The notes below the pieces were generated by a model. It had not been told where the DNA came from, searched no databases, and saw only the letters and a program-made list of their open reading frames with translations. A stretch of 64,000 nt of DNA from assembly GCA_020635205.1 (NCBI GenBank), contig JACKAE010000001.1, positions 22,059-86,058 on the forward strand. The letters are read 5' to 3'. Position 1 is the first letter of the stretch. Each line of letters begins with the position of its first letter. The DNA is from Ignavibacteria bacterium (lineage in GTDB: Bacteria > Bacteroidota > Ignavibacteria > OLB7). Both the position numbers and the translations under genes were made by a program. Shown here piece by piece: positions 1 through 64,000 of this stretch.

Positions 1-254
1 TGGAGAAGATTAGAGGTCTCAACTATCACCTGCTGAGAGAACGACCAACGTTGAAGAAAGGTGACGTTCTGATCGTCGGAGTTCGTTCTCTCTTCCGCTC
101 TCTATAAGTATTCCGAAGTTCTGCCTTCTCTCTCTGTAATCTTAGTCCAGGGAGTTCTCGAAATCTTTACAGTTGTTTTTGTATTTTTATTTGGATTTAG
201 TCCAAGTAAGTAATATCATTGCGCCGAATACAGAGACAAATAGTTGATTTTTCT

Positions 255-1535
255 ATGAATAAGACGTTTTTGCTCTTTCCCCTTTGCCTTCTGCTGATGG
301 CTTCAGGATCTCTGCTGGCACAGACAGAACAAGAAGGTGAAGAAAATTCAAGCAGAGGGGGATTTGAGATTGAGGGATATGGGGAAGTGATTTACCAACA
401 CTACGACTATGGCCCAGACCGGAAGAGTGGAGAAAATGGTGCGCCGGATGATAGTCGATCTGTGGTTGATCTTCCCCGCGTGGTCTTCGAGATGAAGTAT
501 TTCTTCGACGATGACTTCTACATAACGTCAGAACTGGAGTTTGAGCATGGGGGGACTGGTTCCTCGATGGAGCTTGAATATGAAGAGTCGGGAGAGTACG
601 AGCAAGAGGTGGAGAAGGGAGGGGAAGTCTTCCTGGAAGAACTTCACCTCACGAAAAAATTCTCCGATGAGTTTTCGCTCAGGGCAGGAAGACTGATTCT
701 TCCCGTTGGTCTTACAAACAAAGAGCATGAGCCGGATGAATACTTTACCACCACACGTCCCGAAGGGGAGGTGGCAGTTGTGCCAGTGACTTGGAGCGAA
801 ATTGGAGTGCAAGGATTTGGATCGTTTGGAAATCTTGACTGGACGCTTCTGCTGGTGAACGGACTCGACGCAACCGGCTTCACGTCGGAGAACTGGATTG
901 TGGAGGGACATCAAACTCGGTTCGAGACTGTGCAGGCAACAAACATGGCAATTGCTGCTCGGCTCGACTATCATCTCTTCCCTTGGTTACGGTTGGGGGC
1001 TTCGTTCTATCGAGGGAACTCTACAGACAATCGACCGAAGAGTGATATGGAGGGAATTCCGGGTGTGGTAACGATTGCAGAGGGAGACTTGCTTTTGGAG
1101 CGAGGACCGTTGACTGTTCGAGGAGAGTTCCTTAACGGTAACCTGACAAACTCTCAAGAGATCAGCAGCAAGAACAGTCGCGTATCGAAAAACCTACAAG
1201 TTCCCAGAACACCAGTGGCGAGTGGCGCGCGCGCTTGGTCGGTGGAAGGGGGATATGATCTTTTCCCCCTGATGAACTCCTCATCTTCTCTGCGCCTTAT
1301 TCCATTTCTCCGCTACGAGTACTATAACTCGATGGAGGAGACGGCGGAGAATATCTACGCCGATCTACGGTTCAAGCGAACGATAATTACCGGGGGGATC
1401 AACTTCCACCCAACAAAAGGAGTCGTTCTGAAAGCGGACTTCTCCCACCGCAAACTCGGGCTTGAGCGCTACAACGACGAAAACACCATCAGTCTCGGGA
1501 TCGGCTACGTTGGGACATTTTTTGAACGGGAATAG
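255..1535 (+). CDS. Secreted/outer-membrane protein of unknown function, beta-rich. Upstream of and on the same strand as the imelysin cluster.
   Basis: ORF 219..1535 with an internal Met at 255 followed by a cleavable signal peptide 'MNKTFLLFPLCLLLMASGSLLAQ'. Acidic, beta-strand-rich composition. No recognisable catalytic motif. Confidence 0.5.
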   Translation: MNKTFLLFPLCLLLMASGSLLAQTEQEGEENSSRGGFEIEGYGEVIYQHYDYGPDRKSGENGAPDDSRSVVDLPRVVFEMKYFFDDDFYITSELEFEHGGTGSSMELEYEESGEYEQEVEKGGEVFLEELHLTKKFSDEFSLRAGRLILPVGLTNKEHEPDEYFTTTRPEGEVAVVPVTWSEIGVQGFGSFGNLDWTLLLVNGLDATGFTSENWIVEGHQTRFETVQATNMAIAARLDYHLFPWLRLGASFYRGNSTDNRPKSDMEGIPGVVTIAEGDLLLERGPLTVRGEFLNGNLTNSQEISSKNSRVSKNLQVPRTPVASGARAWSVEGGYDLFPLMNSSSSLRLIPFLRYEYYNSMEETAENIYADLRFKRTIITGGINFHPTKGVVLKADFSHRKLGLERYNDENTISLGIGYVGTFFERE

Positions 1536-1610
1536 GTGATCTGCGCAGGAGAATCTTTGCAAGCATTCAACAGAAATAGTACTTGATCGAATTAACAATA
1601 AAAACTGACC

Positions 1611-2669
1611 ATGACTCTACAACGACTTCTTTCCACACTTGCTTTGCTCGCACTCGTTTTCGGACTTACCTCTTGCTCGGAAGATTCTCCGACGGGGGGA
1701 CAGGAGACCGAGTACGAAGTCTACCTGAATGACTTTAGCTTCAAAGTAGTGGTGGCAACTTACAACGACATGCGGCAAAAGGGGGAAGTGCTCGATCAGG
1801 CTGTGGAATCTTTTGCGGCTGACCCTTCCAACCAATCGAAACTTGACGCTGCCTGCGCAGCCTGGCGTGGGATGCGTGAACCGTGGGAGGCGGGGGAAGC
1901 CTTCCTCTTCGGGCCAGCCGAGTTCCTCTCACTTGATCCTTCCATCGACAGTTGGCCAGTCGACCGACAGCAGCTTCAAGATGTGCTCGACAGCGAGTTC
2001 GACCTGACGCCGGAGTTTATTGCTGAGGGGTTGGGACCAGCACTTCGAGGATTTCACACCGTAGAGTTCCTCCTGTTCGACAACGGTTCTCCTCGCAACG
2101 TCTCCACATACACTGAACGCGAGCGTGAATACCTTGTGGCTGTGGTACAAGTTCTGGCCGACGACGCGGCACGACTTGCCGCGGCCTGGGAAGATGGGTT
2201 CGCCCAAGAGTTTGCCAATGCCGGTAAATCTGGCAGTCGTTACCGGAATCAGACAGACGCTGTTGTAGAGATCATCGAGGGGATGAGTGGTATCTGCGAT
2301 GAAGTAGCAAACGGAAAAATCGCTGATCCGTTCGACGAGGTGGATACCCGTCTCGTTGAGTCACAGTTCAGTTGGAACTCTCTCGATGACTTCACCAACA
2401 ACATCCGCAGCGTCCAGAACGCATATACCGGTGGGTATCACAATGGCGACGATGGAAAGGGGATTGACGAATTGGTGGCAGAGAAAGATGCCGCACTTGA
2501 TGCACGGCTAAAGAGTGAGATTGAGGCGGCGATAGCAGCTATCGGCCAAATCCCAGCACCTTTCCGCGATAACCTGACAGCAACTGCACAGATCGAAGCG
2601 GCGCAGGCTGCCGTGTTGAAAGTCTTCAACACCATTGAAAACGATGTGAAGCCGTTGTTTGTGAATTAA
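1611..2669 (+). CDS. Imelysin-family (peptidase M75 / IrpA-like) periplasmic lipoprotein.
   Basis: Lipoprotein signal 'LALVFGLTSCSE'. Imelysin-type motifs 'GFHTVEFLLFD' and 'GMREPWEAGEAFLFGP' (HxxE/GxxxE cores). Sits immediately upstream of a DUF1111 di-haem gene, the pairing conserved in iron-uptake clusters. Confidence 0.7.
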   Translation: MTLQRLLSTLALLALVFGLTSCSEDSPTGGQETEYEVYLNDFSFKVVVATYNDMRQKGEVLDQAVESFAADPSNQSKLDAACAAWRGMREPWEAGEAFLFGPAEFLSLDPSIDSWPVDRQQLQDVLDSEFDLTPEFIAEGLGPALRGFHTVEFLLFDNGSPRNVSTYTEREREYLVAVVQVLADDAARLAAAWEDGFAQEFANAGKSGSRYRNQTDAVVEIIEGMSGICDEVANGKIADPFDEVDTRLVESQFSWNSLDDFTNNIRSVQNAYTGGYHNGDDGKGIDELVAEKDAALDARLKSEIEAAIAAIGQIPAPFRDNLTATAQIEAAQAAVLKVFNTIENDVKPLFVN

Positions 2670-2714
2670 GCGTATAATTTTGCCGAATTGATTGAGCTAT
2701 GCGTGGTGACCTCC

Positions 2715-2840
2715 ACTCATCGTAACCCCCGACTTCGAGTCGGGGGACGTGAAGCCAAAGGTGGGAGAAAACGGCTTGAAGCCGTTTTCCTTCTCGTGAT
2801 GTTCCTGAACATCCCGATGAATCGGGGTGTTAATCAGAGG
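2715..2840. repeat. MITE-like dispersed repeat, family copy A. Three hairpins: GACTTCGAGTC, AACGGCTTGAAGCCGTT and CCCGATGAATCGGGG.
   Basis: Shares the three-hairpin organisation and long identical stretches with copies at 16990-17110, 17213-17340 and 43505-43655. Confidence 0.75.
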
Positions 2841-2938
2841 TCGGGTTACCTCAATAGTTATGCAAACTTTATAAGCTATCAGAATGTAGATAGCAGACTT
2901 GATAGGAATCACTGAATAGAGATCAAGAGAAAAGAGAG

Positions 2939-4339
2939 GTGAAGAGATCGATGGTAGGAATTATCTGTCGCTATAGTTACGCCGTAATTCTCCTCGTGGG
3001 GGCAGTTGTACTGAGTAGTTGTGGAGATGGACTGTCGGAACCGGATGGGGGAAATTTTATCCTCTCCGGCGGGGCAACCACTATCCTCAACGCGAATAGC
3101 AACGCATTCTCGACACCTGCTCCAAATCTCTCGGGAAGTCAACTGGATCTGCACGCGAAAGGGGATGCGGAGTTCGAGTCGAAATTTGTCGCTGCTCCGG
3201 CAGAAGTCTACGGTGGCCTGGGGCCGGTCTTCAACAGTAACTCTTGTGTCTCCTGTCACGTTCGGGATGGTCGTGGTCGTCCTCCATTTGTTGGGGAGGA
3301 GGCAAGCCAAATGTTGATGCGTATTAGTCTGCCGGGAAGCGATCCCATTACCGGCGAACCTCTTCCAGTCCCCGGCTACGGAACGCAGTTGTTCGACAAG
3401 TCGATTTTTGGGAAACGTCCACAGGGAAAGTTTCGAGTCGACTGGGCTGAAATCTCTGGAACGTATGGTGACGGAACTTCCTACACTCTCCGGAAGCCTC
3501 TCTACGCAATTACCGATGCCTATCGCCCTATGCCGTCGAATATGCTCTATTCTCCCCGAGTTGCGCCACCAGTTTTCGGCGGTGGACTTCTGGAGGCGAT
3601 TCCAGAATCTGCTATTCTGGCTAACGCCGATCCGAGTGATGCTAACGGAGATGGGATTTCGGGGAAGGCCAACTATGTTTGGAATGTAGAGCAGAGTTCA
3701 AAATCTGTTGGACGCTTCGGGTGGAAGGCGAACACGCCAACCTTACTCCAGCAGACAGCTGCAGCCTACAGAAATGATATGGGGATTACCAGTCCATATT
3801 TCCCAGTGGAAAGCGCATTCGGTTCAGAGCAGGATGATGGGCACGGGGACGACCCGGAGATTTCGATGAAGACGTTGGAGGCCGTGACGTTCTACGTGCA
3901 GACATTGGCGGTTCCGGCTCGGCGGAATGTGCGGGATGAGACCGTCCGGCGAGGTGAAGTTCTCTTCGCCAATCTCGGCTGCGCCTCTTGTCACGTACCG
4001 TCGTTTCAGACCGGAGTGCTCACCAACGTTCCCGAGGTTTCTAACCAGCGCATCTATCCCTACACCGACTTGCTTCTGCACGACGTTGGTGAGGAGCTTG
4101 CCGACAGACGCCCTGACTTCGATGCCGACGGTAGAGAGTGGCGCACGCCACCACTTTGGGGAATCGGTCTGACATCGATTGTCAACGGGCACACATTCTT
4201 TCTGCACGACGGACGTGCCCGCTCCCTTGCCGAGGCTATCCTCTGGCATGGGGGAGAAGCCGAGGCTGCCCGAGAAGGCTTCCGAACAATAGCCAAAGAA
4301 GATCGTGAAGCGTTGATTACGTTCTTAGAATCGCTCTGA
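2939..4339 (+). CDS. DUF1111-family di-haem c-type cytochrome (putative peroxidase/thiol oxidoreductase) lipoprotein.
   Basis: Lipoprotein signal 'VLSSCGDG'. Two CxxCH haem-binding motifs ('NSCVSCHVRDGRG' and 'LGCASCHVP'). Size and position after imelysin match the imelysin/DUF1111 iron-acquisition clusters. Confidence 0.7.
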   Translation: MKRSMVGIICRYSYAVILLVGAVVLSSCGDGLSEPDGGNFILSGGATTILNANSNAFSTPAPNLSGSQLDLHAKGDAEFESKFVAAPAEVYGGLGPVFNSNSCVSCHVRDGRGRPPFVGEEASQMLMRISLPGSDPITGEPLPVPGYGTQLFDKSIFGKRPQGKFRVDWAEISGTYGDGTSYTLRKPLYAITDAYRPMPSNMLYSPRVAPPVFGGGLLEAIPESAILANADPSDANGDGISGKANYVWNVEQSSKSVGRFGWKANTPTLLQQTAAAYRNDMGITSPYFPVESAFGSEQDDGHGDDPEISMKTLEAVTFYVQTLAVPARRNVRDETVRRGEVLFANLGCASCHVPSFQTGVLTNVPEVSNQRIYPYTDLLLHDVGEELADRRPDFDADGREWRTPPLWGIGLTSIVNGHTFFLHDGRARSLAEAILWHGGEAEAAREGFRTIAKEDREALITFLESL

Positions 4340-4714
4340 GTGTGGGAGGGCTGTAGGTTATCAGGAGGTGATATCTATAGATCGTGCTTTGCCTTTCTTT
4401 CTCCTGCATTCCATAGCTGCGCTGTAACATTCGCCCAAAACATGAATCTTGTAGGACGACATTTTTTTGCTTCTGAAGAAATGAGAAAAAGAGTAGGTCT
4501 GTTTGTCTACTTCTTATAAGGTAGAGCATATCAACGTAAAAAGAAGCCTTCGTGCCTGTATGGCAGGGTGCAGAAAGTGGGAAAAAAGAGCTTTTTACGA
4601 GCACTCCTCATTTTGTCCTTTGAATAGAACGTTGTCCTGAGTACTATTACTCTTGTCATCTTGTAAATTGTTTAAAAGTCGTATTGCATCAACCACAAGA
4701 ACGTTTGGTGTCCT

Positions 4715-6361
4715 ATGGCACAGAATATCCATTCTTTACTTCTTCTGGTCTCCTCCCTTCTGCTTTGCAGTACTGTTGCTGTTGTAGGGCAACACAGTGT
4801 TGATGATAATGGACTTCTATTTTTTCCCCCCAAGTTGACTGGTTCGTTCGCAGACCAAACAGGGGCAGGGGGCATTGGGCAATCAGTGCTTCGGCTTAAC
4901 GTTGGGCAACTGGAAATCCACAGAACGCTCCCCTTCTTTCCCGTTGTCTTCTTCGACGGCCCCGGGTCAACTACAATCCCTTTGCGCTATCGACTACCCT
5001 CTGTGAATAGTTCTCTCAGCCAGGCGAGAGCTTCCGAGATTATTCACCTCAACCCAGATGAGAGCGTGATTGAGGTCTACCGCGAGATATTGAACGTGAT
5101 CGGCTATCGGATGAGAAATTCCGATGAACATCTCTACTTAACTGGATGCTATACTACCGACCTTGAAGAGGGAGAGCAGACGGGGTGGGAACGAGCTAAG
5201 AGTATTCGGGCGTATCTCACAACGGTATGGAATGTGCCGGCAGACCAGATTACACTCCGCGAGCCTCGCTTGTTGGGGGAGTTAACCGACCCCGAAGAGA
5301 TGCGCAGGGAAGGGAGAGCTGTCTGGATGGAGTTTGAGCATGGGACAATCGTTTCACCATTTATCTATGCCGTCACGCTAAACCCATCTTTCTCTATCCC
5401 GATAGAACTTCAGTTGCGACCTAATATGAAGGGGGAAGAGATTGCCTCGTTCGAAATTCATGCCTGGCTCGATGGTCGTTTAGTTAGCACGGATCGCATT
5501 CTCAAGAGAAGAGATGACTCAATCTATACATTTCAAGGAGCCTGGGATATTTCTCCATCCTCTTGTAAAGCGTTCCCCTCTCAGTTTGAAGTGCGGGTTG
5601 ATGTCATCAGTCTGAGTGGAGAGCGGAGAACGTCGGAGCTTCTCTTGGTGCAGTTGGCAGCCGATAAGAATCGATTAATCGAGAGAGCATCACACCACTA
5701 CTACGCCTTGTGGGATATAATGCCACGCTCCATCTACCATATGCGCGATACAGAACTACAACTCACCGATATGCTCGACGCATCACTTCAGATGAGCTCG
5801 CGCGGAAGGTTGCACTTGTACGTCGGCGTTCCAAAGCAGACCGAGGGTAACTCCGACCAAGATGGGGGGGAAGGATTGATGGATCATGCGTTTGCCTGTG
5901 GAGGGAGTGAAGAGGTCAACTCGGTAATTGGAGAGATTGTTGGAAATTCTGCTTCTGTCGATACCGATAAAGTCAGCCAGGATGATGATTCTTTCTTGTG
6001 TGGACCTATCGTTTGGGAGACTGGAAGTACGACTGTTAGCACTGACGAGTTAATGATTACTGCCGAGAAGTATCAACCACGCGAAGCGATTGAAGAGCTT
6101 CTCCGTCAAGATCAAGAGAGCCGGCCAGTTATCGTTGCTAAGGTCGAGAAAGATGATCTCAGCATGAAGAGTGGGATGGGAATAGTGCGGCATGTCCTTA
6201 AATACTTGCAAAAGATGAGAGAGAAGGAGGTTTACGGGATGATCAACTCCAGATCACTTGCTACCGTGGCGATTAATGCGATAGCTCCCCTCAACTTCTT
6301 TGTTCCGTCAACGCCGGAGGAGGAGTGTTATAACCGATCCATTCAGGTTGTGATTCATTGA
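4715..6361 (+). CDS. Secreted hypothetical protein, 548 aa. Third member of the imelysin/DUF1111 cluster.
   Basis: Long ORF with N-terminal signal peptide 'MAQNIHSLLLLVSSLLLCSTVAVVGQ'. Same strand and short spacing after the di-haem gene. No motif I can name. Confidence 0.5.
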   Translation: MAQNIHSLLLLVSSLLLCSTVAVVGQHSVDDNGLLFFPPKLTGSFADQTGAGGIGQSVLRLNVGQLEIHRTLPFFPVVFFDGPGSTTIPLRYRLPSVNSSLSQARASEIIHLNPDESVIEVYREILNVIGYRMRNSDEHLYLTGCYTTDLEEGEQTGWERAKSIRAYLTTVWNVPADQITLREPRLLGELTDPEEMRREGRAVWMEFEHGTIVSPFIYAVTLNPSFSIPIELQLRPNMKGEEIASFEIHAWLDGRLVSTDRILKRRDDSIYTFQGAWDISPSSCKAFPSQFEVRVDVISLSGERRTSELLLVQLAADKNRLIERASHHYYALWDIMPRSIYHMRDTELQLTDMLDASLQMSSRGRLHLYVGVPKQTEGNSDQDGGEGLMDHAFACGGSEEVNSVIGEIVGNSASVDTDKVSQDDDSFLCGPIVWETGSTTVSTDELMITAEKYQPREAIEELLRQDQESRPVIVAKVEKDDLSMKSGMGIVRHVLKYLQKMREKEVYGMINSRSLATVAINAIAPLNFFVPSTPEEECYNRSIQVVIH

Positions 6362-6466
6362 TTCCCATCCGTACATGTGCTGTGATAGTAAAGGAATTGA
6401 TTGTTGTTTTCACCCTCGATACCTTTCCATCCACCTCTTCCGAGATTACCCAATACGCGCTCTGCG

Positions 6467-7032
6467 ATGCTCTTCCTATCGTTGGTTCTTCTTGCCAATC
6501 AATCTTTTGTCCAGACTGAAGATTCCACTGCCGTGACATCGGCAGACGCCTTCTTCTCGCCACAGTTTCGAGCATTTCAGTTCGACGTAGCAAATTTGTG
6601 CTATACGCGGACGCAGAAATCAATCTCGACTTCGATTTGTTTCACCCAATCTCGAGCACGTGGATTGGATTGCGTGCAGGGATGGTAAATACCGGAGAGG
6701 ATGTCTGCCAAGACCTGTTGGGGGCATATCCCACAGGCTGTAAGAAGGGAGGACAGCAACAGTATCACCATTGGGACTTACTCGGATATGGGGCTATCTA
6801 CACAACGGGACGCTATCCAATTCGCTTCTCACTTCTCGGAGGGATCAGTAATGCTACGACAAACCTCAAGATCTCCGATTCTACCTTGCGGGTAAAGTTA
6901 GGGGGAGAAATGCAGGTTCGTTTGACGGGGGCAATGGCTATCGGTCTCGGTTTCTATAGCCTGCTTGGGTATCAGGAGGGAATGACTGACTATCTACCGT
7001 TGAAGCTCAATATCGGGTACGCCCGGTGGTGA
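6467..7032 (+). pseudogene. Small outer-membrane beta-barrel protein (OmpW/OmpA-like barrel), apparently frameshifted.
   Basis: Signal peptide 'MLFLSLVLLANQSFVQ' is in the ORF 6401..6688 (frame 2). A beta-barrel-like body ending in aromatic 'GYARW' is in ORF 6598..7032 (frame 1). The two frames overlap 6598-6688, implying one frameshift. Confidence 0.3.
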
Positions 7033-7086
7033 AATTCACAATATGGTTTGTACCATAGCGTTATAGGGGCTACCTTTGTCTAAGCA

Positions 7087-7479
7087 ATGCCACGCAAACT
7101 TATCATACTGACAACCCTTCTCGGTCTGCTGATCGGTACTATCGGTCTGCCGACAAATATCCACGCCTGCAACATGGCGAAGGAAGAGAAGGCCGCAAAG
7201 AGTTGTGGTATGTGCGATCCGTCGCACGAGCAGGAGAGTAGTGAAGGGAACGGTTGCTGCCACAACAGAATCGAGCTTCAGCATACTGACCAGGCCTCCT
7301 TAAGTAAGGTAAACGTGGAGATTGCTCCACCAACTCTCGGCCAACTTCTTGTGTGGACACTCTTTTTGAGTGAGCCACTTCTCAACGGAGAGAAGACCAT
7401 CTCGGCACAAGCACATCCCCCTCCTCTCGAAAAACAAAGACCGCCGATCTATCTCGTTAACTCCTCATTTCTGATCTGA
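7087..7479 (+). CDS. Small secreted Cys/His-rich protein, putative metal-binding. Leads the cus-like operon.
   Basis: Signal peptide 'MPRKLIILTTLLGLLIGTIGLPTNIHA' followed by 'CNMAKEEKAAKSCGMCDPSHEQESSEGNGCCHNRIELQH'. Lies directly upstream of the TolC-like/CusB/CusA genes. Confidence 0.45.
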   Translation: MPRKLIILTTLLGLLIGTIGLPTNIHACNMAKEEKAAKSCGMCDPSHEQESSEGNGCCHNRIELQHTDQASLSKVNVEIAPPTLGQLLVWTLFLSEPLLNGEKTISAQAHPPPLEKQRPPIYLVNSSFLI

Positions 7480-7742
7480 AAACCTCTCTTGCCGACCAAC
7501 AGACTTGGCAACGTGGATAGCTCCTGCTCTCTACTCTGCTAAGCCGAATCTTATTCTCTACCACAACATTTTCTGGAACTCCCTGGAGGCTTTGCTCGCT
7601 GTAGCGAGTGCTCTCGGATACTCTTCTCAAGTGGATCGATCAACTGCACTGGAGAAGTGGCAAGGTTGATGGAGGGAATGATCTGACCAACGTAATAGCT
7701 ACTGTTCACAACTGTTTTGCACTGAATTAATCTCTTAAAGAA

Positions 7743-9044
7743 ATGGGGCGAAGAGTTCTCCTCGTATTTGTTCTGCATCTCTGCACGATACCGTGGCAGG
7801 TTGCCGCGCAGTCGATTGATTCTCTCGTGTCGATGGCGGTGAGGACCGATCCCGGTTTTCGGCAGATCGGGTATGCCGAGGAGCGAGCTGAGGCTCGTGC
7901 CCTCTCAGCCGGTGCGTGGGAAGCTCCCAAAGCCGGAGTGCAGTTCCAGATGCTCTCTCCACTCAATCCGAACCCAGTGACGAAAGGGGAGACAATGTTT
8001 ATGGTGGAACAGATGATCCCTCTCGGTGGACAGAAGCGGACAATGGCTGAAGCAGAGCGGAGCATGGCAATTCTCGCCGAACCAGAGCGGATGGCGTTGA
8101 AGCGACGATTGCGGGGGGAGATCGAAGAGGAGTATTACACAATCTGGGAACTCGACAGGGAACGAGAATTAAACAGAGAGAATCGCTCCCTTGCCGAAGT
8201 CCTTTACGAAGATGTGGAGAGCAAATATGCCGTTAACCGGGCAACTCAGTCAGAGTTATATGCTCTATCTATCGAGATCGAACAGCTTGATGCAGAGCTA
8301 AAAGTTCTGGTGCAGAAGCGAGTAGAAAGCAGCCGGAGGTTGAACGCAATTGTCGGTAGAAGTCTCGATGACTCAGTGATTATTGTCGATGAACCGAGTG
8401 CCCCACTACTTCCACCATTCAGTCAACTTGTGGACAGTCTCGCGGGCCACCCCGACCTGCTCCGAATGGAACGAATGGCGCAGGTACAGAGGAAGATGGC
8501 CGATGCTGCCCGAAGCGATCTGAAGCCGATGCTCATGCTGCGCGGAGGAATTTCTTGGATGCCGGAAGGGCATCCAGTGAGAACACGGGCGTTGGGGGAA
8601 ATGGTAAACGAGTTCCACAGTTCCGGCACTACGCATGGTGAACAGGTTGCCATTTCAGTTGGCGGGATGCTCTCCTTCCCTCTCTTCTCTTGGTCGCGTT
8701 CAGGTCCGGAAGGGAAGGCTGAAGATGCAGAGTTGGCGGCAGAACAGTCGCTTGCCGAGCGAGAGAGGATGTTGCGAGAAATGACCGCGATGTTGAGCAA
8801 GCCGTACGGGATGATTGAGCGAGGACAAACGATGATTGACTTCTATAAAGATCGGCAGATACCCCTTCTGGAACAGCAGCTTGAAGGGTTGCGTGCCGAC
8901 TATATCGGTAACCGCGTCGGCTTCGATCAATTACTGCAGGTCTACAAAATGCTTGTGATGAGCAGAGAGGATATCCTGATGAGAGAGGGGGAAATGGCAC
9001 GAGCTTGGGGAGAAATTCGAGCACTTACGGGGAATTCAAAGTGA
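7743..9044 (+). CDS. TolC-family outer-membrane efflux protein (CusC/CzcC-like outer-membrane factor).
   Basis: 433 aa with a signal peptide, a coiled-coil-rich sequence and paired-repeat architecture typical of outer-membrane factor proteins. Immediately precedes the adaptor and RND pump. Confidence 0.7.
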   Translation: MGRRVLLVFVLHLCTIPWQVAAQSIDSLVSMAVRTDPGFRQIGYAEERAEARALSAGAWEAPKAGVQFQMLSPLNPNPVTKGETMFMVEQMIPLGGQKRTMAEAERSMAILAEPERMALKRRLRGEIEEEYYTIWELDRERELNRENRSLAEVLYEDVESKYAVNRATQSELYALSIEIEQLDAELKVLVQKRVESSRRLNAIVGRSLDDSVIIVDEPSAPLLPPFSQLVDSLAGHPDLLRMERMAQVQRKMADAARSDLKPMLMLRGGISWMPEGHPVRTRALGEMVNEFHSSGTTHGEQVAISVGGMLSFPLFSWSRSGPEGKAEDAELAAEQSLAERERMLREMTAMLSKPYGMIERGQTMIDFYKDRQIPLLEQQLEGLRADYIGNRVGFDQLLQVYKMLVMSREDILMREGEMARAWGEIRALTGNSK

Positions 9045-9064
9045 ACAATTCAAAATTCAAAAAT

Positions 9065-10357
9065 ATGAGTGAGCGTGGGGGGCGCGTTGCCTTGATTGTG
9101 GTGGCGGGGATGCTGCTCGTAGTTGGGGGTATAGCTGCCGGATATTTTTTGCTCCCCAACTTTGTTGGAATGGCAGGGCACAACCACGCAGATGAGATGA
9201 TCTACTTCTGCCCAATGCACCCACAGGTGCGGCAGAACGAGCCAGGTATCTGCCCGATCTGCCACATGGACCTTGTGCCGGAGAACAACCCTGACGGAAT
9301 GAGTGAGCAGATGGAAGAGGGAGAAAACCTCGTTCACATCACTCCTCGACAACGTCTGATTGCCGATGTCGCTACGGTAGAAATAGAGTCCCGCCAGCTT
9401 CAGTTAGATATAACTGCACCAGCTACAGTGGGGGTAAATGAGGAGACTCAAAAGGTGGTGACCGCTTGGTTCCCCGGAAGGATCGAGGAACTCTACGTTC
9501 AGAAGACCGGGGACTACGTTCGGAAGGGGAGTCCGCTGGCGTTGATCTACAGTCCTGAACTTGTCACGGCGCAGAAGGAATACCTGTTGGCTCTCGACGC
9601 GCAGGAGCGGCAACTTCTTCCAACTATCGAGCGGAGAGGGGAACGCTCTGCTCCGAATGAGGGGGAGAATAGGTTGGTGGCAGCATCAGAGGAGCGGCTG
9701 AAACTTCTTGGCATGACCGACGGACAGATTCAGGCGTTGCGTGAGAGAGGAGAGATTACTCGAACCACCACGATCTTCTCCACAGCCTCCGGCATCGTCA
9801 CCCGCCGGAGTGTGGTGGAGGGAGCCTACGTAAACGAGGGAACCACACTCATCGAAGTTGTCGACCTCTCTTCGGTCTGGGTGATTGCCAACATCTCCGA
9901 AAGTCAGGTAAGTCTTATCCGACCCGGGATGAACATGTCAGTCACGGGACTCTCATTAAACGGGAAGGTGATGAATGGTCGTGTTGAGTATATCTACCCG
10001 ATGGTAGACCCCGAGTCGCGCACTATCCAGGTGCGAGCTGTTTTCGCGAATCCTCAGCTTCAACTAAAGCCGGGAACGTATCTAACCGCTTCGCTTGTTC
10101 ACTCTGCCACCGATGCCTTAGCTGTGCCGGTTGGTGCGGTAATTCGTACTGGAGAGCGGGACCTTATTTACGTTGAATCGGGAGAACACACGTTTGAAGC
10201 TCGCGAAGTCACCCTCGGGATGAAGGCGAATGGATACTATCAGATCGTTGCCGGAGATATTAACCGTGGTGACAGGGTAGTTGCCGAGGGGGGATATTTG
10301 CTTGACTCAGAGCGAGAGTTGAGTGGTGGAGCATCAGGTGGAGAGCACCAACACTGA
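9065..10357 (+). CDS. cusB: Efflux RND periplasmic adaptor (CusB-like) with an N-terminal heavy-metal-binding domain.
   Basis: N-terminal TM/signal 'RVALIVVAGMLLVVGG'. Metal-binding motif 'YFCPMHPQVRQNEPGICPICHMDL' (CxxH...CPICxM). HlyD/membrane-fusion-protein-like body. Confidence 0.75.
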   Translation: MSERGGRVALIVVAGMLLVVGGIAAGYFLLPNFVGMAGHNHADEMIYFCPMHPQVRQNEPGICPICHMDLVPENNPDGMSEQMEEGENLVHITPRQRLIADVATVEIESRQLQLDITAPATVGVNEETQKVVTAWFPGRIEELYVQKTGDYVRKGSPLALIYSPELVTAQKEYLLALDAQERQLLPTIERRGERSAPNEGENRLVAASEERLKLLGMTDGQIQALRERGEITRTTTIFSTASGIVTRRSVVEGAYVNEGTTLIEVVDLSSVWVIANISESQVSLIRPGMNMSVTGLSLNGKVMNGRVEYIYPMVDPESRTIQVRAVFANPQLQLKPGTYLTASLVHSATDALAVPVGAVIRTGERDLIYVESGEHTFEAREVTLGMKANGYYQIVAGDINRGDRVVAEGGYLLDSERELSGGASGGEHQH

Positions 10358-10535
10358 GCAGAAAGCAGCTAACAGAAGAGTTTGAAAGAGGTGCAAGCCG
10401 GTACTCTCATCCTCTCTGTCTCCAATTCAATGCAAATATAAAGGCGATAATTACACAACAATCAGAAGGTCAAAACTGAGCGCAGATAACTATCCACAGA
10501 CTGCTATCTGCTAACTACTACCTACTATCTCTCAA

Positions 10536-13500
10536 ATGATCGAACGCATTATAGATTGGTCTGCACACAACCGACTCCTCGTCGGCTTACTCTTCCTGCT
10601 CCTTGCCGGGGCTGGAGTTTGGGCTGTGGTCACAACGCCGGTTGACGCTATTCCTGATCTCTCCGATAATCAAGTGATCGTTTTTACCGAGTGGATGGGG
10701 CGCTCGCCGCAGATCGTAGAGGATCAGGTGACCTATCCCCTGACAACTGCCTTGCAAGGGTTGCCAGAGGTGAAAGGGGTGCGCGCGCAGACAATGTTCG
10801 GCATGAGCTTCATCTTCGTCATCTTTGAAGATGGGGTCGACCTTTACTTTGCCCGACAACAAGTAGCCGAACGAATTACGACTGCACAAACCGATCTCCC
10901 CTCCGGGGTTATCCCAACAATGGGACCAGACGGAACAGGAGTGGGGCATATCTATTGGTACACTGTTGAAGGGGAAGGGTACGATCTGGCCACGCTCCGA
11001 TCACTACAAGATTGGTTCATTCGCTACAAGCTCTCCTCAGTTGACGGTGTTGCCGAAGTTGCTTCGATAGGTGGCTTCGTAAAGCAATATCAAGTAGATG
11101 TCGATCCTGAGAGGCTCCGCTCGTATGGCCTCACATTCTCCGATGTAGTTCGAGCCATTCGCTCGGCAAACAATGAGGTGGGAGGAAAGCTAATAGAGAA
11201 TAACGACGCCGAGTTCTTCGTGCGGGGGCAAGGATATTTCGAGAGTCGCGAAGATATTGAGGGGACGTTGGTTAACGCAAAGTCGGGAGGATTGCCAATT
11301 ACCATTGGTATGGTTGCCGACGTTCAACTTGGTGGAGATATTCGGCGCGGTTCGTTGGAGAAAGATGGGAAGGGGGAAGTTGTTGGGGGTATCGTCGTGA
11401 TGCGGCAGAACGAGAATGCTCGGGAAGTAATCGAGCGGGTGAAGGAGAAGATCGCTGAGATTGAAATAGGACTTCCGAAAGGGGTACGGATCGTCCCAAG
11501 CTACGACCGTTCTCCCCTGATCGACAAAGCAATTGCTACGCTTCGGAATGCGCTCGTCGAGGAGGCGTTAATCGTTACGTTGATTGTTCTCCTCTTCATC
11601 TTCCACGTCCGAAGTGCTCTCCGCATCTTAATTGAGATTCCAATTTCCGTTCTCCTCGCCTTCTTGCTGATGCGAGCGTTCGATATTACCTCCAACATCA
11701 TGTCGCTCGGTGGCATTGCCTTAGCAATCGGCGTCGTTGTCGACTCATCTATCGTCCTCGTGGAGAACGCTTACCGGAACATTGCCGAGGCGCAGGAGAG
11801 AAAGCGGAGAGAGCGAGAAGAGGGGGCTTCCGATTCCCCCGATGCGGAGTCCTCAGAAGAAATCAGCTTGACAAAAGAGGACTACTTCAACCTCGCGGTT
11901 CTCTCTGCAAAACAAGTTGGGCGAGCAATCTTCTTCAGCGAAGCAATCATGGTCATCTCCTTCCTTCCGGTCTTCCTTCTCGAAGGTCAAGAAGGAAAAC
12001 TGTTCCACCCCTTAGCTTGGACAAAAACGTTTGTGATCGGCTCCTCTGCAATCGTTGCCATCACTCTCGTGCCGATGCTGATGACTCTGTTGATGAAAGG
12101 GAAGTTCAGAACAGAGAGAGAAAACCCGGTGATGCGCTTCTTTCACGCTCTCTACAGACCAATACTGAACTGGGTGCTGAAGTGGCGGAAGACGACTATC
12201 GCGATCAACCTGCTCGCCCTTCTGGTTACGATTCCCCTCCTCACCTCGCGTGGAACAGAATTTATGCCGCCCCTCGACGAAGGCTCACTCCTCTTCATGC
12301 CGGTTCTCCTCCCGAATGCCTCGGTAGGGGAGGTTACCCGTGTGATGGGAGCACAGGATAAAATCATTGCCGACTATCCCGAAGTTGAACATGTTCTCGG
12401 GAAGGTTGGGCGAGCCGAGACTGCCACCGACAACGCTCCGGTGGCAATGATCGAAACGATTATTCTGTTGAAACCGGAGAGCGAGTGGCGTCCGGGAATT
12501 ACGAAGGGGAAAATCATTGCAGATCTCGACGCACAGCTTCAGATACCGGGCGTTCGGAATGGTTGGACACAGCCGATTATCAACCGAATTAACATGCTGG
12601 CCACAGGAGTCCGTACAGATATTGGGCTGAAAATTTTCGGCCCCGATTTGGACACACTCGAACATTACGGAATCATGGCCGAAGAGATTTTGAAGAAGGT
12701 TCCGGGAGCAGCAGACGTTGTCGCCGATCGTGTGCAGGGAGGCGTTTTTCTCGACATCGATCTTAACGAAGAGAGTGCCGCTCGTTACGGCGTTTCCGTA
12801 CAGGATGTGCAGACCCTTATTGAGACGGCAATAGGAGGAGAAAACATTGGGGTGGTTCTCGACGGACGTGCTCGCTATCCCATTCGTGCTCGGTATCAGC
12901 GGGAGTTGCGCGACAATCTGGAGAGCATTAAAAAGATTCTCGTTCCTGTGAGTGGAACTGTTGGTAGCAGTGCGATCACGAGTAGTGGCATGGGAGAAAT
13001 GAGTTCGGGAATGGGGAGTGGGGAAAAGAGGGTGAGCAGTGCGAGGGGAGAAATGACGACAATGGGAAGTTCGAACGCGTTAAGGAGAAAGGAAGTCTCC
13101 TCTACACCCGGAGTCTCACTCTCTGGCCTTACGTCTCGTTATGATCTTTCCGGTTCTACCGGGGGTAATTTACGGGGCTACGTGGAGCTTGGTGAGATTG
13201 CTAAAATCGATCTGCGTCCCGGACCTTCGATGATACCTTCTGAAAATGGAGAGCTGAAATCTACAGTCTTTCTAAACGTCCGGGGTCGCGATATGGGGAG
13301 CTTTGTCGCCGAAGCGAAGGAACGATTGCAGGGCGAGTTGGTCTTGCCTCGTGGCTACACCTACAGTTGGAGTGGACAGTACGAAAATCAAACGCGTGCC
13401 GAAAATCGCCTGTTGTTAGTAATTCCAGTTGTCTTCTTGGTCATCTTCCTCACTCTCTACCTAACGTTGAAAGATTGGAAGGAGGCTTCTGTGGTGATGC

Positions 13501-13976
13501 TTTCAGTCCCATTCGCTCTTATCGGCGGTGTTTGGTTGATTTCTCTCCTCGGCTACAATCTCTCAATAGCCGTCTGGGTTGGGTTCATCGCTCTCTACGG
13601 AGTTGCAGTGCAGACCGGTGTTGTGATGGTGGTCTACCTTCACCACGCACTCGATAAACGGCTTGCCGAACGCGGTGAAGGTTCATCGATTACGCTGCAC
13701 GACATCCACGAGGCAACGGTTGAGGGGGCGCTCGGTCGTCTCCGGCCAAAATTGATGACCGTTGCCACGTCGATGATTGGACTTGTGCCGATTATGTTCG
13801 CCACCGGTGTGGGGAGCGATGTGATGAAGCCGCTCGTTGCTCCGATGATTGGCGGACTCCTCACTTCTGCAGTTCACGTCCTAATCATGACACCTATTCT
13901 CTTCATCATTATGAAAGAACGGGCACTGAAGAGAGGGAGCTTGAGGAAGAGTGAGATGGCGGAGTGGATGGCGTAG
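10536..13976 (+). CDS. cusA: Heavy-metal efflux RND transporter, CusA/CzcA family, 1146 aa. Carries a low-complexity insertion.
   Basis: Canonical HME-RND start 'MIERIIDWSAHNRLLVGLLFLLLAG'. Twelve-TM architecture with conserved CusA-like blocks throughout. About 100 aa longer than typical because of a Ser/Gly/Met-rich segment ('SSGMGEMSSGMGSGEK...GEMTTMGSS'). Confidence 0.85.
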   Translation: MIERIIDWSAHNRLLVGLLFLLLAGAGVWAVVTTPVDAIPDLSDNQVIVFTEWMGRSPQIVEDQVTYPLTTALQGLPEVKGVRAQTMFGMSFIFVIFEDGVDLYFARQQVAERITTAQTDLPSGVIPTMGPDGTGVGHIYWYTVEGEGYDLATLRSLQDWFIRYKLSSVDGVAEVASIGGFVKQYQVDVDPERLRSYGLTFSDVVRAIRSANNEVGGKLIENNDAEFFVRGQGYFESREDIEGTLVNAKSGGLPITIGMVADVQLGGDIRRGSLEKDGKGEVVGGIVVMRQNENAREVIERVKEKIAEIEIGLPKGVRIVPSYDRSPLIDKAIATLRNALVEEALIVTLIVLLFIFHVRSALRILIEIPISVLLAFLLMRAFDITSNIMSLGGIALAIGVVVDSSIVLVENAYRNIAEAQERKRREREEGASDSPDAESSEEISLTKEDYFNLAVLSAKQVGRAIFFSEAIMVISFLPVFLLEGQEGKLFHPLAWTKTFVIGSSAIVAITLVPMLMTLLMKGKFRTERENPVMRFFHALYRPILNWVLKWRKTTIAINLLALLVTIPLLTSRGTEFMPPLDEGSLLFMPVLLPNASVGEVTRVMGAQDKIIADYPEVEHVLGKVGRAETATDNAPVAMIETIILLKPESEWRPGITKGKIIADLDAQLQIPGVRNGWTQPIINRINMLATGVRTDIGLKIFGPDLDTLEHYGIMAEEILKKVPGAADVVADRVQGGVFLDIDLNEESAARYGVSVQDVQTLIETAIGGENIGVVLDGRARYPIRARYQRELRDNLESIKKILVPVSGTVGSSAITSSGMGEMSSGMGSGEKRVSSARGEMTTMGSSNALRRKEVSSTPGVSLSGLTSRYDLSGSTGGNLRGYVELGEIAKIDLRPGPSMIPSENGELKSTVFLNVRGRDMGSFVAEAKERLQGELVLPRGYTYSWSGQYENQTRAENRLLLVIPVVFLVIFLTLYLTLKDWKEASVVMLSVPFALIGGVWLISLLGYNLSIAVWVGFIALYGVAVQTGVVMVVYLHHALDKRLAERGEGSSITLHDIHEATVEGALGRLRPKLMTVATSMIGLVPIMFATGVGSDVMKPLVAPMIGGLLTSAVHVLIMTPILFIIMKERALKRGSLRKSEMAEWMA

Positions 13977-14396
13977 GGGAATTCAAAATTCAAAAGTAAA
14001 AATTCAAAAAAGTAGGTTGCATAGATTTCTTATAGAACCTTCAGGTCGGATGTGATAGGAACTTTCGTTAACCCCCGGACTTTTAGTCCGGGGGGATCGG
14101 TATCCTCGGTTCTGACTCCCCTCTCCCACTCTGGGAATAGGGTAGGGGGAATTCAAAATTCAAAAGTAAAAATTCAAAAAAGTAGGTTGCATAGATTTCT
14201 TATAGAACCTTTAGGTCGGATGTGATAGGCACTTTCGTTAACCCCCGACTTTTGGTCGGGGGGGATCGGTATCCTCGGTTCTGACTCCCCTCTCCCACTC
14301 TGGGAATAGGGTAGGGGGAATTCAAAATTCAAAAGTAAAAATTCAAAAAAGTGGGTTGCACAGATTTCTTAATCAATTAAATCTTGAGAGATACTA
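13976..14396. repeat. Tandem direct repeat, about 2.3 copies of a ~170-180 bp unit. Each unit has an A-rich 'GAATTCAAAATTCAAAAGTAAAAATTCAAAA' block plus a G/C hairpin 'CCCCCGGACTTTTAGTCCGGGGG'.
   Basis: Near-identical units start at ~13976, ~14146 and ~14324 (third copy partial). Only a few substitutions or indels separate the copies. Confidence 0.85.
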
Positions 14397-14774
14397 ATGA
14401 ACAAATCGGTTATGTTGAAAGCACTGCTCGTAACGATGCTCTGCGGTGGATTCGTGTCGAGTTCGCTGGTTGCTGGCACGGAGGTAGCTCAGAAGAAGAG
14501 AGAGCGGACGATTACGATTTCCGTTCCAGAAATGCAGTGCGGAATGTGTGAAGCACGTATCGAGAAAGGATTGAAGAAGATCGACGGCGTCAAGTCAGTG
14601 AAAGCTGATGCTGAGGAGAATACTGTGGTTGTCACATACGACACCAAGAAGACATCGAAGAGCAAAATTGAAGAAGCCATTGCCAACCTCGGCTACGATG
14701 CAGGTGAGAAAGAGGCGAACGAGAGCGCGCAGTCGCAGCTCTCACCCTGTTGCAAGCCGGGGGGGCACGAATAG
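14397..14774 (+). CDS. Secreted heavy-metal-associated (HMA) domain protein, periplasmic copper chaperone-like.
   Basis: Signal peptide 'MLKALLVTMLCGGFVSSSLVAG'. HMA motif 'MQCGMCEARI'. C-terminal 'CC' pair. Confidence 0.7.
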   Translation: MNKSVMLKALLVTMLCGGFVSSSLVAGTEVAQKKRERTITISVPEMQCGMCEARIEKGLKKIDGVKSVKADAEENTVVVTYDTKKTSKSKIEEAIANLGYDAGEKEANESAQSQLSPCCKPGGHE

Positions 14775-14907
14775 AAAAAGTGAATAGAAAAAAGAGATCC
14801 TCTGCGCCTCTGCAGTCATTCTCTCCCTAATCGAGAGGATGAGGACAGATCAAAGGGTGGAGAGAACAATCGTATAACCAACCAATATTCTGTCGTAAGT
14901 AAATAAA

Positions 14908-15108
14908 ATGAAAGAGACAATTAAGATCGAAGGAATGAGCTGTGGCGGATGTGTCGCAAGCGTTACGAACGCCCTAAAACGGGCTGGCGTAGAAAACTTA
15001 GAAGTAGAGATCGGCAGTGCAACTGTTGAATACGAGGAGGGGAGAATGACACACCAACAGATCATCGATGCAATTGAAGATGCTGGTTTTGATGTGGTAG
15101 CAGGATGA
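14908..15108 (+). CDS. copZ: CopZ-like heavy-metal-associated copper chaperone, 66 aa.
   Basis: 'MKETIKIEGMSCGGCVASVTNAL' is the classic GMxCxxC HMA fold. Typical CopZ size. Confidence 0.8.
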   Translation: MKETIKIEGMSCGGCVASVTNALKRAGVENLEVEIGSATVEYEEGRMTHQQIIDAIEDAGFDVVAG

Positions 15109-16220
15109 GGAGCCTCTCTACGACATACCACTCAATCCAGTTGTGCAAGGTGAAGTCAACAACGTTTGGGGTACTATTCCTCTGCGGGGTACTCTTTGGG
15201 TATACACCGGGATTGGGACAGATGAACCTCGACGTAAAGATCGAACGTCCATCTCGGATTTTGCCGAAGGGGGGATACACCACCTACATCATCGTTGCGG
15301 AGAACAGATCGGCGGAGCCAATCGACCTGCAGGTGATTAGAACTGTAAACGACTATCCAGATGACACCTGGCTCATCTCCGTCTGCTCTCCCGACCTCTG
15401 CTACGAAGCGGAAGTCGATACGCTCGATCCCTATGTAATTGAACCGGGGGAGACCGGCGGAGCGCAGGTACATATCTTAGCCGGCGACACCGGGAGTGCT
15501 CGGGTCGTTCTCTCATTCGATTCTCAGAATGGAACCGAGCCAACGTTGATCGAGCTTCGGGCAGAGATCGGTGAAATTCCGGAACCCTCCCTTTTCGTTC
15601 GCATAGATAGCACAACCTCCAATGCGGTTGGGGGGGATACCGTGGAGTTTGGGATATTTCTTCTGAACACATCGGGGGATTCATTGCACCCACGTGTAGT
15701 TCGGCTCGAGAGAGATTACCCGAACGAAACCTGGGGCGACTTCCTCTGCTACTTCGATCAGTGCAGTCTGCCCGATCAAAAAGAACTTGGTGCAGACTTA
15801 AAGAAGGGGGAGGGGGTACTCTTCGCAGTAAAGGTAATTGCTGGTGTGGAGGTTGGGGAGAGTGGAGAAGTTGAAGTGATGGTGGATCCCGGTGATGGAA
15901 CCGAGCCAACATTTCACCGCTTTGCTGTGACGGTAGACCGGGTTCTCTCAGTTCAAGAAGTAGAGGCTGAAAAGGCACTCCGAATATACCCGAACCCAAC
16001 ATTCGGAGAGCTGCAGATTGAGTGTAGGCGAACGCATGATGCCACTCCTCTGCAGATCGATTTCTTCGATTTGATGGGTCGGAATCTTAGCAATCAGGTT
16101 GAGTTCAACTATAAGTCTGATCGAGTTCTCCTCAACCTTACCCAACTTCCCTCCGGCACTTATCACTGTACCGTACGTGGGAGGGGGATAGATGTGAAGA
16201 GAACGATTATTAAGTACTAA
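15105..16220 (+). CDS. T9SS C-terminal-domain cargo protein of unknown function, embedded in the copper operon.
   Basis: Start ATG overlaps the copZ stop (ATGA). Two internal repeats each contain 'DYP(D/N)(D/E)TW...C..C'. C-terminal T9SS sorting domain 'LRIYPNPTFGELQIE...FFDLMGRNL...LPSGTYHCTVRG'. Confidence 0.6.
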   Translation: MRSLSTTYHSIQLCKVKSTTFGVLFLCGVLFGYTPGLGQMNLDVKIERPSRILPKGGYTTYIIVAENRSAEPIDLQVIRTVNDYPDDTWLISVCSPDLCYEAEVDTLDPYVIEPGETGGAQVHILAGDTGSARVVLSFDSQNGTEPTLIELRAEIGEIPEPSLFVRIDSTTSNAVGGDTVEFGIFLLNTSGDSLHPRVVRLERDYPNETWGDFLCYFDQCSLPDQKELGADLKKGEGVLFAVKVIAGVEVGESGEVEVMVDPGDGTEPTFHRFAVTVDRVLSVQEVEAEKALRIYPNPTFGELQIECRRTHDATPLQIDFFDLMGRNLSNQVEFNYKSDRVLLNLTQLPSGTYHCTVRGRGIDVKRTIIKY

Positions 16221-16276
16221 AACATTCAGATAAAATCTATCTATACAACCATTCAACAATAACTGTAGGAGCTACT

Positions 16277-16726
16277 ATGAAACGAACACTCGCAATTCTC
16301 ACGATTGGTGCATCCTTGACCTTTACGGCATGTGGAGATGAAGCTGCAAAAGAGAAAGGGGATGAGATGACAGAGACAACTGAGCAGACGACAACTGAAA
16401 ATGAGACGGCAGTTGCCACGCAGCCCGAGGTTATAGACGGAGTGCAGGTGATTACCGTAAAAGTCGAAGATATGGGTTACACGCCGAGCAAAATTGCTTT
16501 CAAAGCGGGAATGCCTGCAAAAATCATCTTCGATCAACATGCCGAATATGAGTGCGCGAGCGATGTGATGTCCAAAGATCTCGGCATTGCTCTGACAAAA
16601 CTTCCCAAAGCAGAGAAGACGGAGGTTACTTTCACACCCGATAAAGCAGGAACCTATCAGTTTACTTGCGGTATGGATATGTTGAAGGGGACGGTGATTG
16701 TAGAAGAGGGAACAAGCCAGATGTAG
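16277..16726 (+). CDS. Cupredoxin-like copper-binding lipoprotein.
   Basis: Lipoprotein signal 'LTIGASLTFTACGDE'. Cupredoxin-type ligands 'DQHAEYECAS' and 'FTCGMDMLKGTV'. Lies within the copper island. Confidence 0.6.
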   Translation: MKRTLAILTIGASLTFTACGDEAAKEKGDEMTETTEQTTTENETAVATQPEVIDGVQVITVKVEDMGYTPSKIAFKAGMPAKIIFDQHAEYECASDVMSKDLGIALTKLPKAEKTEVTFTPDKAGTYQFTCGMDMLKGTVIVEEGTSQM

Positions 16727-16989
16727 AGAGCTTGGATTGGAAGCATTTAGGGAAGCTCTCTTCTATGAGCAGACCTTCTGAATGCAGAGGATAAAGTAAG
16801 ATTTTCTTTGTGGGATGTTTCACTGGAGACAATTGATTGTTACCTGCAACTGTTTCAAGGTGAGAGATTCCGAACAGAATGGAATGTGTACCGGCTCTCC
16901 GATGTCTGAGTGCCGGTACATATTCCTGCTTTAGCGCGTGAACGAAGAGGCGGGTAATTTGAGCACTTCTCTTGTGATGAATTCCCGAC

Positions 16990-17110
16990 TTTGAGTCGGG
17001 GGGGGATTGAGTGAAAACAGGCAGAGAAACGGCTTGAAGCCGTTTTCTTCTATGTGGATGCTCCAAAACACCCCGATGAATCGGGGTGTTAATGTGAGGT
17101 GGAGATTCCC
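16990..17110. repeat. MITE-like dispersed repeat, copy B.
   Basis: 'CCCGACTTTGAGTCGGGGGG...AAACGGCTTGAAGCCGTTT...CACCCCGATGAATCGGGGTGTTAATG'. Nearly identical to copy C about 225 bp downstream. Confidence 0.8.
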
Positions 17111-17212
17111 TCATTAATTGTTCAAGTGCACTGAGTTGGAAGCATGTCAAGAGACGACCTGAAGGTCTTTGCCGAATTTGTCGAGCGCTGTGGGTTCAGT
17201 TTCCAACTGATA

Positions 17213-17340
17213 GTAACCCTCGACTTTGAGTCGGGGGGGGGATTGAGTGAAAACAGGCAGAGAAACGGCTTGAAGCCGTTTTCTTCTATGTGGATGCTCC
17301 AAAACACCCCGATGAATCGGGGTGTTAATGTGAGGTGGAA
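17213..17340. repeat. MITE-like dispersed repeat, copy C.
   Basis: Same sequence as copy B. Overlapping ORFs on both strands translate the shared 'HINTPIHRGVLEHPHRRKRLQAVSLPVFTQSPP' peptide and are artefacts of the repeat. Confidence 0.8.
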
Positions 17341-17530
17341 GAGAATATCTGGTTGGTGTTGAGGAGTAACTAATCCCGCTGTTTTTGGTTTTCCTTTTGG
17401 TTGTGTGCGAAAGCAACCTACCTCGCCCTGTGAGCCGCACCTTGCTCAAGAAAAGTGATCCCTACCCCGAAGAAAGAAGTAATCAGTATTGAGAAAAATA
17501 AATGTACTCGATCATAACTATGGAGTCTGT

Positions 17531-19249
17531 ATGAAGTATTACTGTACAATGTTCACCTTTATCTGTTGTTGCGTGCTGACTGTTTCGGCAACAGCACAGG
17601 AATTTGATTCGTTGACTGTGAAGGCGAGGGATAACGCTGACAATGCAGGCGTTGCGGGAGCAACCGTAAAGCTGTTAGATGATAGTGGAAACCTTGTGGA
17701 CGAAGTAACCACCGACGAGAATGGGAATGCCGGTTTTAGCTTCAGTACCTCAAGTATTGGTAACAACGTGGCTTACACTACTGGTCTCGGTGAGCCATAT
17801 CCCAATCCTTTTACTTCCCACACAACTCTACCTATTTCCCTCCGGTCACCGGCGCGGCTAACTGGTGCAGTTTACGACCTTCTCGGTAGAGAGCTTGCCT
17901 CGGTTGAAGGAGACCTTGGAATCGGCTCTCACTCGTTCGATCTCGATCTCTCCGGTGTTCCTGCCGGCCTCTATCTCTTTCACTTGAGTAGCGGAGGAAA
18001 AGAGATCGGTTCAATTCGGTTGAACCACTCAGGTTCTGGAGCGAACGGTAACGTTAACCTTCACATCCTTCGCGGTGCTGGCACTCCTCCGGCGGCAGAC
18101 AAACCAGCTATTCCCGGTACGTTCAGTCTTGTTATCTCCCACCCGAACTACAAAACGGTTACTGAATCGGATATTACGATTGAAGGAAGGAGTGTGAGGT
18201 TCATCATGATGACGCGGGTTGAGCTTATTCCAGAGTTTGGAACAGATCAGAATCGGGTATTTACGGTGATTGCCGACGCGCGAAGCGGACTTGATGTGCC
18301 GCGCGACTTGGAGTTCAATCCGGTGCACCCAGAACAACTTTGGGTTGTGAACCGTGCCTTCGACGGAACGGTAACCTACTGGAATCCTGGAACTGCCGAG
18401 ATGACTTCGTTGAGAGTTCGAGACCTTTACGCTAACCACTTCATGGAAGAAGTGAGTGCAATTGCCTTCAGCGAGACGGAGCTTTTTGCGACTTCCCAAG
18501 AGTCTGTGAACACATACGATGGACAGCTTCCGGGGGGGAACAACTTTATGGGACCAGCACTCTGGACGGCAGATACAGCGATCTATAGTAAAGATGGGCT
18601 TGAGGACTGGGGAGAACTTGGCTCTCACCTCGACATGCTCCACGCAAGTCCGAACGGTATGGGCATTGCGCACGATCACGATAACGCCTACTGGTATGCT
18701 GATGGCTTCGGCGGTAACATCGTCTACTACGATTTTCAACAAGATCACGGTCCTGGTCACGACAACCATCGTGACGGTATCATTCGTCGTTACGTCGACG
18801 CACGTATCCAACGCCTTCCGAATGTGCCAAGCCACATGATTCTCGATAAGGAGAGTGGATGGCTCTACATCTGCGATCCAGGAAATCGGCGGGTTACTCG
18901 ATTGAATACCAAAACTGGCTCATACTCAGGTAGTGGTGAGACATTCTTTCCAGATTATGAGGAGGTGTTCGAATTCTCAACCTACACTGGAGCCACCTAC
19001 GAAGTCTTTGCGAACAGCAACCTTAGCCATCCATCTGGGATTGCACTCCACAACGGACGAATCTTCGTGACGGACAACGAGACTGGCGAGATCATCGCCT
19101 ACAACTTGACCGGTAAGGAGCTGAACCGCATCTCCACAAATGCTCAGAGCATTATGGGAATCGAGATCGGTCCAGATGGAAAAATCTGGTACGTCGATGC
19201 CGAGGCGAATCAAGTGGTGCGGATTGATGTGAAGGATGTAGGTGACTAA
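17531..19249 (+). CDS. Secreted protein with an N-terminal CarbopepD_reg-like domain, an internal T9SS-CTD-like module and a C-terminal NHL/beta-propeller-like region.
   Basis: Signal peptide 'MFTFICCCVLTVSATAQ'. 'VKARDNADNAGVAGATVKLLDDSGNLVDEVTTDENGNAGF'. The CTD-like block 'YPNPF...AVYDLLGRELASV...GLYLFHLSSGGKEIGSIRL' lies at aa ~100-180, not at the C-terminus. NHL-like 'GRIFVTDNETGEIIAYNL' and 'DGKIWYVDAEANQVVRID'. Confidence 0.6.
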   Translation: MKYYCTMFTFICCCVLTVSATAQEFDSLTVKARDNADNAGVAGATVKLLDDSGNLVDEVTTDENGNAGFSFSTSSIGNNVAYTTGLGEPYPNPFTSHTTLPISLRSPARLTGAVYDLLGRELASVEGDLGIGSHSFDLDLSGVPAGLYLFHLSSGGKEIGSIRLNHSGSGANGNVNLHILRGAGTPPAADKPAIPGTFSLVISHPNYKTVTESDITIEGRSVRFIMMTRVELIPEFGTDQNRVFTVIADARSGLDVPRDLEFNPVHPEQLWVVNRAFDGTVTYWNPGTAEMTSLRVRDLYANHFMEEVSAIAFSETELFATSQESVNTYDGQLPGGNNFMGPALWTADTAIYSKDGLEDWGELGSHLDMLHASPNGMGIAHDHDNAYWYADGFGGNIVYYDFQQDHGPGHDNHRDGIIRRYVDARIQRLPNVPSHMILDKESGWLYICDPGNRRVTRLNTKTGSYSGSGETFFPDYEEVFEFSTYTGATYEVFANSNLSHPSGIALHNGRIFVTDNETGEIIAYNLTGKELNRISTNAQSIMGIEIGPDGKIWYVDAEANQVVRIDVKDVGD

Positions 19250-19301
19250 GCAAAGGTGCGTGCCTACCTTCGCAGGCAACAACACCTGAAAAACATAAAG
19301 A

Positions 19302-19343
19302 GATGTGCTCCTCAAATACCTTCGAGGAGCACATCTTTTTGTT
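19302..19343. terminator. Bidirectional rho-independent terminator between convergent genes.
   Basis: Perfect 13-bp stem 'AGATGTGCTCCTC...GAGGAGCACATCT' followed by a T-run (and an A-run on the other strand). Confidence 0.75.
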
Positions 19344-19468
19344 TCCCGACTCTTTGACTCTCGACTCTCATCTCCCTCCACCAATCCCGGGACGCTCCCT
19401 AAAGAGCCGCTGCTACCAATTGTGGCCTATTGCGATCTCCACTCCTACACTCCCACACTCATCTCCTT

Positions 19469-22400
19469 TCATCGTTGAACGATTATCTTCTCCGTTACTC
19501 GACCGTTCAACGTCTTTAACTCTACAAGGTAGGTTCCCGGCTTCAGCGTGCTTCCATCGAACTCGACGGCGTAGCGGCCTGCTTCAAACAACTCCTTCTC
19601 GATCATCCGTTCAACTTCTCGACCCATCGCGTCGTAGACTGTCATGCTCACGTGTTCCTTCCTACTTACCGAGAATCGGAACTCCGTCTCGCCCGTCGTC
19701 GGGTTCGGTTGGGCCGAGATGCGGAGTCCGTTCCCCGCTTCGCCGTCGAGTTTGCGAACCCGTTTACCTGCCAGGCTTTCGATCCAGCCTTGAGTGCGAC
19801 CAGATGTCCACATCGCTGTGCTGTCGAGTGCGAAGTTCGAGAGAAGATTGCTCGAAGCGAGGCGGAGCCGGACGTAATATGTGCCGGAGAGAACCTCAAT
19901 CACTTTGTCGGTGATCCGATACTCTGCGGGGTTTGTCGTCACGTCAAGTCGTGTGGAGTCGAGCAGGTAGGCACGGACACCCGTAGCCGAGTCGACGAGT
20001 TCTAACAGAAAATCGATCGACTTTCCCGTTGCAGTTGCCGAGTCACCGTGGAAAAATTGCAGAGCCATCGTTCCCCCTATCGCAACGCTATCTCCGGTGC
20101 TGAACGACTCTGTTTTGAGAAGAGCCAGAAGATCAGTCAAGCTGTCTGGGACTGCCTCGGCTATCAGGTTGAGGTTGCGACTCTCTTCAGCATCACTGAA
20201 CCAGACATCGTAGAGTCGAGCGGAGAATCCAATCGGTACTGAGTCGTTCAGTCGCGCCCCCACTTCACGTCCATCGGCCAAGTATCCATCGGGTCGGGTG
20301 CGGGCGTAGTACTGGCGTGTTGTTCTGAGGGTGCTGTCGGGAGGGAGACCGTAGAGGACAGAGTATCTATTCACCAACTTCCCCTCTGATGCTGTTCCGT
20401 TTGGATTATATCCTCCGTGGTTAAAGGTCTTCCAGTATTGGTACTGCCACGTTGGTGTAGCACCCATCAACCATTCAGCCTCGACTTGGTGCATCAGACT
20501 TGTTAAATCATCCCGTTGGAAGACGATAGAGAAGAGAGGAGCCTCAGAGGAATCAGCAGGAACCATCACCTGATTTTGTGAGGAGACAACCGGAAAGGCA
20601 TAATCTGATGAATTTGCTAAGTACATCTCTCGGCTTATCCACGTTCCCATCAACGACGATTGATTATAGGCAGTGTCGAAAAAGATTGATCGGAAGAAGA
20701 CATCAGAATAATAGTCGTCGCGCACCCAAATGCCATTCTCGTAGACAGGAAAGAACCGATACCACTCCCAGGTCACCCCCTCCATCACCCGGCCAAGTCC
20801 ATCTTGGGATTGGTCAATTGAGGGGTGGATGTAGTGATTGGCCAATACTCCCTGAGGAACTCCATTATACGGATTGGTAAAGGGAAAGGGAGAAATGTAG
20901 TAGGGTGAATTCATCGTATTTATCTCGAATGAGAACTGCAGCTTTGGACCTGCCGTGGGAGGGATATAGTTCAATCGACCATAGACAATACCGATGTAGA
21001 TTCCGTACGTGTTGGTATCGGGCTGCTGCCAGACGATTGGGGCTGATTGCTGCTTCATCTGACGGTGAGTAAAAGGGGGCATCGATGGATATTGACCAAT
21101 GCCATACCCCTGAGATGGTTGATAAAATTGGCTTATCGTATCGTATGGTGTCCAGACCGGAAAGTTCAGGAAGTTGGTATCCATTAAGCGTCCTCGCGCG
21201 ACGATGCCAACAGTTGAATCGCTCCAAGCAATGTACTCCCCAATACCACTATCACCACTTGCCGAGGAGATCACCGGTGTTCCCCATTGGTAGGGGTCTA
21301 ATCCGTAGTGGTAGCCAACACTCTTGATTGGTTGGACGAACATATCTTCGATGGTGTCCCCATTCGAGTTGGTATAGGTAAAGTATTGAATATCCCGAAT
21401 CAAGACTTCACGCTGTCCGACAAAACCGGTGTCGTTCGGGTGGGCAGTCCAGACGATGGAGACACGCGGGGTTGCCTTGTTTGTGTAGGAACGAATAGTA
21501 ATCGAAGGGTGTGTATTCTGTGTGCGAGTCTGGCCACCGGTCATGTTCCCGGAGACAGGCCACTCTATCGGTTCCCAGAGAATCGCCCCCAACTCCTGCA
21601 TCGGCAGAGAGCGACGGAAGAAGACGTGGTAGTCACTCAGTGCACTATCCCAGCGAAAATAGGTCGAGAAATACCGGTCTGTTTTAGGATCGTACACAAT
21701 TTTGCGTTGATTGCTGTGCGAGAGATCACCCGGAGCCATCGATTCGTCCGGTTGGGTGTAGGTTATGCGTAGAAGTGCGGCTCGACCTGCGCCTAACGTT
21801 AAGCGTACTGTGGCTATTCCTGAGCCTACTGATGAAACAACCGTGTCGAGTCCGGCTCTCTTCCCTATCAGTGGAAGGTGGGTTGTGTCGGGAACAACTT
21901 CCACCACTCGAACAAATCGGTTATACTGGTTTGAGGTATCTGGACTTACCAATTTGAGCGTCAACTCGATTGTGCGCGTTTCGCTCAGTGTGTCGAGAAT
22001 TGCCTTCGTTGCGGAGGAGTAGCCGATGTCGGCACTGTCGTAGTTTCCTGTCTCGAATACTCTCCTGTTCACAACGCTGATCCAGTTCGTATCATTAAGT
22101 CTGTTGCGTACTCCTCCGGTTGTGTCAATCATCGTATCGTACAGTCCGATCTCTACGTATGTTCGGTTTAGTGAATCAACAACACCGGTAATGGGATGCC
22201 ACGCCTTTACACCTTTGATGATTTCATTGGAGGGTATGGTGCGGTGGAGAACCCCCTGTGTGCCCCCCGCCCCATCATACTCTGCGGCTGGTTCATCTTG
22301 CTGAAAGTGAATGCTGTAGGCATCCCGCCAGTGGAGGCGTTTGGTGTAGCTGCCAATCTGCTTGAACCAAGCTAACCGCTCTTTTAACTCCTTGTAGGTA

Positions 22401-24652
22401 TCGCGAAACCCGAAGTAGAGATCATCAATCATACCCAACGTGTCGTGACGAAATTCACCGTTCGCATCAACTGATCCAGAGGTTCGAAGCTGCAGCGGGT
22501 AGTCGATGAAGTTGTAGAGCGTATCGCGCAGCGTTAGGCCACCAAAGCCACTCTCAGCAACCTTCTCAGTAATAAGGTAGTCGTTGTCATCGAATAGGTG
22601 CCACGGGTAGACGTTGAACTTGTATAAGGCTAATCCGTAAGAACCGTAGCCGAGAACCATTGCGTTCAGAAGTGCCCGAACCTCCGCACGCTCGAAGCGG
22701 TGGTCCATAAGTGTGTCGTAGCCCCCCGCTCCACTCGCTATCTTGAAAAAACTCTGCAACCCTGCATAGCCAGTGTAGCGTCGGCCAGTGATTCTGCCAA
22801 GGTGGGCAGTCTCGTACATTGTTTTCATTCGCCACAAGTGGGTCTTCCCCTCTGTATAGTTGAACGTCTGTCCCGGAATTGCCGCCCCGAGCCTTCCGTG
22901 TTGCCAGAGAAGCTCCATCGTGTCGATACGCCCTTGCAGGAGTGCTGCGTAGCCAGATATCGACATCGAATCGAAGTCGAACAGGTGTGGAACCCCAAAT
23001 CTTCCACCGTCGTGTTGTTTTGCACTCGGGATATCGGGAATTGGAACACCCCCTGCCTTAATACCGAACTGATCCCCAAAGTTCCAGAAGCTCCGCCCGA
23101 TGTAGTTCCCCACCACCGACCGACTCGCATCCCCGTTCCACTCGATGTAGGGAACTGCCCAACCATGTTCAGAGGTCATCGTGTCGCCGGTGGCGAAGAC
23201 GTAAGCGGGGTTGTTCTGAATCACATTGTTCTTCAAACCGCGGTAGCCGTTGTAGGCTAAGGGGGGAGGCTCGTCCGTTCCGTAAACGCTGAGGAAACCA
23301 GACTTAAGTGTTGAGGTGGAGAAATCCATCGCAAGTGTGTCAATCTCTCGCCGGGCAGCATCCCTGTAGTCTACCCCCTCGGTATCATCTGTCCACAACA
23401 TGTGGGTGATAGAGTCCCGGACGCTCACCGAGTGCAAAGCCATCTTCTCTGTGCCAACGTAGATTACCTCGAGGTCGATACTCTTAGCAGTTACTCCAGT
23501 GTCAGCTGGTCCCCCCATCCCCTCACGTTGGAAGTTGATTTTTTTTGCGACTTCATGATAGATGTCCCAGTTAAAGGGTGGATTTCCTACTGGTTTCAAC
23601 TCTGCTTTCGTTACTGCAACAGATTTATAGAGAAAACGCAAGTTCGTATCGGCAGTTTGGAGCGTGTAAGGAGACGCAGAATCGCGGTACGTCTTCCCCT
23701 TGTCCACTTCATAGTAGATGTTAAGGATAAGCATCGTATCGTTGTCGGCTCCTTCGCCACCATTAAACAGATGCCCTTTGATTGTGAGATAGTGGGGAGA
23801 CCGGAACGCATTCCAGATATCCCCTTTGTATTCTCCCGGCTTTTCTGGATCCGGCCCATAATAGCTAACCCCATCGAAGAGTTCTGAAGAGTTGATCGGA
23901 TTGTCTGTCGTTACCCAGTTCGTCCCGTTGAATGTCTGATCCCACCGCTCAGTCTGACTACTCTTGTGGCGGAAGGCGATGCCGGAGGCGACGGTATCGC
24001 CAGAAGAGGATGGGAGATAAACTGCTTCGCGATAGTGATAATCTTGCTTACGGAAAAAGTCGTGTACGTAAAGAGAAAATGGATTTACTCGCAATGAATC
24101 ATACAGATAGTTGGTAAACACATTATCATACCACGGAGAGACAGTCAGCAGGTTCGTCAGATACCCCAGTCCACGCATCTCCGACGTATCGAAGGGATAG
24201 AAGACTGCCTCGCGCGCCTGCTGCGACTGGTGAATGTATGAGGGAAGCCCGTGGTGTCCATCATAACTGGTAAGGGGAACAACGTACTTCCCAGTCGGGG
24301 CTGAGTTGATGAGGGTCTGGTATCGCCCCCACCGGTCGAACTTGTAGGTCCCCTTCTCCACTGAATAGATTACGTAGTCTCCACCAATCCGGCTCACGTA
24401 ATCCCACACCTCATTCATTGCCACTTGGTTATAACTGTAGAACCAGATACCGACAGGAAAGTCGTCTGGGAACTGTCGGGGGATGTTTACCCTGTCGGCC
24501 AGTGTAGAGTCGTACCACTCACGGTATCCGGCCGGTTGCCCTGAGCTTTCGGGGGGAAAGAGGAGAGGGAAGAAAAGAATAAGGGCGGCAAGTTGCCAGC
24601 TTCGCAGCATAGACTGCCACCTTGTTCTGTTAGTGGTATTCATAGAGGGCAC
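19469..24652 (-). CDS. Very large (1727 aa) T9SS cargo protein of unknown function.
   Basis: Uninterrupted 5.2-kb ORF. N-terminal signal 'WQLAALILFFPLLFPPESSGQ'. Canonical C-terminal T9SS domain 'RISAQPNPTTGETEFRF...MTVYDAMGREV...GTYLVELKTLNGRVTEKIIVQR'. Confidence 0.7.
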   Translation of the reverse strand: MPSMNTTNRTRWQSMLRSWQLAALILFFPLLFPPESSGQPAGYREWYDSTLADRVNIPRQFPDDFPVGIWFYSYNQVAMNEVWDYVSRIGGDYVIYSVEKGTYKFDRWGRYQTLINSAPTGKYVVPLTSYDGHHGLPSYIHQSQQAREAVFYPFDTSEMRGLGYLTNLLTVSPWYDNVFTNYLYDSLRVNPFSLYVHDFFRKQDYHYREAVYLPSSSGDTVASGIAFRHKSSQTERWDQTFNGTNWVTTDNPINSSELFDGVSYYGPDPEKPGEYKGDIWNAFRSPHYLTIKGHLFNGGEGADNDTMLILNIYYEVDKGKTYRDSASPYTLQTADTNLRFLYKSVAVTKAELKPVGNPPFNWDIYHEVAKKINFQREGMGGPADTGVTAKSIDLEVIYVGTEKMALHSVSVRDSITHMLWTDDTEGVDYRDAARREIDTLAMDFSTSTLKSGFLSVYGTDEPPPLAYNGYRGLKNNVIQNNPAYVFATGDTMTSEHGWAVPYIEWNGDASRSVVGNYIGRSFWNFGDQFGIKAGGVPIPDIPSAKQHDGGRFGVPHLFDFDSMSISGYAALLQGRIDTMELLWQHGRLGAAIPGQTFNYTEGKTHLWRMKTMYETAHLGRITGRRYTGYAGLQSFFKIASGAGGYDTLMDHRFERAEVRALLNAMVLGYGSYGLALYKFNVYPWHLFDDNDYLITEKVAESGFGGLTLRDTLYNFIDYPLQLRTSGSVDANGEFRHDTLGMIDDLYFGFRDTYKELKERLAWFKQIGSYTKRLHWRDAYSIHFQQDEPAAEYDGAGGTQGVLHRTIPSNEIIKGVKAWHPITGVVDSLNRTYVEIGLYDTMIDTTGGVRNRLNDTNWISVVNRRVFETGNYDSADIGYSSATKAILDTLSETRTIELTLKLVSPDTSNQYNRFVRVVEVVPDTTHLPLIGKRAGLDTVVSSVGSGIATVRLTLGAGRAALLRITYTQPDESMAPGDLSHSNQRKIVYDPKTDRYFSTYFRWDSALSDYHVFFRRSLPMQELGAILWEPIEWPVSGNMTGGQTRTQNTHPSITIRSYTNKATPRVSIVWTAHPNDTGFVGQREVLIRDIQYFTYTNSNGDTIEDMFVQPIKSVGYHYGLDPYQWGTPVISSASGDSGIGEYIAWSDSTVGIVARGRLMDTNFLNFPVWTPYDTISQFYQPSQGYGIGQYPSMPPFTHRQMKQQSAPIVWQQPDTNTYGIYIGIVYGRLNYIPPTAGPKLQFSFEINTMNSPYYISPFPFTNPYNGVPQGVLANHYIHPSIDQSQDGLGRVMEGVTWEWYRFFPVYENGIWVRDDYYSDVFFRSIFFDTAYNQSSLMGTWISREMYLANSSDYAFPVVSSQNQVMVPADSSEAPLFSIVFQRDDLTSLMHQVEAEWLMGATPTWQYQYWKTFNHGGYNPNGTASEGKLVNRYSVLYGLPPDSTLRTTRQYYARTRPDGYLADGREVGARLNDSVPIGFSARLYDVWFSDAEESRNLNLIAEAVPDSLTDLLALLKTESFSTGDSVAIGGTMALQFFHGDSATATGKSIDFLLELVDSATGVRAYLLDSTRLDVTTNPAEYRITDKVIEVLSGTYYVRLRLASSNLLSNFALDSTAMWTSGRTQGWIESLAGKRVRKLDGEAGNGLRISAQPNPTTGETEFRFSVSRKEHVSMTVYDAMGREVERMIEKELFEAGRYAVEFDGSTLKPGTYLVELKTLNGRVTEKIIVQR

Positions 24653-24725
24653 TCCTGTTTGATGGTGAATTGAAGAGCCAGTATAGCTCCTTTACTATTA
24701 CTGCTATTACGAAAGTTTTTATGCT

Positions 24726-26411
24726 CTACTGTTTGATGATTGGTGCTGTTCCAATTACCTCACCTCCCCCATCGAAGGCAACCACGCGGTAGGCTCCAGA
24801 GGGAATATCTCCACACTCCCACAACGCCGCACCTATCGAGGAGTTCACCTCTCCACGCACAACCTCACGTCCCGACATGTCGTATGCCGCAAACCATGCT
24901 GGCTTCTTCTTCAAGTTCCCTCGCCAGGCAATGTGCAACTCATCAATTACCGGGTTCGGCCACACGTACAACCCACCACTCTCGCCAGCGATTGGGTATT
25001 CTTGCACACTCAGCGTCGTGTCGTCTAACGGTATGCTCGGACCACCCGCAACAACAACTGCTACACCTGCGGTGATCCCTCCTGGCCAGCCATAGTCTCC
25101 GATGATGAAATCTCCATACCCATCACCTGTCACGTCACCGGCTGGACGCATCACAATCACATTCAAGTGATCCAATGCCGGACTGTACCACGCCTCGTAG
25201 TCGTAATCTGGACCATACGCGCTTCCAGAGACCAACAACATCGTAGGCTTCTCACCAGGGCGGAGGGGTTCGGCTAAGGGCAACATATCGTACCGATAGG
25301 CTGTGTCGTTGAGCGAACCGACTCGGTAATCGAACAAGCCAGTCTTGTAGAACAGGTCGGCAGAGTCAATGGAGAAGCTGCGGGTACGAACGTTTCCCCG
25401 CGTTGAGAGATAGACCGACGTGCCATCGATCGTTCCGCCACCATATCCAGCGATGTCGGCGGCAGCATCTCCATCGAGATGATAGAAGCCGAGATTCAGT
25501 GTGCTGTTGATACCAGTGACACCACTTACCAGAGGGAGGTTGCGATCAGCAGGACGTTGAGACCATGAAGCAGGAGAGTTGTTATCACCCCAGAAGAAGC
25601 GGAGCATGTATCCACCTTGAGGGTAGTTTCCACCGAAGGCCAAATCGAATTTATGATCTCCATCGAAGTCTTCAAACCAGACTTGCCAGGCATCAGCTTC
25701 GCCGAACTGGCTGGTATCCTTGACAATCACATCGGGTTCTTCTAACTGAAAGTCTGGACCGCCATAGTAGATCCATACCTGGTTCGATCTATCGATTCCT
25801 GTATCGCGTCGATAACCTACTCGTAAGCCGCCAAGCACCACTATTACATCATCAATACCATCATTGTTTACATCAGATACCAGAATATCTTCAAGGAAAC
25901 GCTCTACTGGCGGTACTTTCTTGCCATGATCCACCGTTAGAAATGGAGTTCGATTAATCCCAGCACTCGTGAACTCATGCAACTGCATAATCTCATAATA
26001 GCGTGTCGCTTCATCCACGACTTCCTGATAGCCGTTGAGGTATAACACCGATTGTCGGCCATCTCCATAAAAATCTTTTATATAAGGCAATGTGGAACCA
26101 ACTGAATCTGATACCCATATAGGATCAGTTGAGAGATTCTTCCCTCCGGCATAATAGTACCAACGCCACTCCGAACGCTTATACTGGGCAAAATCAGCCG
26201 TATCATCTCCGTTGATATCCACTCCACCCCACACGTTATACCCAATCTCCTCAAATAAGATGGCATCCCCCCGTACCTCCCACACCTTCTGCAACTGCAC
26301 GGCGTTCGGGTTTGCTTTCAACACGTTTTGGCTCCGTAGCGGTATGCTCGTCAGGGTGAGTAACCCGATGAGTGGGAGCAATAGGAGTGTATGGAGAGTA
26401 TCTCTGTTCAT
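24726..26411 (-). CDS. FG-GAP repeat (integrin-alpha-like beta-propeller) protein with a T9SS C-terminal domain. Tandem paralogue 1.
   Basis: Signal 'MNRDTLHTLLLLPLIGLLTLTSIPLRSQ'. FG-GAP/Ca-binding motifs 'DINGDDTADF', 'DVNNDGIDDVIV', 'DFDGDHKFDL' and 'GDVTGDGYGDFIIGD'. CTD 'LYVWPNPVIDELHIAW...AYDMSGREV...SGAYRVVAFDGGGEVIGTAPIIKQ'. An alternative upstream start lies at 26456. Confidence 0.7.
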   Translation of the reverse strand: MNRDTLHTLLLLPLIGLLTLTSIPLRSQNVLKANPNAVQLQKVWEVRGDAILFEEIGYNVWGGVDINGDDTADFAQYKRSEWRWYYYAGGKNLSTDPIWVSDSVGSTLPYIKDFYGDGRQSVLYLNGYQEVVDEATRYYEIMQLHEFTSAGINRTPFLTVDHGKKVPPVERFLEDILVSDVNNDGIDDVIVVLGGLRVGYRRDTGIDRSNQVWIYYGGPDFQLEEPDVIVKDTSQFGEADAWQVWFEDFDGDHKFDLAFGGNYPQGGYMLRFFWGDNNSPASWSQRPADRNLPLVSGVTGINSTLNLGFYHLDGDAAADIAGYGGGTIDGTSVYLSTRGNVRTRSFSIDSADLFYKTGLFDYRVGSLNDTAYRYDMLPLAEPLRPGEKPTMLLVSGSAYGPDYDYEAWYSPALDHLNVIVMRPAGDVTGDGYGDFIIGDYGWPGGITAGVAVVVAGGPSIPLDDTTLSVQEYPIAGESGGLYVWPNPVIDELHIAWRGNLKKKPAWFAAYDMSGREVVRGEVNSSIGAALWECGDIPSGAYRVVAFDGGGEVIGTAPIIKQ

Positions 26412-26549
26412 GGTTGTTCTTACATAATCATTTTTGGTTGCTTGTACTATGTACAATTCTAAGCTCTATCGTACAAGTGAAATTTCATGCCTATGAACTC
26501 CTCATTGAGAAGGATAGTGCCCCTCTCTGCCGAACGGTATTGATAGTTC

Positions 26550-28232
26550 CTATCCTTTTACAATTGGAGCAGTACCGATTACTTGGCTCCCCCCATCGAA
26601 GGCAACCACGCGGTAGGCTCCAGAGGGAATATCTCGACACTCCCACAACGCCGCACCTATCGACGAGTTTACCTCTCCACGCACAACCTCACGTCCCGAC
26701 ATGTCGTATGCCGCAAACCACGCTGGCTTCTTCGCCAAGTTTCCTCGCCAGGCAATGTGCAACTCATCGATCACCGGGTTCGGCCAGAGATACAATCCAC
26801 CCGACTCACCAGCAATTGGGTATTCCTGCACACTCAGTGTCGTGTCGTCCAACGGTATACTTGGACCACCTGCCACAACAAAGGCAATCCCACTCCGGAT
26901 TCCCCCACCAAACATTCCATCACCTGCAATGAAATCATCATAGCCATCTCCTGTCACATCGTGGATGCCCAATAACTTTGAAAAGTCGACGTGATCCAAT
27001 GCTGGACTGTACCACGCCTCATAATCATAGTCTGGGCCATACGTACTTCCCGATACTAAGATCAACGAGCGTTGTTCGCCTTGTTTCAATGGTGCTCCCA
27101 GTGGCAGCATCTCATAGCGACGTAGAGTGTCGTTCAGATAGCCAGGCGAATCCTGAAACAGTCCCGTCTTATAGAATAAATCGGCTGAATCGACTGAGAA
27201 ACTGCGTGTACGAACGTTCCCTCGGGTCGAGAGATAGACCGATGTCCCATCAATCCCACCTCCAGTGTATCCAGCAATGTCTACGGCATCGTCACCATCC
27301 AACCGATAGAATCCTACACTCGTTGTTGCATTGATTCCCGTCTGGCCATCTATTAACGGCACATTACGATCTGCTGAACGTTGTGACCATGATGTTGGTG
27401 AGTTCTCATCCCCCCAATAGAAGCGGAGCATCTGGCCACCGAGTTGATACCCTCCAGCAAAGATCATATCGAGCTTGTGATCTCCATCGAGATCTGCAAA
27501 GTGTACATCCCAATAATATTCAGGCTCACCATACTGACTACTATCCTTGACAATCACATCCGGCTCCTCTAACTGAAAGTCTGGGCCGCCATAGTAGATC
27601 CACACCTGATTATTCGCGTCTAAGCCTTCTCCTCGGACTTGACCTGTTCGAACACCATACATGGAGACAATTACATCATCAATCCCATCATTATTCACAT
27701 CTTCCACGTATAGGTTATGAAAACTCCGTGAAATCGGGGGAACATGCTTCCCTAAATCCTCTGATACTATTGCGACTCTACTTAACCCCGTATCAGCCAA
27801 TTCGTAAAGATTTAGGATATCATATGTATAGTAAAAGTCATCAATCTCTAATCGATACCCACCTACCCACAGCATGTACTGACGACCATCGCCATAAAAA
27901 TCACCAACTGATGGAAGTCCCATTGAATCAATCGTTAGAATCGGCTCAGTCGATAGTGACTTTCCTCCAGCATAAAAGTACCAGCGATATTCTGAACGTT
28001 TGAATTGCCCAAAGTCGGCTGTATCGTCTCCATTCAGATCGACTCCTCCCCAGACATCATACCCAATCTCCTCAAACAAGATGGCATCCCCCCGTACCTC
28101 CCATACCTTCTGCAACTGCACGGCGTTCGGGTTCGGCTTCAACACGTTTTGGCTCCGCAGTGGTATGCTCTTCAGCGTGAGTATCCCGATGAGTGGGAGC
28201 AATAGGAGTGTATGGAGAGTATCTCTGTTCAT
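26550..28232 (-). CDS. FG-GAP repeat protein with a T9SS C-terminal domain. Tandem paralogue 2.
   Basis: Same N-terminus, FG-GAP motifs and CTD as 24726..26411. The upstream intergenic sequence is also duplicated (26457-26549 matches 28278-28370). Confidence 0.7.
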   Translation of the reverse strand: MNRDTLHTLLLLPLIGILTLKSIPLRSQNVLKPNPNAVQLQKVWEVRGDAILFEEIGYDVWGGVDLNGDDTADFGQFKRSEYRWYFYAGGKSLSTEPILTIDSMGLPSVGDFYGDGRQYMLWVGGYRLEIDDFYYTYDILNLYELADTGLSRVAIVSEDLGKHVPPISRSFHNLYVEDVNNDGIDDVIVSMYGVRTGQVRGEGLDANNQVWIYYGGPDFQLEEPDVIVKDSSQYGEPEYYWDVHFADLDGDHKLDMIFAGGYQLGGQMLRFYWGDENSPTSWSQRSADRNVPLIDGQTGINATTSVGFYRLDGDDAVDIAGYTGGGIDGTSVYLSTRGNVRTRSFSVDSADLFYKTGLFQDSPGYLNDTLRRYEMLPLGAPLKQGEQRSLILVSGSTYGPDYDYEAWYSPALDHVDFSKLLGIHDVTGDGYDDFIAGDGMFGGGIRSGIAFVVAGGPSIPLDDTTLSVQEYPIAGESGGLYLWPNPVIDELHIAWRGNLAKKPAWFAAYDMSGREVVRGEVNSSIGAALWECRDIPSGAYRVVAFDGGSQVIGTAPIVKG

Positions 28233-28370
28233 TGTTGTTCTTACATAATCATTTTTGGTTGCTTGTACTATGTACAATTCTAAGCTCTATCGCACAAGTG
28301 AATTCTCACGCCAATAAGCTCCTCATTGAGAAGGATAGTGCCCGTTTCTGCCGAATGATATTGATAGTTC

Positions 28371-28460
28371 CTATCCTTTTACAATTGGAGCAGTACCGAT
28401 TACTTGGCTCCCCTCATCGAAGGCAACCACGCGGTAGGCTCCAGAGGAGATAGTGGTTAA
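28371..28460 (-). pseudogene. Remnant 3' end of a third FG-GAP/T9SS paralogue.
   Basis: Only the last ~30 codons ('SGAYRVVAFDEGSQVIGTAPIVKG') and the downstream intergenic sequence are conserved. Homology ends abruptly at ~28460. Confidence 0.55.
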
Positions 28461-28899
28461 GAGATTTATTCTTCTCTGGAACTCCTCACCGCAAGGCTTC
28501 CTGGGCTTTTCTCCCGAACAAGATTCATATAGAGCGTGTTGACAATCACGATTTCCAGAAGGGACGCACCGCTGGTGCTCCACGGCAGAGGTATCGTCGA
28601 ATTCCTCGCGCTCACGCACGAGGCTATCAACCGGCTGTCGCTCCGCGATGTAACAGAACCATTACCGAAGAGCCGCAGCGCGGCGAACCGTTGGTAGCCT
28701 GGAGCGGAAGCTCCGGGCAACGAGAGTCTACCGAGAGCGTAGCTCCAGAGGAGCGTTCCTCCATTGAGGGCAGAGCGATCAGCGCATTGTCTGTCAACAC
28801 GCTATAGAAGTCTTTCCGTCATCGCTGCCGGCATCAGCACTAACACCACATCTCGAATATCTCTCTTGCCATTTCCCCTCAATCGGCATAACTTCTTCT

Positions 28900-30582
28900 A
28901 TGCCTATTAACAGACGAACATTTCTAAAGAGGACGGCGGCAGCTTCGGGGATCATTGCTGCAAGTCCTTTGCTTCGATACTCGAATCTTCTTGCCTCGCC
29001 AGATGAGGCGAACCCACTTCGTCGTATTCCCGACCTTGAAGGAAATCTGTTGACCGTTGCTCCAACGCGGTTCTCTCTCCGCCCGGGAGGAGACTCAGCT
29101 ATATACGGGATCAACGGCTCCTACCTCGGCCCAACTATTCGCCTGAATCGTGGCGGTGAGCTGAACGTGAAGATGGAGAACCGTTTGATCGACGAAGATT
29201 TGATTATTCACTGGCACGGCATTCTTGCCCCCTCTGAAATGGATGGACATCCACACTTGGCCGTTGGACCGGGAGAAGATTACGACTACAACTTCACAGT
29301 CAATCAGCGTGCCGGAACCTACTGGTATCACTCCCACACCGATAAGTTCACAGGATCACAAGTCTACAGAGGAGTTGCCGGTCTCTTTATCGTTCACGAC
29401 GAAGAAGAGTCAGGGCTTGGCCTGCCGAGTGGAGATTATGATATCTCTGTAGTTCTGCAAGACAAGAGAGTGACACCCGACTTTGAACTCGACTACAATT
29501 TGGCTCCGGTAGACGTTATGCGGGGGTGGCAGGGGGATACGATGCTTGTTAACGGCAGACCGAATGTTCAGTTGGATGTTGATCGAACGCTCTACCGCTT
29601 CCGTCTGTTGAACGGATCGAACGCTCGTGTCTTTCTGGTTGGGTTCGAGGATGGGCGAACGTTCCACCTGATTGCAAACGAGGGGGGGCTACTTGAATCT
29701 CCTGTGGAGATTGACCAGTTCTTCCTTCCACCTGCGGGGCGGGCAGAAATTCTTGTCGACTTCTCCGACGATGAACTTAACGCGAACCTTCTCCTCCGTT
29801 CTCTCACTTTCTTTAATGAATCGTTCCCCGGTTCGCGCCAGGGGAAGGAAGCCGACCTGCTCTGCTTTCGGGTGACTGGTGATGGGGATAGTGGAGGGGT
29901 TGTTCCGCAGACGATGACGACAATCGAGCCGTATGATCCAGAAGCTGCGATGCGATCTCGTTCGTTCCGGCTGCACATGGCGAACGGCCACCACGCGATT
30001 AACGACTTGAGCTTCGAGTTGAACCGGATTGACTTCGAGGTTCCGATGGGGGAACTGGAAGTCTGGGAGTTCTTCAACCCGACGCAGTTGATTCACCCAA
30101 TGCACGTCCACGGGACGCAGTTCCAGATACTCGACCGCAACGGTCGGACGGAAAACATCCGTCCAGAAGAGAAGGGGTGGAAAGATATGGCACTCCTCTT
30201 CCCTCAGGAGCAGGTGCGCGTGTTAGTTCGGTTCGATGCCCACCCCGGAAGGTTCATGCTTCACTGCCACAACCTTGAACATGAAGATGATGGGATGATG
30301 CTGAACTTCCGAGTGAACAACCCGGCCTCAGTTGGGGGGGGTGTCGGAGAGAGAGGGCATCTCTCGGCTTCACCGAATATCGTGGAGAAGGAGACGTTGA
30401 TTCGGTTCAATCCAGTAAAGGGTGATCGCCAACTACAGGTGATCGACCTTCAAGGGCGAACCCTTCTTCAAAGGATAATCCCTTCGGGAAGAGACTCCTC
30501 TCTTCTCGACCTTTCCGGATTCCCCTCCGGTTCTTACTGGTGTCGCCTCGGCAACGAGTCGGTTCGGCTACTTGTAAAGTAG
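28900..30582 (+). CDS. Multicopper oxidase (CueO/laccase-like) with a twin-arginine signal and a T9SS C-terminal domain.
   Basis: Tat motif 'NRRTFLKRTAAASGIIAASPLL'. Copper-site motifs 'HWHG', 'YHSH', 'HPMHVHG' and 'HCHNLEHEDDGMM'. C-terminal 'LIRFNPVKGDRQLQVIDLQGRTL...PSGSYWCRLGNESVRLLVK'. Confidence 0.8.
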   Translation: MPINRRTFLKRTAAASGIIAASPLLRYSNLLASPDEANPLRRIPDLEGNLLTVAPTRFSLRPGGDSAIYGINGSYLGPTIRLNRGGELNVKMENRLIDEDLIIHWHGILAPSEMDGHPHLAVGPGEDYDYNFTVNQRAGTYWYHSHTDKFTGSQVYRGVAGLFIVHDEEESGLGLPSGDYDISVVLQDKRVTPDFELDYNLAPVDVMRGWQGDTMLVNGRPNVQLDVDRTLYRFRLLNGSNARVFLVGFEDGRTFHLIANEGGLLESPVEIDQFFLPPAGRAEILVDFSDDELNANLLLRSLTFFNESFPGSRQGKEADLLCFRVTGDGDSGGVVPQTMTTIEPYDPEAAMRSRSFRLHMANGHHAINDLSFELNRIDFEVPMGELEVWEFFNPTQLIHPMHVHGTQFQILDRNGRTENIRPEEKGWKDMALLFPQEQVRVLVRFDAHPGRFMLHCHNLEHEDDGMMLNFRVNNPASVGGGVGERGHLSASPNIVEKETLIRFNPVKGDRQLQVIDLQGRTLLQRIIPSGRDSSLLDLSGFPSGSYWCRLGNESVRLLVK

Positions 30583-30683
30583 CATATCAAAGGAGAGTTC
30601 ATACTATCAAGTTCGGTTCCCTTACGTTGGGTACAGCAGAAGAGGGGAGAGAAAACTGTGCAACTACACGATGAGGTAAGTTC

Positions 30684-32543
30684 ATGAATCGCTACCACAT
30701 ATTTCTCTGTTCGGTCGCTCTGGTTCTTTTCGGGGCGTATCACTCTGGAGGCCAGACCATCGCCGATCCAATTCGCGTTAATGCTGACGAGGGGAATGCT
30801 ATGCAGGGAGGTCCGATGCTCCGCGTTGGGCCAGATGGAACTATCTACGCCGCGTGGGTTGACTTTCGGAAGAATTCCGGTGGCGACGTCTACATGCGGA
30901 CTTCAACTGATCGAGGGGCAACCTTCTCGGATGAACACGTTGTCTACAGTGGGGGCAAGGTTCCCTCGGGCCGAGGACGAGGAGCCGATTTTGTGGTAGC
31001 TCCAGATGGGACGATTCACATGGTCTGGCTTGCCCTGTATGGCTTGGGTGGAACGGATATCCGCTACGTCCGCTCGACAGATGGAGGGAAGACGTTTACC
31101 TCTCCGGTCTCCGTTGTGGGTGACGATGCTGGTGGAGCGCAGGACTTCCCATCAATTGCCGTAGACAGCAACAGCAATTTCTACATTGCCTGGATTGATG
31201 GCCGCGACATCAAGAAGGGAACTTTGAATACCGACCAGATTTATATGACCCGCTCTACTGACGGCGGGGCAACCTTTGCCGAGCCGAAGAGGGCGAGCAT
31301 CATGCCGGAAGGTATCGGAGGATCGTGCGAGTGCTGCAACACGAGTACGGCAGTCTCTCCAGATGGCGACATCTACATCGCATTTCGGGCAAACGTGAAC
31401 AATCTGCGCGATGTTCACATTGCTCGGTCGCGAGACGGAGGGGAATCGTTTGAGCCGGCAATCAAGGCAGCGAGCGAGACGTGGGAAATCTTTGCTTGTC
31501 CGATGGCCGGTCCGGTGGTTGCGCTCGACCGAGATGAGCGGGCGCACATCATGTGGAAGGATAACCGCCCATCTGCAAATGGTAAACAATACATCTACTA
31601 TACCATTCTCCCGAAGAATGCCGACGGTTGCCTCTTCGACTATCCACTCACGCGCGAGGCGGAGCAGACAAACTATCCAACGCTCGATATTGCTCCCTCG
31701 GGGGCGATGGTCTGCACGTTTGAGAACGTGACGCTGGGGAAGATTCAAGGACTCTACATGATTTCGGGGGATGGGGGACATAGTTTTGAGGAGAGGGAGG
31801 GATTGACAAGTGGACAAGAGGGGGTGAACCAAGAGATGCCAGTAATTGTGAGTGGTGCCGACGGAAGCCGCTATATCCTCTGGCAAGATGATCGCCGTGG
31901 AAACACCGACATCTGGTTTGCCCGCGACGATTCTTCGATAGAGCTTACGTTACCTGAGGCCGTAGAGCTTCTCGGGCCGAACGACGGCACAACGTTCGAC
32001 CAAAACGGTTATCTCTCCTGGAGTACCCCACCAAATCTTGCTGGCGGCAGAAATGTAATCTACACGCTCACTCTCGAATCGCTCTCCAATCCGGGAAGGG
32101 TGATTACCGTAGAGGATATTTACACGACAACCTATCGACCCGAAATTCCTGATGGGACATATCGTTGGAGTGTGGTTGGCCGAACTACCGTTGGCTCTTC
32201 CCGAATCTCAGATACCCGAACATTTACGCTCAGCCGCACAAGTTCCGTAGCAGATATGCGTGGCGTTGAGTGGGGGGGGATGGTAACAATCACTCCAAAT
32301 CCTATCAGAGGTGAAGGAACGATTCGGCTGAAGCTCTCTCCCTCACTCGCGAACGCGAAGAATGTGCAGTTATCAATTGTTGACCTGCTCGGAAGGGAGC
32401 AAGTGGAGATCGGTCAACAGCAGTTATTGCAGGGGAACCTTGCTGTCGACGTTAACCTTGAGTCTCTCAGCAATGGTCTCTACTATCTTTTGTTGTGGGC
32501 TGAGGGGAATCGAACGCTCTATCCTCTCGTGATTTCCCGTTAG
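30684..32543 (+). CDS. BNR/Asp-box repeat protein (sialidase/glycosidase-like beta-propeller) with Fn3-like domains and a T9SS C-terminal domain.
   Basis: Five Asp-boxes ('STDRGATFS', 'STDGGKTFT', 'STDGGATFA', 'SRDGGESFE', 'SGDGGHSFE'). Signal peptide. CTD 'TITPNPIRGEGTIRLKL...GLYYLLLWAEGNRTLYPLVISR'. Confidence 0.7.
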   Translation: MNRYHIFLCSVALVLFGAYHSGGQTIADPIRVNADEGNAMQGGPMLRVGPDGTIYAAWVDFRKNSGGDVYMRTSTDRGATFSDEHVVYSGGKVPSGRGRGADFVVAPDGTIHMVWLALYGLGGTDIRYVRSTDGGKTFTSPVSVVGDDAGGAQDFPSIAVDSNSNFYIAWIDGRDIKKGTLNTDQIYMTRSTDGGATFAEPKRASIMPEGIGGSCECCNTSTAVSPDGDIYIAFRANVNNLRDVHIARSRDGGESFEPAIKAASETWEIFACPMAGPVVALDRDERAHIMWKDNRPSANGKQYIYYTILPKNADGCLFDYPLTREAEQTNYPTLDIAPSGAMVCTFENVTLGKIQGLYMISGDGGHSFEEREGLTSGQEGVNQEMPVIVSGADGSRYILWQDDRRGNTDIWFARDDSSIELTLPEAVELLGPNDGTTFDQNGYLSWSTPPNLAGGRNVIYTLTLESLSNPGRVITVEDIYTTTYRPEIPDGTYRWSVVGRTTVGSSRISDTRTFTLSRTSSVADMRGVEWGGMVTITPNPIRGEGTIRLKLSPSLANAKNVQLSIVDLLGREQVEIGQQQLLQGNLAVDVNLESLSNGLYYLLLWAEGNRTLYPLVISR

Positions 32544-32691
32544 GATGGCGTTGCAATTAATGCAGATTGAATTTTTTCGGTTGTATCCTGTTGGAGGGAT
32601 AGTGTGTTGTGAATACGTTGTGTTGAGGTGATGTCAATCAGACTATCATATCTTTCGATGAACAAGGCTACAATTCCGGATAGAATTCACC

Positions 32692-35241
32692 ATGAATGTT
32701 GTTGAACAATTTCTCGGGCAGGGAGTACTTCCATTTGTAGGGAGGGAGGGAGAGATTGAACGGATTCTCGACTTCTGGCGGGGGACTGTCGATTCCCAGC
32801 GACTTCGTTTACTTCTGTTGACTGCCGAAGCGGGGGCTGGAAAGAGCCGACTGTTAGAAGAGTCAGTTGCGATGATCGAGAACGATGGGGGGGTAGTAAT
32901 TCACGCAAAGCTCTACCCTGAAGGGACGAACGACCTGACTTCCCTCCTAACCCAAGCACTTCAGAGAAAAAAGAAGGATCAGAGAGTTCCCGGCATTCGC
33001 GCAGCCGAAGAGGTGAAGGGGATCGTTCCCTCGCTGCAACGTCTCAGTCGGCTTCGGCCTCTTCTTCTCGTGATTGAAGACCTTCACTTAATGCCGGAAG
33101 AGGCACTCCCCGACCTTACAACGTTGCTCAGCCAACTTGCCGATGAGACAATCTCTGTGCTCGGCTGTGCTCGTCCGGTGCAAATGCAGGCGAGAAGTCG
33201 CCTCGAAAGTTTTCTGGTAGATACCCTCGAAATGAAGGGGCTATCCCCAAATGCAATTGCAAAGCTCTGGAAGGAGTTGTTTGCAGATGAACCGAAAAAT
33301 TGGGTTCCATCCGCTCTACACAAGGCAACCTTCGGCAATCCTCTCGCCCTCCGCTCAGCAATCCGCGCGTTGATTCACGGAAGGGGAGTGGAGCAACGCT
33401 CTGCCTCTCAAATCTGGAAACTCAATATCTCGCAGCAGGAATTTGAAGGGTTGGTTCACCAGAGTGTCTCTCTGGTTGTGGAAGGTCTCGTTGCCCAGTT
33501 AACGCCGGAGTTGCGCCAGAAAGCGGCACGCCTTGCAATGTTGGGGGAAGTTTTTGCCCGCGAGTCTGCGGAATACCTCCTCGGCTCTACCGAGGCACTC
33601 GATCAGTTGCAGGCAACCGGACTCCTTCTCCTCTCTGGCTACCCAGCTTCATCGTTGGCCGGGTACATTCCAGATGCACCTCGCTTTAATAGCGATGGCA
33701 GCTATCCCGGAAGTCGTTCCCCACTGATTGCCTTCACACATTCGCTTCTGCACAACTACCTTGTAGCAGAAGTAGAGGGAGACGCAGTTGCTCTCTGCGA
33801 ACTTCTCTCACGCAATCTCCCTCTCTACTCGTTGGTTCCGTTACGCCTTCTCCGGTCGGTGCAGATCGCTGAAGAAATTTCTGGGGATGTTCTATCGAAC
33901 AGTTTTCAGCGAGTAATTATTGTAGCGCAGCGATTCGACCGCACGTCGAACTGGAAAGAGGGGCACAACGTTTGGGAGACTGCCCGGCATCTTCTCTCAT
34001 TTCTTAAAGAGAGGATACCACCTGAGGAGTACCACTATATCAACGTTGTCTTCCTCACGGTTCAACTCTCTATCTGGCGACGCGAGCGAGGTTCAAAGCG
34101 ATGGCTTGACACATTGGAGAAGGGAATCGAAGCGACAGAAAACTATAGTCGCGAGTGGGAAGCCTATGCCCGCATTCTCCTCTGGGCATATTGGGGAGAA
34201 TATTATGGCCGGGTCGACTATCAGAACACCTTTACTGCCGAGAAGAATGCTCGTGAAGTACTGGAGCGATTCCCTGACCAGAAGTATCGCCCAAGTTGGG
34301 TCTACCATCTGGAAATGCTTACGTTGATTGCCTTGCAGGTAGACGACGAAGAGCGAATTGCCGATATGCAACAGGAGTTCGATACCTTCCTCGCCGATCC
34401 TACGCTCCCACCTGAGATTCGCTCTTCGCTTATTCAGCGACTTGCGAAGTTTTTCCTGATGTACTTTTCGACGCAGGAAGAACTTGCCGAGCGAGTCGCC
34501 TCGCTTGAACTGATTGAGGAGGAGGTCGACGAACTCAGTCCTTTCTTCGGAACCAGTAAGAGTTATTTCCTATTGAGTATCGGGCGGTTTGCGGAGGCTG
34601 AAGAACTGGCCCGGCGGCTAATCACCATTTCGTATGATTTGGGGGAGTGGGGAACCACCTTAACGGCTGCCAGTGTTCGAGCCATGGCGGCTGTGGCAAC
34701 TGGAGCCTCAATTGAGTTTGCTGCCAAAGAATTGAAGGAGGGGATAGAGCTTGTCGAGCAAAACAAGTCGGTTGGTGGGATGACAATAGCTGCCAACGCC
34801 TTCCTCCACATTCTCTTGTTTCTCGGAATCGAACGTCCTGAACAGGCTCTCCGTCAACTCTTCGATCTGTCAATCGATCAGCTTACAAATCAGCAGTTGG
34901 CATTGATTGGTATCTGGAATCATGACCTTGAATCAGCCTCGATACTTTTGAAGGAAGATCACATCAACCAACTCTACTTGAAGGGGGAGAGGGTAAAGGT
35001 CTGGAAAGATTTGCTCGATCCAGAGACGCCTCTCTCGTTCGAGGGATTGGATCGGTTGATGAAGCGAGAGATTTTGGAGCTTCGGGATATTCTATCTGTT
35101 CAGGGAGCATCCACCTTTGGTTGGCAATGCAAATTTCTGAAGAGGATCGAAGTGCCTTCCTCCCAACGGCGCTGGATGTACTGGAGCGAAGTTTGGAGTG
35201 GTTGGCCAGCATCAAGCCTGATTTATACACGACGCCGCTGA
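32692..35241 (+). CDS. STAND/AAA_16-type NTPase with TPR-like helical repeats (regulator copy 1). The C-terminal end is frameshifted.
   Basis: 'FVGREGEIERILDFW' plus Walker A 'TAEAGAGKSRLLEE' and Walker B 'LLLVIEDLHL'. Followed by a long alpha-helical repeat region. From ~nt 35095 the homology to copy 2 continues in a different frame ('WLAMQISEEDRSAFLPTALDVLERSLEWLASIKPDLYTTPLIRLLEKFEG*'). Confidence 0.65.
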   Translation: MNVVEQFLGQGVLPFVGREGEIERILDFWRGTVDSQRLRLLLLTAEAGAGKSRLLEESVAMIENDGGVVIHAKLYPEGTNDLTSLLTQALQRKKKDQRVPGIRAAEEVKGIVPSLQRLSRLRPLLLVIEDLHLMPEEALPDLTTLLSQLADETISVLGCARPVQMQARSRLESFLVDTLEMKGLSPNAIAKLWKELFADEPKNWVPSALHKATFGNPLALRSAIRALIHGRGVEQRSASQIWKLNISQQEFEGLVHQSVSLVVEGLVAQLTPELRQKAARLAMLGEVFARESAEYLLGSTEALDQLQATGLLLLSGYPASSLAGYIPDAPRFNSDGSYPGSRSPLIAFTHSLLHNYLVAEVEGDAVALCELLSRNLPLYSLVPLRLLRSVQIAEEISGDVLSNSFQRVIIVAQRFDRTSNWKEGHNVWETARHLLSFLKERIPPEEYHYINVVFLTVQLSIWRRERGSKRWLDTLEKGIEATENYSREWEAYARILLWAYWGEYYGRVDYQNTFTAEKNAREVLERFPDQKYRPSWVYHLEMLTLIALQVDDEERIADMQQEFDTFLADPTLPPEIRSSLIQRLAKFFLMYFSTQEELAERVASLELIEEEVDELSPFFGTSKSYFLLSIGRFAEAEELARRLITISYDLGEWGTTLTAASVRAMAAVATGASIEFAAKELKEGIELVEQNKSVGGMTIAANAFLHILLFLGIERPEQALRQLFDLSIDQLTNQQLALIGIWNHDLESASILLKEDHINQLYLKGERVKVWKDLLDPETPLSFEGLDRLMKREILELRDILSVQGASTFGWQCKFLKRIEVPSSQRRWMYWSEVWSGWPASSLIYTRRR

Positions 35242-35303
35242 TTCGACTGTTGGAAAAGTTCGAGGGGTAGAACAGGGAAAGAGGTGGCGAGCAATTGTAG
35301 CCG

Positions 35304-36022
35304 ATGCCGAGAAATTACGAAGTGAGAGAGAGGGGAGGGAAAGAAGAGGAAGGCTCGATCCGTATCTCCATGCTCGGCACGATTCGGGTGGCTCTTCCGG
35401 GTGAAGATTTTGTTCCCCTTCGAGGGGTGCGCATCCGAACTCTCTTGGGTTTGATGGTAGCCGACTGCATTCTCTCTCGTCCACTTTCACCCGAGGAGTT
35501 TCTTCGCTTAGCCGGAGGGGATGATCCTGACTTAGAGCACGCACGAAAGAAAAAGAACATGGGTGTTGTCCGTCTCCGTGAGATATTAGGACGTGAGGCC
35601 ATCCTGACCGACGAAGAGACCCCAAGGCTACATGCCGACATAGTAACAGTCGATCTGATTCGAGCCAACGAACTTCTAAGCGAAGTAGGTGGGGCAATCA
35701 GAGAGGGGCGTTAGTTCAGGCGCAACCACTGGTGGAGGAAGCGTTAGAGATCATCGGTGGGGAAGTCCCTTCCCAACACTCTACGACGATTTCTTCGAGG
35801 CAGTCCGGGAAGATTTTGAACATCGGTTGCGGCGTGGACTACTCGAGGTTGCCCGTGGTCTCCTCGCCAGAAGGTGAAGCAAGTCGTGCAGAGACGCTTC
35901 TCCGCCGTGCCTTCGATCTTCTCTCCGGCGATGAAGAGATTGGCGAAACATTGCGGCAAGCCTTAATTGCTTCGGGTAATCGAGTGGAGGCTGCACGGGT
36001 GAAAATGGCGATGACTCCGTAG
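35304..36022 (+). pseudogene. Fragmented SARP-like wHTH + BTAD DNA-binding module. The decayed C-terminal part of regulator copy 1, split over three frames.
   Basis: ORF 35304..35714 encodes 'IRISMLGTIRVALPGEDFVPLRGVRIRTLLGLMVAD...ARKKKNMGVVRLREILG', a SARP-type winged helix. ORFs 35689..35877 and 35732..36022 encode in two other frames the collinear BTAD segments 'FPTLYDDFFEAVREDFEHRLRR' and 'AETLLRRAFDLLSGDEEIGETLRQALIASGNRVEAARVKM'. In copy 2 these are contiguous. Confidence 0.6.
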
Positions 36023-36112
36023 CCGCTCGATAGAGAACTATGGAAATGAGCGATTGCCTGCTATCTTGTATTCAATTACGTACTCTCAGTTTTGTAGAGA
36101 AAGAGCAGAATA

Positions 36113-36343
36113 GTGAATCGGGTTGAGCAATTCCTTCAGCATGGTCTTCTCCCTTTTGTTGGAAGAGGGGAGATTGAGCGCATTCTCAACTTCTGGCGTG
36201 GCACAGTTGAGTCGCAGCACCTGCGCGCATTTCTGTTTAACAGCCGAGGCGAAGTGGAAAAAGTCGACTGCTATCTGAGTGTATCGAGCGGATTGAGGGG
36301 GGGGAGTTGTTGTTCACGCAAAGTTGTATCCGGAGGCCGCTAA
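36113..36343 (+). pseudogene. Disrupted N-terminal (P-loop) fragment of regulator copy 2.
   Basis: 'MNRVEQFLQHGLLPFVGRGEIERILNFWRGTVESQHL' matches the copy-1 N-terminus. The Walker A region is then replaced by 'FLFNSRGEVEKVDCYLS...' with a net 5-nt deletion relative to copy 1 (96 vs 91 nt) and a frame change. Confidence 0.6.
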
Positions 36344-39300
36344 CGACCTTGCAAAGCTTCTTGCCGGGGCACTTTGGAACAGCAAGGAGATACGGAAGCT
36401 CCTCGGCAGTCAACCGAACGAATCTGTTCCCGCAATTCTCGCAGCACTCCGTCGCCTTAGCCGACTTCGCCCAACCGTGATTGTGTTGGAAGACCTTCAC
36501 CTGCTTACCGTCGAGGCGATTCCTGATCTCGCCTCACTTCTCGGCAGCCTTTCCGATGAAACTCTCTCGCTGATTGCTCTGGCTCGTCCGGTGCAGCTTC
36601 AGGCTCGTGGTCTGCTGGAGAATTACCTTACCGAAACTGTCGAGATGAAAGGCTTGGAGCAACCTGACATTGTTGAACTTTGGAGTCAACTGTTTGGTGC
36701 TCCGGCAAAAGCAAAAGAGATTTCGCTGCTGGAGAAGATCACGTTTGGGAACGGGCTTGCTCTCCGCTCTGCTCTGCGAGCCGCTCTGCAAAGTGGGACA
36801 GTTCAGCAACGTGGAGCATCTGGAACGTGGCGACTCACAGCCTCTATTGTAGAGTTCGAGAATATCTTAAGGCAGAGTGTCTCTCTGGTAGTTGAGGGAT
36901 TGGTGGCCGGATTAACGCCAGAAATGCGAGATAATCTCGCTTGCATTGCTCTGCTTGGTGAAGTCTTTGCTCGGGAGACTGCGGAGAGAGTCATTGGCTC
37001 TGGGGAGCAATTGAACGTGCTGTTGGAGACCGACCTACTGATTACCGCTGGGCATCTGATCCCACCAATTCCGGGGCTTCCCATTTCAAAAGTCGAAACA
37101 TCGTGGCCTGCAAGTCAGTTGCCGTTGATTGCCTTCACTCACTCACTCCTCCACAACTATCTCGTCACCAAAAGTGATGTGGATGTCGATCTCCTGTCGG
37201 CAGTAGTAGCCGAAAACCTTCCCCTCTACTCTCTTCTTCCCTTTCGATTACTTCGCTCTGCTCCCATCTCTCCCCACTTTTCAGGAGAAGTGCTGGCTAC
37301 TGCAATTACCCGTTGTTTTGCTGTCGCACAAATTATCGACCGAACGTCGAACTGGAAGGAGAGCTATGAGAGTGTCTGGCTAACTGCCGAGTACCTTGTG
37401 CCATCCCTTGAAGGGAGAGTGGCGAACGAAGAGTATCGGAGCCGTCACATTATGGAGAAAACTGTGAAGCTCTCTCTGCTCCGTCGGGAGATCACTTCCG
37501 AGAAGTGGCGGAAAGCCTTAGATGCAGCCATGCAGGTTACCGAAGATATTCGGGATGGAAACGAAGCCCGAGGGAGGTTGATGGCCTGTTCGCAGTGGCA
37601 CGAGTGGCACAGCCGCCACAACTACCAGCACTCTCTCGAAGTACAACAGATGGTGAAACCTCTCCTACAAATCTACCCGTTACTTCGCTACGATGTCATC
37701 TACATTTACTATCTCGATGGACTTGCCTCGGCTGCCGAGCGGATAGGAGATATGGAGACACTCCGTGCGATACAGGAGATGGCCAAGGAGTTGTTCAACG
37801 ACATATCAACTCCGCCTGAGTCCCGCACAATCATCATCAGAAGATTGCTGAAGTATCTACTGCAAACATACTCTTCAGAAGAGGAGATTGAGGAGTGCTG
37901 GAGAACCATCGAGCAGATTGAAGAAGAGATTGACGAAGAGGATCCCTACTACGGGGTTGCCAAGTCTTTTTTCTTGGAAGCGATCGGAATGTACAAAGAG
38001 GCTGCCGACCTTTCCGAGCGAGTGAGCAAGCAGTGCCGTGATCGCGGAGTCTGGCTAAACGCCCTCCTCTGTGAAGCTACACGAGGCATCTGTCGTGCTG
38101 CCTGTGGCGAACCAGTAGAGGAGTTAAAGAATCGAGCAAAGAAAATTTTTGCAGAGGGGAAAGAACATGAAGTACCGCAGACCTTAGCCGAATCGTTAGC
38201 GAACCAACTCTATCACGTTAATCTCTATCGAGGGGAACCAAACGTAGCTGAAATCTATGCTGAATTTGGGATCTCAACAGAAGACCTTAGTACCCAACAT
38301 ATCGGAGTGCAGGGCATTTGGGATGAGAAGAGGGAAGTTGCAGTCTCCATTATCGGCACTGATATAAACAACTATATCGAGATACCCAACGATGTCTGGA
38401 AAATCTGGAGTGAGTACCTGCAAGACCCATCGTTGCAACAGAGAGAGCAACTTCATTCCTTGCTTCAGTTGCCGATACTTCGAACGCAGGATATGCTGAA
38501 AGTTGTGGGTACTCTTCACATCTGGTTGATCGGGGAAGATATTCAAGAGTTGAAGAACGATCTCCCTTCCTTTACAACTGCTCTGGATAGCGTGCGGCGT
38601 GGACTTGCTTGGCTGGAGAAGAGGAACTGCACGGCATACATGCTACCCCTGATTGAGTTCTTAAAGCGATTTGGGGAAGAGAGTGAAGGGGAGGAGTGGG
38701 AACGTCAAGTAAGGGAGGGAGCAATCCCGCAGAAGGAAGAAGTGGTGGCTGAGGGAGCGCCGGAGAAAATTAGAATATCGATGCTCGGGACTATCCGCGT
38801 GGCGATGCCATCAGAACAGCTTGTACCAGTTCGGGGCGTTCGTATACGGACACTGCTGGGGCTAATGGTTGCCGACAAACTACTTGCCCGGCCACTCTCC
38901 ACCGACGAGTTCCTTCGGCTTGCCGGTGGGGATGATCCCGATCCAGAGCACGCCCGGAAGAAGAAGAACATGGGGGTTGTTCGGCTGCGCGAGATCTTAG
39001 GGCGAGATGCAATCCTCACCGACCAGGAGACTCCCTCTTTGAACGAGGATCTCGTGGAAGTCGATTTAATTCAGGGGGATAAGAAAATTCGCGAGGCACT
39101 CGAAGCAGTCTCTGAGGGGGCACTTGTTAGAGCACTTCCGCTGGTGCAAGAGGTGTTGGAAGTGATAGGGGGAGAAGTTCCCTTCCCAACGTTGTACGAC
39201 GATTTCTTCGAGGCAGTGCGGGGAGACTTCGAGCACCGACTACGCCGTGCTGTAATTGAAACAGCCCGGGGGCTATCCGATGGGGGAGATGTAGGGAGTG

Positions 39301-39434
39301 CGGAGACTTTGCTCCGCAAGGGATTTGAAGTTCTTCCGGGGGATGAGGAGATTAGCGAGATGTTGCGCCAAGCCTTGATCGCCTCCGGTAATCGCGTAGA
39401 AGCCGAGCGGGTGAAGATGGGAATGAGTTCGTAA
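36324..39434 (+). CDS. STAND-family regulator copy 2: Walker-B/TPR body fused in frame to a C-terminal SARP-like wHTH + BTAD domain. The Walker A is missing and the start is a non-ATG TTG codon.
   Basis: Collinear homologue of copy 1 from 'VHAKLYPE' onward, with Walker B 'VIVLEDLHLL'. Intact C-terminal 'IRISMLGTIRVAMPSEQLVPVRGVRIRTLLGLMVAD...VVRLREILG' and BTAD 'AETLLRKGFEVLPGDEEISEMLRQALIASGNRVEAERV'. Confidence 0.65.
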   Translation: MYPEAANDLAKLLAGALWNSKEIRKLLGSQPNESVPAILAALRRLSRLRPTVIVLEDLHLLTVEAIPDLASLLGSLSDETLSLIALARPVQLQARGLLENYLTETVEMKGLEQPDIVELWSQLFGAPAKAKEISLLEKITFGNGLALRSALRAALQSGTVQQRGASGTWRLTASIVEFENILRQSVSLVVEGLVAGLTPEMRDNLACIALLGEVFARETAERVIGSGEQLNVLLETDLLITAGHLIPPIPGLPISKVETSWPASQLPLIAFTHSLLHNYLVTKSDVDVDLLSAVVAENLPLYSLLPFRLLRSAPISPHFSGEVLATAITRCFAVAQIIDRTSNWKESYESVWLTAEYLVPSLEGRVANEEYRSRHIMEKTVKLSLLRREITSEKWRKALDAAMQVTEDIRDGNEARGRLMACSQWHEWHSRHNYQHSLEVQQMVKPLLQIYPLLRYDVIYIYYLDGLASAAERIGDMETLRAIQEMAKELFNDISTPPESRTIIIRRLLKYLLQTYSSEEEIEECWRTIEQIEEEIDEEDPYYGVAKSFFLEAIGMYKEAADLSERVSKQCRDRGVWLNALLCEATRGICRAACGEPVEELKNRAKKIFAEGKEHEVPQTLAESLANQLYHVNLYRGEPNVAEIYAEFGISTEDLSTQHIGVQGIWDEKREVAVSIIGTDINNYIEIPNDVWKIWSEYLQDPSLQQREQLHSLLQLPILRTQDMLKVVGTLHIWLIGEDIQELKNDLPSFTTALDSVRRGLAWLEKRNCTAYMLPLIEFLKRFGEESEGEEWERQVREGAIPQKEEVVAEGAPEKIRISMLGTIRVAMPSEQLVPVRGVRIRTLLGLMVADKLLARPLSTDEFLRLAGGDDPDPEHARKKKNMGVVRLREILGRDAILTDQETPSLNEDLVEVDLIQGDKKIREALEAVSEGALVRALPLVQEVLEVIGGEVPFPTLYDDFFEAVRGDFEHRLRRAVIETARGLSDGGDVGSAETLLRKGFEVLPGDEEISEMLRQALIASGNRVEAERVKMGMSS

Positions 39435-39524
39435 CCCCACCTCACCTTCACCCACTCGATGACGTATATCACATTCACACGCAGCCACATACGGTAGCCG
39501 TAAGGCTCCCAACTCCCCCCTTTC

Positions 39525-42500
39525 CTACTTACACGTCTTTGTCGTATCCTGAACATCCGGTACTGGCAACTTCTGTGAAAAGATTAGGTGATCGTTCACT
39601 GGGGCGCGCAGTAGTTCAAACACCTTCTGCGCAATGCGTGCACTTCCAGTCTCGAATTCCTGCTCAGTTACATAGCTTTTGCTGTGCAGTGTGTTATCGA
39701 ACTCGGAGTAGGTGGCAATCCCTCCAATCTGGCTGACTTTCGTCACGAGTATGTCGGTTCTGTCGGCACTGTAGAGGTTAGTGAAACCGAACTCGGCTGC
39801 CTCTGCTGCAAACTGTGTAAAGAGTGCCCCAAAGAATTCCGAAGGGTTTACAATCCCTGGGTCTCCAGTCGCTAAGTCGATCTTCACCAGATTCTTGGCA
39901 GTCTCTAACAGGAAGGAACCAAACTTTGTGAAGGAGAATGGTTCGATCCGCGTATCCTTAATCCACCCAACAACAGTGTGAGTGGGAACAGGAGTTTCTC
40001 CCAGTCCTTTTAGATCTTCGCTCTCGGGACACATTGCATCAATTGCCCCCGATTCAATGTCGACACCACTTTTTCTTGCTATGTCCCGAAGAACTCCGCG
40101 CACTAATGATTTATCCCGAATCTTTACTAAAAGCGCGCAGAGAGGAGAACCCCAGTGTGGTGTTCCGATAGTAATTAGTTTGTGAAAATTCCCCTGGCCA
40201 AAGTTCTCGGGAAGATAGTATGTCTGCCCGTTGTAGTCTGCTACGTGTTGGCGGGCAGCTAATCCCCCCATGCTGTGAGCCACTACAGAGACTTGTGAGG
40301 TTGAAATCCGGTTGCGATCTCTCCTGTTTTTGAGCACTTCCCGAACCTTTGCACCGACTGTTTCCCCTGAGACCGTGAAGCTCTTGGCTGCGTCGGCGGA
40401 ATAATCTACCCGGTGGATATCGAAACCAGGATAGGGACCGGTAAAGACAGACCTCCAAGTTCCCGGTCCTGACCACATGCCGTGAACTAAAAGTACTGGT
40501 GGGTGAGTGACCGTGATCGCCTCCGTTGCGCTCAACGTCTGCGATCCATTTGCGTAAGTGGCATATATCTGCACTCTATTCTCGTCTTGTCCCGACAGGT
40601 CGCTTGGTGCTCTGATAAGTGATAGGGCGTAGTAGCTTCCGTTCGATTCATAGATGGGAGAGGTTCCCTTCGTTCCTGTGAATGTTCCCGGTAGTTCGGT
40701 AGTCAAGTTTGTGGTAAGGGCAATTGTCGATAAGCCAGTAATACTAAAGTTTACGTTCCCACCGGGGTTGCTGGTGAAGCCGAGAAACCGTACCCTCACC
40801 AAGAGCAGGTTATCGCCATCGGCAGTCATGCCAACACGTTGCGCTCCCCCGTAGCCGAGGTTGTCGTGATTCGGTCCCCCGTCGGCTATTGAGACCTTAT
40901 AGCTTTTTCGTCCGTCGGGACGTGTAATCTGGCTGGTGGTAACGAATTGCGGATCATTCAGGTCAACAATCTCCATTGCCAACTGTCCGGCTGTCTCAGT
41001 AAATATGTGAACTGGTGGTGGGCAACTCGGGTTGCTCTGCGTCGGTTCAATTTCTGCCCGCACTAAGTACTTTCCCTCTCTCTCCCCAAGTGTCATTTCT
41101 ACCGAAGCGACGGCATCATCCCCATCTTCCTGCAACGCCATCTGAAGTGTGGTGGCTTTCACTCCCCGTCTGTCAGCGATTGACGCGCCATCAACTCCGG
41201 GAGTATCCATAATGGTGAATCGGACAGTACCACACGTTGGAGCGAAGTGTTCGATTCGTACGCCAAGTCTCTTCGGTAAGCGTTGCGTAGCTATTGCCGT
41301 CTGATAATCTCCCCCGAACATCTCTTCATCGGAGAACATGCCGAAGCGTGCTTCTGGAATGCGCAAGTTCCCGACAGATGATCCAACTGCAACAGTCGCT
41401 CCGGTTGTAAACTCAAGCTCAGATGCCGGGATCGAGTCGCTGTAGTGGTTGCAGGGGCAAGCACCCGGTTGCAGGACAAAGCGGATGTAGAAGTTTGCCC
41501 CATCCGTAGGGGAGATAGAGATCGGTGTTGTCCAATAGGTCTCGATCGATGGGTTAATCAAGTTAGAGGTGAAGAGAAGTTTATCGGCAGAGGATGACCT
41601 GCCATCTTTGTCAACATCGTGGAAAAGTTGAATCTCCCTAATGTCGTCGAGGCTGCCGGAGAGGGCATTCAGATAGACTGTTAATCCCTTCAACTCAACA
41701 GAGGTTCCCTCCCCCGCGCCACATCCACCAGAGAGTGCGTTCACTGTAAAGCGGTCGACTATTGGGGGTTCCGTTAACTCCCAGTCGAGCAAGGTTGTCT
41801 CCTTCCCAATATGGTTCAGGATAGCTGTCCCGGCTGAGCTACTTGCCGGGGCGTGTACTCGGTAGGTAGCGGTATTCCACCCTGAAATAGTTCCCGATAG
41901 AAACGCAGCGAGTCCATTCGAGTATTCCAAACCACCATTGTATCCTACCTTCTGATCGATAATAAAGAAGGGGAGTGTTGAGCCAGATGTGAAGAGACCT
42001 GTTCGTCCTGTTGGGGCAAAGAGGCGCATATCTTTTTTCTCACCGGCAATTGACATCGTAGCAACCGAACATTTCACCTCGTTCATAGTGTAGAGAACGT
42101 TGAGTCCGTCAAATTCAACGTCGCCGAACTGTTCCCAGTAGAGCTTTCCACTCTCTCCATTTTCTGGAGGACCGGAGTTCGTTACCAGAGGGGAAATATG
42201 TCCAGAGCGATATTGCATGATGAACTCTTCTCGGCTCTCTTTTTCACGGTAGGTTGCCCAGATGAGGTGGCCGGAGTAGAGCCTCAGGCTCTGCATCCGA
42301 AGTGGGGCAGGGCCGTAGATGGTTGATGCCGATGTGCCGTCGTAATATCCGATCAATCCTTCCTTGAACTCGACGGGCAGTCCGGGTGTTCTCGCTACTA
42401 CTTCGCTTGGAGGATAGTACTGCCAGGCTGCCTCCGATCCACAAGAGACGAGAAATGGACCGGCAAACTGACCGACCAAGAAAGACTTTGCAGGGGGTAT

Positions 42501-43244
42501 CCAGGCGCGAAAGGTTGCCACTCTTTCTGGAGCTTTCGTGAATGGAGCTTCTGCTTTGAATATGGTGATCTCTCCTTCCACGCCATCTTTTATCGTCTTC
42601 TTGTGCATCCAGAACAAGTTCTTTCCATCGAACTGATATTGGCGTACCATGGCAAATCGAGGGTTAGATAGGTGTTCGTCGTCAACGTTCACATTCTCCT
42701 CTATGCTTCGGTTTACCTGTTGAACAGCTTTAGAGGTATGGTTGTAGGCAAAGATGTTCCCTTCCTGATCTCTATAGATTACGTAGCCTCCTTCGGCTCG
42801 AACAAATCCAACCTTCACTCCCTCCTTTGCTGTAGTTAGCGTAGGAGCATTCTTCACGCTCGAATTGTTGCTGACTTGCGTCTGCGTTTTTCCGTCGTAG
42901 TAGAAGACTTCGCTTCTTCCGCTTTCCTGTGTTACGTAGGCAACATTACCCTCAGCATCCATATCGGGCCAACCGCTAAAGAGTATCCGTGCCTCGGTTG
43001 CCACCCGGGTTGTGTTTCCTGTTCTACTGTCGTACACCTCAAGTGTCACAGTTGGATTTGTGATCGTGGCAGTTGACGACGTGTAGACTACCAACACTCT
43101 CCCATTTTTTGTGATCGGTCGCGACGCAGTGCCGGGAGTGTTAATCGGGTGGAATTGAGCAAAGAGCGTTGGAACGCTGAGAAGAAGAGCCAACAAGAGG
43201 TTCAGGAGAAAAACACCTAACGAGCGGAAAACTGTGCTGTTCAT
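39525..43244 (-). CDS. Large (1239 aa) secreted multidomain protein with a C-terminal alpha/beta-hydrolase lipase/esterase domain.
   Basis: Signal 'MNSTVFRSLGVFLLNLLLALLLSVPTLFAQ'. C-terminal 'PVLLVHGMWSGPGTWRSV' and the nucleophile elbow 'VVAHSMGGLAARQH', identical to the Bacillus LipA 'AHSMGG' motif. No T9SS tail. Confidence 0.7.
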   Translation of the reverse strand: MNSTVFRSLGVFLLNLLLALLLSVPTLFAQFHPINTPGTASRPITKNGRVLVVYTSSTATITNPTVTLEVYDSRTGNTTRVATEARILFSGWPDMDAEGNVAYVTQESGRSEVFYYDGKTQTQVSNNSSVKNAPTLTTAKEGVKVGFVRAEGGYVIYRDQEGNIFAYNHTSKAVQQVNRSIEENVNVDDEHLSNPRFAMVRQYQFDGKNLFWMHKKTIKDGVEGEITIFKAEAPFTKAPERVATFRAWIPPAKSFLVGQFAGPFLVSCGSEAAWQYYPPSEVVARTPGLPVEFKEGLIGYYDGTSASTIYGPAPLRMQSLRLYSGHLIWATYREKESREEFIMQYRSGHISPLVTNSGPPENGESGKLYWEQFGDVEFDGLNVLYTMNEVKCSVATMSIAGEKKDMRLFAPTGRTGLFTSGSTLPFFIIDQKVGYNGGLEYSNGLAAFLSGTISGWNTATYRVHAPASSSAGTAILNHIGKETTLLDWELTEPPIVDRFTVNALSGGCGAGEGTSVELKGLTVYLNALSGSLDDIREIQLFHDVDKDGRSSSADKLLFTSNLINPSIETYWTTPISISPTDGANFYIRFVLQPGACPCNHYSDSIPASELEFTTGATVAVGSSVGNLRIPEARFGMFSDEEMFGGDYQTAIATQRLPKRLGVRIEHFAPTCGTVRFTIMDTPGVDGASIADRRGVKATTLQMALQEDGDDAVASVEMTLGEREGKYLVRAEIEPTQSNPSCPPPVHIFTETAGQLAMEIVDLNDPQFVTTSQITRPDGRKSYKVSIADGGPNHDNLGYGGAQRVGMTADGDNLLLVRVRFLGFTSNPGGNVNFSITGLSTIALTTNLTTELPGTFTGTKGTSPIYESNGSYYALSLIRAPSDLSGQDENRVQIYATYANGSQTLSATEAITVTHPPVLLVHGMWSGPGTWRSVFTGPYPGFDIHRVDYSADAAKSFTVSGETVGAKVREVLKNRRDRNRISTSQVSVVAHSMGGLAARQHVADYNGQTYYLPENFGQGNFHKLITIGTPHWGSPLCALLVKIRDKSLVRGVLRDIARKSGVDIESGAIDAMCPESEDLKGLGETPVPTHTVVGWIKDTRIEPFSFTKFGSFLLETAKNLVKIDLATGDPGIVNPSEFFGALFTQFAAEAAEFGFTNLYSADRTDILVTKVSQIGGIATYSEFDNTLHSKSYVTEQEFETGSARIAQKVFELLRAPVNDHLIFSQKLPVPDVQDTTKTCK

Positions 43245-43504
43245 GGCGCAATTGAATTATGGTTTCGATGTAGAGTAGAGAAACCGATCGTGCTCCGGCA
43301 GCAATCGCCTGTTCTGCACTATCTGATAGGAATGAAGTTATAGTGAACTGTAGAGGATACAAAGCACAGATTCCCAATTTGTGATGGAACAGAAGGGAGG
43401 TAAAGTGGTAGCAACCGGGAATAGAGGGGTGGGTGCAGGTAGATCAGCACAACAGTGAAGAGGTGGAAAAGAGAGACTCTCTTTTCCACTCTGCGGATCC
43501 TTCA

Positions 43505-43655
43505 GAACACCCCGATAATAATCTTTGCCGAATGAGTTGAGTACTATGATGCTGTGATCTCAACTCATAGTAACTCTCGACTTTTAGTCGGGAGGATTGA
43601 TCTTTTGCTGCTGTGGTTCTATTGCCCCCCGATGAATCGGGGTGTTAACAGGAGT
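43505..43655. repeat. MITE-like dispersed repeat, copy E. Rearranged copy of the 2715/16990/17213 family.
   Basis: 'GTAACTCTCGACTTTTAGTCGGGAGG' and 'CCCCCCGATGAATCGGGGTGTTAAC' hairpins. Lies between the lipase gene start and the downstream operon. Confidence 0.7.
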
Positions 43656-43794
43656 TCGTGTTCTCCTGCTTATAACTGTTCAAGAGTGCTAATCGAGGCA
43701 CTAATGTGAACCAGTGATTACTTGGTGCATTGTTCAAACTTCACCTATAGCAGGCTTCACGCACTCATTCTATAAAAAGAGTGAGAAGCAGTGT

Positions 43795-44292
43795 TTATCC
43801 TCTTTTCGCAAACACGTCTACAAATCCTCCACCATCTTTCTCCACCCACGATTCCACGTGAATGGTGAGCCGGTGTTGAGGAATGTTCCATGAACGGAAG
43901 ATAGGTGAGTGTTCACGTGCTTCGCTGGCAGTGTCAGAGGTGAGGTTGAAGGGGGGAGGAATTAATTCGATGATTGTCGACCCCTCTGGCACAAGTTTGA
44001 AGTCGATAATTACTCCATCTCGAACTTCTGCCATTAGGTCGATCAACGGTTCTACAAAGGTGTAGACTACAATAGTTGCCTTCTCTTCCAAATCGTCCGG
44101 TACGTCAATCTGCATATGTTCCCAGCGATGTGAAACGCGGTTCCGTCGCTCTGCATCCTGCCGGACGATGTCGTGTTGTGTCGGTAGTTGTTTGTCGGTC
44201 ATTGTGCCCTTTCTCGTTGGACGTTTGGTAGGTTCGATGAAATCAGATCGGGTTAGATTTCTATCGAACAAAAATTTCTCCGCTCCGCTCAA
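43795..44292 (-). CDS. Hypothetical cytoplasmic protein. Last gene of the minus-strand operon. An alternative start at the internal Met of 'MTDKQL' (nt 44202, giving 43795..44202) would avoid overlapping the upstream gene.
   Basis: ORF of 165 aa with no signal peptide and no recognisable motif. The 5' end overlaps the upstream gene by 32 nt. Confidence 0.4.
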   Translation of the reverse strand: MSGAEKFLFDRNLTRSDFIEPTKRPTRKGTMTDKQLPTQHDIVRQDAERRNRVSHRWEHMQIDVPDDLEEKATIVVYTFVEPLIDLMAEVRDGVIIDFKLVPEGSTIIELIPPPFNLTSDTASEAREHSPIFRSWNIPQHRLTIHVESWVEKDGGGFVDVFAKRG

Positions 44293-46414
44293 TCATTGAC
44301 TCTCCACCATCCTCGGTCACTACTTTGATGCCGTAGCGGTAGCGAGACCCGGTGAAGATGTCCCGGTCAACATACTCTGTCGCCTTCCCCTCAACGGCAC
44401 TCACCAAAGCGAGCTTCCCATCATCCACACTCTTGTAGAGCATCACCTGCACGTCGGTTGAGATCAAGCCGCTCCAGCGCAAGACAATCCCGCCTGCTGT
44501 TGAGTCGTAGGTAGCATTCACTGCCGTTACGCCGGCTCGCACGCCGTTGTCGTAAGGGCGGGCGGTTACGATATTGGAAAGACTGGAGCGATTGCCGTCG
44601 TCGTCGAGTGCGTCGAGCGCATATTCGTAGAGGATGCCCCGCTCGGCTGTGGAATCAGAGTAATCGAGAAGTGCCGGGTCTGCGCTGCTGAACAACGTTT
44701 CCCACTCGGTTCCCCCCGCAACACGACGGTAGAGTGCGTGCTCCATCGCATCCCCACTCGGACTGCGATACCAACGGATCGCCACGCCCCGATCGCCCGG
44801 CGCCACGCCAATGATAGCCGGTGCGACCGGAGCGATGACGTCCGGTTTCTTTAGTTTCAATGTTTGGGTAAAGTTCGAGTGGTTGAAATTCCAGTCGAGT
44901 GCAGTCACTTTATAGTAAATATCTTCGCTCAAGGTTTGGAGCGTCAGCGTATCCTTAAAGATCGTGTCGGTGGTGATCTTCGTGGTTAGCTGTTGGAACT
45001 CGTGATCTTCTTGGTTTGCGAAGAAGACCCGGTATCCCTGCAAATCGTTCTCTTCGTTTGGTGACCAAGTAAGCGTCACCACACCGTTCGAGTCGATAGT
45101 TCCGGCAAGCCCTTGCGGGATCATCGGAGCAATCGAGTCGGGAAGGATTCCGAGTACAGGACTTGAGTTCCGCAAGTTCCCCGCCGTATCGATTGCGCCC
45201 ACAACGTAGTAGCCGGGGAGGAGTGTGTCAACACCGTAGTGTGTAAACTCTCTCGCATCGAGTGGAAGGTAGTCACTAATGGCTTCAAACGGCCCTTCTG
45301 TTCCACCACCACGTCCGATCACGAAGCCATCAAGATCACTTTCCATATCGTGCGGCAGCTCCCACTGAATCTTGATGCCGTTCCCCTCAACAACTTCTGG
45401 GAGAGAAATCAACGGTGCTTTCGGTGGAGTCATGTCGCGACCCATTGCCGTGATCTCTTTTCCACTGGGCGAACTGTCGCCGAAGGGGTCAATGCCAACA
45501 ACCCGATAGGTAATCGGCTCGTAGTTCCGTTCAAGTTCGATGCGGTACTCAATCGTGTCGAAATTCCCTTCGCTTGCGTCGTCGATCTCTCCATTGTTTA
45601 CTGGGATGAAGGGAATCTCCTTCAGGCGCTTGAAGTTCGGTCCTCCATCTGTTGAACGTTCGATATAGTAACCAGTGAAAGGAGTTGAGTGCTCGAAACG
45701 ATACCACTTCAACACAACTAACTTCTCCCCTTCGGAGGCTGTCAGAGTCTCTATTGTTGGGACGTTCTCCCGTGGGACAACGCCGAGTGCAACTACTGCG
45801 GTGTCAACAGGTTGGTTCGGGTCGTTTGCTAAGGAGTAGAGCCGATAGAGGTAGGCTTTCCCGGGGACGACATCGCGGTCAACATATCGTAGCCCATATC
45901 CGTTGGCGAGGCGTGGGGCAATATCGGCCAAGACCATCGCGAAGCCGTGCATACTCTGCTGTTGCAGATAGGTCTCGTAGATGCTTCCGAACGGATCGGT
46001 CTCCGTCACAATTGCCGAGCCGTAGAGGGTCTGCACTGCTGCCCCAGCAAGTGTATCTTCGGGTCGGTACTGAGACTTCCACTCATCGATAGTCAGTGGG
46101 CGAATCGGTGAAGCGTTCAGTCGTTTCCAGTTCGGTTTCTCCGGCATTGTCTCCGTTAGCTCCATACGCTCGAGAACAAATCCTCCGCGACCGGCAGTCT
46201 GCCATGCTGTATAGGTGGTTGCACCCCACCGAAGGACAACAGAGTCACCGTACGACCGAGCTAAAATTTGGAGATTTGGCCCAGTAGCTGAATCTGTTTC
46301 GTCGAGGACGCTCTCTCGGTCGAATGGATATTCTCCATCTGCTCCTTCATCTTGTGCCAAGATGGGAGTTGCTATAAGCAACAGCGCGAGTATCAACAAA
46401 GAAATTCCGTTCAT
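44261..46414 (-). CDS. Secreted multi-fibronectin-type-III-domain protein, 717 aa.
   Basis: Signal 'MNGISLLILALLLIATPILAQ'. Several Fn3-like repeats ('YLYRLYSLAND', 'YYKVTALDWNFNHS', 'YEYALDALDDDGNRSS', 'YRYGIKVVTEDGG'). Confidence 0.6.
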   Translation of the reverse strand: MNGISLLILALLLIATPILAQDEGADGEYPFDRESVLDETDSATGPNLQILARSYGDSVVLRWGATTYTAWQTAGRGGFVLERMELTETMPEKPNWKRLNASPIRPLTIDEWKSQYRPEDTLAGAAVQTLYGSAIVTETDPFGSIYETYLQQQSMHGFAMVLADIAPRLANGYGLRYVDRDVVPGKAYLYRLYSLANDPNQPVDTAVVALGVVPRENVPTIETLTASEGEKLVVLKWYRFEHSTPFTGYYIERSTDGGPNFKRLKEIPFIPVNNGEIDDASEGNFDTIEYRIELERNYEPITYRVVGIDPFGDSSPSGKEITAMGRDMTPPKAPLISLPEVVEGNGIKIQWELPHDMESDLDGFVIGRGGGTEGPFEAISDYLPLDAREFTHYGVDTLLPGYYVVGAIDTAGNLRNSSPVLGILPDSIAPMIPQGLAGTIDSNGVVTLTWSPNEENDLQGYRVFFANQEDHEFQQLTTKITTDTIFKDTLTLQTLSEDIYYKVTALDWNFNHSNFTQTLKLKKPDVIAPVAPAIIGVAPGDRGVAIRWYRSPSGDAMEHALYRRVAGGTEWETLFSSADPALLDYSDSTAERGILYEYALDALDDDGNRSSLSNIVTARPYDNGVRAGVTAVNATYDSTAGGIVLRWSGLISTDVQVMLYKSVDDGKLALVSAVEGKATEYVDRDIFTGSRYRYGIKVVTEDGGESMIERSGEIFVR

Positions 46415-46501
46415 GATATTCTATCGTCTGATATTGTATGAGTTCTAATGTTCTGGCCTATCGGGCGCAGGCGTTTAGCCTGCGCCCACTGAAGGCAATG
46501 G

Positions 46502-49500
46502 TTATGGAAGGTCGAGTTTGATTACGCCGCCGTTGTTTGCCAGAGTGTTCCCATCGCGGCCAATGAAGCGTATATCGTACTTGCTCGATCTCTTTACCTT
46601 CATCTGAAAGAAATGTGGATTCTTTGGAGTTCCGTTGGCGAAGGTGAATGGATAGTTCCACTTCGCAAATCCCCACCACTCCGGCGTCTGGCTAAATGCG
46701 CTTGCGTTTAGTCCGTAGCGGTAGAGAAGTTCGTCGGCAACTCTGTCTCGATCTTTCAACAGAACTGTTGCGGCGTCGTAGCGAATCTCCAACGTGTTGA
46801 TTTCGTTCTGCGCAATGTTCATGTTTGCGTTTGCGTTCATGCCGCCCCCTCCTCTCGATACGTTCCCCTTCGTTTGCACTGTCGCTTTAAACGTTGACTT
46901 ATTCAATACTCCCCCCGGCTTATTCGGTTCTGGATCAAAGCCTTTCCAGTAGACCGCGTTGATCTCTCCATTTGTGAGCTTCGTTGTTGCTCCGGTTCCG
47001 ATATACTTCAACCCTACAGCCCACTTCGGGAAAGGCTCAGCGGCGATAAATGTTCCGTTGGTCAACTGGCTTCCCGGTAGGTAAGCGTTCTTGCTCGGAT
47101 ATGTTCGCAGAGTGCGCGTATTCGGCTGCGCAAATTTTGCGTTGAAGGCTACATCAGTCATCAACATGTGGTTGAAGTAAGGGAACTCCAGATAGTCGAG
47201 ATAGTATGCCTTCAAGTTGGACCAGTAGGCGTCAGAACCTACGTTTGACTTATCAATAGCCTCTACCCGCACTAATGGTTGGATATACTCTGTCTTGCCA
47301 CCTTTTGTCCAAGCAATCTGCTTTAGGTCGTACCAGCCAAGAGGCTCTTCACCACTGTAGCGGGCGTAGATCGTATTCGAGTCACTTCCGTTTCCGGTTC
47401 CGATATATTTCTGGTTTGTATTCTTTAGATAGGCAACCATCTTATCCTTCAGTCGAGAATACTTGCTTGTCTTAAAGGCGATTTGGTAGACCATGAACTC
47501 GTTGTCGCCAAGCTGGATAGCTTTCAAGCGTTGTTGCTTCACGCTAATGGAGTTCCTGTCGCCGAGAGACTTCGACTTTGTATAGCTTTCCAGATTCTTA
47601 TCACCGCTGGTTGTGTATTTACTATCTCCCCCTTCCGATTTACCTGCGAACTTCATTCCACCACCACCAGACTTCCCTCCGGCAGCGATCTTCTTGTCGC
47701 CTCCCATCAAGCCTCCTTTCTTCACCATCTTGCGGACAATCTGAATGATATAGAGTTGCTCTTTCTTCAGGTCAGCGTACGGCATGATAAACTTTGCCTT
47801 CGGCTCAGCCGGATTTGCATCCCACGTCAGTGGTGTCTCCGCAACAACCTGACTACCAGCACCAATCTCTTGGAACCGCGCTACATACTTGTACTCGTAA
47901 TCCGGGTCCTTCGGCTTCAGGTTTGGAATGTTTGCCGGGAAGAGTTTGAATCGGACATAGCCCTCGGTTCCACCATCTGATGTGTAGTAGTAGCGTTGCC
48001 GCTGCCCCGGCTTCGTGATTACAATGTTCTGGTCAACGAAATTCTCCGGTGCTTTCCCAGTTGTGAAGTCCTGCGTGCGAGCCTCTACATGTTCCTGATT
48101 GCTAAACCTGTTCTTCGTGATCCGCACCCACTGATTGTCTACCAATCGGTCGCCGTAAATTTTAACAGTGATGCGGTGCTTGGTTGACTCATCCAACATC
48201 TGATCTGGCTCGAAGAGAGCGCTCATTGCATTGTTGTAGAGCGAGTAGGTTCCCTCCACCTTCTGTCCATTCTTCATGTTCTTCACCGAGAATTCACGAA
48301 TACCAAATCGGAAGTGTGAGGTAACAACTTCCTCTTCTTCGTTAACTCCTTGTACGGAGATCACTTTGTTCGTCCCAACTGGTAGGTTGAAGGCAACCTC
48401 GGGATAGGAGAAGACATCCACATCGTTTCCAGTCGGTTTGATGTCGGCGATAACTTTCAGGTCGCCGAACGGATCTCCCGGAGGAGCACACTCCGAACCA
48501 TAGTGGAACTTGAAGTTGCACTGCCCGGTAAGGAGTCCGTTGAGTACAGAATAGTATCCAGCTACCTGCCCTTTCAGCCACGTTGGGTTTGGCAAACCTG
48601 CCTTCAGTCCGGCGCAGACTCCCACTTCCAGAATTGGGATATCTGCTTTGATGAACCAAAGGTTGATGTCGATTCCAAGCTCTGCTTCAAGTCCAGCATA
48701 TACTTGTCCGCGGGCGTACCAGCCGTTCATACCGGCGATTCCACCTTCAGCGTCGGCGCACTCTAAGTTCTCCTTCATTACTGAGACATCGTAGCCGAAG
48801 GCGATAGCGATGCGGGCGTAGAAGATCAAGAACTTCAGTTTGCCAGTGTTAATCGAAAGTTGCTGCCCAAGTGCAAAGCCGCTTCCGTTGTCCACACTTG
48901 CATCTCGGGGATTTTCATCGTTGAAGTAGGGGAGCTTCTCTTGGAAGTTAATCGGACTTGTTGGCAACGGAGGGAGTGGTGGTAGACTATTCTTACCAAC
49001 CATGAAGTATGTGTTGATGTCGAGCAAGTCGAGTACCGTCAGTCCTATCGGATCGTCCGGTGTTCCCACCTTGATAAACCACTTATCCTTGCTGAAGTGC
49101 ATTGCGCACTGTCCGCCACCGACGAGGATATTCTTCTTTCCTGCCTTCAGGTTGAAGTTGATGTCGATCAACCCGTCGAACGTTTTCATCGCCGCCGAGT
49201 ATCTGAATCCAACCGATGCACTGACGACTGCCTTGCTCTCGGCGGGGCGTTGCTTCGGGTTTAGATCGCTAACGAAGTAGCCATTGCCGACAAGCGAAAT
49301 TTCGTTTAATCCTCCTCCTTGGAAGAAGGATGCTTCCAGTGTGATGTCGCCGTTAAATGCTTTTGGTGATGGCATTGTTCCCATCACGATCGTTGCCTTA
49401 AATCCGAATGCGATGTTCGGGTCGGGATCGTAGGTTGTTCCCGAAGAAGATGCCCCGGCCTTATCTTGGTCGAAGTCCTTCGCGTTTCCTGGGTCACCCT

Positions 49501-52500
49501 CCAGATTCGCTGCGCCAGGAATCGAATTCACAGGCTTCATGTGGTAGTATGCGCCGCCACCAAATCCGTAGATACCGAAGCCGGGGTAGACCATGATACC
49601 GGCGTTCATCACCGCCATCGCGTCTACGTACCAGTAGCGGTAGTTATCGTTTCCGTTTTTGTACTTCGTGCTGCCGAACTGAACAGTTGCGGAGACCTGC
49701 ACAAGTGGCTTGAACTTTACCTCGAGTGCGCCTCGGAATCCATCACCGAACTTCTCATCACCATTGTAGAGATTTACTTCACCCTTGATTTCACAGGTGG
49801 CGATACTGGCGTCGATAGAGATCGAGTTCAACTCCGGCTTATCGATTGTCCACGATTGTTTGCCGTTCTGCTCCACCATCTTTCCCCAGATCGTGAAATT
49901 CGTTCCGCCACTGATTGCGCTCTGGCCATTCCCATCCAGCCCGATGTGGAAGCCGAGTGCAATGCCAGCTTTCGTCCCGTCATCCTTGAACTTGATTTCG
50001 ATGCCGTCGTCAGGCTTGATGCTGACGGGGAAGCCTGCAAAACTCTTTTCTGGACTTGCGAACTTGAAAGAGGTTGCCGAGATGTAGGGCTTCTTGTTTC
50101 TGATCTTCAAGTCTTGAAACTCCACTTCCGGAATTTTCACGCTGACGTTCTTCATCTCCGGGAACTTCTTGTCGATAGTAAGGTCTCCGCTCAGCTTTGC
50201 CTCTACGGTCACATCACCACCACCGGCGGTGATATTCAATTGCGATCCTTCGTAGAGAGAGAGAGTTGCCCCCCACATATCCACAACGATGTCGCCAATG
50301 TTACTCACGCTGAATGCTGTCTGTACACCTTGATCCGAGTTGCTAAGCAGGCAAGAGTAGCCGATACCGTTCTCTGCTACGGGTAGTTTGATCTTCCCAG
50401 CGAACTCTCCCTTTGTCAGTGAGTTGTTGACGAAAGACATCTCGAACAAATCAATAGAGAAGCCCCAACCTCCGATGCTCCCTTGGTCGATTGAGAAGAC
50501 TGGTTCGGCCTTCACGTTTCCGGTAAATCCAAGTTTGTTGATGAGGGCATCGCTGAGGGATATGGTTGTGGCCGAGTTTCCCTTCTTCAAGTAGTTCGGA
50601 AGCGTGACGGTAATCTGTTTGAAGAAGAAGCCTTTCCAGTCATCCCCTTGCGCCCCTTGATAGTTGGCGGGGAAGGCCATGTTCTCTGCGTTTCGTGTGT
50701 CGGAGAAGTCGAGCACAACGTCGTCGAATGTGAACTTCACTCCTTGCATTCCCTTCACGCTGAAGGCGTCCATCGAAACCTCGCCGAGAAGATCACCCCA
50801 AGCCGATGCGTTGAAGGTGAAGCTGGCCTTTACTGGCCCTTCCCCATCAGCCTTCTCAATCATCTGGTTGTTGAAAGTGAAGAAGCCATCTACTTGCAAG
50901 CCCTTGAATCCTTCGCAGTCCCACTTCACAAATGTGCCGCTGTTCCCTTGCGCTTTCTTCAACGTTACCTGCACATTCTCTCCCCAGTCGAAGGTCTTGT
51001 CGTTCCCGAGCATGGTCAGTTTCTGGAGGCCATCTATTGACAGTCCTGTTGGGTGGAAGCAGACATTCTTCTGTGCGAAGGCGAGAATCTGGTTGTTCGC
51101 TTCAGGAATCGGGAAGTCCATCACCGCGTTGAGTCGAGCGCCATCTGGGGCAAACTCCACGGCCACAACGTCAATCAACTGAATCTTGCTATCTACAATA
51201 TCTTTGAAGGCAAAGGGGAGACCTTGCACGTCGAGGTTTGCGAAGTTGTCGATATACTTCTGGTGGCTCTTGATGAAGTTGGTGACATTCTGCACCTTCT
51301 GCTCGGTGATATTTCCGAGGTTGTCCTGAAAGTCTTGCAGTGCTTGATCCACCTGTGATCCCGGATCGTACGCACCAATTGCTTTCCCCATGTAGACCTT
51401 GTGCTGTGGGTTCAGCTTCAGTCCATTGAACGTCGCCTTCAACTGTACTTTAAAGATCGGAGCATCGATTGTCCCCTCACCTGTCAAGTTCCCTGCACTC
51501 GGGTCGGAGAGACTTGTAAGCGTCATCGTGAAGTAGCCGATCTGTACCTCGTCTCCCACTTTGTAGCTGTAATTGCTCGGTGTGTTGGATGGAGCGGGGG
51601 GAGCACAGTTGAGTGATTGGCAGTCGGAGACGTAGTTCTGATCTAAGTCAATGTTCCCTTGGTCGTCATCCTCATCTTCTTCATCCTCCACGAGATCGTT
51701 ACCGCCACCATAGGTAAAGGAGCAGACAACGCTCTCACCATCATTCTTAAATGATAGAGGCTTGCTTCCCTTCTTTGCGCGAGCGGTAATCCGAACGGCA
51801 TACTTCATTTCCTCCTCAAGTTGCGGATCGGTTGGTCCGTAGAGGTAGCTTGTGCCGATCACAACTTTTTCGAAAAAGGGAGGTTCTGGAGCCGAGGCCA
51901 TTGCCTGGGCGGGGGGCGTATTTGCCGGAAGAATTTCAACAATGGTTAAAACGTACTCTAAGTCTGCCGGGGGTGCTCCCGGAGGAATCGTCCAAGAGAA
52001 GAGAACGTTCTGTGGATTGCTCAGGTTTACGATGCCGTTGCACGATGGTGTCAGAAGTTCCGGTGGATTCAGGTGGGTAATCTGAAAGTTTGCGCAGCCG
52101 GAAGGAGCCGGATTTGAAAGTGCTACCCCACTCTGAAAGTCGAGTGCCTGAAGGCAGAAACTGTAGTTTCCTTCCGGTAAGCCGTTTCCCTGCACAACCT
52201 CAGCTTTCGAGATACCGGAGAACTGCACATTGTCCGGGTCCAGATAATCACTCAGGTCACTCCCCTTCAACACCTTTACTCCGTTTGCCGGAACATTGAT
52301 AGGTGAATTCGGCACAAAGCTCTTGGGGATCGTAATTGTGACGCCGGTGTTCCCTTTAATCGAACCAGTTAGCCGGACATTCTCTGCTTTTCCCGACGTG
52401 TTCGTTAGCGTAATCACCACCTTGTTGTCGAATCCGACGTAGTCGGAAAGGTATGGCGAGTAGGGGGGGAAGACCTGAGTCGTCACCTGAATTGTTTGTG

Positions 52501-52654
52501 CGCTAATAGTTGTAGTAGCCAGTGTGAGGAAGAGGGCAAAGAGTACCCCCCACCTTAATCCTCCCCCGAATATGTGGGGGGGGGTAACGTGCCGCTTCCA
52601 CGAGATCATCGTCGTGTGCGGGCGTACGTTCCCTCTCTTAAAATCTGTACGCAT
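46502..52654 (-). CDS. Giant (2050 aa) secreted Lys/Gly/Asn-rich protein of unknown function.
   Basis: Uninterrupted 6.15-kb ORF. Signal-like 'WGVLFALFLTLATTTISAQ' after a short N-extension. Internal Gly/Lys-rich linker 'KKGGLMGGDKKIAAGGKSGGGGMKFAGKSEGG'. Overlaps the upstream OMP gene by 17 nt. Confidence 0.65.
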   Translation of the reverse strand: MRTDFKRGNVRPHTTMISWKRHVTPPHIFGGGLRWGVLFALFLTLATTTISAQTIQVTTQVFPPYSPYLSDYVGFDNKVVITLTNTSGKAENVRLTGSIKGNTGVTITIPKSFVPNSPINVPANGVKVLKGSDLSDYLDPDNVQFSGISKAEVVQGNGLPEGNYSFCLQALDFQSGVALSNPAPSGCANFQITHLNPPELLTPSCNGIVNLSNPQNVLFSWTIPPGAPPADLEYVLTIVEILPANTPPAQAMASAPEPPFFEKVVIGTSYLYGPTDPQLEEEMKYAVRITARAKKGSKPLSFKNDGESVVCSFTYGGGNDLVEDEEDEDDDQGNIDLDQNYVSDCQSLNCAPPAPSNTPSNYSYKVGDEVQIGYFTMTLTSLSDPSAGNLTGEGTIDAPIFKVQLKATFNGLKLNPQHKVYMGKAIGAYDPGSQVDQALQDFQDNLGNITEQKVQNVTNFIKSHQKYIDNFANLDVQGLPFAFKDIVDSKIQLIDVVAVEFAPDGARLNAVMDFPIPEANNQILAFAQKNVCFHPTGLSIDGLQKLTMLGNDKTFDWGENVQVTLKKAQGNSGTFVKWDCEGFKGLQVDGFFTFNNQMIEKADGEGPVKASFTFNASAWGDLLGEVSMDAFSVKGMQGVKFTFDDVVLDFSDTRNAENMAFPANYQGAQGDDWKGFFFKQITVTLPNYLKKGNSATTISLSDALINKLGFTGNVKAEPVFSIDQGSIGGWGFSIDLFEMSFVNNSLTKGEFAGKIKLPVAENGIGYSCLLSNSDQGVQTAFSVSNIGDIVVDMWGATLSLYEGSQLNITAGGGDVTVEAKLSGDLTIDKKFPEMKNVSVKIPEVEFQDLKIRNKKPYISATSFKFASPEKSFAGFPVSIKPDDGIEIKFKDDGTKAGIALGFHIGLDGNGQSAISGGTNFTIWGKMVEQNGKQSWTIDKPELNSISIDASIATCEIKGEVNLYNGDEKFGDGFRGALEVKFKPLVQVSATVQFGSTKYKNGNDNYRYWYVDAMAVMNAGIMVYPGFGIYGFGGGAYYHMKPVNSIPGAANLEGDPGNAKDFDQDKAGASSSGTTYDPDPNIAFGFKATIVMGTMPSPKAFNGDITLEASFFQGGGLNEISLVGNGYFVSDLNPKQRPAESKAVVSASVGFRYSAAMKTFDGLIDINFNLKAGKKNILVGGGQCAMHFSKDKWFIKVGTPDDPIGLTVLDLLDINTYFMVGKNSLPPLPPLPTSPINFQEKLPYFNDENPRDASVDNGSGFALGQQLSINTGKLKFLIFYARIAIAFGYDVSVMKENLECADAEGGIAGMNGWYARGQVYAGLEAELGIDINLWFIKADIPILEVGVCAGLKAGLPNPTWLKGQVAGYYSVLNGLLTGQCNFKFHYGSECAPPGDPFGDLKVIADIKPTGNDVDVFSYPEVAFNLPVGTNKVISVQGVNEEEEVVTSHFRFGIREFSVKNMKNGQKVEGTYSLYNNAMSALFEPDQMLDESTKHRITVKIYGDRLVDNQWVRITKNRFSNQEHVEARTQDFTTGKAPENFVDQNIVITKPGQRQRYYYTSDGGTEGYVRFKLFPANIPNLKPKDPDYEYKYVARFQEIGAGSQVVAETPLTWDANPAEPKAKFIMPYADLKKEQLYIIQIVRKMVKKGGLMGGDKKIAAGGKSGGGGMKFAGKSEGGDSKYTTSGDKNLESYTKSKSLGDRNSISVKQQRLKAIQLGDNEFMVYQIAFKTSKYSRLKDKMVAYLKNTNQKYIGTGNGSDSNTIYARYSGEEPLGWYDLKQIAWTKGGKTEYIQPLVRVEAIDKSNVGSDAYWSNLKAYYLDYLEFPYFNHMLMTDVAFNAKFAQPNTRTLRTYPSKNAYLPGSQLTNGTFIAAEPFPKWAVGLKYIGTGATTKLTNGEINAVYWKGFDPEPNKPGGVLNKSTFKATVQTKGNVSRGGGGMNANANMNIAQNEINTLEIRYDAATVLLKDRDRVADELLYRYGLNASAFSQTPEWWGFAKWNYPFTFANGTPKNPHFFQMKVKRSSKYDIRFIGRDGNTLANNGGVIKLDLP

Positions 52655-54308
52655 AGCCTGCTATCCCTGTATATTCTGTGAACGTTGAATTCTTTATTTC
52701 ATCGGATCCGTTTGCCGAGACTGTCGAGAAGTTCAGGTTGAAGCTGTGGTGATCTCCCGTCCGATATATTCCGCCAAGACCCAGCGCAACCGTTCGCGAA
52801 TTTTCTCCGAGCGTGGCAGAGATACTGCCGTTCAAGCCGAGCTTCTCCTTAAACAATCCTTTCGAACCACCGAGCGAAACCGATGTCGTGATCTGCTCTC
52901 CAGCCAAGTTCTCCATGCGCGTTCCGGTTAGCGATCCAGTTACTGAGAAGCTCGATTTCAGTCCGGTCAGCGTGTAGCTGAGCGAGGCAATCGTTGTGTT
53001 GTACTCAGAGTAGCTCGCAGTGAAGGTGTTGTTGTCGAGCAGTCGCTGGTGCGTAGCTGTCAGGAAGAATGCGTGGCTGAAAGTTGTGTCAGTAATCATG
53101 TAGCGGGGGGCAACCATCACCATTGGGGTCTGTTGGTGGAGTCGTGTAGTATCATTTACTGGAAGCGTTCCCTCCGATTGCGAGATCATCTGTGTGCTCC
53201 CAGTGAGCAGAATTCCGAACGATGCGCTCGGACTCCAATTCATTGTCAGCGATGGGGAGAGATTCTCTGTGGTAGCGAGCTTCTTTCCCTGAAGGTTGTC
53301 GTGCCCCCAAGTGAAGCTGCCGTTAAAGGTCAGCTTCCGGTTCGCTACTGCCAAGGATGGTGCGATAGAAACACTCTCCACATCTCCCGAGGTGTAGTAA
53401 GCCCCCATCGATTGATAGTCTGGATCGATCCGCGTGTAGTTTGCATTCATCGAGAAGACGTTGCCGTAATAGTTGGCGTCGGCTCGCAGAGCAGTGTAGA
53501 TCTGTGTGGAAGCGCGGGGTGTAATCACATCGCCGAACGCCTCGGCCTCATCGCTGAGGGCAATCGAATCGCTTCGGACGTCTCGCGTGTAGCTGCTAAC
53601 TGCGCCGTCGATCTTGAACGTAAGGTTGTTGGCTGGCTTTAATCCGAACGTTGCCCCAACCACTAAGTTCTCTCCGGGGCGCACATTTGCGTTTTCGGCA
53701 ATTGTGTTTCGGAGCGAGGTTGTGTCGTCGGCAGCTTTCAGAAAGCTGAGGTCAACTGAGAATCCATTGTTCCCATACCCAAGTCGTCCGGCATATCCGG
53801 TACGCCTGTAGACTGGCTCCACGATGTTCAATGTATCGGCAGTATCTACTTGCACACCCTGCTGCAACTCTCCGGCAATGAACGATGCGCGGAAATCTCC
53901 CGGCATCAGTTCAACTCCGGCTCCCAACATTTGATGTCCCGAAAGTGTGTAAGGGGAGAACGAGAGGTTCCGATAGCCGAGGTGTGCGGTTGCCCACTTG
54001 TATTGTGGACTTGCGCCAAACTGATTGAAGGGTTGGCTGAAGGAACGATCCTGCGTGCTCCAAGAGAAAGAGAAGGGGAGCTGTAAGCCGTAGAGATCGA
54101 GCGTTACGTTTCCTGCAACTAACGCAGAGAAGGGATCTCGTCGATTCTCAATTCCAGAAACTCCGTAGCCTACCAGTCGTGAGGAGATTGCCCCACTCAA
54201 CTTTACTGGTGACTCCTTTCCGACCCGCTCCAAATCTTGGGCATTCAAATGAAGTCCAAGTGTTAGGATCAGGAATGTTGTGGCGATGATGTATCGTGCA
54301 ATGTTCAT
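52638..54308 (-). CDS. Outer-membrane beta-barrel protein, ~555 aa. First gene of the operon.
   Basis: Signal 'MNIARYIIATTFLILTLGLHLNAQ'. Alternating amphipathic beta-strand pattern throughout. C-terminal 'GIAGYAYRF' aromatic OMP signature. Confidence 0.6.
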   Translation of the reverse strand: MNIARYIIATTFLILTLGLHLNAQDLERVGKESPVKLSGAISSRLVGYGVSGIENRRDPFSALVAGNVTLDLYGLQLPFSFSWSTQDRSFSQPFNQFGASPQYKWATAHLGYRNLSFSPYTLSGHQMLGAGVELMPGDFRASFIAGELQQGVQVDTADTLNIVEPVYRRTGYAGRLGYGNNGFSVDLSFLKAADDTTSLRNTIAENANVRPGENLVVGATFGLKPANNLTFKIDGAVSSYTRDVRSDSIALSDEAEAFGDVITPRASTQIYTALRADANYYGNVFSMNANYTRIDPDYQSMGAYYTSGDVESVSIAPSLAVANRKLTFNGSFTWGHDNLQGKKLATTENLSPSLTMNWSPSASFGILLTGSTQMISQSEGTLPVNDTTRLHQQTPMVMVAPRYMITDTTFSHAFFLTATHQRLLDNNTFTASYSEYNTTIASLSYTLTGLKSSFSVTGSLTGTRMENLAGEQITTSVSLGGSKGLFKEKLGLNGSISATLGENSRTVALGLGGIYRTGDHHSFNLNFSTVSANGSDEIKNSTFTEYTGIAGYAYRF

Positions 54309-54406
54309 TGGTTCGCGTTTCTTCTGCCCTCGGCGTCGAGAGCGGTTTTTCACTCGCGAATCAATTTAAAGGTGGGTGGAAACGGTAATCTCTGTTCCTG
54401 ACCACA

Positions 54407-55342
54407 TCAACGAAGAAAGATCAAGCGTTGAGATTTTTTCCGGCCACGGTTTGTGGAGAAGGTGGCCACGGTTTGGAAAAACGGCTGAAATTGGGGGAAA
54501 ACGGGAGGATTATTCGATGGTGGGGGTGTGGTGGGGCATGGTGTGCGGTAGGGACATGGCACGCCATGCCATCCATTATTATCTTCTTCCATCCCATTCT
54601 CCCGATCCAATTCCCAACGCATCGGATTTGCTTGGATATATTTGCGGATACGTTGCAGATCGTCCGTATCTCTGATAATATGATCGTAAAAGCGTGATTG
54701 CCAGATTGACCCTATCTCTGGGAAACAAATTTTAGCCTGACGTGACACTGCGGACTTGAATGCGCCGATAATTGACGAGAGGGAGCGAGCAACTGGCTTG
54801 CCGAAGTAGCGGACGTAGAGTGGGTCTATGATAATCGGGTTGATTGCCATACCTGATGGCAGAACTGTTTGGGGCTTGGAATCTCTCCAATTCACGAGAA
54901 AAGATTTGAGTCCTGTGGTCTCGTTCGCGGTCTCTTCTGGAGTAAGAGGGTTATGTAGGTGGTTCGTGTTGTTATTAGGGGAGAGATTATTCGGCGGACT
55001 GCTTCTTCCGTTCGGTGCTAACAGAATTCACACAATCAGGTGTATATGATTGGGCATAATCACATACTCATCTAACACTACTTCTGAACGTTTGTTCTCT
55101 GTTTCTTTCCACGCGTGGTTGGCAATCCTACCAACTTCGCTCAGGTGCATTTCTCCGGCATGAATTTCTCCAAACAATTCCCGGCGATTGAACGTGCAAA
55201 TGGTGACATAATATGGATTGGGCAAAGCATAGTTGTAGCCTCGCAGACGATAGGAGCGGCGATGGTATGATGGCATAGAAGGTGATGAACAAATTATTGG
55301 GATAATGAGGAAGATGGAATATACGGCGTAGGGACATGGCAC
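54407..55342 (-). mobile_element. REP-associated tyrosine transposase (RAYT/IS200-like Y1 transposase), interrupted by an in-frame stop codon. Likely a pseudogene.
   Basis: N-part 55028..55342 carries the HUH motif 'VIMPNHIHLIV'. C-part 54407..54895, in the same frame, carries 'SLSSIIGAFKSAVSRQ...IWQSRFYDHIIRDTDDLQRIRKYIQANP' with the catalytic Tyr. The two are separated by TGA at 55028-55030 and ~80 extra codons. Confidence 0.65.
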
Positions 55343-55358
55343 GCCATGTCCCTACGCC
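55325..55358. repeat. REP-like perfect palindrome 'GGCGTAGGGACATGGC-AC-GCCATGTCCCTACGCC' next to the RAYT gene.
   Basis: 16-bp perfect inverted repeat. A related half-palindrome 'GTAGGGACATGGCACGCCATGCC' recurs at ~54527-54549 inside the RAYT 3' region. Confidence 0.7.
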
Positions 55359-55761
55359 GTAACAATACTGTCTTTTCAGAATGGCGACGATACGTTCGCG
55401 TTGGTTGCGAAAGGGTCGTCAATTGTCTGAATGTTTTCAGATGCCCTAACATAACCTGCCACAAACCTACTCGTACAGTTAGTAAAGTCCTCCTAACGTG
55501 AGCGTGAGAATCGTTCGAGAGAAGATTGTTTGATCGAGGAGTGTCTTGTTCGGGATCACATCCTTTATCAGTCGAGAAACTGAGGCTTCGAATGTTCCGA
55601 ATTTCAACACACAATTTCTCTCCTCTTCACATGCCCGATCTGTTGTATCTTCCCCTTGTGCCGATGGTTTATGAGGATGCCCGATTCAGGTGGTGAGTTC
55701 ACTTTCTCGGGAAAACATCGTGTTATCACTTACTTAGTATTAGAATAACGAGTAAACGTCT

Positions 55762-56685
55762 ATGCTTCGATTTAAAGCTGACTACAGAACGATCGCCTAC
55801 ATGGTCGCTACCACCGGATTGCTGATAGCCCAGTGGGTTATTGGTTACGTCCACCCGGTTCTCTTCCCTCTCTCCCTGTTTATGGCTGTTGCCGTTGCAG
55901 TGATTGCCCACAACCACAATCACCTCCCGACGTGGAAAAACCGGACGCTGAATACTTTGACAGATTACTGGTTGACTCTCTTCTATGGATTCCCTGCCTT
56001 TGCTTGGAAGCCAACACACAACCTGAACCATCACGTTCTCAATAACCGTGAGGGAGACTATACGATCACGTGGCGAGTTACTGAGGGGAATCACTTCTTC
56101 TCGTTAATGAGCTATCCTTCAATCAGCAGTTTCTTTCAGCAGACTCCGATTAAAGGATACTTGAAGCACCTGCGCGTGAAGGATAAGCGGAGTTTCTGGC
56201 TGGCAATTGGCCAGTATGCTGCGCTCGCAATTTTTGTTGGCGTTGCGTTGATTGTTGACTGGAAGAAAGCACTCTTCTTTATCATCATTCCGCAGCAGTT
56301 TGCTCTCTTTAGCATTCTTCTCTTCAACTATGTGCAGCACGTTCACGCGAACGAGGAATCGGAGTGGAACCACTCTCGCAACTTTGTTGGGCCGATGTTG
56401 AACCTATTCCTTTTCAACAACGGGTTCCACACAATTCACCACGAACGTGCCGGCATCCACTGGAGCTTGACGCCGAAAGAGCACGCAAAGATCGAACACC
56501 ATATCGACGACTCACTGAAGGAACGGAGCTTCTGGTGGTATATGATTCGGACATATATCCTTAGTCCGGTTGTTCCCTCATTCCGCACGAAGTCGATGCG
56601 GCTGGAGCGGATACGGCAAGAAGAAGAGGCACGGCGAAGAGAGGGAACGAGTCAAGTTGTTAAGGAAGAACAGGTATTGGCGTAA
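55762..56685 (+). CDS. Membrane fatty-acid desaturase family protein (possibly carotenoid ketolase-like).
   Basis: Three His-boxes ('HNHNH', 'HNLNHH', 'FHTIHHERAGIHWS') in a multi-TM protein. Confidence 0.65.
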   Translation: MLRFKADYRTIAYMVATTGLLIAQWVIGYVHPVLFPLSLFMAVAVAVIAHNHNHLPTWKNRTLNTLTDYWLTLFYGFPAFAWKPTHNLNHHVLNNREGDYTITWRVTEGNHFFSLMSYPSISSFFQQTPIKGYLKHLRVKDKRSFWLAIGQYAALAIFVGVALIVDWKKALFFIIIPQQFALFSILLFNYVQHVHANEESEWNHSRNFVGPMLNLFLFNNGFHTIHHERAGIHWSLTPKEHAKIEHHIDDSLKERSFWWYMIRTYILSPVVPSFRTKSMRLERIRQEEEARRREGTSQVVKEEQVLA

Positions 56686-56871
56686 GAGAGTTTTGGAATT
56701 CAAAATTCAAAAGTAAAAATTCAAAATGATTTCGGGATTCGGATTGGGGATTTCGGACTGAGATACATCAGAAAGGTGTCGTACTTGACAACCGGCTCAA
56801 ATTTGATTTTGGAATTCGGATTGCGAATTTCGGATTGAGTGCTTGACACCAGGTTGAAGTCAACATATCTT

Positions 56872-57018
56872 CCCCAATCCCCAATCCCCAATCCCCAATC
56901 CCCAATCCCCAATCCCCAATCCCCAATCCCCAATCCCCAATCCCCAATCCCCAATCCCCAATCCCCAATCCCCAATCCCCAATCCCCAATCCCCAATCCC
57001 CAATCCCCAATCCCCAAT
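56872..57018. repeat. Heptanucleotide simple-sequence repeat (CCCCAAT), about 21 copies, in the 5' region of the PDO-rhodanese gene.
   Basis: Perfect tandem 7-mers from ~56872 to ~57018. They sit downstream of a TTGACA-like hexamer at ~56844 and 127 nt upstream of the ATG at 57145. Confidence 0.9.
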
Positions 57019-57144
57019 CTCAAGATCGTCTGCTCCAATCGGTTACGAGTGTACCGAAAGATCGGCCTGTGTCGTATGTTGGAACGATTGTTTGATGAAC
57101 TCAATATTAATTCAAGAATTCAAGACAGAGGAGAGGATATTCCT

Positions 57145-58611
57145 ATGTACTTCCAACGTATTTATGATGAGAAGCTGGCCCAGGCTGCCTATCTGATTGG
57201 TTGCCAGAAGACGGGGCAAGCGGCGATAATTGATCCGGAGCGAGATGTGGATCGCTATATCCGGATTGCCGAAGAGAATGGTTTCCGCATTACGGTAATT
57301 ACCGAAACACATATCCACGCAGATTTCTTGAGCGGCGCTCGTGAACTTGCCGAGAAGACCGGAGCGACGCTCTACCTCTCCGGCGAGGGGGGAGAAGGGT
57401 GGAAATATAACTGGCTCGACAAGAAGAGCAGTGGTGGCTACTATAACCACGAACTTCTGGAGGATGGGGATAGCTTCAATGTGGGAAACATCGAGTTGAA
57501 GGCTGTTCACACGCCGGGTCATACCCCGGAGCACTTGAGCTTCTTTGTGATCGATCATGGTGGTGGTGCGGATGATCCTATCGGTCTGGCCACCGGTGAC
57601 TTCGTTTTTGTAGGGGATGTTGGTCGTCCTGACCTGCTGGAGACCGCAGCCGGTGAAGAGGGAGCAAAGGAGCCTGCTGCCCACGAACTTTACGACTCAC
57701 TTCGCTGGTTCGACAAGCTGGACGATTATATACAAATCTGGCCGGGACATGGTGCTGGCTCGGCCTGTGGCAAAGCGCTTGGGGCAATTCCGATGACCAC
57801 AGTTGGCTATGAAAAGCGCTTCAACAGTGCGTTGACCAAAACGCGGGATGGCGACGAGAAGTTTGTCAACTTTATCTTGGAAGGGCAGCCTGATCCTCCC
57901 TATTACTTCGCTCGCATGAAGCGGGAGAATCGAGAAGGTCCAGAACTTCTGGGTGAACTTCCGAAGCCTGAACTTGCTCCCCCTTCTGAAGTTGCCGGGA
58001 AAGTGAAATCTGGTGATGCAGTTCTACTCGACACTCGTTCTTGGAATGATTTTCGTCGAGGCCACATGCAAGGATCGTACTACACACCGTTCGACAAGAC
58101 CTTCCCAACGATTGCTGGTTCTTATACTGACCCAGAACAAGATGTCTATATGGTGATTGGTCACGCAGATGTTGAGGAAGCTGTGCGCGATCTGGTTCGC
58201 GTCGGTATAGATCGCATTAAAGGATATATCATTCCTGAGGCGCTCGATCAGTATCTGAACGATGGCGGAGCAAAAAGGGAGATTGTTTCGACAACTACCG
58301 AAGGGCTGGCTGCCACATTGCGGGAGAAAGATGTGACTGTTCTCGATGTGCGGGGTGAATCTGAATATCGTGAAGGACATGTGCGAGGAGCTTTACAGCT
58401 TGCACACACACGCCTACCGGCTGGCATAAGCAACTTGCCAGAGGATGCGACACTTTACGTTCACTGCAAAAGTGGTGCTCGCTCCGCGATTGCCTCGGCC
58501 TACTTGCAGGCAAACGGACATAACGTTGTCTACGTGAGTGGAGCGTTCGACGATATGGCGAAGGCGGGAATTCCAATTGCCGCCTCACCACGCGAGGAGA
58601 TGACGGCATAA
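57145..58611 (+). CDS. MBL-fold persulfide dioxygenase fused to rhodanese domains (ETHE1/CstB-like sulfur dioxygenase-sulfurtransferase).
   Basis: MBL motif 'ITETHIHADF' (HxHxDH). C-terminal rhodanese with active-site 'VHCKSGARSAIASAYL'. GGAG ribosome-binding site 8 nt upstream of the ATG. Confidence 0.75.
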   Translation: MYFQRIYDEKLAQAAYLIGCQKTGQAAIIDPERDVDRYIRIAEENGFRITVITETHIHADFLSGARELAEKTGATLYLSGEGGEGWKYNWLDKKSSGGYYNHELLEDGDSFNVGNIELKAVHTPGHTPEHLSFFVIDHGGGADDPIGLATGDFVFVGDVGRPDLLETAAGEEGAKEPAAHELYDSLRWFDKLDDYIQIWPGHGAGSACGKALGAIPMTTVGYEKRFNSALTKTRDGDEKFVNFILEGQPDPPYYFARMKRENREGPELLGELPKPELAPPSEVAGKVKSGDAVLLDTRSWNDFRRGHMQGSYYTPFDKTFPTIAGSYTDPEQDVYMVIGHADVEEAVRDLVRVGIDRIKGYIIPEALDQYLNDGGAKREIVSTTTEGLAATLREKDVTVLDVRGESEYREGHVRGALQLAHTRLPAGISNLPEDATLYVHCKSGARSAIASAYLQANGHNVVYVSGAFDDMAKAGIPIAASPREEMTA

Positions 58612-58687
58612 ACACTTGAATGTGAAAGCTACCTCTTCTTGAGCTTACGCTTCAGGTAGAAGAGCCAAAATCTGTATACAGAAGAGG

Positions 58688-58728
58688 GCGACCGGATGTA
58701 TATTCATCCGGTCGCTTTTTTTTGTGAG
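58688..58728 (+). terminator. Rho-independent terminator after the PDO-rhodanese gene.
   Basis: 'GCGACCGGATG...CATCCGGTCGC' stem followed by 'TTTTTTTTG'. Confidence 0.7.
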
Positions 58729-58760
58729 AACTGATTCTACACTTTTTCTCTTGGAACGAT

Positions 58761-59309
58761 ATGCCGGACAACGTCACGCTCTTCTCGTTGATTCAGTGGT
58801 CACTACTCCACCTCATTATTCCTCTGGCCATTCTCCAACGACTCGTGGAGCTGCAGAGAGCCAAACGGAATGGGCGGAAGTTGCGGGGGAGGGGAGCCGT
58901 AGAGTTTGGGAGAGACCACTACCCGGCAATTGTCACGATGCACACCTTCTGGTTCGTGGTAATGATTGCCGAAATTATTCTTCTCTCCCGTCCAATCAAT
59001 CCCTTCTGGCCTGTTCTGCTACCAATTTGGCTCGGGGCGCAAGGATTGCGCTACTGGACACTCCGAACCCTTGGGGAGCGGTGGACAACGCGGGTGTTTG
59101 TCCTTCCGGGTGAGAAGCCTGTCACTGGAGGGCCGTTCAACTATCTCCGCCACCCGAACTATGTAGCCGTGGTTGTGGAGATTCTTGTGCTCCCCCTGAT
59201 CTTCGGTTGCTACATCACCGCAATTGTTTTCTCTCTGGTCAACGCTGTTCTCCTTTGGATACGGATAAGGGCAGAGGAGCGGGGGTGGAGGGAGGTTGGG
59301 ATGAGCTAA
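58761..59309 (+). CDS. Isoprenylcysteine carboxyl methyltransferase (ICMT/PEMT) family membrane protein.
   Basis: 'FNYLRHPNYVAVVVEILVLPLIF' is the characteristic ICMT-family RHPxY motif. Multi-TM, 182 aa. Confidence 0.65.
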   Translation: MPDNVTLFSLIQWSLLHLIIPLAILQRLVELQRAKRNGRKLRGRGAVEFGRDHYPAIVTMHTFWFVVMIAEIILLSRPINPFWPVLLPIWLGAQGLRYWTLRTLGERWTTRVFVLPGEKPVTGGPFNYLRHPNYVAVVVEILVLPLIFGCYITAIVFSLVNAVLLWIRIRAEERGWREVGMS

Positions 59310-59396
59310 GAAAGCATGCTGAATATCGCTTGCATATAGTTTCCATGAGCAGACTTTCCTGTGCTTCTCATACACATTCCCTTCACAATCCCTTTT

Positions 59397-60077
59397 TTAA
59401 TTTTTAATTTTGACTTTTGAATTGATCCTCCCTGTTTTCCGCACAACAGCCGCCACCTCGCCGAGCAGTGCAGTTTCCGGACTTCCATCTACTACTCCCA
59501 CTTTTTGGTAGTGCCGGTTTACAGCCGTAAGATATTTCCGTGGGCCAGCCTGCTCCAGTCTGCGGACAACGGAGCTATTGCCTACCAAAGCGAAAACCAA
59601 CATGCCATCTTCAACTTCTGGCGTTTGCCTTACTACAATCAGATCTCCTTTGAATATCCCCTCCTTATCCATTCCATCGTCGGTAACGATTGCGACGAAG
59701 GCGTTCTCTGTTGGCATAGTTTCTGGATCGGGAGTGAACATGCCACGCGGGTTCATGAAGATAGAGTATGGGTTCGATGAATGTCCGTCGCCAACAATGG
59801 GAAGCTGTTTTGCAGAAGACCCTGACGTTAGGGGAGAGATGAGACTCGGGTCAACTAAGGCGATTCCCCGAGCCTTCCCCTTGTGCCTGATGATATATCC
59901 CTTTACCTCCAGAGCATTCAGGTGTTCGAAGACGCCGTTCGTGGAGCGCAGCTTGAATTCCTTAGCAATTTCTGGAATTGTCGGTGGTGCTTGCTCCTCC
60001 TCAATGCGGGAGCGGATGAACTCGTATATTTCGTTTTGACGTGGCGTTAAGGAACCACGTCCTGAGCGGGAAGCCAT
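59397..60077 (-). CDS. lexA: LexA-like repressor (S24-fold) with substituted cleavage site and catalytic dyad. Predicted non-autocleavable.
   Basis: N-terminal wHTH 'LTPRQNEIYEFIRSRIEEEQAPPTIPEIAKEFKLRSTNGVFEHLNALEVKGYIIRHKGKARGIAL' closely resembles the E. coli LexA DNA-binding domain. C-terminal 'VTDDGMDKEGIFKGDLIVV' aligns to 'VSGMSMKDIGIMDGDLLAV' with Ser119 replaced by Gly. 'VVRRLEQAG' aligns to 'VKRLKKQG' with Lys156 replaced by Arg. The Ala-Gly cleavage site is replaced by 'HSS'. Confidence 0.7.
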   Translation of the reverse strand: MASRSGRGSLTPRQNEIYEFIRSRIEEEQAPPTIPEIAKEFKLRSTNGVFEHLNALEVKGYIIRHKGKARGIALVDPSLISPLTSGSSAKQLPIVGDGHSSNPYSIFMNPRGMFTPDPETMPTENAFVAIVTDDGMDKEGIFKGDLIVVRQTPEVEDGMLVFALVGNSSVVRRLEQAGPRKYLTAVNRHYQKVGVVDGSPETALLGEVAAVVRKTGRINSKVKIKN

Positions 60078-60344
60078 GTTAGTCTTAACATGATAGTTAT
60101 CATCAGTCAGAAACCTGAAAATACAACTGAACAGCTACTGCCGCACTACGATCTACGAACTGTTATCCGCAATCTTCCCCTATGGTTCGTCCAGTAGTCT
60201 TTGATCTGACAACAGGTTCACCGATTTTATGGGGATGAAACGTCACGTTTGGCAACCAAAAGGTTTGTGCCGACTATCTACTTCGAGGTATTCAGGAACT
60301 TCTCTGGAAATTATGTTGGAGCAGTGCTCAACGGAGGAAAAGAA

Positions 60345-60722
60345 ATGATTAAGGGAATCGGAGTGGATAACGTCGATGTTCGGCGGATAGCCCGCACCTT
60401 GCAGCAGTATGGAGAGCGGTTCGAGCAGAAGATCTTTACTCCCGAAGAAATTGTCTACTGCCGTTGGAGTCCAGAACGGACTGCGGAACGATACGCTGCC
60501 CGATTTGCCGCAAAAGAGGCTTTCGCTAAAGCGATAGGGACTGGTGTCCGCTTAGGGTTCCGTTGGAGGGAAGTCTCAGTGGGCAAAGAGAAGACTGGGC
60601 GTCCAATTCTCTATCTCTCCGGTGGTATGGCTGAACGCTATGGACACCTTCGTTCCCATATCTCGCTGAGCCATACCGACGATATGGCAATCGCGATGAT
60701 CGTGTTAGAAGAGGAGTTATAA
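60345..60722 (+). CDS. acpS: Holo-[acyl-carrier-protein] synthase (4'-phosphopantetheinyl transferase).
   Basis: 'MIKGIGVDNVDVRRI...ARFAAKEAFAKAIGTG...SLSHTDDMAIAMIVLE' is the canonical AcpS. GGAGGA ribosome-binding site upstream of the ATG at 60345. Confidence 0.8.
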   Translation: MIKGIGVDNVDVRRIARTLQQYGERFEQKIFTPEEIVYCRWSPERTAERYAARFAAKEAFAKAIGTGVRLGFRWREVSVGKEKTGRPILYLSGGMAERYGHLRSHISLSHTDDMAIAMIVLEEEL

Positions 60723-60989
60723 GTAGAAGGGGAAGACTAAGCCCTGAAGATTTTCACAATCTATGGTTGGAACATAGTTCCCGTTGTTGCGTCTATCCTG
60801 CCGTGACAGCATGATCTATCTATAGAAGCTCATTTACTCTTTATTATCACAGCTATTTCTGGTAGTACTGTAATATCATCGTCGGAGGCGAGGGCCTATC
60901 GAACGGAGCCTCGCATCAGAACAACGGCGCATCTCCAGACGACGCAGGCTGATCGTGCTCGGGTTCGTCTGTTAGACGACGCTGCTCTG

Positions 60990-61529
60990 GTGGATGAAGC
61001 ACGTGCTGGGAATTCGCTTGGCTTTGATGAGTTAGTAGAACGATATCGTGAAAAAGCTCTCCGCTTGGTTGCTTCCACTTTAGGGGGGCGGGAAGATCTC
61101 GAAGATATAGTACAGGAAGTATTTGTGAAGGTCTATCGATCCCTTGACCGTTTTCGTGGTGACGCATCTTTTTCTACCTATCTCTACACAGTTACCGTCA
61201 ATCGTTGCCGAGATGAGCTGCGCAAATCAAAAATCCGCAAGTTTTTCTCCTTTGATGATTGGTTTGATAAGGGAGGAAGTAGCAGTAACGAGTTGACTGC
61301 TGCTAATGGTCACGGACTTGAGCAAGAAGAGCGAGTAGAAGCGGTGCGTGCGGCAATGCGGCGGTTACCGGAGCAGACCAGTATGTTACTCCACTTGCGG
61401 GAGATTGAAGAGTTGAGCTATAAGGATCTGGCCACGATCTTTAATGTGGAGATCGGGACGATCAAATCTCGTCTTGCGCGTGCTCGGGATAGGTTGCGGG
61501 AGGAACTGCTACCATTCATGGAAGAGTGA
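60990..61529 (+). CDS. ECF-type RNA polymerase sigma-70 factor.
   Basis: Region 2 'EDIVQEVFVKVYRSLDRFRGDASFSTYLYTVTVNRCRDELRK'. Region 4 'LSYKDLATIFNVEIGTIKSRLARARDRLREEL'. Confidence 0.8.
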   Translation: MDEARAGNSLGFDELVERYREKALRLVASTLGGREDLEDIVQEVFVKVYRSLDRFRGDASFSTYLYTVTVNRCRDELRKSKIRKFFSFDDWFDKGGSSSNELTAANGHGLEQEERVEAVRAAMRRLPEQTSMLLHLREIEELSYKDLATIFNVEIGTIKSRLARARDRLREELLPFMEE

Positions 61530-61664
61530 GGAATCGGGAGCTAATATCTTTCACTTCTACTGTCTTCGACGGTAGCGTGTGAAGTGCACAGAGCAGGATA
61601 ACTGTTCATCTCGGCAAAAAAAAGAAGTGGCTATCGAAAGATTATCGACGTTTTACACTGACAA

Positions 61665-63302
61665 ATGAGCTATAAACTCACAGAGAAAGAAAAAACTCTT
61701 CTCTCCGCCTACCATGATGGGGAGTTGAGTAGCGCGGAACATGCTGAGGTGGAGAAGCTGTTGAGGCGATCCACTGAAGCACAGAGTTGGTTGCGTGGGG
61801 CAGATGCAGTTCGGAGGCTTTCCATGACTGCCGTTGTTCTGCCTGAGGCGGCAAGCCGTTCTACAAAGCTAACTGGAAGTGCAATTGCTGCTGCATCCCG
61901 CAGAGGTGGTGTGGGCACAGTTTCATATATGGTTCACTCTCCTTGGACTGCTGTTGGTCTCCTATCGTTGCTTCTGATTGGGGCTGTCTACTTGATGGAT
62001 CCATTTGCTCCGAGCAGTGAAGGGCTGACTGCTACGAATAGAGTTGTGTCAACATCAGGGGAAATGTCTCCTGAAACCGTGACATTGCCAGCAAGTGATA
62101 CCAAATCAATGGTTCCGCCAATTACGCCGCGCGATCTAATTGGGTTTGCAGTAGATGGGATGCTTCCGGTGAACGCGGATAGAACGAAATATCTTGCTGT
62201 AGGCTCCCCCAATCACTCCAGCGAAGAGATGGTTCGCGAACTTGAATCTCAGTTGTCTGGCCTTGCCAGCGTTCACCTCCTGACGCTCGACTCTCTGGCA
62301 AAACTTCTTCGGTCGGCCGTGTTGCAAGCCCGTAATGGAACCTATGCTGTTCGACAAGATTTGTCTGCCCTTCGTGAGGATGTTATCGAACAGATAGAAC
62401 GTGCTCCGCTCTCAGCGAAAACCAGTGAACAACTTACCAAGGCAAAGCAGCAAGCAAAGCAGGTGCGCGAGGATGTCGAAGATCGTCTCGCCATGGAAAT
62501 GGAGCGAATGCGGAGAGAATTGATGGCTGGAGGAAGTGAGCCATATCTATTGGTAGATGCTACAACCGTAGCGGAAGCACCTACCGGAGATCACCAAGTA
62601 GTCCTCTCCTTTGAACAGATCGGTAAACGTTTTGATATCGTGCTTCTAAATCCAGAAGGAGTTACGGTGCGGGATCAGAATGTGAATATTGCCGCGTTGC
62701 TACCTTCTGCTTCTGGACGGCCAACTTCTCATGGCAAGCAAATGCGACCCCAGTCTTCTCGGTCGAAACCAGATACTCAGCCGGCAGGTTCATCAACAAA
62801 TTTTGCTTGGGAGGAACATGTCACCAGCGTCTACATGGCTGATGTGACCATTACTCTCAGCTCTAATCAAAGTCAGATTATTATCAGTAACGATGAAGAG
62901 ACTACGCTGAATTCTGGTTTCTTCGATATAGAAGAGAATTCCCCTACGTTTTACACTCTTAGCAACTATCTGACAAAGCTGACCGACAGCCTGAACGCGA
63001 CTGTCAATCGTATTATTACTGATACGGCAACTTCGGCACGTGAGCGTGCAGGGCAAATTCTGCGGGTACAAGATGATTATCGTCAACGTGTTGGACGGAT
63101 AATTGAAGTGATCCGGACTCACCAGAAAAACGCAGATGACCGAGATTCAGCAACAACTTCGGATGATGACGCCGCTTCTGTTGAAGAAGACCGTGAAGAT
63201 ATTAGAACTGATGGACAGTCTCTCGAAAGTGCCCTACGTGATGATGCTGCCGACGCTAATTCTCCCTGTTCTTTACAGGAGAACTGTACAGGAGTATCAT
63301 AA
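61665..63302 (+). CDS. Anti-sigma factor with a single TM helix and a large extracytoplasmic domain. Cognate of the upstream ECF sigma.
   Basis: N-terminal anti-sigma motif 'LLSAYHDGELSSAEHAEVEKLL'. TM helix 'WTAVGLLSLLLIGAVYLM'. Lies 135 bp downstream of the sigma gene. Confidence 0.65.
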   Translation: MSYKLTEKEKTLLSAYHDGELSSAEHAEVEKLLRRSTEAQSWLRGADAVRRLSMTAVVLPEAASRSTKLTGSAIAAASRRGGVGTVSYMVHSPWTAVGLLSLLLIGAVYLMDPFAPSSEGLTATNRVVSTSGEMSPETVTLPASDTKSMVPPITPRDLIGFAVDGMLPVNADRTKYLAVGSPNHSSEEMVRELESQLSGLASVHLLTLDSLAKLLRSAVLQARNGTYAVRQDLSALREDVIEQIERAPLSAKTSEQLTKAKQQAKQVREDVEDRLAMEMERMRRELMAGGSEPYLLVDATTVAEAPTGDHQVVLSFEQIGKRFDIVLLNPEGVTVRDQNVNIAALLPSASGRPTSHGKQMRPQSSRSKPDTQPAGSSTNFAWEEHVTSVYMADVTITLSSNQSQIIISNDEETTLNSGFFDIEENSPTFYTLSNYLTKLTDSLNATVNRIITDTATSARERAGQILRVQDDYRQRVGRIIEVIRTHQKNADDRDSATTSDDDAASVEEDREDIRTDGQSLESALRDDAADANSPCSLQENCTGVS

Positions 63303-63470
63303 CAGTCGATAAGAAGCAAGAAGAAGTAAGTTCTGTCGTTCTCTCGAGGTCAACCGACTATTAGTCGGCTGGCCTCTTCTCATTTACCTCTACGCAAGTG
63401 CAACTTCTCCGCTACTCTCACGAATGCCGCTGCTACATTTACTACCGGGTCATTCTTTTGGAGAAAAACG

Positions 63471-63785
63471 ATGATTATCACAAACACTGCTACTGTCCCA
63501 GGAAAAGAGGTTGTCGAGGTTTTAGAGGTTGTTTACGGTAATACTGTGCAGGCAAAACATCTTGGCAAAGATATTATGGCAGGGTTCAAGAGTCTGGTGG
63601 GAGGAGAAATAGTTGGATATTCTGAAATGTTGACTGAAGCACGAGAGCGTGCTACACAGCGTATGGTTAATGCCGCCGAGAGTGTCGGTGCAGATGCCGT
63701 CGTAAACGTTCGGTATACTACAAGTGCGATAATGCAGGGAATGTCAGAAGTTTTGGCCTATGGAACTGCTGTCAAACTTCGGTAG
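63471..63785 (+). CDS. YbjQ/UPF0145-family protein (putative heavy-metal-binding).
   Basis: 104 aa 'MIITNTATVPGKEVVEVLEVVYG...GGEIVGYSEML...ADAVVNVRY' matches the YbjQ-family architecture. Confidence 0.65.
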   Translation: MIITNTATVPGKEVVEVLEVVYGNTVQAKHLGKDIMAGFKSLVGGEIVGYSEMLTEARERATQRMVNAAESVGADAVVNVRYTTSAIMQGMSEVLAYGTAVKLR

Positions 63786-64000
63786 GTCTTGTTTGGTAAC
63801 ATAAATGACCATCGGTCACGTCTTCTCTCCTTAACATATCATCACGTCCCTCCCCTTGATTTTTGGCTGAAAAATCTACTATCTTTGCAGCGTTAGCACT
63901 CTACGCAATAGAGTGCTAACAAAATATCTAAAAACTGCCAATTCTTTTCAATTATCAAGTTTTTAAACACACAACTATAATTATTCTGAGGGAGAATTAC

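Follow-up and report, generated by a model that had tools for sequence, protein, structure and literature searches.

The DNA analyzed here is a 64,000-nt stretch (the window) of contig JACKAE010000001.1 in assembly GCA_020635205.1, from an Ignavibacteria bacterium. Its forward strand carries a copper locus that includes a 371-aa open reading frame (ORF), referred to below, together with its homologues, as X. The genes and features are as follows:

7743..9044, + strand, cusC-like gene for a TolC-like outer-membrane efflux protein (Pfam OEP, E=6e-21; TIGR01845 weak)
9005..10357, + strand, CusB-like periplasmic adaptor (HlyD_D23, E=1.5e-70; CusB/CzcB models)
10536..13976, + strand, CusA/CzcA-family RND heavy-metal efflux pump (TIGR00914, 1115 bits, cutoff 701; ACR_tran)
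14397..14774, + strand, exported HMA protein, MerP/CopZ-like, 125 aa (HMA at residues 40–101, E=1.3e-18)
14908..15108, + strand, CopZ-like cytoplasmic copper chaperone, 66 aa, with an MSCGGC motif (HMA, E=2e-12)
15105..16220, + strand, 371-aa ORF with putative signal peptide, two Ig domains resembling PorA-N, and T9SS sorting domain (ORF, homologues, conserved synteny)
16277..16726, + strand, Cupredoxin_1 lipoprotein, 149 aa (PF13473, E=3.3e-18)
16998..17339, + strand, two exact 106-nt repeats with terminator-like hairpins (17026–17046 and 17262–17282)
17489..19249, + strand, 586-aa CarboxypepD_reg / internal CTD-like / NHL-propeller protein (domain matches)
28900..30582, + strand, CueO-like multicopper oxidase (model matches)

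The order originally predicted for the central genes (secreted HMA protein, CopZ, the 371-aa ORF, Cupredoxin_1 lipoprotein) was confirmed, with cusCBA ahead of them. The CusB-like adaptor contains a heavy-metal-binding domain (Pfam HMBD, E=3.6e-12). By eye, the 125-aa HMA protein has a hydrophobic N-terminus; it ends in the tail SPCCKPGGHE and is kept in related loci L001–L006. The 66-aa protein matched CopZ models with E=1e-16, yet remained under the NCBIfam cutoffs. In the 149-aa cupredoxin protein, a lipobox-like LTFTAC is followed by an acidic GDE, and its gene is kept directly downstream of X in L001–L005, L008 and L009.

The 371-aa ORF represents a real gene. Its ATG (15105–15107) overlaps the copZ stop codon TGA (15106–15108, in frame with 14908), and the resulting ATGA had been taken to indicate co-translation. 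The overlap is indeed present in the window, as well as in its 80% identical relative (L004) and in the lineage of the tail-less homologue P0010 (L007–9), but it is not conserved: in the other relatives, the annotated gap between copZ and X is 26–143 nt. A GTG at 15150 (V16), 45 nt downstream of the ATG, is an equally plausible in-frame start, which would also keep a normal signal peptide and replace the overlap with a 41-nt gap. With either start, the two genes lie on the same strand and no more than 41 nt apart, overlapping by 4 nt if the ATG is used. No terminator-like sites were found on the + strand between 14397 and 16726, the first one being at 17026. The ORF is very probably co-transcribed with the genes for the exported HMA protein, CopZ and the cupredoxin lipoprotein, downstream of cusCBA.

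The 106-nt repeats likely mark the end of the operon. They stand where relatives have a gene for a copper P-type ATPase; unlike in those relatives, a search of the window for a copper ATPase found none. Rfam searches of the locus gave only sub-threshold chance matches, inside the repeats. The gene for the 586-aa NHL protein is found in the same copper locus in relatives, and the protein is 69–89% identical in L003, L004 and L011. Since an oxidase gene follows the NHL gene by ≈0.8 kb in L003, the oxidase at 28900..30582 can be assigned to the same ancestral copper locus. This protein had been described as a multicopper oxidase with a T9SS tail; the enzyme assignment held up (CueO-like), but the tail scored under the threshold (TIGR04183, 18.5 vs. 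23 bits, E=0.0014).

The product of the 371-aa ORF is divided as follows:

15105..15218, + strand, putative signal peptide, residues 1–38 (hydrophobic core FGVLFLCGVLFG, read from sequence)
15216..15578, + strand, Ig-like domain 1, residues 38–158 (AlphaFold model; conservation counts)
15579..15956, + strand, Ig-like domain 2, residues 159–284 (internal repeat, E=4e-9; model; conservation)
15984..16211, + strand, T9SS type A C-terminal sorting domain (CTD), residues 294–369 of 371 (Por_Secre_tail, PF18962, 37.1 bits, cutoff 27)

X would leave the cytoplasm through Sec. Cleavage is predicted between G38 and Q39, giving a mature protein with an N-terminal Gln, and the (G/A)Q at this site is conserved in the alignment of homologues. 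The sorting domain had been called canonical, and it scored above the curated thresholds of both PF18962 and TIGR04183 (26.1 bits, cutoff 23). Several further CTD-bearing genes in the window hint indirectly that the host has the T9SS machinery. The sorting domain is missing, however, from four of the 22 two-domain homologues (P0010, P0012, P0014 and P0017), and the gene for P0010 still lies between copZ and a cupredoxin gene. Because such tail-less homologues exist and keep a copper context, T9SS export is not essential to the conserved role, and the proposed link between copper stress and the T9SS secretome was overstated or unsupported on the same count. Proteins with a sorting domain would act at the cell surface, and those without it in the periplasm.

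The two internal repeats of ≈120 aa were borne out: the halves align with 29% identity over 110 residues (E=4e-9). The blocks NDYPDDTW...C94-x4-C99 in repeat 1 and RDYPNETW...C215-x4-C220 in repeat 2 both contain the pattern W-x4-C-x4-C. An AlphaFold model of the protein (pLDDT 88.8) has two all-β domains, and each repeat is modeled as an Ig-like β-sandwich of the ASH/PapD/HYDIN/CARDB-like class; the product would thus present two tandem ≈120-aa domains on the outside of the cell or released into the medium. The repeat belongs to an unannotated domain family with the signature N...R...PD..W-x4-C-x4-C, represented by N67, R79, P85, W89, C94 and C99 in domain 1 and by N188, R200, W210, C215 and C220 in domain 2. 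The family comprises ≈100 representative clusters and is known from metagenomes only. A scan of GTDB species representatives returned only two loci, both relatives already found, and a metagenome scan with an alignment of the distant subgroup added no more than a P0016 duplicate and a single weak match.

No Pfam or NCBIfam model matched the repeat; the 371-aa ORF and its close clade matched at the CTD only. Nor does any model of the ASH, PapD-like, HYDIN-VesB, CARDB or DUF11 Ig-like domains (E-set) cover the X family, to which W-x4-C-x4-C is specific. A literature search likewise returned nothing. The original statement that X has no obvious characterized counterpart is thereby supported as far as copper-related proteins go. 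Foldseek searches of the PDB gave only generic tandem Ig-like matches with poor global TM scores. An enzymatic function was rejected, as the fold searches gave no match to a catalytic fold.

[quoted passage not shown] The Asn and the Cys pair align, whereas PorA lacks the Trp and the Arg and has C-x3-C in place of C-x4-C. PorA consists of a signal peptide, one Ig-like domain and a CTD (≈246 aa), an architecture shared by the single-domain relatives of X; the 371-aa protein has two domains. A regulatory role has been assigned to PorA, itself a T9SS cargo (PMC7712824, PMC12152298). It is tied to T9SS regulation, not to copper, through its CTD (PMC12152298), and this CTD activates PorY-PorX-SigP in P. 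gingivalis. By analogy, X or its CTD might inform a membrane sensor or an ECF sigma pathway about the state of the envelope or of copper. In one distant homologue, P0016, the gene starts 25 nt after that of an ECF sigma factor, a position in which an anti-sigma factor is usually encoded. We nevertheless consider such a signaling role quite unlikely: it is the CTD of PorA, not its N-domain, that signals, the four homologues without a CTD keep their copper context, and no sensor kinase or ECF gene was found among the scanned window genes near the locus or in 11 of 12 contexts.

These contexts are the 12 distinct genomic neighborhoods of two-domain homologues, with identities down to ≈25%. The co-occurrence check that accompanied the original assignment to a copper locus came out in its favor: an HMA gene lies near X in all 12, and most also hold cupredoxin/YtkA lipoproteins, multicopper oxidases, CusF/CusA or copper ATPases. 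In L001–L006 (42–80% identity), the order is CusA-HMA-CopZ-X-Cupredoxin_1, in many cases with a P-type ATPase next, and in the tail-less L007–9 it is ATPase-CopZ-X-cupredoxin. The order differs among the contexts, and the copper association holds at ≈25–80% identity. L012 has CusF, a His-rich YtkA-like lipoprotein, X, a Glyoxal_oxid_N/GO-like (galactose-oxidase-type) protein, DUF305, HMA and a multicopper oxidase; L015 has two multicopper oxidases, HMA, a propeller, HMA, X, YtkA and an ATPase; L016 has HMA, a YtkA-like lipoprotein and X; and L017 has CusA, CusF, a multicopper oxidase, a lipoprotein, X, DUF305, HMA, a multicopper oxidase and an ATPase. In L013 and L019, an HMA-like ORF lies downstream of X. 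In L012, L016 and L017, the gene immediately preceding X encodes a ≈350-aa lipoprotein. These lipoproteins are His-rich and homologous to each other (E<=1e-101); a search for the X domain in them and in other neighbors found none.

Several further genes in the window encode proteins with T9SS sorting domains, and one single-domain member of the family has no metal genes nearby, as might be expected if X were an unrelated T9SS cargo that happens to occupy the operon. The persistence of the copper association over 12 contexts, through rearranged gene orders and this range of identities, makes such a passenger highly improbable. Guilt by association, in uncultured organisms, instead points to the two-domain subfamily being a dedicated accessory of copper-resistance loci. 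Because X has genes for copper handling beside it in all of the related loci analyzed, the 371-aa ORF probably encodes a new, uncharacterized and secreted copper-resistance accessory.

The paired cysteines and the Trp block, pointed out originally, could be taken for copper features. The Trp and both Cys are kept in 128–129 of the 129 family domains (from one-, two-, three- and five-domain proteins), including the single-domain protein without nearby metal genes. Since they are equally invariant in relatives that lack a copper context, they are a signature of the fold, and the Cys pairs are most likely structural, presumably forming a disulfide in the exported protein. A CusF-like Cys2-His copper site capped by Trp was not taken up as the main reading, because the Trp and the two Cys are invariant in the non-copper relatives and domain 2 has Lys or Arg at the position matching H123 of domain 1. 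A metal sponge was not supported: the mature part has only 1–8 His and 0–6 Met. The Met are not conserved, and Met/His-rich motifs are absent. Outside the CTD, X matched no Pfam or NCBIfam model of the known copper-binding families (CopC, YtkA, CusF, PCuAC, cupredoxin and HMA); a lone CusF_Ec match (E=0.045, one of 42 domains) was taken as noise.

Copper stress causes aberrant periplasmic disulfides, and with its two invariant C-x4-C pairs X might be imagined as a redox-active protein that repairs disulfides mis-oxidized by copper or reduces Cu(II) outside the cytoplasm. We give this very little credence, considering that the Cys pair is just as invariant in members without a copper context, the fold is not thioredoxin-like, and a supply of reductant is absent outside the outer membrane.

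The residues that set the copper-linked subfamily apart lie in domain 1: R51, T59, T60, S92, H123 and G127. Among the 22 two-domain proteins, R51, T60, S92 and H123 are each present in all 22 and T59 in 21, while these five positions vary elsewhere in the domain family. This pattern suggests that the copper-linked proteins have a functional site of their own, although Arg, Thr, Thr, Ser and His would make an atypical set of copper ligands.

CopC/PcoC, YtkA/CtaK, CusF and PCuAC, copper chaperones that work outside the cytoplasm, are likewise small, exported, β-rich proteins with genes in copper loci, beside oxidases, pumps and ATPases, and genes for YtkA and CusF adjoin X homologues. We propose these chaperones as functional analogues. 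X shares neither sequence matches nor Met/His-rich motifs with these proteins, and, literature search included, we know of no description of T9SS export to the cell surface for any of them. On balance, we lean towards X being an extracytoplasmic copper-resistance accessory that works beside the lipoprotein and the oxidase, as a candidate for copper hand-over or partner docking. Its proposed partners are the exported multicopper oxidase and the copper-binding lipoprotein of the adjoining gene (cupredoxin or YtkA-like). In one version, X would bind copper at R51, T59, T60, S92 and H123 of domain 1, possibly together with C94/C99, and hand it over in a manner analogous to CopC/PcoC; in the other, it would dock the cupredoxin/YtkA-like lipoprotein and the oxidase as partners. 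The more specific proposal, that X is a surface metallochaperone or copper receptor which cooperates, outside the outer membrane, with a cupredoxin/YtkA lipoprotein of the cell surface and a multicopper oxidase exported by the T9SS, we regard as unlikely.

A tentative alternative to the main reading is a scaffold or adhesin without metal binding. Its Ig domains would only dock or arrange co-encoded extracytoplasmic proteins (the oxidase, cupredoxin/YtkA lipoproteins and propeller proteins) or bind a surface glycan, and would build a copper-induced surface layer that makes no contact with copper. An Ig sandwich of this class is a typical interaction module, the His and Met content of X is low, the N/R/W signature may resemble carbohydrate- or protein-binding patches, and in PMC7712824 the authors compare the PorA N-terminal domain with the lectin domain of FimH. 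However, the single invariant His with Arg, Thr and Ser in domain 1, preserved at ≈25% identity, suggests a small, defined site, and no single partner recurs in all loci: some have cupredoxin, others YtkA.

Much work has been done on the copper-resistance loci of Proteobacteria and Firmicutes; to our knowledge, little is known about copper handling at or beyond the outer membrane in bacteria with type IX secretion. X is a conserved, unannotated part of copper loci that would usually be exported by the T9SS along with a multicopper oxidase, and as an extracytoplasmic accessory it would extend detoxification to the cell surface. The new Ig-like family supplies a first set of candidate sequence relatives of the PorA N-terminal domain. 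If the metallochaperone or receptor reading were true, it would supply the first ligand for the PorA-N fold, and would suggest that PorA-like cargo proteins serve as extracellular ligand sensors (compare P0016, encoded behind an ECF sigma gene where an anti-sigma factor would be expected).

Seven genes on the + strand span 7.7–16.7 kb of the window and include that for X, a protein with two Ig-like domains and a C-terminal T9SS sorting domain (CTD):

7743–9044, +, TolC-like gene
9005–10357, +, CusB
10536–13976, +, CusA (TIGR00914, 1115 bits)
14397–14774, +, exported HMA protein, 125 aa
14908–15108, +, CopZ-like HMA protein, 66 aa
15105–16220, +, X, 371-aa ORF
16277–16726, +, Cupredoxin_1 lipoprotein, 149 aa

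Sequence and domain searches confirmed the gene order, the overlap of X with copZ, the repeats and the sorting domain as described in the original prediction. Read from the sequence, the TGA of copZ (15106–15108) is overlapped by the ATG of X (15105–15107). The co-translation drawn from this overlap was overstated: the overlap occurs in three lineages, other relatives are annotated with gaps of 26–143 nt, and the start is ambiguous, since an in-frame GTG at 15150 (V16) would shorten the signal peptide, leaving it equally normal, and would open a 41-nt gap to copZ. A consensus scan found no terminator-like hairpin on the + strand within 14397–16726, the first ones, at 17026 and 17262, lying in a pair of exact 106-nt repeats 3′ of the cupredoxin gene. 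This absence is compatible with, but not proof of, a single HMA–copZ–X–cupredoxin transcript. The last residues of the exported HMA protein, SPCCKPGGHE (14745–14774), form an extra Cys-Cys/His tail past the HMA domain. Just 5′ of the TolC-like gene, a 130-aa ORF (7087–7479), whose N-terminus resembles a signal peptide and which has a segment rich in Cys and His (HACN...SCGMCDPSHE...GCCHN), may encode a metal-binding protein or regulator partner.

The sorting domain (residues 294–369, above both curated cutoffs) is the only database domain in X. The two halves of the remainder are 29% identical (E = 4e-9), and in both repeats a D-Y-P-x-(D/E)-T-W block precedes C-x4-C. There is no Pfam or NCBIfam model for the repeat domain, which gave only scattered weak matches to CARDB, DUF11, HYDIN and ASH-type Ig domains. 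Full-length X has only 10 relatives in a database of 5.8 billion proteins, from Ignavibacteriae and Candidatus Kapaibacterium MAGs and metagenome contigs. When a profile of the region with both repeats was run against 1.8 billion cluster representatives, 106 proteins were recovered; they have 1, 2, 3 or 5 domain copies, in most cases with a T9SS sorting domain after them. The signature over 129 extracted domains is N67, R79, P85, W89 (129/129), C94 and C99 (128/129 each; numbering of X). Since it is common to these domains, the DYP-x-(D/E)TW and paired-cysteine block noted previously is the hallmark and fold signature of the whole domain family rather than copper-specific. Proteins of ~240 aa (P0025, P0034, P0038 and ~35 others; alignment A4) consist of a signal peptide, one W-x4-C-x4-C domain and a T9SS sorting domain.

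The order CusA–HMA–CopZ–X–Cupredoxin_1 is kept in loci L001, L003, L004 and L005/6 of the close clade (42–80% identity), and L002 has it interrupted by insertions. In L001, L003 and L004, a copper P-type ATPase comes next. The lineage of the tail-less homologue P0010 (L007–9) has ATPase–CopZ–X–cupredoxin, here too with a 4-nt overlap with copZ. Around the more distant two-domain homologues (25–34% identity), the copper clusters are arranged differently:

L012: CusF, His-rich YtkA-like lipoprotein, X, Glyoxal_oxid_N/GO-like (galactose-oxidase-type) protein, DUF305, HMA, multicopper oxidase
L015: two multicopper oxidases, HMA, propeller, HMA, X, YtkA, ATPase
L016: HMA, YtkA-like lipoprotein, X
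L017: CusA, CusF, oxidase, lipoprotein, X, DUF305, HMA, oxidase, ATPase
L013/L019: ECF sigma factor, X, HMA-like ORF

Despite this rearrangement, an HMA gene is found near X in 12/12 distinct contexts, most with further copper genes, which upholds the proposed tie of X to the copper locus and is much stronger evidence for functional linkage than inherited synteny alone. That X is a passenger gene is disfavored, because the copper neighborhoods are rearranged and yet persist. X usually adjoins an extracytoplasmic copper-binding lipoprotein, which is Cupredoxin_1 in the close clade. Directly upstream of X in L012 (1067–2077), L016 (882–1946) and L017 (5886–7004) are ~350-aa YtkA-like lipoproteins, mutual homologues (E ≤ 1e-101) whose N-terminal regions are rich in His and which match YtkA faintly; the neighbor in L015 is a 138-aa YtkA protein. 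In the one context of a single-domain relative (P0025, L014), no metal genes were found nearby.

From association only, and in uncultured organisms, we lean towards X being a dedicated extracytoplasmic copper-resistance accessory. With its CTD it would be delivered to the cell surface, and without it to the periplasm, and it would act with the adjoining copper-binding lipoprotein and the exported oxidase. The T9SS tail noted previously on the oxidase at 28900 scores 18.5 bits, short of the 23-bit threshold. The sorting domain is absent from 4/22 two-domain proteins (P0010, P0012, P0014 and P0017), which end 12–37 residues past domain 2, and the complete P0010 gene has the cupredoxin gene after it; T9SS export is therefore usual for X, but not essential to its conserved role.

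Domain 1 of the 22 two-domain proteins has additional conserved residues: T59 (21/22) and R51, T60, S92, H123 and G127 (each 22/22). Other family members vary there (R51 to A/K/I/V, T60 to E/D, H123 to T/H/S/D), and the H123 equivalent in domain 2 is Arg or Lys. The mature part has exactly four cysteines in nearly all members, with 1–8 His and 0–6 Met, which therefore rules out a Met/His-rich copper sponge. If X binds copper at all, it would do so at one defined site. Within the accessory reading, X may either bind copper directly, with a CopC/PcoC-like hand-over role, or dock partners, and overall we consider direct binding less likely than not. Three points speak against it: the cysteines are family-wide and probably structural, the domain-1 ligand set is atypical, and X has no similarity to known copper proteins.

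Structure prediction of the repeats, proposed originally, was run with AlphaFold2 on a 10-sequence alignment and gave two all-β sandwiches (mean pLDDT 88.8), their relative orientation being uncertain (pTM 0.54). The best PDB sequence match to a profile of 42 diverse domains was 6kjk_A, the N-terminal domain of Porphyromonas gingivalis PorA (E = 8.7e-4), with the whole domain aligned, including the Asn and both cysteines; the spacing in PorA is C-x3-C, and its sequence has neither the Trp nor the Arg. The profile of the ~240-aa single-domain relatives, which share the architecture of PorA, also matched 6kjk_A (E = 0.0038). The repeat domain and the PorA N-domain are thus probably remote homologues. 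PorA, a T9SS cargo of 246 aa made up of a signal peptide, an Ig-like domain and a CTD, acts upstream of PorXY–SigP; PorY is bound by its CTD and not by its N-domain, for which no ligand is known (PMC7712824, PMC12152298). A PorA-like signaling role for X would agree with the ECF sigma gene directly upstream of the homologue P0016. Homologues without a CTD count against this role, as does the lack of sensor genes in 11/12 contexts, and we consider it improbable. The suggestion that X links copper stress to the T9SS secretome was not supported. In L013 (314–1987) and L019 (116–1636), P0016 starts 25 nt past the sigma factor gene, a slot usually held by an anti-sigma factor, and is followed by the HMA-like ORF.

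This genome differs locally from its relatives. Where they have a ~2.1-kb copper ATPase gene after the cupredoxin gene, there are ~780 nt of repeats: L004 5225–7532 (ATPase) corresponds to 16729–17511 of the window, and the ATPase is at this place in L003, L011 and L001 as well. The exact 106-nt repeats (16998–17103 and 17234–17339), with their terminator-like hairpins, lie at this site, and the whole 64-kb window gave no ATPase match in tblastn. Here the gene has apparently been deleted or replaced. The cusA–HMA spacer (13976–14416), a single 112 nt in L004 (83–89% identical), has expanded through 2.6 tandem copies of a ~170-nt unit that comprises a G+C-rich hairpin and the imperfect palindrome GGTTGCATAGATTTCTTATAGAACC; the last partial copy extends into the HMA start codon. 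A REP-like hairpin, CCCGACTTTNRGTCGGGGGG, for which zero matches are expected by chance in the window, occurs six times, always on the + strand (2728, 14075, 14244, 16984, 17219 and 43576), at least four copies being intergenic, in the spacers flanking the X locus.

A 586-aa protein (17489–19249) has CarboxypepD_reg, an unusual internal Por_Secre_tail-like domain (residues 104–172) and a C-terminal NHL/SGL-type β-propeller, and is found at the same place in L003, L004 and L011 (69–89% identity). In L003, the multicopper oxidase gene follows ~0.8 kb past the propeller gene. The window has 9.6 kb of minus-strand genes (19469–28277; one 1727-aa T9SS cargo and a pair of ~575-aa ORFs) between the propeller gene and the oxidase (28900–30582). 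This block seems to have been inserted into the ancestral copper locus. Minus-strand genes for 717-aa and ~2050-aa proteins (44261–46414 and 46502–52654), directly past the copper cluster in L001 (13437–17038), are ~27 kb further from it here, which indicates a large insertion or rearrangement.

Our literature searches found no description of any T9SS-exported copper accessory, in agreement with the original view that X has no characterized counterpart. The conservation evidence for X is solid and the link of its domain to PorA is intriguing; the domain constitutes a new family, and X a new accessory in an otherwise classical copper-resistance locus.

Follow-up and report, generated by a model that had tools for sequence, protein, structure and literature searches.

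The open reading frame at positions 28900..30582 (+ strand) of the 64,000-nucleotide stretch of Ignavibacteria bacterium DNA analyzed here (the window) encodes a real three-domain multicopper oxidase, which begins with a predicted twin-arginine (Tat) signal peptide and ends in a putative T9SS C-terminal sorting domain (CTD). As judged by sequence comparison, this pairing of signals is a conserved trait of the oxidase family in Ignavibacteria-like and Bacteroidota lineages. The dual-signal architecture and its conservation are features of the proteins themselves; from these we infer a secretion route, in which the oxidase is probably a secreted or cell-surface enzyme exported in two steps, by Tat over the inner membrane and by T9SS over the outer membrane.

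The ORF is complete (560 aa plus stop) and, according to the ORF listing, Pfam/NCBIfam matches and an AF2 model, comprises the Tat signal, the three oxidase domains, a linker and a type-A-like CTD; its N-terminal sequence is MPINRRTFLKRTAAASGIIAASPLLRYSNLLASPDE. Position 28900 is the first start codon past the upstream stop, and close homologs start at the same position (alignment A1). The identical 560-aa protein, publicly named 'multicopper oxidase domain-containing protein [Ignavibacteriae bacterium]', was found by database search on 15 independent public contigs from several samples; assembly GCA_020437445.1 and a 1.28-Mb contig are among its carriers. The AF2 full-length model has a mean pLDDT of 91. 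A promoter and terminator scan around the gene gave nothing useful.

The oxidase core consists of cupredoxin domain 1 (aa 62-169; 29083..29406, +; PF07732, Cu-oxidase_3, E 2.7e-31), domain 2 (aa 213-290; 29536..29769, +; PF00394, Cu-oxidase, E 2.3e-07), which AF2 models as β-strands at high pLDDT, and domain 3 (aa 360-474; 29977..30321, +; PF07731, Cu-oxidase_2, E 1e-29), each Pfam model scoring above its gathering score. All twelve copper ligands are present. Domain 1 carries HWHG (H104, H106) and HSH (H144, H146), in columns that are invariant in A1, and domain 3 carries HPMHVH (H399, H402, H404) and HCHNLEHEDDGMM (H455, C456, H457, H461, M466). The corresponding motifs, HxH, HxH, HxxHxH and HCHxxxHxxxxM, are invariant both in the 20-sequence alignment A1 and across 87 homologs. 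The best solved relative of the core is bilirubin oxidase 8z59 (E 1.3e-93), and in a PDB profile search none of the solved relatives reaches past aa 476.

The predicted Tat signal peptide spans aa 1-32 (28900..28995, +), as indicated by the sequence, TIGR01409, the CueO-, FtsP- and CopA-type models and the homolog alignment. Its n-region contains NRRTFLK (aa 4-10; 28909-28929, +), with R5-R6 as the twin arginine, to be compared with the consensus (S/T)-R-R-x-F-L-K at the n/h boundary. The h-region is TAAASGIIAASPLL, and the c-region is basic (R26) ahead of LLA32; the predicted signal peptidase I site, LLA(32)|S(33), was placed by reference to the L-[LR]-A / x-F-A position that homologs conserve. 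The alignments to the models of CueO, FtsP and CopA-type oxidase, which are known Tat substrates, begin at profile positions 1-6 and at residues 1-3 of the oxidase. R5 and R6 are invariant among the 20 homologs of A1 (41-76% identity) while the remainder of the signal varies, and the basic c-region residue is kept in the close homologs. The initial annotation had called this a textbook Tat motif. The fit to the consensus and the invariance of RR support a Tat signal, although TIGR01409 stays just below its cut-off (aa 3-23; 15.4 bits, E 0.017; cut-off 16.7), and Pfam TAT_signal gives no match to the oxidase at E<=1. Of the 97 ORFs in the window that are 100 aa or longer, the oxidase is the only one with the strict motif in its first 40 residues; the six-frame translation of the window holds three occurrences in total, and the chance of finding it in an N-terminus, calculated from the window motif counts, is ~1e-3 per ORF. 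Peak hydrophobicity over 12 residues is 1.68 in the oxidase versus 2.46-2.82 in six neighboring CTD proteins with Sec-type signals. AF2 models the N-terminus as a helix (5-25) followed by a segment of low confidence.

Behind the core, a Gly-rich linker that AF2 predicts to be disordered (aa 477-486, SVGGGVGERG; 30328..30357, +; pLDDT <50) leads into a seven-strand β-sandwich (aa 489-560; 30364..30579, +), which profile searches, hhalign, AF2 and Foldseek point to as a divergent, shortened type-A T9SS CTD. It retains the motifs PN(I), D516-x-x-G519-R and G544-x-Y546 and terminates in LLVK. The domain had been described as canonical, which is too strong: it has PNI in place of PNP, falls ~12-20 residues short of the classic type-A length, and scores under the cut-offs of both CTD models. 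TIGR04183, whose failure to match had been proposed as a refutation, gives 18.5 bits (E 0.0014) against a cut-off of 23, and PF18962, whose cut-off is 27, scores the whole protein at 17.4 bits and the isolated tail at 21.9 bits; these sub-cut-off matches are still significant (E-values 1.4e-3 to 2e-4), and TIGR04183 matches 67 of 87 homologs, with a best E of 2.7e-13. Its identity as a CTD stands. Compared by hhalign with the other CTDs of the window, the tail subfamily reaches 98.1% probability (E 7e-14), and the tail profile matches the T9SS CTDs 8glj_D/8glk_D (E ~2e-6), mirolase 8qb1 (6e-4) and RgpB 5hfs in the PDB. On these profile-profile and PDB comparisons, the predicted CTD, divergent and shortened as it is, is firmly identified.

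PF18962 also matches 29 of 30 aligned tails. Alignment A3 shows no variation in D-x-x-G and G-x-Y and almost none in the first two residues of PNP (proline and asparagine), and this conservation indicates selection. The AF2 model of the CTD alone (pLDDT 94.6) has seven strands in a 3+4 Ig-like arrangement over aa 489-559, and in Foldseek it finds the mirolase CTD (TM 0.78), the NucA CTD in its T9SS complex (TM 0.71) and also PorU. Ig domains of cellulases and fibronectin type III domains score like the CTDs in the same search, and the fold match is therefore supportive only. Matches of FlgD_ig and AbfS_sensor to the tail were read as cross-matches of Ig-like sandwiches and rejected as alternative identities.

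The combination is found throughout the oxidase family, which argues against reading it as a peculiarity of one gene. RR-x-hydrophobic-hydrophobic stands at the called start of 67 of 89 CTD-bearing homologs, and TIGR01409 matches 18 of 87 homologs at E<=0.1. Ignavibacterium album, for one, encodes a Tat-plus-CTD homolog with 42% identity. The other 22 of the 89 are called without RR; for both 'no RR' homologs examined at the DNA level, the gene callers had missed an in-frame MKRREM start further upstream, with stop codons before it. The h-region is weakly hydrophobic in the 68 family members with RR and CTD (median 1.56, maximum 2.15) compared with 91 unrelated CTD proteins (median 2.55), these being the usable ones among the best 150 CTD representatives. 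In a survey of Tat and CTD co-occurrence, as the initial annotation had suggested, the pairing runs throughout the oxidase family, and the strict motif occurs in 0/91 of the unrelated CTD proteins and a loose RR only in 2/91, so that in this set no Tat-plus-CTD family beyond the multicopper oxidases was found. In a contig search with the oxidase family, the window's own species was not among the matches, the best of which had 49% identity.

Family members differ in what follows the oxidase core. The CTD is the tail in Ignavibacteria-like and some Bacteroidota lineages; many Bacteroidota have a lipobox version; Verrucomicrobia-like lineages carry an unrelated tail ending in FYRL, with no Pfam match; and members from Proteobacteria have no second-stage address. 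The Tat signal looks ancestral to the family, and we propose that second-stage addresses were added to a Tat oxidase core differently by phylum. The FYRL-ending and other phylum-specific tails may point to further unrecognized outer-membrane sorting signals.

The oxidase gene lies within a run of CTD-bearing genes (15105..32543; PF18962 17-37 bits). The six genes, at 15105-16220 (+), 17489-19249 (+), 19469-24652 (-), 24726-26456 (-), 26550-28277 (-) and 30684-32543 (+), all encode Sec-type, strongly hydrophobic signals. Such a run shows that the organism makes heavy use of the CTD sorting signal. Several plainly typical CTDs among them also score just 17-18 bits, and low scores would therefore be a feature of the lineage and not decay. 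With Pfam and NCBIfam models run on all large ORFs, no Tat or T9SS machinery genes were found in the 64-kb window. Further upstream, the window contains a Cus-type heavy-metal RND efflux operon (7743..13976, +) that encodes an outer-membrane factor (PF02321), a CusB-like fusion protein with a heavy-metal-binding domain (PF16576 and PF19335) and an AcrB/CusA-like pump (PF00873), and comparable metal genes directly adjoin Tat-plus-CTD oxidase genes at four other loci (L001, L006, L008, L009). This operon and the heavy-metal genes flanking orthologs at the four loci support a role tied to metal homeostasis; the oxidase likely acts at the cell surface or outside it, oxidizing Cu(I) or else phenolic or metal substrates.

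In the route that we favor, the oxidase and its C-terminal β-sandwich would fold in the cytoplasm, probably copper-free. The signal features and the homology to CueO and FtsP suggest that the NRRTFLK signal would then direct the protein to the Tat translocase, with signal peptidase I cutting after LLA32. The analogy with CueO and CutO suggests that the enzyme would acquire its copper in the periplasm or at a later stage. Given the identity of the C-terminal domain, the folded CTD would be recognized by the PorV/SprA translocon and the oxidase moved over the outer membrane, after which the CTD would be removed at the Gly-rich linker and the oxidase released or surface-anchored. The initial annotation had instead assumed cytoplasmic copper loading before export, which is doubtful: according to PMC8456105, which cites Stolle et al. 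(2016), the cytoplasmic form of CueO, a homologous Tat substrate, is copper-free and receives its metal post-export, and maturation of CutO needs copper brought to the periplasm by CopA.

The premise that T9SS cargo is normally delivered by Sec agrees with the view of the field. According to a 2023 review, every T9SS effector carries a Sec-dependent signal peptide (PMC10202324), and T9GPred applies a 'no Tat signal' rule derived from 102 experimentally verified cargos, none with Tat (bioRxiv 10.1101/2023.03.31.535141). In our full-text literature search, no publication on a T9SS cargo fed by Tat came up. The dual signal, which had been considered mechanistically noteworthy, is real and departs from this description, but the conflict implied is weak. 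T9SS cargo folds in the periplasm and crosses the outer membrane folded, via the very large SprA barrel (PMC9251779; PMC10202324), so the translocon meets a folded protein by either inner-membrane route; as CueO moreover crosses Tat without copper, the tension is less than was claimed. For the lineage itself, a T9SS is described as possibly present in Ignavibacteriota (PMC11285876), and in Ignavibacterium and Melioribacter SprA, PorV and Plug are reported with other T9SS proteins absent (PMC11705866).

That last report bears on a different reading, in which a CueO-like oxidase is exported by Tat and stays in the periplasm, the sandwich being a degenerate or repurposed Ig-like domain (serving, for example, in binding or in attachment to PorV-like proteins) that has ceased to function as a secretion signal. 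The absence of most T9SS components would fit it (PMC11705866), as would the loss of the second PNP proline, the shortening and sub-cut-off TIGR04183 and PF18962 scores of the CTD, the periplasmic location of the known relatives CueO and FtsP, and metal-efflux neighbors that suit periplasmic copper detoxification. We nevertheless consider it unlikely. As in real cargo, the sandwich forms the very end of the chain and is preceded by a flexible linker, and its motifs in A3 appear to be under selection; relatives in the same family have textbook CTDs (E down to 2.7e-13), and the equally low scores of typical CTDs next door mark a trait of the lineage.

Some RR-containing signals are compatible with Sec. 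The oxidase could on that basis be an ordinary Sec-exported T9SS cargo, threaded unfolded, with the RR pair an inherited leftover of a Tat signal, and the narrow miss of the TIGR01409 cut-off, the lack of a TAT_signal match and the Sec dependence of all characterized cargos (PMC10202324; bioRxiv 10.1101/2023.03.31.535141) lean that way. A mere remnant is hard to reconcile with an RR that is invariant down to 41% identity while the flanking signal residues drift, or with an h-region hydrophobicity of 1.68 against 2.46-2.88 in the Sec signals examined. A basic c-region residue in Tat signals is a 'Sec-avoidance' feature, and it is kept in close homologs; the homologous CueO and FtsP/SufI are, in addition, standard Tat substrates. 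Sec export thus seems improbable, more so than retention in the periplasm. Start miscalls are common in the family, 22 of 89 CTD homologs having been called without their RR, and could raise the suspicion of chance or an annotation artefact, for instance a misplaced start codon, a fusion of ORFs or a chimeric assembly. We rejected a wrong start or a chimeric ORF on the upstream stop, the matching starts of close homologs and the 15 identical copies on independent contigs; with the whole chain confidently modeled by AF2 and a strict motif that rare by chance, the probability of an artefact is negligible.

The balance is about even as to whether Tat-to-T9SS is a genuine, conserved and unrecognized route for a family of pre-folded metalloenzymes in Ignavibacteria-like and Bacteroidota lineages, possibly working through a minimal SprA/PorV/Plug system; if it is, the statements that all cargo is Sec-dependent, and the predictor rules that discard Tat signals, would be wrong. 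A real Tat-to-T9SS route would mean that type IX secretion is not confined to Sec at the inner membrane, and that a conserved enzyme family is systematically overlooked by cargo pipelines which filter out Tat-positive proteins. The oxidase would then also offer a natural substrate for testing how the SprA translocon deals with a protein that enters the periplasm folded, and widespread environmental lineages would have a multicopper oxidase on or outside their cells, which bears on extracellular copper detoxification and on the oxidation of phenols or metals. The gain is moderate, not large, because the precedent of Tat followed by type II secretion is established and T9SS is known to move folded cargo.

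Among the closest known systems are E. coli CueO and FtsP (SufI), Tat-exported periplasmic proteins that, as here, have three cupredoxin domains and an N-terminal RR signal aligned from model position 1. The CueO model NF008205 matches the oxidase in two stretches with 353.6 bits (E 2e-105), below its equivalog cut-off of 525, and NF008135 gives 216.8 bits against an equivalog cut-off of 581. CueO structures match at E ~1e-65 to 1e-72, whereas the nearest solved relative is the bilirubin oxidase 8z59. From the sequence, domain 3 of the oxidase is without the Met-rich insert that CueO has over the T1 site; together with the sub-cut-off NF008205 score, this leads us to call the oxidase CueO-like and not to file it as CueO. 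Unlike CueO and FtsP, it adds a ~10-aa linker and a ~72-aa β-sandwich that is present in no solved relative. These additions resemble the established T9SS cargos F. johnsoniae NucA (8glk_D), T. forsythia mirolase (8qb1) and P. gingivalis RgpB (5hfs), which have a seven-strand Ig-like C-terminal sandwich behind a flexible linker and share the PN(P), D-x-x-G-R and G-x-Y motifs with the oxidase tail. The oxidase differs from them in its Tat-type rather than Sec-type signal, in its shortened, sub-cut-off CTD and in its Ignavibacteria-like host lineage, which is without an experimentally characterized T9SS.

The logic of the two steps is that of Tat followed by type II secretion, as for the Tat-dependent exoproteins of P. 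aeruginosa, where a Tat-folded protein is passed to an outer-membrane system for folded substrates (PMC4899797; PMC9127263), except that the second step here would be T9SS and would be set by a discrete, removable C-terminal domain in place of a conformational signal. The Tat-lipoprotein relatives from Cytophagales, Chitinophagaceae, Saprospiraceae and Balneolales share the oxidase core and the RR signal, but their signal ends in a lipobox-like S/A-C and the protein stops 6 residues past the last copper motif, with no CTD. In these relatives the lipobox gives the same enzyme a different second-stage address.

The oxidase is encoded by an ORF at 28900..30582 (+; 560 aa), which opens with the first start codon past the upstream stop. 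Pfam recognizes three cupredoxin modules (E 2.7e-31, 2.3e-07 and 1e-29), and the nearest NCBIfam models are CueO (353.6 bits) and FtsP (216.8 bits), both under the equivalog cut-offs. None of the twelve copper ligands varies across alignments of 20 and 87 homologs; the Met-rich insert of CueO is absent from the oxidase. The nearest solved structure is a bilirubin oxidase (8z59; E 1.3e-93), with SufI-like and CueO oxidases next, and since no solved relative reaches past residue 476, the last ~85 residues constitute an addition. The gene is real: an identical public protein, named 'multicopper oxidase domain-containing protein [Ignavibacteriae bacterium]', is carried by 15 contigs from several samples, and an assembly accident can therefore be rejected.

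At the N terminus, residues 4-10 read N-R-R-T-F-L-K, followed by a weakly hydrophobic stretch (TAAASGIIAASPLL), the basic residue R26 and then L-L-A32/S33. In 20 homologs (41-76% identity), R5 and R6 are invariant and the remaining signal is variable. The Tat motif claimed in the initial annotation is confirmed, although the call is borderline on single-sequence profiles, with TIGR01409 covering residues 3-23 at 15.4 bits (cut-off 16.7) and Pfam TAT_signal giving no match to the oxidase. The first positions of the NCBIfam CueO, FtsP and CopA-type oxidase models align at residues 1-3, and hence the signal region is positionally homologous to the signals of known Tat substrates. Among the 97 ORFs in the window that reach 100 aa, only the oxidase carries a strict Tat motif within its first 40 residues, and the six-frame translation of the window contains three such motifs in ~128,000 residues. 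Peak 12-residue hydrophobicity is 1.68 in the oxidase versus 2.46-2.82 in six neighbouring CTD proteins.

The C-terminal domain had been called a canonical T9SS CTD, with failure in T9SS-CTD profile searches (TIGR04183) named as the refuting outcome. At curated cut-offs this failure technically occurs (18.5 bits versus 23), and PF18962 also falls short (17.4 bits for the full protein and 21.9 for the tail alone, cut-off 27), so that "canonical" overstates the match. The domain has PNI where classic type-A CTDs have PNP and is shorter than these by about 12-20 residues; several plainly typical CTDs in neighbouring genes likewise score just 17-18 bits. Its identity as a CTD is upheld by hhalign-type profile-profile comparison, in which the short-tail subfamily matches the window's other CTDs with 98.1% probability (E 7e-14). 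Furthermore, TIGR04183 matches 67 of 87 full-length homologs (best E 2.7e-13), PF18962 matches 29/30 aligned tails, and the tail profile matches solved T9SS cargo CTDs, including 8glj_D and 8glk_D from F. johnsoniae translocon complexes, mirolase (8qb1) and RgpB (5hfs). In the AlphaFold model (pLDDT 91 for the full-length oxidase, 94.6 for the CTD alone), a disordered Gly-rich linker (477-486) precedes seven strands, and the top Foldseek matches of the CTD include those of mirolase (TM 0.78) and NucA (TM 0.71) as well as PorU, in an otherwise generic Ig-like neighbourhood. We conclude that this is a divergent, shortened type-A CTD.

The Tat+CTD architecture is a family trait rather than a one-off. 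A CTD-like tail is present in 89 of the best 120 homologs, and 67 of these 89 have RR-x-hydrophobic-hydrophobic at their annotated start. Of the 22 that seem to lack it, two were inspected on DNA; in each, the gene caller had overlooked an in-frame MKRREM start with stop codons ahead of it. The cultured Ignavibacterium album encodes a 42%-identical version (MKRREFIIK...KLIYLK). As a control, we took the best 150 representatives matching a CTD profile built from the window's non-oxidase CTDs only (207,734 matches at E<=0.001), and used the 91 with signal-like N termini. None of the 91 carries the strict motif, and the two with a loose RR have strongly hydrophobic, Sec-like cores; median signal hydrophobicity is 2.55 in the control versus 1.56 (maximum 2.15) in 68 RR+CTD oxidases. 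Together, these observations tie the Tat-type signal specifically to the oxidase's CTD family.

A scan of species-representative genomes found the RR-bearing core with different endings. The CTD ending occurs in Ignavibacteria, Kapaibacteria-like genomes and some Bacteroidota, and the tail-less core in Proteobacteria and others. Many Cytophagales, Chitinophagaceae, Saprospiraceae and Balneolales have RR and, at the end of the signal, a lipobox-like S/A-C, with no CTD or other tail (loci L013, L014, L015, L025, L026, L029, L038, L039, L042, L045, L053, L056, L059-L062, L067, L072, L076 and other Bacteroidota homologs), and these are predicted from their sequences to be Tat-exported lipoprotein versions. 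Verrucomicrobia-like homologs (proteins P0019, P0023, P0036, P0050, P0087 and others; locus L003) keep RR and replace the CTD with an unrelated ~70-aa tail ending in FYRL[VA]K[PG], which has no Pfam match and might serve as a domain for lineage-specific sorting or anchoring. The simplest reading is that an ancestral Tat-dependent oxidase gained lineage-specific second-stage addresses.

The two-signal architecture and its conservation are what is directly observed, and we infer every transport step. In the best-supported model, Tat would export a folded, probably copper-free oxidase, the signal would be cleaved and copper inserted outside the cytoplasm, and the CTD would then direct passage through the type IX translocon. 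The initial annotation had read the Tat motif as consistent with cytoplasmic copper loading, which Tat use does not imply here: CueO produced in the cytoplasm is copper-free and maturation of the related oxidase CutO needs copper pumped to the periplasm (PMC8456105). The implied conflict between a folded Tat cargo and T9SS is also weak, because T9SS cargo folds in the periplasm and crosses the outer membrane folded (PMC9251779; PMC10202324), so that a Tat-delivered folded protein poses no special problem for the translocon. The 64-kb window contains no tat or T9SS machinery genes; for Ignavibacterium and Melioribacter, only SprA, PorV and Plug are reported (PMC11705866).

Our best guess for the role of the oxidase is copper handling at the cell surface, with oxidation of phenolic or other metal substrates possible. 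In four related loci, the neighbours of the Tat+CTD oxidase gene include heavy-metal genes, which encode an HMA lipoprotein, Cus-type RND and fusion proteins, an HMBD protein and an HMA/cation-efflux protein. In the window, a Cus-type RND heavy-metal efflux operon (7743-13976, +), identified by domain matches and including a fusion protein with a heavy-metal-binding domain, and adjoining imelysin (Peptidase_M75) and di-haem oxidoreductase genes (1611-4339, +) together make the region 15-27 kb upstream of the oxidase a metal-handling neighbourhood. In L044, a Bacteroidota MAG locus, a LigB-type aromatic ring-opening dioxygenase (4843-5709) with its own RR-containing N terminus (MNRREVLSML) lies directly downstream of the Tat+CTD oxidase, a hint that aromatic compounds are substrates of some family members.

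Elsewhere in the window, repeat comparison identified two tandem FG-GAP + CTD paralogs (24726-26456 and 26550-28277, both -; 1824-nt period, 71-89% nucleotide identity). Upstream of the oxidase gene, a 620-bp spacer retains a 76-nt remnant of a third copy's 3' end (28377-28452), and the small ORF at 28371-28619 (-) is this decayed copy. The 586-aa protein at 17489-19249 (+) has an internal Por_Secre_tail-like domain (residues 104-172) between a CarboxypepD_reg-like domain and NHL/SGL beta-propeller repeats, reflecting either unusual sorting-domain placement or a wrong gene model. A 162-aa ORF (54407-54895, -) partially matches NF047646, a REP-associated tyrosine transposase (44.8 bits, cut-off 80). 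The 2050-aa ORF at 46502-52654 (-) has no Pfam match and a sub-threshold N-terminal TANFOR match (TIGR02542; 35 bits versus 67, E 1.2e-08); this domain is reportedly tied to a polymorphic toxin class in Bacteroidetes.

Full-text searching of one literature collection returned no description of a Tat-fed T9SS cargo and nothing relevant on multicopper oxidases with T9SS. According to reviews, T9SS operates together with Sec and every effector has a Sec signal (PMC10202324; PMC11285876; PMC8047123), and T9GPred, based on 102 verified cargos, uses a Tat signal as an explicit rejection rule. Tat export followed by type II secretion (PMC4899797; PMC9127263) is an established precedent for the same logic.

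Follow-up and report, generated by a model that had tools for sequence, protein, structure and literature searches.

Organisation of the locus

The window, a stretch of 64,000 nucleotides from an Ignavibacteria bacterium (GCA_020635205.1, JACKAE010000001.1:22059-86058), carries two tandem STAND-SARP regulator genes on its plus strand, copy 1 at 32692-36022 and copy 2 at 36113-39434. The true product of copy 1, as found in other assemblies, is 1111 aa long, and that of copy 2, which begins at a GTG codon at 36113, is 1109 aa (P0001). The two proteins are collinear, as the original prediction of tandem collinear paralogues had it, and share 48.7% identity.

Both reading frames are interrupted in the window. 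The longest ORF of copy 1 encodes 849 aa (32692-35241) and is followed by C-terminal remnants scattered over three frames (35304-36022), while copy 2 is divided into an N-terminal fragment (36113-36343) and an ORF of 1036 aa (36324-39434). In copy 1, indels occur at 35103, 35206, 35225, 35264, 35336-7, 35705, 35767 and 35869; the frame change that had been read near 35095 corresponds to the 1-nt deletion at 35103, and the stop at 35268 comes after a second 1-nt deletion at 35264. These breaks, along with the remnants in three frames, are present in the window much as they had been described. The same is not true of the proposal that the Walker A region of copy 2 had been replaced by a non-homologous stretch, as the region has the same sequence interrupted by indels at 36170 (-3, in frame), 36236 (+1), 36255-6 (-2) and 36299 (-4), with ‘LTAEA’ and ‘SGKSRLL’ still legible in the other two frames. 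The last three of these indels together account for a net loss of 5 nt.

The frame breaks are private to one assembly

The locus is covered, with the same gene order, by assemblies from five other samples. In three of these (L001, L003 and L005) both genes are intact and encode proteins of 1111 and 1109 aa; in the fourth an N-run splits copy 1, and in the fifth the contig begins within copy 1. A further intact pair is recorded in the NCBI accessions of GCA_041391565.1, and an intact copy 2 in that of a Kapaibacterium MAG. The window is identical to L001 across 23.3 kb (26118-49434) except within an island of 1.25 kb (35103-36356), which reaches from the 3' part of copy 1 into the 5' part of copy 2. 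This island holds approximately 20 events, comprising ten deletions in or beside G/C runs, mostly of 1 nt, three 1-nt insertions, and substitutions that are nearly all from G/C to A/T. The probability of such clustering under a uniform spread is ~4e-26. The stretch at 536-24381 is likewise almost free of differences from other assemblies, and a second error island suspected at 6361-7743 was not found, the small ORFs there being called identically elsewhere. An exact look-up of the 849-aa product and of the protein at 56839-58611 in the contig index returned no record.

Since the breaks are private to one assembly and belong to some 20 error-like changes confined to a single island, the apparent reciprocal disruption is almost certainly a local consensus error, a judgement that rests on comparison with other assemblies, some of which may share raw data, rather than on read pile-ups. 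On this sequence comparison, the breaks are a property of one assembly and not of the organism. The assembly error that had been allowed for as an alternative, with two ordinary intact paralogues beneath it, is what the other assemblies bear out. The most likely source of the island is an unpolished long-read stretch used where short-read contigs break, and two short-read assemblies do end at window positions ~35370-35380.

Reciprocal decay after duplication, or a split two-component arrangement, had been the more striking possibility raised. Were the frameshifts real, the strain would possess an NTPase-plus-sensor protein devoid of its DNA-binding module and a P-loop-less protein that retains one. 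The deposited sequence does contain the breaks, with the 849-aa and 1036-aa products annotated by NCBI, and the remaining long ORFs are uninterrupted, as would be expected of truncated products under selection; the MAG L205 also carries one split copy (575 + 519 aa). We nevertheless regard real decay as very unlikely. Neutral decay in a clonal population is not compatible with approximately 20 changes in 1.25 kb when the remaining ~22 kb, in a genome that is otherwise identical, show none. The changes are chiefly losses of single bases in short G/C runs, short-read assemblers stop at the same spot, and intact versions are seen both in the three other contigs and in the NCBI accessions of two more MAGs.

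The prevalence of indels in G or C runs would also be expected if programmed frameshifting or phase variation at homopolymer tracts toggled the regulators on and off, an idea to which we assign a vanishingly small probability. The tracts are just 3-6 nt in length, whereas known contingency tracts are far longer; decoding would have to succeed at every one of at least 11 separate frame-shifting indels; the indels are accompanied by substitutions; and tract length is constant among the other assemblies. It is extremely unlikely, too, that gene conversion produced the island, or that an assembler created it when it collapsed or mixed both paralogues. The island straddles the junction between the paralogous genes, which have stretches of up to 23 identical bases in common, but the window carries the base of the paralogue at only ~5 of the 32 differing columns (one of them at a trimmed alignment end), which is chance level, and this source was rejected.

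The striking pattern of reciprocal decay is traced to 1.25 kb of unpolished sequence within a long contig that is accurate elsewhere, and the public MAG annotation at the locus, which lists 849-aa and 1036-aa products along with fragments, is in error. Where clusters of frameshifts occur beside paralogues in long-read or hybrid MAGs, other assemblies should be compared before a biological reading is attempted.

Domain architecture of the intact proteins

Judged from sequence profiles and structure models, both proteins begin with an AAA_16 STAND NTPase, continue as a long helical sensor and end in a SARP module, in agreement with the architecture originally put forward (Pfam AAA_16, our own profile, and AlphaFold2 with Foldseek). 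In copy 1, the nucleotide-binding oligomerisation module, with its P-loop NTPase, helical and winged-helix domains, occupies 32692-33771 on the plus strand (approximately aa 1-360, with boundaries transferred from the copy 2 model). Pfam AAA_16 matches the window ORF of copy 1 with E=3e-10, intact copy 1 with E=5e-10 over residues 14-150, and intact copy 2 with E=1e-12; no match to NB-ARC was found in the proteins. The switch motifs of copy 1 include Walker A (GAGKS), Walker B (IEDLH), an ARP sensor motif, GNPLALRS and a conserved histidine in FTHSLLH, and across 38 members of the family the elements GxGKSR, ED-H, RP, G..A.R and the histidine of FTHSLLH are invariant.

The full-length AlphaFold2 model of copy 2 has a pLDDT of 87. 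In fold comparisons this model comes closest to the STAND-TPR protein 6mfv (E=8e-12), which corresponds to the NTPase-plus-repeat part; Apaf-1 and CED-4 rank next, with plant NLRs also present. The region from aa ~390 to 872 (37272-38720, plus strand) is modelled as helices throughout, with pLDDT mostly above 85, and aligns with the TPR part of 6mfv; it is presumed to be the sensor or arm domain, and no Pfam TPR model gave a significant match over it. Searches of the full-length protein and profile against the sequences of solved structures returned nothing useful, and no detectable match to any solved MalT chain. By sequence and model, the pair has both hallmarks of STAND NTPases, that is, a Walker A/B P-loop with helical and winged-helix domains, and a repeat-type sensor.

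At the C terminus of copy 2, the model places an OmpR/SARP-type winged helix-turn-helix at aa 889-986 (38769-39062, plus strand; recognition helix ARKKKNMGVVRLRE), directly followed by a BTAD, the TPR-like bacterial transcriptional activation domain, at aa 987-1109 (39063-39431, plus strand). As Pfam Trans_reg_C did not match the winged helix in either the fragments or the intact proteins, a profile and a structure model were used instead. A C-terminal profile built from 30 sequences aligns with the AfsR SARP domain over its full length, starting at the first strand (E=5e-8), and the NCBIfam AfsR model gives a match at E=6e-6. The AlphaFold2 model of the C-terminal module alone has a pLDDT of 91.7, and its top Foldseek matches are AfsR (8k60/8hvr) and EmbR, with E=1.7e-7 and a TM-score of 0.63 over ~220 columns; EmbR itself aligns over ~235 columns with E=5e-6. 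For the BTAD (PF03704, cut-off 22.1 bits), six homologues (P0006, P0010, P0057, P0098, P0108 and P0117) score above the threshold, at 25-29 bits and in the C-terminal position, while of the window's own proteins copy 1 scores a sub-threshold 15.9-18.8 bits and copy 2 has no Pfam match. The Pfam check that had been suggested for the repaired proteins was positive for AAA_16 and negative for Trans_reg_C and, over the helical repeat region, for TPR, with the BTAD sub-threshold at best. No GerE/LuxR helix-turn-helix was detected at the C terminus by Pfam. By profile, homologues and structural match, a winged helix with a BTAD directly after it, the combination that characterises SARPs, is present in the pair.

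A SARP module at the opposite end of a STAND switch

AfsR and the other ‘large SARPs’ of Streptomyces (SARP - NB-ARC - TPR) are assembled from the same three kinds of module. The AfsR SARP domain aligns with and superposes on the C-terminal module of the pair, albeit with an identity of only ~20%, and a direct-repeat operator would be expected for the pair too. In AfsR, however, the SARP module is N-terminal, as in all described SARP classes (small, medium and large), whereas in copy 2 it comprises residues 889-1109 of 1109, so the reversal of domain order that had been predicted is confirmed. AfsR also differs in having NB-ARC in place of an AAA_16-type NTPase, and in its hosts, which are Streptomyces rather than Ignavibacteriota/Kapabacteria-type MAGs. 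In topology the pair agrees with the MalT/LAL regulators, with an N-terminal AAA_16-type module, a helical sensor and a C-terminal DNA-binding effector. Like these regulators, the pair presumably activates transcription by oligomerising in an ATP- and ligand-dependent way. The MalT/LAL effector, however, is a LuxR/GerE helix-turn-helix, while that of the pair is a SARP winged helix and BTAD.

Individual features are shared with three further systems. SARP-LAL regulators (PimR, SanG, FilR) likewise join a SARP module to an ATPase half of the AAA_16/LAL type (PMC10972967), but their SARP is N-terminal and they are actinobacterial proteins encoded within gene clusters for antibiotics. EmbR of Mycobacterium tuberculosis (winged helix - BTAD - FHA) has a similar winged helix and BTAD fold, but lacks an NTPase or helical sensor and is controlled through its FHA domain and a Ser/Thr kinase. 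The PH0952-type archaeal STAND protein with a TPR sensor (6mfv), although the best fold match to the NTPase-plus-repeat part (738 aligned columns), has no DNA-binding effector module, and its overall TM-score to the model of the pair is low (0.22-0.34). A literature search found no paper describing a C-terminal SARP on a STAND switch.

At 50% identity and E<=1e-30 the family comprises 397 clusters from Ignavibacteriota/Kapabacteria-type MAGs. Nearly all of the best 150 of these 397 are end-to-end matches of ~1100 aa, and tandem copies are frequent. By these measures it is a large, length-uniform and uncharacterised family of ATP-switch regulators. A scan of genome contigs, which was dominated by generic Walker A pattern matches, yielded only five family loci of full or nearly full length (L009-L013), together with a short N-terminal fragment (L014), with hosts among Kapaibacterium, Bacteroidota, Armatimonadota and unclassified MAGs. 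A profile search with the C-terminal module alone returned gene fragments on short contigs only and is uninformative on stand-alone SARPs in these phyla. A 2024 review describes SARPs as exclusive to actinobacteria (PMC10972967); contrary to this, the profile and structural matches indicate that the SARP DNA-binding and activation module is not so confined, and that an AAA_16 STAND switch can carry it at the C terminus.

A candidate operator and target operon

A highly conserved operon, located in the window at 43795-54353 on the minus strand, keeps its synteny with the regulator genes across six related genomes. Its products are a protein of 571 aa with a signal peptide, one of 2050 aa with a weakly TANFOR-like N terminus, an fn3 protein of 717 aa and a small protein of ~135 aa. 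Synteny with the regulator pair extends, in several genomes, to a multicopper oxidase and an SGL/bMG3 secreted protein. Upstream of the predicted promoter lie three direct-repeat boxes on the minus strand (54397-54473). Box 1 (54473-54464) and box 2 (54451-54442) both read AACCGTGGCC and are 22 nt apart, whereas box 3 (54406-54397) is degenerate. Between boxes 2 and 3 there is a palindrome-like TCAAC..TGA element, which is also conserved. The Bacteroidota-like -33/-7 promoter itself (CGTTTCC at 54384-54378 and TAAATTG at 54368-54362, minus strand) follows downstream of the boxes; a general promoter and terminator scan performed at chance level.

The promoter of the 571-aa gene can be read in four genomes, and each of the four has direct repeats of AACCGTGGCC at the 22-nt distance. 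The box-pair motif has one match in the window against 0.06 expected, and none across 856 kb of control loci. Nothing convincing in the way of direct repeats was found in the intergenic regions beside the pair or upstream of the regulator, oxidase and lipase genes. A metagenome scan for ACCGTGGCC-N13-ACCGTGGCC gave at least 120 stretches; all 80 of the loci that were inspected proved to be either 22-nt minisatellites or chance matches in GC-rich sequence, with a family gene in none, which leaves the scan uninformative. The regulators of box-bearing loci have in common the recognition helix ARKK[KR]NM[GA]VVRLRE, which is missing from regulators of box-less loci, although both this correlation and the conservation of the boxes are confounded by phylogeny and synteny. 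SARPs are reported to bind direct repeats of heptamers with spacers of 4-15 nt (PMC10972967). It is plausible that the AACCGTGGCC repeats constitute an operator of the regulators, and we infer that the operon at 43795-54353 is their best candidate target. The suggestion that the pair controls surface or secretome genes gains indirect support from the conserved synteny and the candidate operator.

The following sequence of events might be envisaged. Binding of a ligand or partner to the helical region would relieve autoinhibition, and exchange of ADP for ATP would lead to oligomerisation, in which the two paralogues might combine into a hetero-oligomer. The SARP modules could then be set side by side on the direct repeats, at the AACCGTGGCC boxes 22 nt apart in the promoter of the conserved operon (43795-54353, minus strand), with the BTAD helping to bring in RNA polymerase. 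Taken as a whole, we consider it highly probable that the locus encodes an intact pair of 1111- and 1109-aa STAND-SARP regulators, obscured by a local consensus error; these regulators may act in ligand-switched activation of a conserved operon. The artefact, domain architecture, family, synteny and conserved boxes are observed, while the switching mechanism, the DNA binding to the boxes and the activation are inferred. More tentatively, and at rather less than even likelihood, the ~400-cluster MalT-topology STAND-SARP family may be a dedicated ligand-switched activator of the operon for giant secreted or surface proteins in Ignavibacteriota/Kapabacteria, acting through triple AACCGTGGCC repeats at 22-nt spacing with the paralogues as a hetero-oligomer. 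If true, this would extend SARP-type regulons beyond Actinobacteria for the first time, and bacterial NLR-like switches would gain a new effector arrangement. The family, with its candidate operator and target operon, offers an entry point to transcriptional control in the poorly studied Ignavibacteriota/Kapabacteria.

Alternatively, the proteins could be intact STAND-SARP regulators while the AACCGTGGCC boxes are bound by some other factor, with the true targets elsewhere, for instance the neighbouring multicopper oxidase, copper-efflux genes or T9SS cargo genes. This would accord with the position of the boxes, which sit roughly 40-120 nt upstream of the -7-like element and, in contrast to most SARP sites, are clear of the -33 element. 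It would also accord with the shared synteny of the oxidase and the SGL/bMG3 protein, and with the conservation of the palindrome-like element. We consider it rather doubtful. The tandem direct-repeat geometry suits SARP/OmpR-type binding, comparable repeats are not found upstream of the oxidase or the regulators, and box presence co-varies with the recognition helix. Furthermore, the regulators divergently adjoin the box-bearing promoter in L007, L084 and L205; in the window itself, ~15 kb lie between the two.

Intact regulator genes and a probable island of assembly error

The window carries two tandem paralogues, copy 1 (32692-36022, +) and copy 2 (36113-39434, +), which align collinearly at the DNA level with ~80% identity at the ends of the units. 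Both are interrupted: copy 1 reads as an 849-aa ORF (32692-35241, +) with C-terminal remnants in three short ORFs and three frames (35304-35714, 35689-35877 and 35732-36022, +), and copy 2 as a 76-aa N-terminal ORF (36113-36343, +) and a 1036-aa ORF (36324-39434, +). To this extent the tandem arrangement and the frame breaks are present as originally described.

The 1036-aa ORF, used as query in a protein search, retrieved P0001, a version of copy 2 of 1109 aa that is essentially identical over the ORF and has 73 additional N-terminal residues, including an intact AEAGAGKS P-loop. Exact look-up placed P0001 in assemblies of five samples, namely L001 (NCBI GCA_020437445.1), L002 (ENA ERZ28654902), L003 (Logan SRR7453062), L004 (ENA ERZ27309307) and L005 (Logan SRR7638767), and the flanking genes are identical in kind across all five. 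Copy 1 has 1111 aa and copy 2 1109 aa in L001, L003 and L005; copy 1 of L002 is split by an N-run only, and the L004 contig starts at window ~35370-35380, the same place as the N-run break. By cluster look-up, the long ORFs of the window are on record as MCB9214266.1 (849 aa) and MCB9214271.1 (1036 aa, H6616_00235), from a 1,282,117-bp contig, and intact versions have been deposited as MCB0714052.1/MCB0714051.1, MEZ4784661.1/MEZ4784660.1 and MGE3800717.1.

Base-by-base comparison of window 26118-49434 (23.3 kb) with L001 revealed ~20 differences, all of which fall within 35103-36356; the chance that 20 evenly spread events would all land in one 1254-bp stretch is ~4e-26. This island comprises ten deletions in or beside G/C runs (G4 to G3, C3 to C2, G5 to G4, loss of GGA, loss of GGGA and similar), three insertions of 1 base each, and substitutions that are nearly all from G/C to A/T. 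The tracts concerned read G4 at 35103, G5 at 35264, GGA at 36170 and GGGA at 36299 in GCA_020437445.1. Gene conversion or mixing of the paralogues does not explain the island, since the window lacks the paralogue's base at ~27 of the 32 differing alignment columns. Judged from these alignments, ~20 neutral changes in 1.25 kb cannot have accumulated in a genome that is otherwise identical over >40 kb to the assemblies of other samples. What the pattern looks like is a weakly polished long-read consensus, the long-read origin being suggested by the 1.28-Mb contig and the types of error, and we consider the frameshifts very probably artefactual. The headline of the original prediction, a complementary disruption of both copies, is thus almost certainly an assembly artefact: intact genes exist in other assemblies and the differences are confined to the island. 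Nor was the Walker A region of copy 2 replaced by non-homologous sequence, as had been claimed; the same sequence is there with small indels, 'LTAEA' and 'SGKSRLL' being readable in the other two frames.

Apart from the island, differences from other assemblies cluster only at 14142-14258. Against L082, window 536-23065 differs at five positions only, all in 14212-14258 (47 bp) and one of them a deletion, and L081, which reaches 24381, shows a few further differences around a repeat at ~14142-14202. The cluster adjoins this ~170-bp repeat, which has a different copy number in L081, and may be a second small patch of consensus error or true repeat variation. A further split gene is found in L205 (6360-9660; MAG GCA_942491375.1), where three family genes stand in tandem and the first is read as ORFs of 575 aa (AAA_16) and 519 aa (BTAD) in separate frames; this may be a true pseudogene or another assembly error.

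Domain architecture

The intact proteins, translated from L001, share 48.7% identity, and Pfam places AAA_16 at residues 14-150 of both (E=5e-10 for copy 1 and 1e-12 for copy 2; E=3e-10 in the window's own copy 1). Among the residues invariant across a 38-member family alignment are GxGKSR of Walker A, the ED of Walker B with its subsequent H, an RP sensor motif, G..A.R and the histidine of FTHSLLH. In our interpretation, the G..A.R motif corresponds to the 'GLPLA' motif of NB-ARC, and the histidine occupies the position of the STAND MHD-type histidine. For AfsR, a constitutively 'on' variant altered in the histidine motif has been made. An AlphaFold2 model of full-length P0001 (pLDDT 87) falls into four regions. 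Residues 1 to ~360 form an alpha/beta NTPase with helical and winged-helix domains, ~390-872 an all-helical repeat region, 874-885 a low-confidence linker and 889-1109 a compact C-terminal module. Among solved structures the model is closest to 6mfv, a STAND protein with a TPR sensor (E=8e-12 over 738 columns), followed in fold by Apaf-1, CED-4, ORC/Cdc6 and plant NLRs.

For the C-terminal module, Pfam gives no match to Trans_reg_C, and BTAD is below cut-off in copy 1, without a match in copy 2 and above cut-off at the equivalent C-terminal position in six homologues. A profile of the last ~255 residues (31 sequences) matches the whole SARP domain of AfsR (8hvr_I, E=5e-8). In addition, the C-terminus of copy 2 as found in the window, modelled separately (pLDDT 91.7), has strong Foldseek matches only to AfsR (8k60 and 8hvr; E=1.7e-7, TM 0.63) and EmbR (2ff4 and 2fez), over 220-237 columns. 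The profile and the predicted fold together support the reading of this module as a winged helix plus BTAD. The overall order that had been proposed, of NTPase, helical array and C-terminal winged helix/BTAD, proves correct.

A family with a C-terminal SARP module

When 1.84 billion cluster representatives were put through a full profile search, 397 proteins reached E<=1e-30. Of the best 150, nearly all align end to end, with lengths mostly of 1050-1140 aa; the C-terminal SARP arrangement is thus a stable trait of the family. Going by source names, members come from MAGs of Ignavibacteriota, Candidatus Kapabacteria/Kapaibacterium, Chlorobiota, Bacteroidota and Armatimonadota. Family genes occur as tandem pairs or triples in L006, L007, L008, L084, L205 and L206. 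Neighbour-joining analysis places copy 2 with the homologues P0002 and P0003 and copy 1 with P0005, and the duplication is therefore older than the divergence from the L006 organism; further lineages carry pairs of their own.

The described SARP classes (small, medium, large and SARP-LAL) always carry the module at the N terminus, and according to a 2024 review SARPs are exclusive to actinobacteria. Copies 1 and 2 differ from these classes in the position of the module, although they resemble AfsR in effector type. In layout, with the effector after the sensor, they are closer to MalT and the LAL proteins, but their effector is not of the LuxR type. Neither a C-terminal SARP module nor any SARP from Ignavibacteria turned up in full-text literature searches. 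Some members are labelled 'DNA-binding SARP family transcriptional activator' by the JGI pipeline; the family is already half-recognised by annotation pipelines and is therefore not a categorical novelty. The architecture points to a sizeable, unstudied regulator family with a testable candidate operator and target.

Candidate operator, target operon and mode of action

The candidate target is an operon (43795-54353, -) whose products are a protein of 571 aa with a signal peptide, one of 2050 aa, an fn3 protein of 717 aa and a small protein. It is syntenic with the regulators across genomes whose regulators share only 40-58% identity, and these lie divergently adjacent to it in L007, L084 and L205. 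The 2050-aa protein retains 76-84% identity between genomes and has a weakly TANFOR-like N terminus and no Pfam domain.

All four genomes with a readable region upstream of the operon (the window, L007, L084 and L205) share one promoter layout: two AACCGTGGCC boxes at a distance of exactly 22 nt, a third, degenerate box ~42-45 nt further, and then CGTTTCC and TAnATTG, elements similar to the -33/-7 promoter boxes of Bacteroidota. Alignment conservation is lost entirely upstream of box 1. The repeats lie at 54397-54473 (-) in the window, ~1855-1886 in L007, ~9740-9771 in L084 and ~5937-5968 in L205, and the two-box pattern also adjoins family genes in L009 (33-64) and L083 (17426-17457 and ~17134-17165). 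The window has a single exact copy of this pattern, against an expectation of 0.06 even if three mismatches are tolerated, and 856 kb of unrelated control loci have none; single boxes within the window are at chance level only. Regulators in box-bearing loci have in common the recognition helix ARKK[KR]NM[GA]VVRLRE and those in box-less loci have different helices, a correlation confounded by phylogeny. SARPs are reported to bind heptameric direct repeats with spacers of 4-15 nt, equivalent to a period of 11-22 nt, and sometimes three repeats (PMC10972967). We tentatively put forward the boxes at 54397-54473 as an operator of these regulators, at slightly less than even confidence.

The two box pairs of L083 flank a divergent intergenic region, and promoters of the 571-aa gene have, in addition to the degenerate third box, a palindrome-like TCAAC..TGA element. 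Boxes 1 and 2 are overlapped by a 162-aa ORF (54407-54895, -) whose match to the REP-associated tyrosine transposase model NCBIfam NF047646 (E=1e-11) scores 44.8 bits, below the cut-off of 80. This ORF may mark a rearrangement that moved the regulators from the divergent position held in L007, L084 and L205.

If these proteins act like MalT and AfsR, the helical region would sense a ligand or partner, and exchange of ADP for ATP in the nucleotide-binding module would lead to oligomerisation. The C-terminal SARP modules would then be placed on the tandem direct repeats, with the BTAD contacting RNA polymerase. From the persistent tandem paralogy, a heteromer of the two paralogues is plausible but unproven.

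Other neighbouring genes

In the product of the convergent 1239-aa gene (39525-43244, -), which is missing from the otherwise syntenic L006 and L206, the DUF676/alpha-beta-hydrolase domain is limited to residues ~917-1035, and the first 900 residues match no family. Copper-handling genes form an island at 7743-16727 and 28900-30582. Its products are an outer-membrane factor, an HMBD-containing CusB-like adaptor, an RND pump resembling CusA (1146 aa), two HMA proteins, a cupredoxin and a multicopper oxidase. The oxidase gene adjoins the regulators in the window, and in L006 and L084 it likewise lies close to the pair. Neighbouring FG-GAP paralogues at 24726-26456 and 26550-28277 (-) have in common a 488-bp stretch of 90% DNA identity, and a homologue adjoins the single regulator in L083.

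Follow-up and report, generated by a model that had tools for sequence, protein, structure and literature searches.

A long CCCCAAT array before a persulfide dioxygenase-rhodanese gene is probably the C-rich arm of an inverted heptamer pair and not an on/off switch

The long heptamer array that precedes a persulfide dioxygenase (PDO)-rhodanese gene in an uncultured Ignavibacteriota bacterium, Candidatus Kapaibacterium, is probably the expanded C-rich arm of an intergenic inverted heptamer pair of the GGGGATT class, serving as a slippage-prone structural spacer or barrier and not as an on/off switch. It was found in a 64,000-nucleotide stretch of DNA (the window), in which the stop codon of a desaturase gene is followed in turn by an AT box, two decayed G-rich arms, (CCCCAAT)21, a conserved block and the PDO-rhodanese gene (Table 1). 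Earlier work reported the GGGGATT unit from Nostoc and a related one from Xanthomonas (PMC4692102). In its ordinary reading, the locus extends this heptamer class to Ignavibacteriota, gives the typical order of stop, G arm, C arm and start validity across phyla, and flags such arrays as break points, or possible misjoin points, of metagenome assemblies.

Table 1 Features between the desaturase and PDO-rhodanese genes (positions in the window)
Feature	Position	Strand	Remarks
Fatty-acid desaturase gene	55762..56685	+	Pfam FA_desaturase, 9.5e-24; stop 11 nt before AT box
AT box, 30 nt, AATTCAAAATTCAAAAGTAAAAATTCAAAA	56697..56726	+	decayed AATTCAA heptamer tract
G-rich arm 1	56727..56762	+	decayed TTGGGGA-type heptamers, inverse complement of the array unit
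G-rich arm 2	56804..56839	+	duplicate of arm 1, more decayed; pattern match with 1 mismatch
Promoter-like site	56843..56871	+	TTGACA (56843-56848), 17 nt, TATCTT (56866-56871); 10/12 consensus matches
(CCCCAAT)21 array	56871..57019	+	perfect; C-rich strand is the sense strand for both flanking genes
Conserved non-coding block	57034..57080	+	TCCAATCGGTTACGAG (57034-57049), then TGTnnTATGTT (TATGTT 57075-57080)
Ribosome-binding site GGAGAGG	57130..57136	+	8 nt before ATG; plausible, read from sequence
CstB-like PDO (MBL fold)-rhodanese fusion, 488 aa	57145..58611	+	Pfam Lactamase_B + Rhodanese

Tandem Repeats Finder reported the array with a period of 7, 21.3 copies, 100% matches and a score of 298, confirming the perfect heptamer repeat described in the initial annotation. 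A 14-mer search allowing up to 2 mismatches found 22 matches where shuffles predict 0.53; of these, 20 were exact and within the array, one fell in a decayed upstream arm and one elsewhere. On the minus (template) strand the array reads (GGGGATT)21, with 21 GGGG tracts. Since independent assemblies (nine loci) share these flanks, each of which runs into or out of the array, the array is not an artefact of a single assembly. Its 21 perfect units are extreme, the longest of 127 perfect arrays sampled from other genomes having at most 10, and this number could reflect selection for length, not drift. The TTGACA hexamer that had been placed upstream does lie there, 22 nt before the array; the distance from array to ATG, given as 127 nt, measured 125 nt. 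Scans of a metagenome collection for the left flank plus array (TTGACA-N14-20-ATCTTYCCCAATCCCCAAT) and for the conserved block each returned zero matches in that collection, from which the lineage seems to be absent.

The degenerate half-repeats that had been noticed just upstream were recovered by pattern search (56735-56762 and 56812-56839), and they represent, in a decayed state, the G-rich inverted arm of the CCCCAAT repeat itself. Whichever register of the array is taken, 33 nt of the first arm show 73% complementarity to it, and the RNA duplex of this arm with (CCCCAAU)8 (-35.4 kcal/mol) was stronger than that of any of some 3000 36-mers taken from the window as controls. With -20.9 kcal/mol, the duplex of the second arm came within the strongest 1.7% of the controls. 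A TTGACA stands behind each arm, at 56786-56791 in the case of arm 1. The minimum-free-energy fold of RNA 56686-57040 included an arm-array helix and exceeded shuffles in stability by only a modest margin (z = -2.2), and the centroid structure was without this long-range helix. Rfam searches gave nothing at gathering thresholds across the whole window and nothing at E <= 1 for 56600-57250, and a tRNA/tmRNA scan found none.

Long arrays of this kind number at least two in the genome, and the left modules before them, made of the AT box, a decayed G arm and TTGACA, are paralogous. Their left flanks, La and Lb, are homologous and about 70% alike, the duplication of the arm appearing as a gap in their alignment, and their right flanks, Ra and Rb, showed no similarity past a 13-nt match of chance level. 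The AT box occurs exactly at 13980, 14150, 14319 and 56697 of the window, with a 3-mismatch copy at 59394 on the minus strand (0 expected by chance), and it is present in Lb too. At the three Kapaibacterium loci, the pairing of each of the four G-rich arms with the array outdid about 98-100% of controls; that complementarity has been kept at three loci hints at function. The arrangement is also seen elsewhere. A scan for (CCCCAAT)4 gave at least 120 stretches in Nostocales and other cyanobacteria, Planctomycetota, Chloroflexota, Xanthomonas/Stenotrophomonas, Bacteroidota and Acidobacteriota. When 98 arrays of other genomes were examined for a strongly complementary tract no more than 300 nt away, 46 had one 5' of the array and 1 had one 3' of it. 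Pairing of a G arm with a C arm that follows it recurs across phyla.

The array shares with the GGGGA(C/T)T repeats of Nostoc an identical unit (GGGGATT = CCCCAAT), long perfect runs, an intergenic location and strand placement both ways, the G arm being in sense 42 nt past the desaturase stop and the array, with its G-rich strand antisense, 125 nt before the PDO start. Nostoc PCC 7120 has 89 such repeats, which are mostly intergenic, reach 26 units in the longest perfect run and carry the G-rich tract in sense after stop codons and in antisense before starts, the modal distance in the class being 50 bp or less (PMC4692102). They vary in length and have no known function; in vitro, (GGGGATT)4 oligonucleotides formed G4 and (AATCCCC)4 oligonucleotides an i-motif (PMC4692102). 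Dispersed copies are likewise present here, with at least two long arrays both in the assembly of the window (H6616) and in GCA_041391565.1, and a third array in a related MAG. There are differences in the host, which is Candidatus Kapaibacterium and not a cyanobacterium, and in the number of loci, so far 2-3 where Nostoc has 89. The Kapaibacterium arrays also far exceed the 4-5 units that are usual in Nostoc, and each of them, unlike the Nostoc repeats, has in front of it the paralogous module with AT box, decayed G arm and TTGACA. The Nostoc repeats correspond to the short tandemly repeated repetitive (STRR) heptamers of cyanobacteria, of which STRR1 reportedly has the unit CCCCA(A/G)T.

Two further families bear comparison. 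The GGGAATC repeats of Xanthomonas are also G4-capable heptamers lying between co-directional ORFs, with paired G and C tracts able to form stem-loops, and show extensive length variation among close relatives (PMC4692102). A Stenotrophomonas example has the same order of stop, G arm, spacer, C array and ATG. The Xanthomonas unit differs, however, by rotation and one base, and in the present locus the G arm is decayed, with the C arm as the only long and perfect one. The TAACTGA repeats of Beggiatoaceae, Cyanobacteria and Bacteroidetes are dispersed with a patchy phylogeny just upstream of the starts of unrelated genes, and their arrays reach 43 copies in some Bacteroidetes and Cyanobacteria (PMC4679880). 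They have in common with our array that dispersed heptamers precede the start codons of unrelated genes. Unlike CCCCAAT/GGGGATT, their unit cannot form G4; in addition, they usually lie a few nt from the start codon, with a proposed translational role, whereas the present array ends 125 nt before the ATG.

Comparison with relatives that lack the array pointed to a native control region downstream of it. The conserved block begins 14 nt past the end of the array without overlapping it. Its 16-mer was invariant in array-free relatives with PDO proteins 80% and 84% identical, and more distant relatives had an analogous block in the same place. As the block is conserved in the absence of the repeat and lies between array and ATG, the control region native to the gene would be downstream of the repeat, and from this conservation we regard the block as a candidate operator and -10 element of the PDO gene. 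Its TATGTTG resembles the Bacteroidota-type TAnnTTTG of -33/-7 promoters, but there is no TTG at the right distance. A sigma-54 promoter seen by eye in TGGAAC-N5-TTTGA was dropped because its -12 element is not conserved in relatives.

If the array is a spacer or barrier of this kind, it would lengthen and shorten by replication slippage and any effect would be structural: the array would move the native control region of the PDO gene farther from the sequences upstream. Transcription reading through from the desaturase would present RNA polymerase with a G-quadruplex-prone template strand, and in the resulting RNA the G-rich arm could base-pair with the C-rich array in shifting registers. In this way the array would form a barrier or 3'-end structure between the two co-directional transcription units.

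We considered the possibility that the array RNA acts as a Rho-loading site or insulator, ending desaturase transcripts before the PDO control region. The repeat class prefers gaps between co-directional genes, with the C-rich strand in sense before the downstream gene (PMC4692102). The same preference was seen between co-directional genes in a crude count of our sample (30 vs 16). The 147 nt of array RNA are 57% C and G-free, and would make an ideal Rho-utilisation site; a search for an intrinsic terminator behind the desaturase gene found none. Yet, the class is most abundant in cyanobacteria, which to our knowledge lack Rho. Rho loading cannot, therefore, be the general role of the class, and we think it unlikely at this locus.

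An open reading frame that starts in frame at GTG 56839 and reads the array as (QSPIPNP)n, as had been annotated, does exist. If it were used, the array would code for an N-terminal extension of the enzyme in a product of 590 aa. However, a six-frame check found zero stop codons in the array, so that an open frame is automatic and no evidence of coding. Furthermore, among the about 120 homologues listed, most measured 474-492 aa with at least 94% query cover and aligned from ATG 57145; the start MYFQR (MFF in the 71-76% relatives) also aligned in relatives without the array. The look-up gave no gene with a 590-aa product on record, whereas an identical 488-aa protein is annotated by NCBI. A 16-unit array would, moreover, lose the frame. 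Translation of the repeat is thus extremely improbable, in agreement with the initial annotation, and the ATG it had chosen was upheld by conservation of the start in relatives, with GGAGAGG as a plausible ribosome-binding site. The 488-aa protein had full-length structure matches to PDB 3tp9 (3e-121) and 3r2u (3.5e-106).

The suggestion that the array is a contingency switch was only partly supported. The repeat does lie between a promoter-like site, with TTGACA and TATCTT upstream of it, and the ATG downstream. Copy number also differed, being 21 vs 16 next to La and 16 vs 18 next to Lb, in two near-identical assemblies that are the sole ones to span the arrays and that have the right-hand partners of the flanks swapped. 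A classic contingency-locus arrangement did not emerge: the array is outside the ORF and outside the -35/-10 interval, a conserved block follows it, the gene encodes an enzyme and the repeat belongs to a dispersed class. The start at 57145 is conserved, with relatives free of the array, and both hexamers of the only promoter-like site are upstream of it. A change in unit number can therefore affect neither the reading frame nor the geometry of the promoter. The product is a cytoplasmic enzyme and not a surface or restriction-modification protein, and the paralogous array fronts a flavin reductase gene. Phase variation was judged unlikely by those who described the GGGGATT heptamers (PMC4692102). 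We infer that the array is not an on/off switch.

Unit number might instead grade PDO expression, as with the (ATCTTTC)n repeats of hmw1A/hmw2A in H. influenzae. The array would then lie in a leader of about 266 nt starting from TTGACA-N17-TATCTT, or in read-through RNA. The promoter-like site ends at the first unit of the array, and flank Lb has TTGACA, 16 nt and CATCTT in the same position; with TTGACA, 16-17 nt and (T/C)ATCTT abutting the array in both flanks, a dedicated transcript could start there. A promoter scan of the region gave 2 sites vs 1.2 +/- 1.2 in shuffles, so that the match alone is not significant. The hmw precedent has the same ingredients, namely a heptamer upstream of the gene, a complementary G-rich region and a variable copy number; its 5'-UTR repeats pair with the G-rich region in a hairpin that is cut by RNase III, and expression falls with length (PMC12721329). 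The pairing of arm 1 beyond all controls and the difference in copy number between assemblies fit such a scheme. The hmw repeat is proven to be transcribed. Here, the candidate promoter and the array both lie 3' of the G-rich arms, which could share an RNA with the array only through read-through. In addition, hmw encodes a surface adhesin under host selection and not a cytoplasmic enzyme, a conserved control block lies downstream of our array, the same module stands before the unrelated flavin-reductase gene, and the repeat class is found across all functional gene classes (PMC4692102). On this analysis, graded expression of PDO would be unlikely.

The two arrays also differ in how their flanks are joined. 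The assembly of the window has La-21-Rb and Lb-16-Ra, and GCA_041391565.1 has La-16-Ra and Lb-18-Rb, an exact reciprocal exchange in which the flanks of the two assemblies are 100% and 99.9% identical. The second array of the window's assembly was recovered through a spurious ORF (P0246), the look-up of which was empty, so that this reciprocal junction could be read only from the protein sequence. The exchange reflects either a real inversion or a misjoin. If real, recombination between two long arrays with left modules about 70% similar would invert the intervening segment, so that strains or subpopulations would differ in which upstream region precedes the PDO gene and which the flavin-reductase gene. 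Perfect identity across 112-149 bp should suffice for homologous recombination, and GCA_041391565.1 is a slightly different strain, since two 2-bp deletions break its PDO frame. On the other hand, a repeat with two ways in and two ways out is a case that assemblers resolve wrongly, short-read assemblies all break at the array, and the copy-number totals are unequal (37 vs 34). We regard such recombination as possible but doubtful. A combination of both ideas, in which G arm and C array form a length-tunable RNA device of the hmw type whose unit number sets PDO output, on top of a real array-driven inversion, appears very unlikely. If length tuned expression or arrays mediated inversions, the locus would be a test case for the role of these repeats. 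The RNA device would give the widespread heptamer pairs of the GGGGATT type a first function, and this in a free-living, non-pathogenic bacterium, and the inversion would mean that arrays exchange the upstream modules of two redox genes.

Synteny favoured the arrangement in the window. In related species, the PDO gene is preceded by a desaturase orthologue (85-90% identity), directly so at two loci (L137, L138) and with a DUF1573 gene in between at another (L139). Where the desaturase and PDO genes are neighbours, the spacer is 215 nt and the repeat is absent. All the extra sequence around the array is lineage-specific, and as desaturase-PDO adjacency is ancestral, one of the two arrangements must be derived. 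A MITE/REP-type mobile element was rejected as its source, because defined ends, copies and a border duplication relative to the array-free relative were all lacking: left flanks are only about 70% alike, right flanks are unrelated, and the 30-nt AT box alone is repeated exactly. A link of the array to a RAYT-like gene was likewise set aside, as no palindromic REP sequences were seen and the gene's matches fall below the family cut-off. This gene is split and lies nearby on the minus strand (54407-55342).

The heptamer array (CCCCAAT)21 between a fatty-acid desaturase gene and the persulfide dioxygenase-rhodanese (PDO) gene is real as initially annotated; Tandem Repeats Finder counts 21.3 copies of a 7-nt unit at 100% matches. 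A 14-mer search allowing up to two mismatches gave 22 matches against 0.53 expected, 20 of which are exact and fall inside the array. The TTGACA reported directly 5' of it is present, and the in-frame extension does exist as an ORF that starts at GTG 56839 and would translate the array into (QSPIPNP)n. All six frames of the array lack a stop codon, however, and an open frame through it is therefore uninformative. The array ends 125 nt before the PDO ATG.

Features between the desaturase and PDO genes (window coordinates)
Feature	Position	Remarks
AT box, 30 nt	56697-56726	ahead of the arms; itself a decayed AATTCAA heptamer tract
G-rich arms (decayed TTGGGGA heptamers)	56735-56762 and 56812-56839	from pattern matches
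TTGACA, 17-nt spacer, TATCTT	56843-56848 and 56866-56871	promoter-like; the end of TATCTT is the start of the array
Heptamer array	56871..57019
Conserved block (candidate operator and -10)	57034-57080
GGAGAGG		8 nt 5' of the PDO ATG (57145)

The 488-aa PDO product consists of an MBL fold fused to a rhodanese domain and has full-length matches in PDB 3tp9 and 3r2u; as 3r2u is S. aureus CstB, persulfide dioxygenase-rhodanese is a fair name. NCBI annotates an identical product in MAGs labelled 'Ignavibacteriota' and 'Candidatus Kapaibacterium'. Among about 120 homologues listed, most measure 474-492 aa, with at least 94% query coverage; these lengths and the array-free relatives described below bear out the annotators' preference for an untranslated repeat. 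In two species whose PDO shows 80% and 84% identity, a desaturase orthologue (85% and 90% identity) also lies 5' of PDO, with a 215-nt spacer in one and an intervening DUF1573 gene in the other, and no heptamer array occurs at the PDO locus of either. Both share with the window a conserved block just 5' of PDO, in which TCCAATCGGTTACGAG, a non-coding 16-mer, is invariant and is followed by TGTnnTATGTT, the conserved TATGTT lying 25 nt 3' of TCCAATCGGTTACGAG. This block, for which Rfam returned no match, is a candidate PDO operator and -10. In relatives at 71-76% PDO identity the gene 5' of PDO is a different one, the array is missing, and an analogous conserved block has TATCTT at its end. We infer from these comparisons that the PDO gene's own control region probably lies 3' of the array; the AT box, both arms and the repeat itself would be a lineage-specific addition 5' of it. 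Past PDO and the ICMT-family methyltransferase gene, the 71-76% relatives (L142, L143, L145, L146) carry genes for a MarR-family regulator and DoxX; in the window, the methyltransferase gene is followed by LexA on the other strand.

The region 5' of the array reads in the order stop codon, AT box, G-rich arm, TTGACA, duplicated G-rich arm, TTGACA-N17-TATCTT, C-rich array. The degenerate half-repeats noticed there initially are decayed heptamers of TTGGGGA, the inverse complement of the array unit. Over 33 nt, the G-rich arm is complementary to every array register at 73%, and the computed duplex of arm 1 RNA with (CCCCAAU)8 (-35.4 kcal/mol) is better than for any of the roughly 3000 36-mers taken from the window as controls. 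The AT box has four exact copies within the window. The exact 30-nt box, AATTCAAAATTCAAAAGTAAAAATTCAAAA, begins 4-11 nt past two stop codons. At 13976-14371 it opens a 169-bp unit, present there 2.3 times, in which a strong GC hairpin lies, AACCCCCGGACTTTTAGTCCGGGGGG; at 59394-59423(-), a degenerate copy encodes the final residues of LexA. Two ORFs 1.4 kb 5' of the repeat region, 54407-54895(-) and 55028-55342(-), match the NF047646 model (REP-associated tyrosine transposase), the first in its C-terminal half (1e-11) and the second in its N-terminal half (3e-5), both under the model cut-off; they look like a RAYT-like gene that has been split or degraded.

The unit itself is known, as GGGGATT, from Nostoc PCC 7120, where 89 repeats, mainly intergenic and reaching 26 perfect units for GGGGATT, prefer the sense strand past stop codons and the antisense strand ahead of starts (Rehm et al., PMC4692102). 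They vary strongly in length, form G4 and i-motif in vitro as oligonucleotides, and show no association with any class of gene; phase variation seemed unlikely to the authors (PMC4692102). The present locus combines both preferred placements. A (CCCCAAT)4 scan, with each species represented by a single genome, gave at least 120 stretches, those listed being mostly from Nostocales and other cyanobacteria, but also from Planctomycetota, Chloroflexota, Xanthomonas/Stenotrophomonas, Bacteroidota and Acidobacteriota. The array is an unusually long member of this class in a new phylum, with 16-21 units here versus 4-10 in 127 sampled perfect arrays. Within 300 nt, a strongly complementary G-rich tract was found on the 5' side of 46 of 98 sampled arrays (from L015-L134, loci of other genomes) and on the 3' side of one; exact G units occurred 5' of 16 of 127 arrays and 3' of none. 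Array pairs thus have a fixed polarity across phyla, G arm then C arm, whichever the strand. Examples are L059, L016, L077 and, in Stenotrophomonas, L029 (3400-3700, minus strand), which likewise runs from a stop through a G arm and a spacer to a long C array and an ATG.

Every short-read assembly is interrupted at the array, PDO contigs beginning and desaturase contigs ending in it. In the near-identical assembly GCA_041391565.1, the desaturase flank (La, identical to the window's) is joined through 16 units (L005 11110-11225) to a flavin-reductase gene (Ra), and a second left flank (Lb) through 18 units (L136 9750-9875) to the PDO flank (Rb). Using the spurious minus-strand ORF across our array (H6616_00280) as a probe, we placed the window at the start of a 1.28-Mb contig and found in the window's own assembly a second such ORF, H6616_14680 (P0246; MRGIGDWGL...GIGKDVMAF), on a 0.66-Mb contig. 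Its product represents, in reverse translation, Ra, followed by CCCAAT(CCCCAAT)15CCC and by Lb, the side of a 135-aa ORF. The junctions here are therefore La-21-Rb and Lb-16-Ra, reciprocal to those of GCA_041391565.1, with array flanks 100% and 99.9% identical between the assemblies. La is homologous to Lb (both with AT box, decayed G-rich heptamers, TGAGATACnTCAG, cTTGACA, 16-17 nt, (T/C)ATCTT, array); comparison of Ra with Rb revealed no relationship. The pattern would stem either from an inversion mediated by the arrays or from a two-in, two-out misassembly. Synteny in the relatives favours the window's join as ancestral. In both arrangements PDO has the TTGACA module and a long array on its 5' side, and the anatomy therefore holds. 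That two arrays of near-identical genomes show a reciprocal exchange is one remaining point of interest. A related Kapaibacterium MAG adds a third locus (L147 1-110, minus strand), with a G-rich arm, a spacer of about 100 nt and (CCCCAAT)12, which changes directly to (CCGAAAT)n within one tract, up to the contig end. A Stenotrophomonas array likewise passes from (CCCGAAT)12 to (CCCCAAT)9; the unit can change within a single tract.

The possibility, raised initially, of a classic contingency locus acting as a phase-variation switch finds only partial support. Array length does differ between the two near-identical assemblies, presumably through slippage, but the array is untranslated, outside the promoter spacer, 5' of the conserved control block and present at several loci; any effect on the PDO gene would probably be structural or graded rather than on/off. 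In RNA crossing the region, the G arm could pair with the C-rich array. The template strand carries 21 G4-capable tracts across the array, and no intrinsic terminator was found 3' of the desaturase gene. Together with the possible pairing, this leads us to favour, as an unproven reading, a barrier or 3'-end structure between the two co-directional transcription units. The best precedent for a regulatory role would be the H. influenzae hmw heptamer, which is transcribed in the 5'-UTR and pairs with a G-rich region, with RNase III processing and lower expression from longer repeats (PMC12721329); in sequence, the present locus shows these ingredients in a different order.

The PDO gene of GCA_041391565.1 carries two 2-bp deletions 15 nt apart (window 58388-58389 and 58403-58404), in GA and CA dinucleotide micro-repeats, resulting in ORFs of 426 and 69 aa; four other assemblies have the window sequence at both sites.
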